Shown here: piece by piece, positions 1-27,895 of the stretch | Layout of the letters: the number at the start of each line of letters is the position of its first letter | Position numbering within the stretch: the first letter of the stretch is position 1 | Assembly (NCBI GenBank): GCA_036501665.1 | Contig: DASXZW010000024.1 | Location: forward strand, 1 to 27,895 | Direction of reading: 5' to 3' | Length of the DNA: 27,895 nt | Source: Verrucomicrobiia bacterium | Lineage (GTDB): Bacteria; Verrucomicrobiota; Verrucomicrobiia; Limisphaerales; Palsa-1400 | Translations under genes and position numbers: made by a program | The notes under the pieces: generated by a model | Told to the model about the DNA's origin: nothing | The model's input: the letters and a program-made list of their open reading frames with translations, nothing else | Databases searched by the model: none

Positions 1-70
1 CTCGCCGCACGGCGGTGACGCGCAGATGTTCCAATGTCTTGTGATCTAATGTCCGCCCGTCAATTTTCAT
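1..70 (-). CDS. N-terminal 23 codons of a gene running out of the left edge; possibly a small HTH / IS630-type ORF
   Basis: The reverse complement of 1..70 reads ATG AAA ATT GAC ... = MKIDGRTLDHKTLEHLRVTAVRR, with no stop before the window edge. It resembles N-termini of HTH/transposase ORFs from memory. It is too short to verify and has no clear SD. Confidence 0.25.
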   Translation of the reverse strand, partial: MKIDGRTLDHKTLEHLRVTAVRR

Positions 71-218
71 GGACGGCATCTTATAGCGGACCCTCACCCC
101 TTGTCTAGCAAAATGTAGCCTATCCTAAAGCCCTGGCAGTAAGGCCACAAATAGCTACAAGTCGTCACTATTGGCGAATTGCGTCGCTTGGCTGAGAAAA
201 ACGGCAGGCCAAGTAACA

Positions 219-351
219 ATCGGACGATTCTGAAAAAACATCGGACGATTCGCCTGGGTCTCATCTCGGTTGCTGGGCCGGGTGTTTTTTGAATTCCGGT
301 GTGAGCCAACTTGACGATTACTAAAATTCGCCTGACGATTGGTTGACGATT
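219..351 (+). repeat. Five direct copies of a GACGATT core (iteron-like protein-binding array)
   Basis: ATCGGACGATTC occurs at 219..230 and 240..251. TGACGATT occurs at 312..319, 333..340 and 344..351. Core starts are 223, 244, 313, 334 and 345, giving spacings of 21, 69, 21 and 11 bp (helical phasing). A 7-mer is expected only about 3 times in the whole window on both strands. Confidence 0.75.
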
Positions 352-542
352 TCGGGCAGTTCTCCAAATCCGACAGGATGTGCCAATGTCCGATCCCCTG
401 ATGGCCAATGGTGCCGATGTCCCACCTGCCAACAAGCACGAATGGAGGGCCGCGCGCTTGACCGTCGGACAAACCGTGGCTTCGGTGCTTCTCAAATAGA
501 TGCCTTGTTGCGTACGCTCCGCCCTTTTATTATATGTGACCA

Positions 543-1334
543 ATGGCTGGCCCTTTTGACAAGACGGTCAAGAAGCTCTTTGCGCTTTCGCGTAACCGTT
601 GCGCTTACCCTAAATGCGACACCCCGATTGTTCATCCGTCTGGAACCGTCGTGGGCGAGGTTTGCCATATCAGAGCTCAAAATGCTGGGGGACCGAGATT
701 TGATTCCAAGCAGACAGAAGAGAAGAGGCACTCTTTTGAAAACCTCATCTTGCTTTGCAGCGTGCATCATCGTGTGGTTGACGACCAGTTGGGCACCTAT
801 TCGGTCGAGTTGCTCTCCGACATGAAAGAAATGCACGAGCGCGACGGCGATATTGAGCTTTCGATGGAGGCCGCGCGCATGGCCCAAAAACTAATTGAGC
901 AATCTCAAATAACCATCAACGCAGCGAGCAACGCTCAAGTGATGATGGGTAGCCCTGGCGGAATTCAAGCACATCAGGTTGTAATCAAAACTTCCAAAAA
1001 ACGCGCACCAAATATCCTTCCCACCCAAGGTGCTATTGGACATAACCTTGATAAACGCAACTACACTCTTCACTTGATCGAGCGGTACAACGACTTTCAA
1101 AAGTGGGATTCATCGAAACAGGGCAAAGGCAAATACATCATCATTCACCGGGCGATCAAGACAGAATTTGGGGCCAAATGGGACCTCGTTCCGGAGCCGC
1201 AATTTCCAAGGCTTGTAGATTATCTTCAACGCAGAATCCTCAATTCCAAACTTGGGCGCATTAAAAACAGCCGCGGGGAAAAATGTTTCAGCACTTGGGA
1301 AGAGTGGTTGCAAAGGAATCACGGCTGCGAGTGA
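543..1334 (+). CDS. HNH endonuclease domain protein (N-terminal HNH, C-terminal unknown domain)
   Basis: 263-aa ORF. It has an N-terminal CxxC (CAYPKC) and an HNH-type core: VCHIRAQ...FENLILLCSVHHRVVD. Confidence 0.8.
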   Translation: MAGPFDKTVKKLFALSRNRCAYPKCDTPIVHPSGTVVGEVCHIRAQNAGGPRFDSKQTEEKRHSFENLILLCSVHHRVVDDQLGTYSVELLSDMKEMHERDGDIELSMEAARMAQKLIEQSQITINAASNAQVMMGSPGGIQAHQVVIKTSKKRAPNILPTQGAIGHNLDKRNYTLHLIERYNDFQKWDSSKQGKGKYIIIHRAIKTEFGAKWDLVPEPQFPRLVDYLQRRILNSKLGRIKNSRGEKCFSTWEEWLQRNHGCE

Positions 1335-1461
1335 GCTCTATGACGACTTGGCCGGTTAGGACGTGCAACGCGGAAACATTTGTAGTGGCCGGGCGCAAGT
1401 CATTCCTGTTGACCGACAAAAAAAGTGTCCCGCGCATTTGAGTGGATGCTCCGGTCACTTC

Positions 1462-1770
1462 TTAAGTACGCATTCCCGCAGTGGTGAGTTCGCTTTCGCC
1501 CTTCCGATGGTTTCTAAACTTCCAATGCTCACTGATGGCATCACACGCCTTTGCCAGCCATTTGACGTCCCTGCGGAATTCCTCCAGGTTTATGGCCGCG
1601 AAGAATTTGGGAGCGTTTTGGGCCGGATGACCGAGGGGCTTTAACATCCCCTCTGCCACAAGAATAGGAATTTCGTGCGGTGAGAAACCAAGATACCAGG
1701 CTGCCTGTTCAGCATTCAACCGAGCCGGGGGCGTCTTCAAATTCAGGAACTGCTCTTTGTCGGTGTTCAT
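1462..1770 (-). CDS. Small helix-turn-helix DNA-binding protein (excisionase/MerR-like HTH)
   Basis: 102-aa ORF. The LNAEQAAWYLGFSPHEIPILVAEGMLKP segment is typical of AlpA/excisionase-type HTHs. A GGAG sits upstream of the ATG on the minus strand. It is co-directional with the relaxase operon. Confidence 0.65.
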   Translation of the reverse strand: MNTDKEQFLNLKTPPARLNAEQAAWYLGFSPHEIPILVAEGMLKPLGHPAQNAPKFFAAINLEEFRRDVKWLAKACDAISEHWKFRNHRKGESELTTAGMRT

Positions 1771-1780
1771 TGGAAGGCTC

Positions 1781-2443
1781 CTACATGCGTCGCGTAAACC
1801 TGACCCTGTTGTTCTGATTTTCTGTCAGAATTGACATACGAGTGTTGTGGCCGGTTTCGATTTTCTCGGCAACCGCCTCGTTGAATTGGTCTGAGATGGC
1901 TCTGACGACCCGACTCACATCGCGGTCATTTGAATTCTTCCAGATGATCTCCTGAGCACGGGCGACAGCGTCACTGGCCATGAATCGCAACGTGTGGCGG
2001 ACACGTTCGATATAATCCTGCACCAGAATAGTCGGATCTTTTCCTTGGGCCTGAACGACGATGGCACCGTGGGCCTTGGCATACAATGATTGGGGGAGGA
2101 ATCGCTGCACAATTGCGTAGCCCTTCCCGTCGCCGTCCTCGTGGCTGCAAAGCAGAATCGAACCCAACTCCAATTTCAGGATTTGATTCACGACCTTCCA
2201 CGAAGCGGGGGGCTTCGGGGTTGTCAAAACGGATTCCGCGCCGTTGCGGGAGGCCGTTATACCACTGGCGCTTTCGCACAACTCAGCGACCCGATCCAAT
2301 TGGTGACTGAAATCGCTCAGTTCCAGCAATTGCTTTTTGACGGCGCTGAGGGCTTCCAGGTAGAGATTGTGTTCGCTCTCCGTCAGTCTGCCTGCAAAGC
2401 CAGGAACGCAGTAGCGGCAAAGTTCGCCGGATCGTTTCAACAT
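1781..2443 (-). CDS. Hypothetical protein (220 aa), member of the relaxase-side operon
   Basis: Long ORF with a strong SD: the reverse complement shows GAAGGAGG 5 nt before the ATG at 2443. No motif recognised. Confidence 0.65.
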   Translation of the reverse strand: MLKRSGELCRYCVPGFAGRLTESEHNLYLEALSAVKKQLLELSDFSHQLDRVAELCESASGITASRNGAESVLTTPKPPASWKVVNQILKLELGSILLCSHEDGDGKGYAIVQRFLPQSLYAKAHGAIVVQAQGKDPTILVQDYIERVRHTLRFMASDAVARAQEIIWKNSNDRDVSRVVRAISDQFNEAVAEKIETGHNTRMSILTENQNNRVRFTRRM

Positions 2444-2457
2444 AATGCCTCCTTCAG

Positions 2458-2676
2458 TTACGATTTCTCGGTTGACCGCTTCAACAGCCTTTCCATTTCC
2501 GATTTCGGCAGAAAAAGTCTGCCGCCCGAAGATCGTCCGGGATTAGCATCGCCTTGTTGAATCAGCGCATAGAGGCTGAACGCATCAATGCCCAATCGCG
2601 CCGCCGCGTCCGGGATTGAAGGGCCATCATCTTCCCGCTCAGGGGAACGAATCGTTTCGTCTTGATTCTCATTCAT
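2458..2676 (-). CDS. Small HTH DNA-binding protein (72 aa)
   Basis: An internal start MNENQDET... at 2676 is preceded by GGAG. IPDAAARLGIDAFSLYALIQQG is HTH-like. The longer 2937 start gives an implausible low-complexity N-terminus that overlaps the next gene. Confidence 0.6.
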   Translation of the reverse strand: MNENQDETIRSPEREDDGPSIPDAAARLGIDAFSLYALIQQGDANPGRSSGGRLFLPKSEMERLLKRSTEKS

Positions 2677-3049
2677 GGTTGGACTCCTTTTGTTTTGGTT
2701 CGCGAATCTCGATTGCCTCGATAAAGCCTTCGCTCTTTGGGAATGTTCGCTGCGCCGATGGGAGAAGTCTGATTCGGTCAACGGCGAGTCGTCCCAACGA
2801 GCTGCATAAGGGTTCCAGGCTCTTGCCGGTGACGATGATAAGACAATCTTGAAATCGAATATGGAGGGACTCGTCACCAGAAATCCTGATAAGTTTGGCG
2901 TGTTGGAAATAGCCGTATGGGAACAGGTGAATTTCACCCGGCTTTTCCACGCGCAGGCAATGGGCGCTGGAATCCGTGCTCCAGCAGTTCAAATCCTTTG
3001 TCCGCGAGCTTGTTGGTGCTTCACTCTCTGATCGAGGTTTTGTTTCCAT
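2669..3049 (-). CDS. Hypothetical protein (126 aa) between the relaxase and the HTH gene
   Basis: ORF with an 8-nt overlap onto the downstream HTH gene start, which fits translational coupling. The start is uncertain because the ATG at 3049 overlaps the relaxase 3' end by 61 nt. Confidence 0.45.
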   Translation of the reverse strand: METKPRSESEAPTSSRTKDLNCWSTDSSAHCLRVEKPGEIHLFPYGYFQHAKLIRISGDESLHIRFQDCLIIVTGKSLEPLCSSLGRLAVDRIRLLPSAQRTFPKSEGFIEAIEIREPKQKESNHE

Positions 3050-5808
3050 GCTGTGCTGCTTTCATTTTGTTGCGGTGCCTCCGCTCGACGGGTTTGAATC
3101 AACTTTTGAATGTAGGCTCGAACCGCCGGTGCCAGACCCTGCTTCTTCGGTGCGTCCGGTTCGATGAGTTCAATCGCAAGCTCCCTATTCCCCAAGCGAG
3201 CGACATTCTCCTGCAACCGCGACTTGTCCTGCGTGAAAATCTTGACGCTTCTGGTTCCCCGCGAAATCGTGACGAGCCATTGCTGATTGTTCGTGGCGGC
3301 TTTGACGGATGAATCCGAGAACAAGACGTGTTCGACGGTCTTCCCTTGAGACCCGTACGAAGTGACCGCGTAGCCACGGACGAATTGGCGAAAGTGCGAC
3401 GGTAGGATTCGACCATCTTGAAGATGAATGCGTCCATCCGGGGCAAGACTCTTGATGGAGACCAGTTCGCCATTTACGATCGGCTTGCCATCGCAGGCTT
3501 CCGCGTTAGCCTTGAGCTGAAGTTTGTCTCCCGGTGTCAAGGCCATTTCAACAGGCTGACAAACGGTGAGTCGGTCCAGATGCTTGAATTCGATTTTTCC
3601 AACGTGTTTTTCCGTCCCAACCGTCAGATGGACGGGGGCTGTTTTGAGCAACTTCCCTTGATCTCCCTTCCTGAAATGCCCGGTGTCCCGGTTGAACACA
3701 ATCACCGCGTTCGCTGTATAAAACCGCTCGTCAAGCTTTTGCGCATCGGTTAGGTCAATTCGTTCGTGGGCCTGGACGACCACGTCGTCTTTCGCGATTA
3801 CACCGGCATTTCGCAACCCGATGCGGATTCGTTCATTGATTTCATGGATCTCCGCCCACGTCTGCGACACGACGACAACCGACCTTTTCCGCTTTGCCAG
3901 TTCCACGTAGTCGGCCACCAACTGCTCACGTTGAGCATCCAAAGTTTGGCATTCGACAATCGCGCCAAGCCGATCCAGACGATCAAATGATGCAGCGTAG
4001 TGGCCGGTCTGCGCTTTCCGAATGGCAGCCCGGTACTGTTTGATACGCTTGCGCTCGGACTTCGTTTCGCCAAGTTTGGGGTTCTGCCGTCGAATCTTGG
4101 TCAGCCGTACCGGCTCAAGACCGGAATACTTCTCAATCGCGCGCAAAGCGTCTGACGCCTCGACTGCTCCATGCTGGCGCGTGTCACCCGAAAGAATGAC
4201 GCGCCCTTTATGCTGATGGACGAACGTCAACAAGTCGTGCATCTGCTGTCCGCCAACCTGTCCTGCCTCATCAACAATGACGATTGAGCCGGGAATCATT
4301 TGGCGCTTGGTCAGGAATTCAGAGATGGTTTGGGTTTCGCCGAAACTCGATTTCAAATCCAGGGCTTGCTGGCGTTGAGGCGCAATCACCTGAATAACGT
4401 GGCCAGCGCCCGTCAGGCCAGTGCCGATCTCGCGTAGCGTGTGGCTCTTGCCGGTGCCCGCGCCGCCGCAGAACAGGGTTACGAAGTCCTCAGAGCGAAG
4501 GATTCTTTCCGCCGCCGCCTTCTGATCCGGCATCAAACCAGAGGAGACTTTGTAGTCAGGGTTGAGCGCCGGATGCTTCCATTTGCCGTCCTGCGCCAGG
4601 CAGATGATTTCCCATTCACGATTCAGAATCTCGCGGATGGTAATCTTCCCGGGTGCGTATTCGCTCCGAAGGAATTGACGGCGCTCACTGGCAGTTTTCA
4701 AGTGGTCAATGGTGAACGGTCGGCCCCGCTGACGTTCCAAGGCGGCAGACCAAAGCTCGCTTTCGCGCAGGACGGAATGCCGGTCGAATAGATGATCTTC
4801 CGCCCACTGGATGGCTGCTTCGGCAACAGGAAGCTGGTTTACAGGTGTTTCTGGCCCGGTTTGCCTCACCACCTTGGACAGTGACTGCCGCTCTGCGTGG
4901 GTGACTTGGCCGGCCCAAAGCCGTTCAAGATCGGACAAACGGATGCCTGAGATTTTCCGGCTGCGTTCAGCCTGGGCAATTTGGGCGCGTAATTCCTTGA
5001 GGTTGCCGCCAGCCAGTTCGGGCTTCTCACGCAGCAATTTTTCGATCCGTTCGTCAATTTCGTTGTGCCGTTTCGAGAACCGGGAACAGAGTTCTTTGGC
5101 CACCCCGGCAATTTGAAAATCCCCTCTTGGACGATTCTCAATCTCGTATCCGAACCGGCGAAGATCACGCGCCAGTTCGTGATAATAGACGTTCTCCACA
5201 TATTTCCGCGCCTGCAACATTTCGTAATTGGAGAGCGCCTTCCAACGCTTCTCGACCGCATCGTACGTCGCGTTGAACATGATGCAGTGGGTATGCAAAT
5301 GCGGATCAAGAGCGCGTGACGTCTCGTGGCGAAAGAGCGCACATACCACTTTTCCAGTGAGCCGTTCCGAGATTCTCTGGGCGTGATGGACTCGTGTTCC
5401 GGCAAAACCTTCCAACTCCTTCGCTGCGACCCGAATCGCCCGGTTGTGCGCGTCCATAATTCGGCGGTCCTCAGCGATGAATGTTTGGATGGACACCGAT
5501 TTTGGCGGCGAAAACGTGAAATCGTAAAAAACACGGCGGTTGGCGACCTCTGCCATTTGGTCTTCATCCCATCGAGTTGTTTTCAATCTTTGGGTCAGCG
5601 TACCGTCTCCATCCGGGCGTTCGTTTCGGCAAAGTTTCAGAAATTCCGCCTCCTTGACGACGCCTGCCAATCCCAGCAGTTCAGCGCCGGTTCCAAACCA
5701 CTCGCCAAACACCTGATTCTCTTGGCTGTAGTAGTCGCCGAGTTGCAAATGTTCCTCGAAGTATTTCTCCGCGTTGCTCAAATTGCACTGTGTCTTAATC
5801 GTCAACAC
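2989..5808 (-). CDS. MobF-family conjugative relaxase with C-terminal helicase (TrwC/TraI/TraA type)
   Basis: 939 aa. The N-terminus MLTIKTQCNLSNAEKYFEEHLQLGDYYSQ..EWFGTGAELLGL parallels TrwC, including paired Tyr motifs. His triad: DPHLHTHCIMFN. Helicase Walker A: CGGAGTGKSH. Walker B-like: IVIVDEAG. Confidence 0.95.
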   Translation of the reverse strand: MLTIKTQCNLSNAEKYFEEHLQLGDYYSQENQVFGEWFGTGAELLGLAGVVKEAEFLKLCRNERPDGDGTLTQRLKTTRWDEDQMAEVANRRVFYDFTFSPPKSVSIQTFIAEDRRIMDAHNRAIRVAAKELEGFAGTRVHHAQRISERLTGKVVCALFRHETSRALDPHLHTHCIMFNATYDAVEKRWKALSNYEMLQARKYVENVYYHELARDLRRFGYEIENRPRGDFQIAGVAKELCSRFSKRHNEIDERIEKLLREKPELAGGNLKELRAQIAQAERSRKISGIRLSDLERLWAGQVTHAERQSLSKVVRQTGPETPVNQLPVAEAAIQWAEDHLFDRHSVLRESELWSAALERQRGRPFTIDHLKTASERRQFLRSEYAPGKITIREILNREWEIICLAQDGKWKHPALNPDYKVSSGLMPDQKAAAERILRSEDFVTLFCGGAGTGKSHTLREIGTGLTGAGHVIQVIAPQRQQALDLKSSFGETQTISEFLTKRQMIPGSIVIVDEAGQVGGQQMHDLLTFVHQHKGRVILSGDTRQHGAVEASDALRAIEKYSGLEPVRLTKIRRQNPKLGETKSERKRIKQYRAAIRKAQTGHYAASFDRLDRLGAIVECQTLDAQREQLVADYVELAKRKRSVVVVSQTWAEIHEINERIRIGLRNAGVIAKDDVVVQAHERIDLTDAQKLDERFYTANAVIVFNRDTGHFRKGDQGKLLKTAPVHLTVGTEKHVGKIEFKHLDRLTVCQPVEMALTPGDKLQLKANAEACDGKPIVNGELVSIKSLAPDGRIHLQDGRILPSHFRQFVRGYAVTSYGSQGKTVEHVLFSDSSVKAATNNQQWLVTISRGTRSVKIFTQDKSRLQENVARLGNRELAIELIEPDAPKKQGLAPAVRAYIQKLIQTRRAEAPQQNESSTAWKQNLDQRVKHQQARGQRI

Positions 5809-5840
5809 GCCACATTTTTAGCGCAACAAGTTCGGTCAAG

Positions 5841-5870
5841 TTGTAATGAATTCATTACAATGTGGAGCAG
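5841..5870. other. Candidate oriT core: perfect 20-bp palindrome followed by a nic-like GTGG motif
   Basis: TTGTAATGAATTCATTACAA (5841..5860) is a perfect palindrome. It is followed at once by TGTGGAGC, which loosely resembles the F-type nic context GTGT/GGTGC. It lies in the divergent gap next to the relaxase start. The oriT function is inferred only. Confidence 0.35.
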
Positions 5871-6104
5871 TGAAGTGCGCTTCAATGGGGCGCATGAACG
5901 CGAAGCAAAAGCTTCATTTTTCACGGCACGCCTTACCTCTAACGTTCGTTAGAAATCTGGCTGGACAGCCTTGGGCCGCGAAACGGCTGCGGCTCAGACT
6001 CCCTTCACGCATCGCCGAGAAATCGGCCAGACAAATGTTGGACAACATTTGGACATCGTTGAGACAAGTCCGGGCCGCAGTCCGGCCAGAAGCAAATTGA
6101 TTTT

Positions 6105-6509
6105 ATGGAGTCCGAGCAACCCCAAACGCAATCATTCCGGGAAGCGGCGAAGGAATTCGACCGCACCCCGAAACTTTTCCGGCAGTTGATGAAATACAAA
6201 GACGACATCGCCGCATTGCGGCAGAAGGGCGCTTCCTTCGGCATCATCAGCGAGCTATTGCAAAAGGACAACGTAAGGGTTTCATGGAAAACCGTCTCGC
6301 GTTTCTGCCGTAAGATAATTGGCACCGAGAAACGAAGGAGAAAAAGCACGGACGCAATCCCGCCCTCTGGGCTTGTCGAAACGCGATCAAAAACCGGGGA
6401 CGGCGCGGCGAGCCTGCTTTCGGCGTTGAACGAACAACGGAGCAAGGTGGTCGGCCCTTGGACACCGCGAAAACGAGGCCCGCACATCACCGATTCAAAA
6501 AACCTTTAG
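6105..6509 (+). CDS. Small basic protein, possible relaxosome/mobilization accessory DNA-binding protein
   Basis: 134-aa ORF divergent from the relaxase and directly upstream of the ParA-like gene. It has an HTH-like segment (ASFGIISELLQKDNVRVSWKTVSRFCRK) and a basic tail. Function not established. Confidence 0.5.
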   Translation: MESEQPQTQSFREAAKEFDRTPKLFRQLMKYKDDIAALRQKGASFGIISELLQKDNVRVSWKTVSRFCRKIIGTEKRRRKSTDAIPPSGLVETRSKTGDGAASLLSALNEQRSKVVGPWTPRKRGPHITDSKNL

Positions 6510-6520
6510 AGACAAAATTT

Positions 6521-7267
6521 ATGAAAAAACGAATTGATACAATAATCAACGGCAAGGGAGGCGTGGGCAAGAGCTTCTTCGCCGTGAACTTCGTCCAATA
6601 CCTCAAGGACAAGTCCATTTCCCATGTCGCCATTGACACCGACAACGAGAACTCAACCCTCAAACGCTTCCATCCCGAAGCCGCATTTTTAGACATCGAG
6701 GACACCAAGGAAATTGACTCAATGTTCGCCGCCCTGGACAAAGCCGATTTGGTGGTCGTGGACTGCCGGGCGGCTTCGACGGACATTTTCCTGAACTATT
6801 TCGAGGAATTGCAGATTTTTCGGGTACTCGAAAAGGCAGGGGCTTTAATGACCGTTATTTCCCCGGTGAATCACGAAACGGACGGTTTGGAACAGATTCG
6901 CAACCTGAGCGAGCGATTGAATGACCGCTGCAATTATCTGGTCGTCAAAAATCAGGCGTTGTCAGAACGGTTCGGAAACTACGAGCAGAGCAAAACCCGC
7001 GCCCGCTTGGTGGGGGAACTTGGAGCCAAGGAAATCGTGATGCCGAGGCTTTACGATTGGCTGGTCGCGGACCTGAACAAACAGGATTTGACGATCACGC
7101 CCGCCATGCGGCACGAGTCCTTCACCCTGTTTGACCGGCAGCGCTTGTGCAACTGGCAACGCCAGTTTTACGAAGAACTGGATTCGGCCACGGACATTCT
7201 GCTTCCCCCGGCAAAGAAGATGCGGAAACTCGAGAACGATTCCAAGCCCAGCGATTTGCTTGTATGA
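6521..7267 (+). CDS. ParA/MinD-family P-loop ATPase (conjugative-element type)
   Basis: MKKRIDTIINGKGGVGKSFFAVN carries the deviant Walker A motif. Walker B-like: LVVVDCRA. The start at 6521 was chosen over 6458, which would overlap the upstream gene. Confidence 0.9.
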   Translation: MKKRIDTIINGKGGVGKSFFAVNFVQYLKDKSISHVAIDTDNENSTLKRFHPEAAFLDIEDTKEIDSMFAALDKADLVVVDCRAASTDIFLNYFEELQIFRVLEKAGALMTVISPVNHETDGLEQIRNLSERLNDRCNYLVVKNQALSERFGNYEQSKTRARLVGELGAKEIVMPRLYDWLVADLNKQDLTITPAMRHESFTLFDRQRLCNWQRQFYEELDSATDILLPPAKKMRKLENDSKPSDLLV

Positions 7268-7620
7268 CGGAACCCGCCAATTTTGAAAGCGCTGTCGTCG
7301 AGTGGAAGCATCGGCACCGCATCTGCGATGATGATCCAATTCTGGCCGCGTTGGAGTTATTGAAGGTGTTTTTTCAGAACGTAAAAATCGAGATTCCGCC
7401 CGATTCAGAGTCCGCGAAGCTCCTTGAGGTACGAACCGCCATCCAGCAGTTGAATCGGCTCGGAATAGATTTTTCAAAGCAAACGCGGGATTTGACGCTG
7501 GAGATGCGTACGTTGCCAGACCTCGACAAGCAGTTACGCTCCGGGCGCGCGAGCGCATTTGTTTTCACCGCCCTAGCCTGCCTGGGCGCAGGCATCCTCA
7601 TTGGAAAGTTTCTGTTATGA
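7264..7620 (+). CDS. Small C-terminally membrane-anchored protein (118 aa)
   Basis: ATGA start/stop overlap with the ParA-like gene, and ATGA overlap with the coupling-protein gene. C-terminal hydrophobic helix: AFVFTALACLGAGILIGKFLL. Confidence 0.6.
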   Translation: MTEPANFESAVVEWKHRHRICDDDPILAALELLKVFFQNVKIEIPPDSESAKLLEVRTAIQQLNRLGIDFSKQTRDLTLEMRTLPDLDKQLRSGRASAFVFTALACLGAGILIGKFLL

Positions 7621-9107
7621 ATGCGAATTGGCTTGGTTTTCTCACCGCAGGTCTTTCCCTTTTGGCTGGCGCGTATTCGTTCCTTTACCTCCACCAGCCC
7701 ACAGCATCCCTCATTGCGCTCGTGTTTGTGGGACTCGCCGCCTACGCGATTACGACTTCAGCGGCCAATGACGTCGGCGAAATCATTGTTCGCTTGAAAG
7801 GCTTTGTGTGGACCCGCGAAGATTTCTGTCGCGGCTGGCTTATTACGGGCGACACGGGTTCCGGCAAAACCCGTTCCGGGATCAACCAATTGCTGTTTCA
7901 AGTCTTCACCAACGACCCGAAATGGGGTGGTCTTTGCATTGATGACAAGGGCGTCTATTGGGAAACGCTGGTGGAAATGGCTACGCATTTTCACCGCGAG
8001 CAGGATTTGATTCTCGTCCAGATCAAACCTGACGATCCACCGGATGATTGGAAACCGACGCACACGTTCAACCTCATTTCCGACCCGTCCATCCCCTATT
8101 CCACGTATGCCAAGTTTGTAGTGGACACGGTGACGAGTTTGGGCCAACGGACAGAGCAGTCGTTCTTCAAAAGCCAGGCACAGACCCACATCGCGCTTGG
8201 TTTGGAAGTCCTCTCCCGCACCGGGATGGATGTGACGCTGGAAAACGTCCACGGCTTCCTTTTGGACGAAAACACCATGACCGATACTCTCAAAGACCTC
8301 GCGACGGATTATCCCACGGAGCGCGCGCAAAAGTTGGTGGACCATTTTGAAGATCGATATGCGAAGCAACCCCCCGAACAAATGGGCGGCGTCAAGGAAA
8401 CCATCGCCAACTACCTGCAATTCTTCCTGACGCCTGACATTGCCCAAGTGTTTTGCGCGCACCGCAACACGTTTGAGTTCCACGAAATTGATCGAGGCAA
8501 GATTATTTGTCTCGCCATGCCCCAAAAGTACCAGACTGAACGCCGTTACATAAACACGTTTTTGAAGATGCTTTTTTACAACCATGTTTTGCGAAGATTC
8601 GACCGCCGGAAAGAGGCACGTTCGGACGACAATCTTCTCATTTTATGGGCGGACGAAGCGCAGCGATTTGTGACGGCGAGCGACGAAGGCATGAGCGATT
8701 ACAACTGCATTGATGTCATGCGCGAGGCGCGCGCGACTCTCGTGGCGGCCGCGCAATCATCCACGTCGTTCGTTCCGCCGCTGGGGGAAGAAAAGGCGCA
8801 AGTCCTCACGCTCAATCTTCGCAACAGGATGGTTTTCAAAGCCGCAGACGAGGCCGGCGCGGTCGAAAGCGCCGATTTCCTTGGACAACGGAAAGTTCAA
8901 CAGACAACTCGTGGTTTTTCCGGTGGAATGCCTTCGCGGACATACACCAGCATCGAAGAGCACAAAATCAAACCCTACGAATTGCGCCATTTGAAAAAGC
9001 ACCAGTGCGTTCTCGTGCATTGCGAACGCGGGTTCAAACGAACCATTCTTGCGCCGTTGGAGCCGGATGGAGAGGTTTCCTCATGGTACAAAGGGAATTG
9101 GTTCTGA
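7617..9107 (+). CDS. Type IV secretion coupling protein (VirD4/TraD/TraG family)
   Basis: Two N-terminal hydrophobic helices. Walker A: GDTGSGKTRSG. Walker B: LLILWADEAQRF. It is 496 aa and sits beside the relaxase module. Confidence 0.88.
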   Translation: MNANWLGFLTAGLSLLAGAYSFLYLHQPTASLIALVFVGLAAYAITTSAANDVGEIIVRLKGFVWTREDFCRGWLITGDTGSGKTRSGINQLLFQVFTNDPKWGGLCIDDKGVYWETLVEMATHFHREQDLILVQIKPDDPPDDWKPTHTFNLISDPSIPYSTYAKFVVDTVTSLGQRTEQSFFKSQAQTHIALGLEVLSRTGMDVTLENVHGFLLDENTMTDTLKDLATDYPTERAQKLVDHFEDRYAKQPPEQMGGVKETIANYLQFFLTPDIAQVFCAHRNTFEFHEIDRGKIICLAMPQKYQTERRYINTFLKMLFYNHVLRRFDRRKEARSDDNLLILWADEAQRFVTASDEGMSDYNCIDVMREARATLVAAAQSSTSFVPPLGEEKAQVLTLNLRNRMVFKAADEAGAVESADFLGQRKVQQTTRGFSGGMPSRTYTSIEEHKIKPYELRHLKKHQCVLVHCERGFKRTILAPLEPDGEVSSWYKGNWF

Positions 9108-9342
9108 TTCGAAGCACCCGCCTCAACCGCGCTCCAGCGCAGGCGACAACTCCCTCAACTCGTGACAAGACGTTCTCAATCGTGGTATTTTCGGGCCATA
9201 TTGGACACACACGCATGACCGCAGGCCGAGCAAAAATAGCGCGCATCTGGCGACGGCTAGCCGAGACACTGGATATTGTCGGAATCCAGCGCATCGCTGG
9301 CGCGGAGGCGACGGTCGTTTCCGGTAATGAGGGAGGCCCAAC

Positions 9343-10566
9343 ATGAGCAAGCGTGCGCCTGACACCAAGGCGTTTTTTGCCGAAATCCGAAAGCACAAGC
9401 ACACGTACAAGCGGTTCCTGGATCGGTTGGACTTGCGGGCGGAGGTCCGCCGCGCCTTGCTCCAATTGCTCAAGGATGATTTTCAAATCGAGCCTTCCAG
9501 CGAGGAAGCCGCTGGCGGAAAGGAACTGATCGAAGCTGCGTCCGCTTTTGAATCCACTCCGTTGAATGACATCCACTGGAAATCATTGGATGAGCAAATG
9601 GTTGGAGCCTTTGCGGCCAAAATGGTGGAAAGTCCCGGTTCGCGTGTCTTCGATGAACCAGTCTTCCAGGCGCTTCACTCTCGCGGCTTGCTTTGGCGCA
9701 AGGGCGAAAAAGGTGACCACTTTGCCACCGCCGCCGGCTTCCTGCTCTTTGGCGTCCGTCCGGGCGACCGTTACCCTCAATGCGAAATCCTCGTTGATGC
9801 TTACGCCGACACGAAAATCTCCGGCAAACCGCGCGGTCAGGTCAATATCAATATCGCTTTGCCCAAGGCCATTGACCAAATTCTCGAATTTGTGGACAAA
9901 CACACGTTCCACCCGACTCGTGTCGTCGGCATCAACAATATCGCGCTGGATGAATACCCGCAGCGGGCGCTCCGCGAAGCCCTCGTCAATGCCGTCGCAC
10001 ACCGCAATTACGAGGACGCCAGCCGCAAAATCGCCGTTCAAGTCTTTTCCGACCGCATTGTTGTGGCCAGCCCCGGTTATCCGCCATCACCCCTGACGTT
10101 GGCAAAACTCCGTCGCGGCAACTATCGTCCCTGCTCTCGCAATTCCGTGATTGCCCAAGCCCTCGCGACGATGAACCTCATGGAACAGCGCGGCAGCGGT
10201 TTTGCTCGAATGCGCGACACGATGCTCAACCACGGATTGGACGCCCCCATTTACGGTCAGCAGGACGGTTTTTTCGTCGTCACCTTCCTAGGCCCGAACG
10301 GGAATTACGAACGGCTGAGACTCCCGGATGGCGCTGTTGGATTTATTTCGCCTGCCGTTGAAGCTCAACTCAACGAACGGCAAAAGCGGATTATGGTTCA
10401 AGTGCAAAGAGAAGGTTTCGTGACCAGCGGGTGGTGCCGAAGAGAATTGCCAGTCGTTTATGATACGATTCGCCGGGACTTGCTTGGCTTGGTCAGACTT
10501 GGGCTTATCCAAGTGCGTGGTCGAGGAAGGAACGCCCACTACATTCCCAAAAATGGGCGCGAATAA
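9343..10566 (+). CDS. AlbA_2 / HATPase_c_4-type putative DNA-binding regulator with C-terminal winged HTH (often annotated RecG-like ATP-binding protein)
   Basis: ALREALVNAVAHRNYED...IVVASPGYPP...CSRNSVIAQAL..MNLMEQRGSGFARM is the characteristic block of this family. C-terminal wHTH-like: RQKRIMVQVQREGFVTSG...LGLVRLGLIQVRGRGRNAHY. GAGGGAGG SD upstream. Confidence 0.8.
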   Translation: MSKRAPDTKAFFAEIRKHKHTYKRFLDRLDLRAEVRRALLQLLKDDFQIEPSSEEAAGGKELIEAASAFESTPLNDIHWKSLDEQMVGAFAAKMVESPGSRVFDEPVFQALHSRGLLWRKGEKGDHFATAAGFLLFGVRPGDRYPQCEILVDAYADTKISGKPRGQVNINIALPKAIDQILEFVDKHTFHPTRVVGINNIALDEYPQRALREALVNAVAHRNYEDASRKIAVQVFSDRIVVASPGYPPSPLTLAKLRRGNYRPCSRNSVIAQALATMNLMEQRGSGFARMRDTMLNHGLDAPIYGQQDGFFVVTFLGPNGNYERLRLPDGAVGFISPAVEAQLNERQKRIMVQVQREGFVTSGWCRRELPVVYDTIRRDLLGLVRLGLIQVRGRGRNAHYIPKNGRE

Positions 10567-10607
10567 TCTACCGATAATCTACCGATTTTTTTGGATAATC
10601 TACCGAT
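10563..10607 (+). repeat. Three direct copies of ATAATCTACCGAT, overlapping the stop of the regulator gene and upstream of the que operon
   Basis: Copies lie at 10563..10575, 10574..10586 and 10595..10607, with spacings of 11 and 21 bp. The last copy runs into the inverted repeat CCGATT-N6-AATCGG (10603..10620). Confidence 0.75.
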
Positions 10608-10809
10608 TTGCAAGAATCGGAGGGCAGTTAATTCACGGGCAATCGAGGGGTACAGGTGCAGGTGGACTAAGGCACAACCTGGCGTGATCAGTTCGGTCTG
10701 GGCTTCGTTTGTCCGGTTTTATGTGCCGTTTCGCAACCGAAGCTTATTTGAATTTCAACCAAATTTGATTCCATCTGGAACGCCGAGGTGTCACAATGGA
10801 GCGGCAAAG

Positions 10810-11274
10810 ATGAAACGCAATCGCAACCGCAAATACGCAGCTCTGACGCTCCTGGGAAACTCCCAGGCAGCGTTTCCCAAGTCCCCTCAGAAGGCAACGC
10901 TTGAAGTGTTTGCGAATACCCACCCACAGCGCGATTACTCAATCCGCATTGACTGCCCTGACTTCACGTCGCTCTGCCCCGTGACCTGCCAACCCGATTT
11001 CGCCGAGATCGTTGTTGATTATATTCCCGATGCCCGTTGCATCGAGACGAAATCACTCAAGCTTTATTTGGCTTCGTATCGCAACGTGCATTCGTTCAAC
11101 GAAGCGGTAATCAATCGCATTCTCGACGATTTGGTTCGATCCTGCCAACCGCGCCGAATGCGAATCGAGGGTCACTTCGCCGCCAGAGGCGGACTTGCCC
11201 TCACCGTGATCGCGGCATATCCGCAAAGCGAAATTGACGCCGGTCGTCCCGTCCGAAAAGGAGGTAAAATATGA
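10810..11274 (+). CDS. queF: NADPH-dependent 7-cyano-7-deazaguanine (preQ0) reductase, unimodular type
   Basis: LTLLGN, FTSLCPVTCQPDF (catalytic Cys context) and ETKSLKLYLASYRN (QueF motif) match B. subtilis-type QueF. GGAG lies 9 nt upstream of the ATG at 10810. The upstream in-frame extension from 10591 was rejected. Confidence 0.9.
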   Translation: MKRNRNRKYAALTLLGNSQAAFPKSPQKATLEVFANTHPQRDYSIRIDCPDFTSLCPVTCQPDFAEIVVDYIPDARCIETKSLKLYLASYRNVHSFNEAVINRILDDLVRSCQPRRMRIEGHFAARGGLALTVIAAYPQSEIDAGRPVRKGGKI

Positions 11275-11975
11275 AAACAAAAGTTGTCGTACTCGTCAGC
11301 GGCGGAATGGATTCCGTTTCCGCCCTCTACGAAGCGCATCAGCAATACATTGTCACCGCCGCGCTCAGTTTTGACTACGGCTCAAAGCACAACCACAAAG
11401 AGATTCCATTTGCCGCGTGGCATTGTCAGAAACTCGGTATTCCTCACCACGCCATCTCTCTTGATTTTGTCGGCCAACTTTTCAAGTCTGACCTCTTGAA
11501 GTCCGGCGGCGCGATTCCAGACGGTCACTACGAAGAGCAAAGCATGAAGCAAACTGTCGTGCCCTTCCGTAACGGCATTATGCTCTCAATTGCCGGAGGC
11601 TTCGCTGAGTCCATAGAGGCGAACGGGTTGGTCATTGCTGCTCACTCAGGGGACCACGCCATTTATCCCGACTGCCGAGAGGATTTCATGAAGTCGATGG
11701 CAGATGCGCTTCGACTTGGCACGTACGCCGCCGTCGAAATCCTGCGCCCATTCATTCACCGGACAAAGGCTCAGATTGCCCAGCGCGGACACGACCTCGG
11801 TGTCGATTTCTCAAAAACCTGGTCATGCTATAAAGGGGGTGACATCCACTGCGGCACATGCGGCACATGCGTTGAACGCCGTGAAGCGTTCATGCTCACT
11901 GGACTTCCCGACCCGACAATTTACGCTGAAACCTCAACTCTGCCCCCGAAGCCGGCGGCAGCCATCCACACCTGA
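11271..11975 (+). CDS. queC: 7-cyano-7-deazaguanine synthase
   Basis: PP-loop: VVLVSGGMDS. C-terminal Zn site: CYKGGDIHCGTCGTCVERREAF. ATGA overlap with queF. Confidence 0.95.
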   Translation: MKTKVVVLVSGGMDSVSALYEAHQQYIVTAALSFDYGSKHNHKEIPFAAWHCQKLGIPHHAISLDFVGQLFKSDLLKSGGAIPDGHYEEQSMKQTVVPFRNGIMLSIAGGFAESIEANGLVIAAHSGDHAIYPDCREDFMKSMADALRLGTYAAVEILRPFIHRTKAQIAQRGHDLGVDFSKTWSCYKGGDIHCGTCGTCVERREAFMLTGLPDPTIYAETSTLPPKPAAAIHT

Positions 11976-11976
11976 A

Positions 11977-12669
11977 ATGCTCATCTCGGAGATTTTTTAC
12001 TCCCTTCAGGGCGAAGGCGAACTCACTGGTATCCCCTCGGTATTCGTCCGCACTTCGGGCTGTAACCTCCGTTGCAATTGGTGCGACACAATGTACGCCT
12101 CCTGGGAACCCGAGGGGACTCAAATGTCGATGGATGAAATCCTCCTCAAGGTGGACTCATTCCCGGCTCAACATTGCGTACTCACCGGAGGCGAGCCAAT
12201 GGTTGCCAAAGAAATCCACGCTCTGGCAACAGCACTTAAAGAGCGAGGTAAGCACATTACCATCGAAACCGCGACGACCGTTCCGCCCAAAAGCATCGCC
12301 TGTGATCTCGCGTCGCTCAGTCCTAAACTCAGCAACTCCACGCCGGACCAACGGTTGCCCGACGCTTGGCGACGAAAACACGATAAATTGCGCTGGCAGC
12401 CCCTTGTCATTCAACAATGGATCGACCATTACCCTTATCAATTAAAATTTGTCATAACGTCGGCAGCCGACCTCAATGAAATTGATTTGCTTTTGAATGA
12501 GGTGAACCGAACAATTCCGCCTATGAAAATCTTGCTAATGCCCGAAGGGACATCAGCAGAGACCATTCGAGGGCGAAACGAAACCCTGGTTGACCTCTGC
12601 AAGCGATATGGCTATCGCTACTGCGACCGTCTCCACGTCCAGCTTTTTGGACACACGCGAGGAACATGA
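11977..12669 (+). CDS. queE: 7-carboxy-7-deazaguanine synthase (radical SAM)
   Basis: MLISEIFYSLQGEGELTGIPSVFVRTSGCNLRCNWCDT is the canonical QueE N-terminus with the radical-SAM Cys cluster. The start lies 1 nt after the queC stop. Confidence 0.93.
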   Translation: MLISEIFYSLQGEGELTGIPSVFVRTSGCNLRCNWCDTMYASWEPEGTQMSMDEILLKVDSFPAQHCVLTGGEPMVAKEIHALATALKERGKHITIETATTVPPKSIACDLASLSPKLSNSTPDQRLPDAWRRKHDKLRWQPLVIQQWIDHYPYQLKFVITSAADLNEIDLLLNEVNRTIPPMKILLMPEGTSAETIRGRNETLVDLCKRYGYRYCDRLHVQLFGHTRGT

Positions 12670-13148
12670 TGCCATATCGTATTTGCAAAACTTTTGAGAT
12701 TGAAAATGGGCACATGCTCTCCAAACATCCTGACCTATGCAAATTTCCCCACGGTCACAGCCGCAAAGTCGAAATCGTTCTTGAGGCGGATTCATTGGAC
12801 GGCAATGAAATGGTCTGCGATTTCAAGGCCGTGACTGAGAGCCTAAACGAGCACCTTAAAACCCTCGACCACGCGATATGTGTCAATACCCAAGACCCGA
12901 ATTTCAAGCAGCTTAAGACCGCCTATGGCGACCGCGTCGTCGCCTTCGAAGCTCTCGACCCCACCACCGAGGTCATCGCCAAAGCGATTTTTGATTTTGC
13001 AAAGTCCAGACTGGTTGCGTACGGCTGCAAACCATCCGCCAAATACCCAATTCGCCCCAACATCCGATTGGTTAAAATCCGTCTCTGGGAAACCAGTAGT
13101 TCTTGGGCGGAGTACTTTGAGGCCAGCGGCACTCCACCACGCGAATGA
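12666..13148 (+). CDS. queD: 6-carboxy-5,6,7,8-tetrahydropterin synthase
   Basis: ICKTFEIENGHML...CKFPHGHSRKVEIVLEA..MVCDFKAV carries the PTPS/QueD Cys and His motifs. ATGA overlap with queE. The start could equally be 12669. Confidence 0.92.
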   Translation: MMPYRICKTFEIENGHMLSKHPDLCKFPHGHSRKVEIVLEADSLDGNEMVCDFKAVTESLNEHLKTLDHAICVNTQDPNFKQLKTAYGDRVVAFEALDPTTEVIAKAIFDFAKSRLVAYGCKPSAKYPIRPNIRLVKIRLWETSSSWAEYFEASGTPPRE

Positions 13149-13960
13149 AATACGCCCACACCAAGCCCCTCGCTGACATACAAAAAACCAGGGACCGGCG
13201 TGGTGTTAAAATCGACAAAGTTGGCGTCTGCGATCTGTCGTTTCCGATCACGGTTCTGGATCGCCAGAACCAGCGCCAGCAGACTGTTGCGACGGTTTCC
13301 ATGTCGGTGAGCCTGCCCCACCATTTCAAAGGCACCCACATGAGCCGATTCCTCGAAGTGCTCTGCCGACACCAGGGCGAAGTGACAATGCGAACGCTGC
13401 CTGCAATTCTTCACGACTTGAAGGATCGCCTCGAATCCGAAGCCGCCCACATCGAAGTTGATTTTGCCTATTTTCTCACCCGCAGAGCCCCGGTCAGTGG
13501 TTCGGAAGCACCAATGGATTACCGTTGCACGTTCATCGGCGAATCAAATGGCTTAAAAGACGATTTTCTTCTCCGCGTCCGTGTCCCTGTGACAACCCTA
13601 TGCCCATGTTCAAAAGAGATCAGCGATTACGGCGCGCATAACCAACGCGGTCTTGTCACTCTCACCGTCCGCCCTGAACGCAAGAATGGCCTCTGGGAAC
13701 TCATCTGGATCGAGGAACTCATCCTCATCGCCGAAAAATCCGCCTCGGCCCCTGTCTATCCTCTGCTCAAACGCCCGGACGAGCGCCACGTCACTATGCA
13801 GGCCTTCGACAATCCAGTCTTCGTCGAGGACGTTGTCCGCAACGCTGCCCGCATCCTGCAAAAGGACAGGCGCATAGCTTGGTTTGAGGTTCGAGCCGTC
13901 AATCAGGAGAGCATCCACAACCATTCCGCTTTTGCCGTGGTGGAGTCCAAAAGTGCGTGA
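13145..13960 (+). CDS. folE2: GTP cyclohydrolase I type 2 (GCYH-IB)
   Basis: DIQKTRDRRGVKIDKVGVCDLSFPI...SLPHHFKGTHMSRF...TTLCPCSKEIS..GAHNQRG is the FolE2/MptA-family pattern. ATGA overlap with queD. Confidence 0.92.
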   Translation: MKYAHTKPLADIQKTRDRRGVKIDKVGVCDLSFPITVLDRQNQRQQTVATVSMSVSLPHHFKGTHMSRFLEVLCRHQGEVTMRTLPAILHDLKDRLESEAAHIEVDFAYFLTRRAPVSGSEAPMDYRCTFIGESNGLKDDFLLRVRVPVTTLCPCSKEISDYGAHNQRGLVTLTVRPERKNGLWELIWIEELILIAEKSASAPVYPLLKRPDERHVTMQAFDNPVFVEDVVRNAARILQKDRRIAWFEVRAVNQESIHNHSAFAVVESKSA

Positions 13961-14216
13961 ACGACCCCATGTCCCTCTGCCACCAGCCTGCCGCTCCCAG
14001 TCCTTGAGCTGCACCTTCCTAAATTCGACTCCGCTGATTTCTGCCGATTTCTGTTGAAATCTGGCTGGTAGGTCTGGAATCCTCTGCTCCAGAGTATGCT
14101 CCGAGCGGATTTGATACGCCAGAGCTTGCCAAACGTGGGAATCGGTTCCTCGGACGCGTTGGATCGGCCGAGGAAAGAAGCGATTTCGCTCAACAAACAT
14201 ATTAAATAGAGGTCCC

Positions 14217-15713
14217 ATGAGACCCAGCGACAAAACATATTTCACGCACCTTCCCACGGGCAAAATTAGGGCGAACCCCTTCAACCCTCGAAAAACCTTC
14301 GACCAAGAGAGCCTAGATGAACTGGCTGCGAGCCTTGCAACTCACGGAGTTTTGCAGCCTCTCATCGTTTACGAAGACGAAACCTTTTTCGTCCTCATCT
14401 GCGGCGAACGCCGCCTGAGAGCCGCCCGTCAAGCCGGTCTGCCAGAAGTCCCAGCCATCGTTCATCCCATTCCCCCGGAAAACCCGCAGATGCTCTCGAT
14501 GATGCTCATCGAAAATCTGCAACGGAAGGAAGTCGATGTGGTGAATGAGTCTGCGGCGATTCGCCTATTGATAGAGGAGCACAACTGGTCCGTGGCCAGG
14601 GTGTCCAGAAGCTTGGGCGCCGGGGCAGCCTACGTCCGAAAACGGTATCTCCTTACTAAATTCAGTGACGTCCTCGTAGCCTTCACGAACAACACGATTT
14701 CATATTCTGAGGCCATCGAACTTGCATCGATTGAGGATGAGACCGTGCGAAAGTGGTTTTTCAGGCGTATCGAATCCGGAGAGCTTGCCGATTTGAAGAA
14801 ACTTGCCACAGCCGTGTCCCGCGATAAGCAGATCCACAACCTTTTGGGGAAAGGAACCTTCCTCAAACAGGCCCTTGATCGGTCCGCCGTCGAGTTTCAA
14901 GTTGATGGCCTTCCGTACTGCGATCCAAAATGTCCACACTACTTTCGAATTAGCTGGGACGAAAAGCAGCAGTACAAGATTCCGCACAGGAAGCCGGGTT
15001 GGGCAGAATTCTGTACAGACAAATGCGGGTCGTGCTACACGCAAAAGGTTAATGCAAAACAAACGAAACTGTCTGCATTGCGCTCCTTGAAGGCCCAAAG
15101 GCCAATCGCCGATGACGACTTTTCTTCGATGATGTGGCTTAATTACGAGGGGAAGTCCTGCCGAACCTGCCCGTGGATGGTGGAGACGACCGCCCTTGAG
15201 GAGGCTGGCCTAACCCCCCCCCCGAAAGCCCACGCCGTTTGCTCTTGCCCCTCCCCTGAATGCTACGATAAACGGACGCACGTTCTCAACAAGCGTGCGT
15301 CCAGACTTGATTTGCAAAAACAGCAATCCGACGATCTCAAACGTAAAATCCTCTTGAAAGAACTGAAAACGCCGTCCAACAAATTGAGTCAGAATCCCCG
15401 TCCCCAACTTACCAAACGGGAGTGTGCCTTCATCCTACTTCAGACCATTTCGCTCCTTGGAGGTCACGCACGTATACGTGACTTCGCGGAACGCCACGGC
15501 TGGGCAGATAAAATGCCCGCCCAGACCTACGCACAAGTGAAATTTGTACGGAATAAGATTCTCGATGAAATGTCCGAGGCAGACCTCTACGAAGCCCTGC
15601 TCAATGAAGCATGCCTCTCCGCAGCTTATACCACCGAGCCCTTTGTCCCGCTCCGGTTTAGGAGGGATGTTCAAAGCGAAGTCCCGGTGCAAACGAAGGA
15701 AGTTGATGAGTAG
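14217..15713 (+). CDS. dpdB: ParB/Srx N-terminal domain protein with a Cys-rich C-terminal half; DpdB-like by synteny with the TGT-like gene
   Basis: NPFNPRKTFDQESLDELAASLATHGVLQPLIV...ICGERRLRAARQAGL is the ParB box with the GERRxRA motif. Its 3' end overlaps the TGT-like gene by 8 nt. GAGG SD upstream. The symbol is assigned by context, not by alignment. Confidence 0.7.
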   Translation: MRPSDKTYFTHLPTGKIRANPFNPRKTFDQESLDELAASLATHGVLQPLIVYEDETFFVLICGERRLRAARQAGLPEVPAIVHPIPPENPQMLSMMLIENLQRKEVDVVNESAAIRLLIEEHNWSVARVSRSLGAGAAYVRKRYLLTKFSDVLVAFTNNTISYSEAIELASIEDETVRKWFFRRIESGELADLKKLATAVSRDKQIHNLLGKGTFLKQALDRSAVEFQVDGLPYCDPKCPHYFRISWDEKQQYKIPHRKPGWAEFCTDKCGSCYTQKVNAKQTKLSALRSLKAQRPIADDDFSSMMWLNYEGKSCRTCPWMVETTALEEAGLTPPPKAHAVCSCPSPECYDKRTHVLNKRASRLDLQKQQSDDLKRKILLKELKTPSNKLSQNPRPQLTKRECAFILLQTISLLGGHARIRDFAERHGWADKMPAQTYAQVKFVRNKILDEMSEADLYEALLNEACLSAAYTTEPFVPLRFRRDVQSEVPVQTKEVDE

Positions 15714-22746: not shown

Positions 22747-24032
22747 CCATTCCACTTATTACATCATACACTGAGTTTCAGCAGCGCCTCGGCTACTGCA
22801 AGCTCCTCCTGGCCGTTTCCAAGCGAGCCGCCTCACAGCCCGAACAGGTGCTCAGACAACTCGATCACATATTTTTCAAGCCTACCGCCGACGGACACGA
22901 CACTTACCTCGGTCAAATCCTTGGGAAGCAGGTCCAAGTCAAAACAGCCCACTCCCACCTCCGTCTCCACAATTCCCTAGCCGAAACGGATAGCACGACG
23001 AGCCTTCGCAGCTTCGGGAACGAAGCAAAAGAGATACTAACGCTCTGCAGGGCGCTCGGATTGGTTGATGACCGCGTTGTTATCCTCGAAAACGCTATGC
23101 CTCTCATTCGTCTCATCCCCGAGGCTTCCTGGGATCTTGTTCGCCAAGGCTTACGGCCTGACGAGTACAACCCCTTGATCCTCGATCATGGCACCAGCAA
23201 TGTGAGCGAAAAAACCTACTTCCTTATTCGTCTATTAAGCGAGGACATTGCGTTTACATTGCTTCCTCTGGCTCTTCGCTCCAAAACTCGGACTGCTTTC
23301 CATCGCTACATTGATTGGGATGGGCTAAAAACCGACGATTTTCCCTCTAACAATATGTTAACGGTGGTCTATGAAGACCTAATATGCAGCGCCAAACCAA
23401 GACTCTTCGGTGAGGTCCGCAATGCCAAGAATTTAGACAACTATTTCCTTGGTGATCCTCGCAAACGGCGTACTCATCCCGGCATGCGGCAGTACGCGCG
23501 CTTCAGACATCAGGCTACACCGCGACTTGCGTTTCTGAAGGAACTGGGTATAATTGCGTCCCAACCTTTGCCGCCACCGGATTCTCATCTCTCGAAGCAA
23601 TACTCATATCTTCTTACGCCAACAACAGAAGCATACGTCGAATACATTCGGAAGACGTTACTGGCGGACGGGCTGGATAGCGAGGAGTTTGTGCGGAATC
23701 ACGCCTTTAAAATTGCAAGTATAATATACCATAGGGTCACTCGGCGACCCGTAGATCAGGAGGAAGTATTCCGTTACTTTTTGCGCGCGTATGTGCGACT
23801 AAAGCGCGACATGGGGAATACCCCCTCCGGTAGCATTTGTATGTTAGGATGCCTTCTCGCACAGGACGATGGCCTTTTAATAGAAATAAAGGAAATGCAC
23901 CAAGTCGGGCGGGACTACGCCCGTAAGTACTCTGAGTTTCTCCGCTATTCGGGTGGCAGCATTCAACTTGGAGATTATCTTATATCAGTTGATCATAGAT
24001 TGCTGCAAAACCTTGGTATCCAGAACCCATAA
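22743..24032 (+). CDS. Hypothetical protein (429 aa)
   Basis: Long ORF with ATGA overlap onto the HerA-like gene. No motif recognised. Confidence 0.65.
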   Translation: MTIPLITSYTEFQQRLGYCKLLLAVSKRAASQPEQVLRQLDHIFFKPTADGHDTYLGQILGKQVQVKTAHSHLRLHNSLAETDSTTSLRSFGNEAKEILTLCRALGLVDDRVVILENAMPLIRLIPEASWDLVRQGLRPDEYNPLILDHGTSNVSEKTYFLIRLLSEDIAFTLLPLALRSKTRTAFHRYIDWDGLKTDDFPSNNMLTVVYEDLICSAKPRLFGEVRNAKNLDNYFLGDPRKRRTHPGMRQYARFRHQATPRLAFLKELGIIASQPLPPPDSHLSKQYSYLLTPTTEAYVEYIRKTLLADGLDSEEFVRNHAFKIASIIYHRVTRRPVDQEEVFRYFLRAYVRLKRDMGNTPSGSICMLGCLLAQDDGLLIEIKEMHQVGRDYARKYSEFLRYSGGSIQLGDYLISVDHRLLQNLGIQNP

Positions 24033-24045
24033 TCGAAGAACAATT

Positions 24046-24903
24046 ATGCCATCAAACAAGCCAAAGCCAAACGATATCGCCGAAAGCCCCCTCGGTCCGC
24101 TTGCCTTGAAAGTTTTTGACCGCTCAAAAGTTTGGTCGCTTTTAGCAAAGCAGGTGGAGGACTGCTTTGTTTTCGCCAACGCCACTCCGAACGCCCAACT
24201 CGATCCATTTAAGGTCGCACTACTCCTGCCGCAACTCCAATTACACTTCAGAACTACTAATGACCCTCCCGACGCAGATCTGTCCGCACTACAGGCATGG
24301 ACAAATCAAGAGTGCCGACGTGCAATTGCTGAGTTCGAGGTTGCTTTGCAAAAATTGTGCGCGGCAGAAAAACTCCAAGTAGAAGGCCGGTTCCCTCACT
24401 TCATTCTTGCAGGATTCCTCGAAATTATAGTTCAAGATAAACAACCCGTTTGTAAAATCGGTGGGTCCAGCTTAAATACAGTGAACCTTTCAATCGTTGC
24501 GCCTGTAATCCTTCAAAGGATCAGGGAGGACACCGCCCGCAAGTTCGACCCCAAGTTATTTCTTGATCAACTATACAAAGCTTATCAACGAACCGCTCTC
24601 AATGGGCGAATTCCGGGAGGCGAGCCCGTGCTTGCGAAGTTGATTCTTCCAGAGATCGCCTTTATTAAACAATCGCTCGCTTTCTTGAAGTCGCCGTCCA
24701 AGGCTGCCTTCGTCGATTACACCTTGGAACACTTCGCTCGTGATTTGGCCCTCATTCTGAAAGACGGCAACGTTTGCACCTCTAACGGCAAGCGTTTACA
24801 CCCAACACCAGTGTCCAATTCGTCTGACGGCATTCCAGTTATGATCGACGGCGCTTATCGATACATAGGACGTCTCACCTTCTTGGAGGAAACCCAGCGA
24901 TGA
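24046..24903 (+). CDS. Hypothetical protein (285 aa)
   Basis: The start MPSNKPKP at 24046 lies 13 nt after the previous stop. The 23953 start would overlap by 80 nt. No motif recognised. Confidence 0.6.
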   Translation: MPSNKPKPNDIAESPLGPLALKVFDRSKVWSLLAKQVEDCFVFANATPNAQLDPFKVALLLPQLQLHFRTTNDPPDADLSALQAWTNQECRRAIAEFEVALQKLCAAEKLQVEGRFPHFILAGFLEIIVQDKQPVCKIGGSSLNTVNLSIVAPVILQRIREDTARKFDPKLFLDQLYKAYQRTALNGRIPGGEPVLAKLILPEIAFIKQSLAFLKSPSKAAFVDYTLEHFARDLALILKDGNVCTSNGKRLHPTPVSNSSDGIPVMIDGAYRYIGRLTFLEETQR

Positions 24904-26207
24904 GCACACTGGATCAACCGTTAGCCAAACGGCTCATTTCGCGCCTGAAGGCAGGTACGGCGCCCATTGACTGTGTGGACCAATTGAATGTTGGAAATGA
25001 AGCTTGGTACAGTGCTGCTGTTCAATACTTTGAGGACTTAGCTCAGGATGGCGACGCCCTCGTCCGCTTCGTGCGCGGCCACTATGGTGATGGCAAAACA
25101 CACTTTTTAGGGATGCTCGGTGCTCTCGCATTCAAAAACGGTTGGAGCGTCAGCTACGTTACCGCCGAGAGAACCAAACTTCACAAATTCGAGGTCGTCT
25201 ATTCCGAAATTATAAAGGCCATAAATCTTCCGCCAGGTGTTTCAATTGTCCCCTGGCTTACTGAAATCAGACCGAGGGGGGCGATGTCCCTGTTGGGAGC
25301 CTTTTTCTCCAAGATATACATCGACGTGCATGGTGCTGCCAATGAACATGGCATCAATCGAATGTCGGTACTTCACGAGGTTAAACAACGTGTGGCCAAG
25401 TTTAGTGCGGCGAACGGATTCCACGACTTAGTGAGCACAGCGCTCATGATTTTCACGAAAGCAGCACTGGCACAAGAGGCTCAAGGAATGTCTGACATGG
25501 TTTCATGGTTTCAGGGTGATGATGTTAAATTTAGAGATAAAGGAATAAATAGGCGGATCGACCAACGTCTTGCAAGAGATGTGCTTCGCTGTCTCACGCA
25601 AGTATCCCAGCACGTAGGGATTCGTGGCACCTTGGTCCTTCTTGACGAGGCGGAACTTATATTGGCACAAACGAAGTCTGTACGCACTAAATCCTATTCG
25701 GTGCTTCGTGACCTCCTCGATAATGCCGATCCGCAAGCAGGAATGCGCGCATCCATTATATATATTGCTGCGACACCAGAAATGTTCACGGCTAAAGAAG
25801 GCTTTGCTGAGTACGAAGCGCTGCGCTCGCGCCTAATGCCGGCATTATCCTTTACATCCAAGAGATTCATCGACTATCGCGACGTGGTAGTTGATCTCAC
25901 GCGAACCCCGCTTCCTGCGGACCTCCTGTTCCAGCTTGCAAAGAAAGTACGTGGAATCCATTCTGTTGCCAGACAGTGGGACGCTTCGGCTCACATTTCG
26001 GACGATCTGCTACAGATCATTGTCACGCGGATAGACAACGGGTCGTTTCCCGTCTCGAAGCCGCGCATGGTTACTTCCGTGATTACGCAGCTTCTGGAGT
26101 CCGCTGAGCAGAACAGGACCGAGGACCCCACTTTGGCAATTGAAGCGACGGTGTCGGATGCGGCACAAACACTCTCCATGCGGCCCGATTCCGAGAAATG
26201 GGATTGA
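24900..26207 (+). CDS. P-loop NTPase, BrxD/DUF2791-like (paralog 2)
   Basis: LISRLKAGTAPIDCVDQLNVGNE...VRFVRGHYGDGKTHFLGML is a DUF2791/BrxD-style N-terminus plus Walker A. Walker B: LVLLDEAEL. ATGA overlap with the upstream gene. Confidence 0.72.
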   Translation: MSTLDQPLAKRLISRLKAGTAPIDCVDQLNVGNEAWYSAAVQYFEDLAQDGDALVRFVRGHYGDGKTHFLGMLGALAFKNGWSVSYVTAERTKLHKFEVVYSEIIKAINLPPGVSIVPWLTEIRPRGAMSLLGAFFSKIYIDVHGAANEHGINRMSVLHEVKQRVAKFSAANGFHDLVSTALMIFTKAALAQEAQGMSDMVSWFQGDDVKFRDKGINRRIDQRLARDVLRCLTQVSQHVGIRGTLVLLDEAELILAQTKSVRTKSYSVLRDLLDNADPQAGMRASIIYIAATPEMFTAKEGFAEYEALRSRLMPALSFTSKRFIDYRDVVVDLTRTPLPADLLFQLAKKVRGIHSVARQWDASAHISDDLLQIIVTRIDNGSFPVSKPRMVTSVITQLLESAEQNRTEDPTLAIEATVSDAAQTLSMRPDSEKWD

Positions 26208-27895
26208 ATCAGCGGGAATTTCAGATGAACCTAACGAAATCAAGTGCTCGCTGCGCAATTCGGCACTTGAAGCGTGGCGTGTTCCCGCCAGATGAGATTG
26301 AGCATTTCACGGCGGGCCGCGACTCCGAGTGCAAAGCTCTCAACATCGCCCTTAAAGAAGCAGAACAGGGGGGAAACCGCCATTTCTTTATCGAAGCGAG
26401 CTATGGCGTGGGCAAATCACACATGCTCAAGCTCGTTGAGTCACTTGCACTACGAAATGGCTTCGCGGTGTGCTGGGTAACTACTGACGGTTACGCGCAC
26501 GCTTTCAACCATCCTACCCGCTATTTGCACACCCTTCTCGAGAACATGAGAGTTCCAGGTTTGCACAGAAACGGGTTCGCTCAAGCGTGTTCGCATTGGC
26601 TCAAGAACCGCGAACGCGACAACCTACTTACTCGCGTTAAGAGTCAGCCTAACAATGCGCTTCACTGGCCTATTATCCGCATGAGTATGGAAAACGGTGA
26701 CGAGGGCGACTATAAGGATTACTATCTGGGTAACCTAGAGTGCCGCGATCTACAGCATAGAAACGGTCAAGCGTTTTTTGATTGTGTGTATGACCGCATC
26801 GCGTCAATGAACTCGGTGTGTCGTTCTGTAAGTTTAAAAGGAACTGTGTTTCTATTCGACGAAGTTGAATCCGTGGCTACTCTTTTGGTTAATATTCGTT
26901 CTCGTCTTCTTTCTTACGAGTTAATGAATGCATTCACCGATGCTCGCCGATTTCCAAATTCTGTATTTGTATTCGCCACCACCCTCGATTTCAGTGTTAA
27001 GATTCATTACGAGCTGAATGCTTACGAACTCCAAAACTATGCGTATCCAGAAGGCAATCGTTTCGCAAAAAAGTGGATTTCAAAAGGCATAAATCTTCTC
27101 AAGTTAGAAGGAATCAGCCAAGGAAATAATCGAGTACTGTTGCGTAATATTCGGACCGCCCACGAGACCGCCTACGAATGGGTGGCAACCGAAAAGATCA
27201 GCGACCATTTCATCGATCGGTTCCTCAAAAAGGCCAATGATCTTCCTCAGCGTGAGATTACGAGGAGCTTCGTCACTATTCTGGAAATCTCACATCAACA
27301 TCCCACCTGCTGCCCGGCAACCGAATTCCTTGGCGAGGCGTCGCCCACGCCGCAAATTGTGGAGGGCAATGACTCTAGGGTGGTTCGGGAGACCTTTGGT
27401 TCACAGGACGTACCACCATCGCCATGCACTCCGCAAGCGGAGTCGACTTCGGCATCACGTTCTTCTAAAGCAGAGCCGCCAAAAAACCAGTCAACTCCTG
27501 ATTCGTCAACTGTTACGCATGAAACGCCGTTGCCAGATCAAAACCTTAGTTCCTTTCCGCAGCTTGGTTCTTCCACGGCACCATTGACTACTCCAAACAC
27601 TGGCCTATTGCCGTGCGTTCATTGCTTTGCATCAGTAAGGTCTGACCGTATGGGAAGGCATATTGCTCGGTTTCACGCAGGTTTGCAGCCGCCAACCAAT
27701 GTTGCGCCAATGGAAGCCACCGTGGACCAGCCGGGCAAATCAACATCAAATAGCGCGGAAGGCACTTTCACCAGCACCTCAATCTGTTTGGTGCCGTGTA
27801 ATTATTGCTTTTGCATGGTCAGATCTGACAGATTGCAACGACACATACAACGTGTGCATTCAGGGCAACATCGTCCTCCAAGTCCCAATGACTAG
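26198..27895 (+). CDS. P-loop NTPase, BrxD/DUF2791-like (paralog 3), with an S/T/P-rich linker and two C-terminal C2H2-like zinc fingers
   Basis: Walker A: FFIEASYGVGKSHMLKL. Walker B: VFLFDEVES. C-terminal CVHCFASVRSDRMGRHIARFH and CNYCFCMVRSDRLQRHIQRVH. The stop TAG is the last 3 nt of the window. The start could be 26198 or 26225. Confidence 0.72.
   Translation: MGLNQREFQMNLTKSSARCAIRHLKRGVFPPDEIEHFTAGRDSECKALNIALKEAEQGGNRHFFIEASYGVGKSHMLKLVESLALRNGFAVCWVTTDGYAHAFNHPTRYLHTLLENMRVPGLHRNGFAQACSHWLKNRERDNLLTRVKSQPNNALHWPIIRMSMENGDEGDYKDYYLGNLECRDLQHRNGQAFFDCVYDRIASMNSVCRSVSLKGTVFLFDEVESVATLLVNIRSRLLSYELMNAFTDARRFPNSVFVFATTLDFSVKIHYELNAYELQNYAYPEGNRFAKKWISKGINLLKLEGISQGNNRVLLRNIRTAHETAYEWVATEKISDHFIDRFLKKANDLPQREITRSFVTILEISHQHPTCCPATEFLGEASPTPQIVEGNDSRVVRETFGSQDVPPSPCTPQAESTSASRSSKAEPPKNQSTPDSSTVTHETPLPDQNLSSFPQLGSSTAPLTTPNTGLLPCVHCFASVRSDRMGRHIARFHAGLQPPTNVAPMEATVDQPGKSTSNSAEGTFTSTSICLVPCNYCFCMVRSDRLQRHIQRVHSGQHRPPSPND

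Follow-up and report, generated by a model that had tools for sequence, protein, structure and literature searches.

Gene island and modification genes

The window, a 27,895-nucleotide stretch of DNA, carries 16 intact open reading frames (ORFs) between positions 10810 and 27895, all on the + strand and all starting with ATG. Consecutive genes overlap by 4 to 10 nt or are separated by 1 to 13 nt, except at four larger gaps (256 nt before the ParB gene, 73 nt before g132, 153 nt before the PLD gene, and 188 nt before g378), which confirms the co-directional, tightly packed arrangement of the original prediction. Synteny is retained among loci whose proteins are as little as 35% identical, which shows the 16 ORFs to be real genes rather than chance ones. 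The window indeed stops at the last stop codon, with 237 bases of the source contig remaining past it. Mobile-element genes coding for a TrwC relaxase, a T4CP, and ParA are also found in the window, and a T4CP-like fragment adjoins the cassette in the related locus L006.

The first five genes encode QueF (10810..11274), a unimodular preQ1 synthase (NADPH-dependent preQ0 reductase; PF14489, 1.3e-30; TIGR03139, 161 bits, cutoff 87); QueC (11271..11975), a preQ0 synthase (PF06508, 4.6e-61; TIGR00364, 184 bits, cutoff 150); QueE (11977..12669, with the start corrected to the ATG at 11977, not 11980), a radical-SAM CDG synthase (Radical_SAM, 7.8e-14; the best NCBIfam matches were all QueE models, below their cutoffs); QueD (12666..13148), a CPH4 synthase (PTPS, 5.9e-27; TIGR03367, 7.5e-20); and FolE2 (13145..13960), a GTP cyclohydrolase IB (PF02649, 8.3e-92; NF010200, 278 bits, cutoff 215). 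Homology shows that FolE2, QueD, QueE, and QueC make preQ0, and this precursor supply is the first module of the island. QueF could further reduce preQ0 to preQ1 and is optional across the family, being an accessory gene with which four cassettes are equipped (as in L006, L085, and L087) and which is absent from four others (L097, L099, L088, and L098). Such a reduction would divert preQ0 to preQ1, which is without the nitrile group targeted by ArcS-type domains, and this speaks against the marking role proposed below.

The next gene (14217..15713) encodes a ParB/Noc-type protein with an N-terminal ParB_N domain (8.7e-25) and its GERRLRAA box (GERR at residue 63), a helix-turn-helix (HTH), and a C-terminal half rich in Cys; Noc/Spo0J/ParB structures matched the protein at 1e-25 to 1e-18. 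This gene overlaps by 8 nt the start of a TGT::DUF5591 gene (15706..17640), a fusion of a transglycosylase (TGT, 2.9e-17) and an ArcS C1-type tailoring domain (DUF5591, 1e-19), and a ParB-type gene directly precedes the fusion in every locus of the clade. The features DSGG, D177, GVDxFD, a CxCxxC...H Zn site, and PCx3KPY are invariant. The C1 motif shows slight degeneracy (PCx3KPYxxAxxH versus ...SxxH), a point against the three-module reading proposed below. NCBIfam matches to ArcS and arcTGT were below their cutoffs, and the family profile matched only arcTGT (1IQ8) and AF0587 (2Q07) in the PDB. A domain search detected neither a PUA nor any other RNA-binding domain, and no relative was found among 2.9 million viral contigs. 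Haloarchaeal relatives (∼33% identical) adjoin queC, queD, queE, and a second TGT gene, without ParB and without either arm. We predict that TGT::DUF5591 is a DNA 7-deazaguanine-inserting and modifying enzyme and that the ParB/Noc-type protein, by analogy with DpdB, is its DNA-loading or targeting partner.

The original prediction assigned genes 1 to 7 to precursor synthesis, a ParB-like protein, and a TGT-like protein, and the QueF, QueC, QueE, QueD, FolE2, ParB_N, and TGT plus DUF5591 matches bear this out. Its description of a Dpd-type modification arm holds by analogy only: orthology of the left-arm genes to DpdA, DpdB, or DpdC was ruled out, since the TGT is an arcTGT/ArcS-type fusion to DUF5591 and its partner belongs to the canonical ParB/Noc type, with a GERRxRA box, unlike the DndB-like DpdB.

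The terminator proposed after the TGT gene proved to be real. The element (17667..17713, + strand) combines the box AGAGGCTC-N2-3-GAAGCCC with a covarying hairpin and a U-run 3' of it, and is conserved in seven loci, across which 4 of the 13 hairpin pairs show compensatory changes. The hairpin and T7 run (17677-17713) end at the ATG of g132. No Rfam family matched the element, and the consensus scanner did not call the hairpin. We consider this intrinsic-terminator-like element to close the modification operon. The small protein encoded by g132 (17714..18112) ends in a CxxxxC...CxxC Zn ribbon, with a weak Zn_ribbon_Com match in a homologue.

Activator, nuclease, and ATPase genes

Domain matches supported the predicted content of the right arm, namely a Zn ribbon, a sigma-54-type AAA+ protein, a PLD nuclease, and a six-gene ATPase-rich block, and several of the roles were reassigned. 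The AAA+ protein (18125..19327; Sigma54_activat, 1.7e-28; RtcR/PspF models, 1.5e-37) is a PspF-like σ54 enhancer-binding protein without a sensor domain. It has Walker A and B motifs and a GAFTDA loop, kept as GAFT[GD]A in five orthologues. It had been counted as an effector ATPase but is most likely the transcriptional activator of the effector operon. Just 3' of its gene lies a palindrome, GGCAAT-N3-ATTGC(C/G) (19339..19353, + strand), a candidate operator or UAS kept in L004 and L006, and a σ54-type −24/−12 box, TGGCAT-N5-TCGC (19454..19468, + strand), precedes the PLD ATG by 12 nt. One match to this box in the window is no more than chance would give, and its support is its conserved position: the same box is also present in L004 (TGGCATACGACTCGC) and L085 (TGGCACGCGACTCGC) and partially in L006 and L002, and TGGCA(C/T)-N5-NNGC stands at the operon head in several loci. 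In L100, a similar box is 5' of the activator gene.

The nuclease gene (19481..20011) encodes a single-HKD PLD-family protein of Nuc/BfiI-like size (PLDc_2, 2.8e-6; RE_NgoFVII, 1e-4), the HxK/GSxN motif of which is intact and kept in five orthologues, including that of L100; we predict that it is the effector. Further matches were to ZacB (5.6e-11) and, weakly, to DrmC and PbeA, and with ZacB and DrmC matching best, the suggestion that it is a component shared with Dpd systems (DpdK) found no support in orthology.

Of the six genes that follow, three encode BrxD-type AAA+ ATPases, one encodes a HerA/FtsK-like ATPase, and two encode proteins without known family, so that four of the six are P-loop ATPases; Walker A and B motifs are intact in five right-arm proteins. 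The first, g378 (20200..21336; AAA_22, 0.0037; Walker A and B), is a divergent BrxC/BrxD-type (ORC/Cdc6-like) P-loop ATPase, the orthologues of which matched BrxC_BrxD in L002 (2.4e-5) and the BrxD565 family HMM in L100 (2e-6). The putative DNA translocase g466 (21346..22746; PADLOC mad8, 3.3e-11; HerA models, 2e-8) is HerA/FtsK-like; its orthologues carry DUF87, its PDB matches to HerA and FtsK were weak, and its best plasmid relative sits in a BRC-like locus. The last two genes encode a 435-aa BrxD-like ORC/Cdc6-type AAA+ ATPase (24900..26207; BrxC_BrxD, 6e-46; PADLOC BrxD, 8e-39, and SngB, 1e-25; NF033438, 131 bits, below the cutoff of 350) and its distant paralogue (26198..27895; BrxC_BrxD, 1.4e-23; weak C2H2 matches), which bears two CxxC...HxxxxH zinc fingers and a low-complexity tail that is lineage specific and absent from orthologues of 371 to 382 aa.

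Between these ATPases, g429 (22743..24032) had no Pfam, PADLOC, or PDB relative and only 6 homologues among 5.8e9 proteins (113 clusters by profile search). Its AlphaFold2 (AF2) model is unreliable overall (pLDDT 47, and 66 to 86 over residues 340 to 429), and over the C-terminal ∼90 residues it predicts a wHTH-like helix-helix-helix-strand-strand unit; g429 is a candidate DNA-recognition subunit. The g285 protein (24046..24903; 8 homologues; AF2 pLDDT 72, pTM 0.65) matched no Pfam or PADLOC family and, in Foldseek searches of PDB and BFVD, no fold at E<0.01; comparison with DpdG showed the two to be unrelated. No modified-base reader domain was identified, the model of g429 being unreliable and g285 being without a fold match, which counts against the three-module reading proposed below. 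PADLOC 2.0 matched no model set to the arm, in agreement with its description as an undescribed machine.

The claimed lack of DpdC and of SF2 helicases between 17.7 and 27.9 kb was likewise borne out. The proteins of this region matched neither the DEAD, ResIII, Helicase_C, and SNF2 families nor DpdC (DUF328/DUF6884) or any Dpd-named model; the NCBIfam library contains DpdE-H models, which do match in other loci. The original prediction allowed for helicase genes just downstream of the window; the related loci have none past the last BrxD-like gene.

Comparative genomics of the modules

The known loci number only about a dozen and are all metagenomic, which also weighs against the three-module reading proposed below. 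At least six independent loci have the full 15- to 16-gene architecture (35 to 97% protein identity), with the ATPase/PLD cassette 3' of the modification module in the window, L004, L006, L097, and L085 and 5' of it in L099. As the right-arm genes of L099 lie upstream of the que-ParB-TGT genes, the linkage of the modules survives rearrangement. In L087, the left arm is intact and the right arm is in fragments. Close homologues of g429 and g285 were never met outside such cassettes, and the six close homologues of g429 lay inside them wherever the context was readable.

In the sister lineages L088, L092, L094, and L098, the same ParB-TGT::DUF5591-terminator-g132 module is followed by canonical DpdE (647 bits, cutoff 500), DpdF (615, cutoff 550), DpdG (88, cutoff 80), and DpdH-like genes, which links the module with DNA restriction-modification. 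The ATPase/PLD cassette holds the place of these helicase genes. The g132 homologues (E, 1e-10 to 1e-14) lie 3' of TGT::DUF5591 in both kinds of loci, and the Dpd-helicase loci are without the σ54 activator; since g132 accompanies the modification module ahead of either kind of arm, it is, contrary to the original prediction, no part of the right arm. In L090, the module has no effector arm and is accompanied by a YhhQ-type transporter. Conversely, the distant L100, the only such right-arm cassette inspected, contains all eight right-arm genes and lacks que, TGT, ParB, and g132, showing that the arm is autonomous. The expectation that right-arm homologues keep dpdA/que neighbors thus held for the full-architecture loci and failed for L100. 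These arm swaps (ATPase/PLD, DpdE-H, or none), together with a TGT tree in which the two arm types interleave, give good support to the idea that the modification arm was recombined with a different effector machine and to the view that this module is portable and has been joined to effector arms of different kinds.

Proposed function and alternatives

We propose, with confidence about evenly divided for and against, that the island is a three-module, restriction-modification-like system (supply, marking, and effector) that a conjugative or mobilisable element carries in a Verrucomicrobiae bacterium. The ParB/Noc-type NTP-binding clamp would load or target the translationally coupled TGT::DUF5591 on DNA. 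The TGT domain, all catalytic and zinc-site residues of which are kept, would swap guanine for a 7-deazaguanine base, and the ArcS-C1 domain fused to it would tailor the nitrile in place, most likely to a 2'-deoxyarchaeosine-type amidine. The modification operon would end at the conserved terminator, g132 then heading whichever effector unit is attached. Here, the PspF-like activator would drive the σ54-type promoter before the nuclease gene and the six-gene block next to it. By analogy with BREX, BRC, and capture systems, the BrxD/ORC-Cdc6-type ATPases, the HerA/FtsK-like translocase, and the two rapidly evolving proteins may assemble on DNA, assess it, pump it, and pass it to the PLD nuclease, DNA with the deazaguanine mark being spared.

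A possible but clearly less probable alternative is that two autonomous systems stand side by side on a mobile element by shared descent of one defense-island block, the left arm hypermodifying element or host DNA to evade restriction, like phage DpdA systems, and the right arm being a σ54-induced HerA/BrxD/PLD defense or exclusion cassette blind to the mark. The complete arm of L100 fits this alternative and also implies that recognition of a deazaguanine mark is not required of the right arm; the terminator between the two units and the mobile-element genes described above are consistent with it as well, and both the solitary module with its transporter in L090 and the fragmented right arm of L087 favor it and count against a three-module island. 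However, the linkage persists to 35% identity and through the L099 rearrangement, the arm fills the exact slot of DpdE-H after the same terminator and g132, close g429/g285 homologues keep to such cassettes, and the 2.9 million viral contigs searched contained no TGT::DUF5591 relative.

An unlikely explanation is a guard or addiction module, in which the σ54 activator is restrained during modification, with g132 as a possible go-between, and the PLD/ATPase operon fires on disturbance (e.g., by invader anti-modification factors or island loss), leading to abortive infection or post-segregational killing rather than classical restriction. It would account for an activator that, like PspF, has no sensor domain and is controlled in trans, for the σ54-type promoter before the nuclease gene, for the constant position of g132 between modification operon and arm, and for the mobile-element context, but L100 keeps activator and arm without g132 or modification genes, and the Dpd-helicase loci have g132 without the activator. 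We regard as very improbable that TGT::DUF5591 is a bacterial archaeosine-type tRNA-modifying enzyme with ParB and ATPase/PLD genes as unrelated neighbors. Although ArcS and arcTGT are its nearest named families and the haloarchaeal relatives lie in a context expected for tRNA archaeosine synthesis, those relatives are without ParB and either arm, whereas the clade gene always follows that of a ParB-type DNA-binding protein (with the 8-nt overlap in the window), precedes DNA-restriction arms, bona fide DpdE-H included, and encodes no detected RNA-binding domain.

On the three-module reading, the island looks like a new, modular version of immunity based on DNA modification, in which an undescribed kit for placing a 7-deazaguanine base into DNA is joined to an eight-gene ATPase/nuclease cassette. 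The proposed insertion and in situ tailoring by TGT::DUF5591 would parallel those of phage DpdA2 and ArcS2, which give dG+ in DNA (PMC10516641). For the assembly of the right-arm ATPases, analogues are found in BREX, in BRC, and in the HerA/FtsK-Orc/Cdc6 capture systems (PMC10853773). The nearest published analogue of the island is the BREX-related capture (BRC) system (2026), which joins HerA/FtsK and BrxC-like ATPases to a TGT (PMC12839542).

The que-ParB-TGT module and its genomic setting

The 16 ORFs of the island were all found intact, with ATG starts on the + strand, and they are joined by overlaps of 4 to 10 nt or gaps of 1 to 13 nt save for four larger gaps, which bears out the tight co-directional packing of the original prediction. 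Upstream of the island, we found genes for an HNH_2 protein (543-1334), a TrwC relaxase with a helicase domain (2989-5808, - strand), a ParA-like ATPase (6458-7267), a TrwB/TraG-type (type IV) coupling protein (7617-9107), and a HATPase_c_4 protein (9343-10566). The relaxase, the ParA-like ATPase, the coupling protein, and the HNH protein together indicate that the island rides on a conjugative or mobilizable element. None of these backbone genes (543-10566) is kept beside the cassette in other loci, except for a T4CP-like fragment 3' of the cassette in L006 (21604-21864), a locus on a Verrucomicrobiae contig, and the contig tail showed no terminal overlap with the window start of the kind expected for a circular plasmid. 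The window makes up nearly all of a metagenomic contig of ~28.1 kb. The contig continues for 237 bp beyond the window end, where we observed two direct copies of the 23-nt sequence GTAAGCGGTWAAGGAGCGACCGC just 3' of the last gene (11741-11763 and 11809-11831 in L001; 68 nt apart, start to start), absent from every other fetched locus.

Genes 1 to 5 (the left arm, genes 1 to 7, spans 10810-17640) encode QueF, QueC, QueE, QueD, and FolE2, in agreement with the precursor-synthesis function assigned to them earlier. QueF scored 161 bits on TIGR03139 (cutoff, 87), which identifies it as a true preQ1 synthase, and, being present in four cassettes and missing from four, it is accessory. Gene 6 carries ParB_N and HTH_ParB domains and gene 7 a TGT domain fused to DUF5591; the ParB-like and TGT-like assignments thus stand, and their attribution to the Dpd type holds by analogy only. 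The best matches of the TGT domain were the ArcS, arcTGT, and generic TGT models, with no match to any Dpd-named NCBIfam model. Likewise, TGT::DUF5591 did not match the solved structure of DpdA, and from the PDB sequences its family profile retrieved nothing but arcTGT 1IQ8 and AF0587, a DUF5591 protein. On these sequence comparisons, TGT::DUF5591 is a predicted functional analog of DpdA and not its ortholog.

We then aligned the enzyme with diverse relatives. D135, D177, D313/D316, and C357/C359/C362/H405 are invariant in 12 diverse sequences, and from TGT structures we take them to be the DSGG Asp, the substrate-binding Asp, the GxDxFD nucleophile motif (GVDxFD in this family), and the CxCxxC...H zinc site, respectively. 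The PCx3KPY core is equally invariant, and with this set of residues the enzyme looks competent for base exchange and may be so for ArcS-type tailoring. The DUF5591 domain was recognized at 1e-19, and the NCBIfam ArcS model gave 88 bits versus a cutoff of 440. Within the ArcS C1 motif (PC-X3-KPY-X2-S-X2-H), the window protein has Ala for Ser and keeps the His; ArcS2 of phage nt-1 is active though its C1 motif is slightly degenerate (PMC10516641).

TGT::DUF5591 genes of about 33% identity occur in Poribacteria, cyanobacteria, Chloroflexi, and haloarchaea without ParB and without either effector arm, which argues that the ParB-linked clade is a distinct offshoot. The haloarchaeal ones adjoin queC, queD, queE, and a second TGT gene, an arrangement that fits the synthesis of archaeosine in tRNA. 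In Poribacteria, cyanobacteria, and Chloroflexi, such ArcS-like genes with conserved catalytic residues are common (L007 to L084, e.g., L008, L015, L026, and L046), and their neighborhoods contain no ParB, que, or effector genes. PLSDB yielded haloarchaeal ArcS-like genes only, and no relatives were found in IMG/VR viral contigs.

Gene 6 matched the Noc, Spo0J, and ParB CTPase clamps at ~1e-25 and contains a GERRLRAA box. It matched ParB_N, HTH_ParB, and Noc/Spo0J/ParB structures and not DndB, and DpdB, a ParB-superfamily ATPase, is DndB-like (PMC5699537); gene 6 and DpdB share a superfamily and belong to separate families. With a TGT from the ArcS/arcTGT families and a canonical ParB/Noc partner, the left arm appears Dpd-like in logic and is built from other families.

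Effector arms attached to the module

The 429-aa right-arm protein g429 had only six homologs among 5.8 billion proteins, and all those with a readable context lie in the same cassette: L004 (95% identity), L005/L006 (72% identity, on a 2.1-Mb Verrucomicrobiae contig), and L002/L097 (35% identity, on a 120-kb contig). From the TGT side, we recovered L085, in which an HTH/M78 gene is added to the same architecture, L087, whose left arm is intact and whose right arm is fragmented, and L099, where the right-arm genes are located 5' of the que-ParB-TGT genes, showing that the linkage of the arms survives rearrangement. A metagenome scan added only 5 loci. Decay or sequencing error was apparent in L087 (right-arm genes, 12496-15981), in L093 (ParB and TGT genes frameshifted, 6947-10412), and in L006 (14260-15521), the g378 gene being in two pieces in L005/L006.

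The common que-ParB-TGT::DUF5591 module is also present in L088, L092, L094, and L098 (TGT 48 to 61% identical), together with a conserved terminator box and a homolog of the small Zn-ribbon protein g132. In these Dpd-arm loci, it is followed by genes for DpdE (NCBIfam, 647 bits; cutoff, 500), DpdF (615 bits; cutoff, 550), DpdG (88 bits; cutoff, 80), and a DpdH-like protein (419 bits; cutoff, 450). A further locus, L090, has only ParB, TGT::DUF5591, and a Vut_1/YhhQ transporter encoded right after the TGT gene (5277-5909). In a neighbor-joining tree of the TGT proteins (no support values), Dpd-arm L098 groups beside ATPase/PLD-arm L097, which suggests that effector arms were exchanged between loci. 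The earlier proposal that a modification arm was recombined with another discrimination machine is thus well supported as regards module exchange, its Dpd label again being an analogy. Within its modification operon, L098 also has a gene resembling those for nucleoside 2-deoxyribosyltransferases (8098-8475), and its QueE is apparently missing.

We examined the junction between the TGT gene and the g132 gene (17714-18112), where a terminator had been predicted. A hairpin followed by T7 ends right at the g132 start codon. A consensus terminator scanner missed this hairpin, whose reality was judged by conservation: it is kept in seven loci and has four pairs with compensatory changes, and we therefore consider the terminator real. 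Directly 5' of the covarying hairpin, loci with either arm type carry an invariant box, AGAGGCTC-N2-3-GAAGCCC (box plus hairpin at 17667-17713 in the window, 11974-12025 in L006, 11970-12020 in L097, 12013-12062 in L098, and 7379-7443 in L088). This box can itself fold into a 4-bp mini-hairpin and may bind a protein or serve in attenuation. No Rfam family matched the junction, and the idea of a riboswitch or other known RNA there was discarded. Since g132 lies 3' of the terminator in both ATPase/PLD-arm and Dpd-arm loci, it either belongs with the modification module or is an adaptor heading whichever arm is attached, and its earlier placement as a specific part of the ATPase/PLD arm has to be given up.

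The right arm proper covers 18125-27895. As predicted, we found neither SF2 helicases nor DpdC between 17.7 and 27.9 kb: no helicase, DpdC, or Dpd-named model matched, and the DpdC domain (DUF328/DUF6884) was detected in 0 of the 16 island proteins. The DpdE-H models were in the library and matched sister loci. The original prediction allowed for helicases just downstream, a point that the remaining 237 bp of the contig cannot decide; the related loci speak against it, as 3' of the last BrxD-like gene they have small unknown ORFs, a TPR protein, opposite-strand genes, or a T4CP fragment, and no helicase.

The PLD protein matched PLDc_2 at 2.8e-6, just above its cutoff, and its HxK (HSK) and GSxN (GSAN) motifs are kept in 5 orthologs. 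The component said to be shared with Dpd is thus indeed a PLD-superfamily nuclease by motif; at the family level, it matched ZacB and DrmC and no DpdK-named model. Three divergent BrxC/BrxD-type ATPases are represented by g378, with a weak match (AAA_22/BrxC_BrxD), and by the 435-aa and 565-aa proteins, while g466 is HerA/FtsK-like, matching the PADLOC HerA and mad8 models, and has orthologs that carry DUF87. The Walker motifs are intact in all five right-arm ATPases. Membership in MADS was rejected, as only mad8 is resembled, by g466, and the other mad models were unmatched. The 565-aa protein ends in a Ser/Pro/Thr-rich low-complexity linker and two CxxC...HxxxxH zinc-finger repeats (~27400-27895); this tail is confined to the window and L004 lineage, the orthologs in L097, L005, and L099 having 371 to 382 aa without it.

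Neither g429 nor g285 has a relative in Pfam, PADLOC, or PDB sequences, and the g429 superfamily (50 members) matched no family when compared with Pfam, PADLOC, and PDB. The AF2 model of g429 had an overall pLDDT of 47, unusable for fold searches, with the exception of a wHTH-like C terminus, and the g285 model (pLDDT, 72) gave no fold match. A relationship of either protein to DpdG was rejected (hhalign probability, 0.2%). The right arm is absent from PADLOC 2.0, consistent with the earlier view of an undescribed machine, and we found no paper on the ParB-linked TGT::DUF5591 module or on the eight-gene cassette.

The 400-aa AAA+ protein of the cassette (Sigma54_activat, 1.7e-28) begins directly with its ATPase domain and is thus PspF-like, with no sensor domain; HTH_8 did not match. 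Its GAFT(G/D)A loop is kept in five orthologs (GAFTDA in the window, GAFTGA in L085 and in L100, a stand-alone right arm), and we read the protein as a predicted transcriptional activator of the right arm. A TGGCA(C/T)-N5-NNGC box is located 12 nt 5' of the PLD start codon in the window, in the corresponding position in L004 and L085, and in partial form in L006 and L002, and a similar σ54-type box precedes the activator gene of L100. Taken alone, matches in a σ54 consensus scan were not above chance, and the case is made by the conserved position of the box in spacers that cannot otherwise be aligned. A σ54 activator of its own would be an unusual control for immunity genes. We also noted two candidate operators: the palindrome GGCAAT-N3-ATTGC(C/G) 3' of the activator gene (19339-19353), kept in L004 and L006, and the exact 11-mer TAACACACGTT in the PLD-g378 spacer of the window (20052-20062), in L004 (7310), and, at 35% protein identity, between the activator and PLD genes of L097 (13624).

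Stand-alone arms and possible functions of the island

A profile search with g429 returned 113 clusters among 1.84 billion representatives, with seven close relatives. Cluster look-up of the remote relatives gave unnamed metagenomic singletons only, L100 being the single distant member that could be placed. L100 matches the right arm gene for gene, with eight orthologs and an unchanged order (family-HMM E-values of 8e-68 to 9e-167 for most genes, 6e-5 for PLD, 9e-43 for g429, and 2e-24 for g285) and lacks g132, ParB, TGT, and que genes. Its neighbors are recombinase fragments and a convergent cluster (12846-19091) encoding a UvrD-type helicase, a 992-aa N6/N4 methyltransferase, and a ResIII/RE_endonuc protein; this cluster is either an RM-like system in its own right or another source of modification for the cassette. 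The original prediction was to fall if right-arm homologs mostly lacked dpdA/que neighbors and the arm was insensitive to the DNA modification state, and L100, a complete arm with no que or TGT genes, is in part such a case. It indicates that the right arm can exist without the deazaguanine module and is, by its gene content, probably autonomous.

We propose as the most likely reading, with about an even chance of being right, that the left arm would mark DNA with a 7-deazaguanine and that the σ54-controlled cassette would restrict unmarked DNA, standing in for the DpdE-H genes. The mark would probably be an archaeosine-type amidine, as preQ0 synthesis and an ArcS-type domain are the common denominator across cassettes. 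The main rival is that the two units are autonomous neighbors on mobile elements; L100 has the complete right arm without modification genes, L090 has ParB and TGT::DUF5591 without an effector arm, and L087 combines an intact left arm with a fragmented right arm. These loci support independent neighbors, an explanation to which we give rather less than an even chance.

Marking by the left arm and restriction by the cassette could be taken further: the cassette may be a new, helicase-free immune effector class that reads a 7-deazaguanine (probably archaeosine-type) self-mark made by a hitherto unrecognized ParB-guided TGT::ArcS fusion, with g132 as universal adaptor. We put this forward tentatively and regard it as doubtful in full; this reading would explain how the module plugs into either the cassette or the DpdE-H helicases. 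If true, bacteria would have an evolutionarily separate route of DNA marking, in which an arcTGT/ArcS-type fusion and a canonical ParB clamp replace DpdA/DpdB/DpdC, and an archaeosine-like base, so far reported in phage DNA only, is predicted as a bacterial self-mark. The common modification module, combined with Dpd helicase genes or with the helicase-free ATPase/PLD cassette, amounts to a natural swap experiment, and because the two arms share g132 and little else, it narrows the search for the mark reader in Dpd-type effectors. The right arm is in itself a candidate new defense system.

Comparison with known systems

The Dpd system, dpdA-K, is reportedly that of Thiaville 2016. Like the Salmonella Montevideo type (PMC10164549, PMC5699537), the island combines a TGT-family enzyme, a ParB-superfamily partner, and clustered preQ0 genes in a modification operon, with a separate multigene unit, putatively for restriction, 3' of it, and sister loci of its left-arm module (L088, L098) carry DpdE, DpdF, DpdG, and a DpdH-like gene. 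It differs in its arcTGT/ArcS-like TGT fused to DUF5591, in a partner that is canonical ParB/Noc and not DndB-like, in lacking DpdC, the converter of dPreQ0 to dADG, and in an extra Zn-ribbon gene. No helicase or Dpd model of the restriction operon (SNF2/DEAD helicases DpdE, DpdF, and DpdJ; DpdG, DpdH, and the PLD protein DpdK) matched in the window, which has instead the predicted σ54 activator, PLD, three BrxD-like ATPases, a HerA-like ATPase, and two unknowns.

In Vibrio phage nt-1, the transglycosylase DpdA2 puts preQ0 into DNA and the DUF5591 protein ArcS2 makes dG+ (PMC10516641). Both systems pair a transglycosylase with DUF5591 (ArcS C1) and have a slightly degenerate C1 motif. The island, however, would fuse the two activities in one polypeptide of another TGT clade, paired with ParB, and is cellular or mobile-element DNA beside effector arms, not a phage genome.

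Over its full length, the 435-aa protein aligns with BrxD of BREX type 2 (PADLOC, 8e-39) and with Shango SngB (1e-25), but scores 131 bits on NCBIfam BrxD versus a cutoff of 350. The island has BrxD-like ATPases only, with none of the BREX core genes PglZ, PglX, BrxC, and BrxHI, and so does not have the combination of PglZ, BrxC/PglY, and a modification enzyme (PglX or BrxP) that marks BREX types 1 to 6; the Shango partners TerB and helicase are absent from it.

The nearest published analog of ATPase/TGT coupling is BRC, composed of PglZ, DUF6079, STAND NTPase, DUF4007, HerA/FtsK, GNAT, and TGT, the TGT-family enzyme being the proposed source of a deazaguanine self-mark (PMC12839542, NAR 2026). 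Common to both are a HerA/FtsK translocase, universal in BRC and present here as g466, BrxC/BrxD-type ORC/Cdc6 ATPases, and a TGT-family enzyme. The single PLSDB plasmid match of g466 (24% identity) lies in a Haloplanus BRC-like locus, by QueD-, TGT-, and QueF-like genes. This locus (L096, Haloplanus sp. HW8-1 plasmid NZ_CP098519.1, 107101-124451) encodes QueD, a TGT-like ORF, a 1363-aa BREX ATP-binding protein, a HerA-like ATPase, and GNAT, and one of its small ORFs, annotated as hypothetical, matches QueF at 3e-14. We rejected the island as a BRC member: no PglZ, DUF6079 BrxC-like ATPase, STAND NTPase, DUF4007, or GNAT was found in it (E<=0.01 to 1). The idea that g429 takes the DUF4007 position was likewise dropped, as it did not match the 380-aa protein of the BRC-like locus. 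Features of the island that set it apart from BRC are its PLD nuclease, predicted σ54 activator, ParB, g132, and complete que pathway, and BRC is reported without DpdB-like partners (PMC12839542).

Finally, we compared the right arm with the HerA/FtsK-Orc/Cdc6 "capture" systems and DndFGH (PMC10853773). The island differs in that its nuclease is PLD and not REase, in its three separate BrxD-like ATPases and its own predicted σ54 activator, and in g429 and g285, which have no demonstrated wHTH arrays. With its HerA/FtsK ATPase, ORC/Cdc6-type AAA+ ATPases, fast-evolving putative DNA-binding proteins, nuclease, and mobile neighborhoods, the right arm nevertheless fits within the broader HerA/FtsK plus Orc/Cdc6 capture theme.
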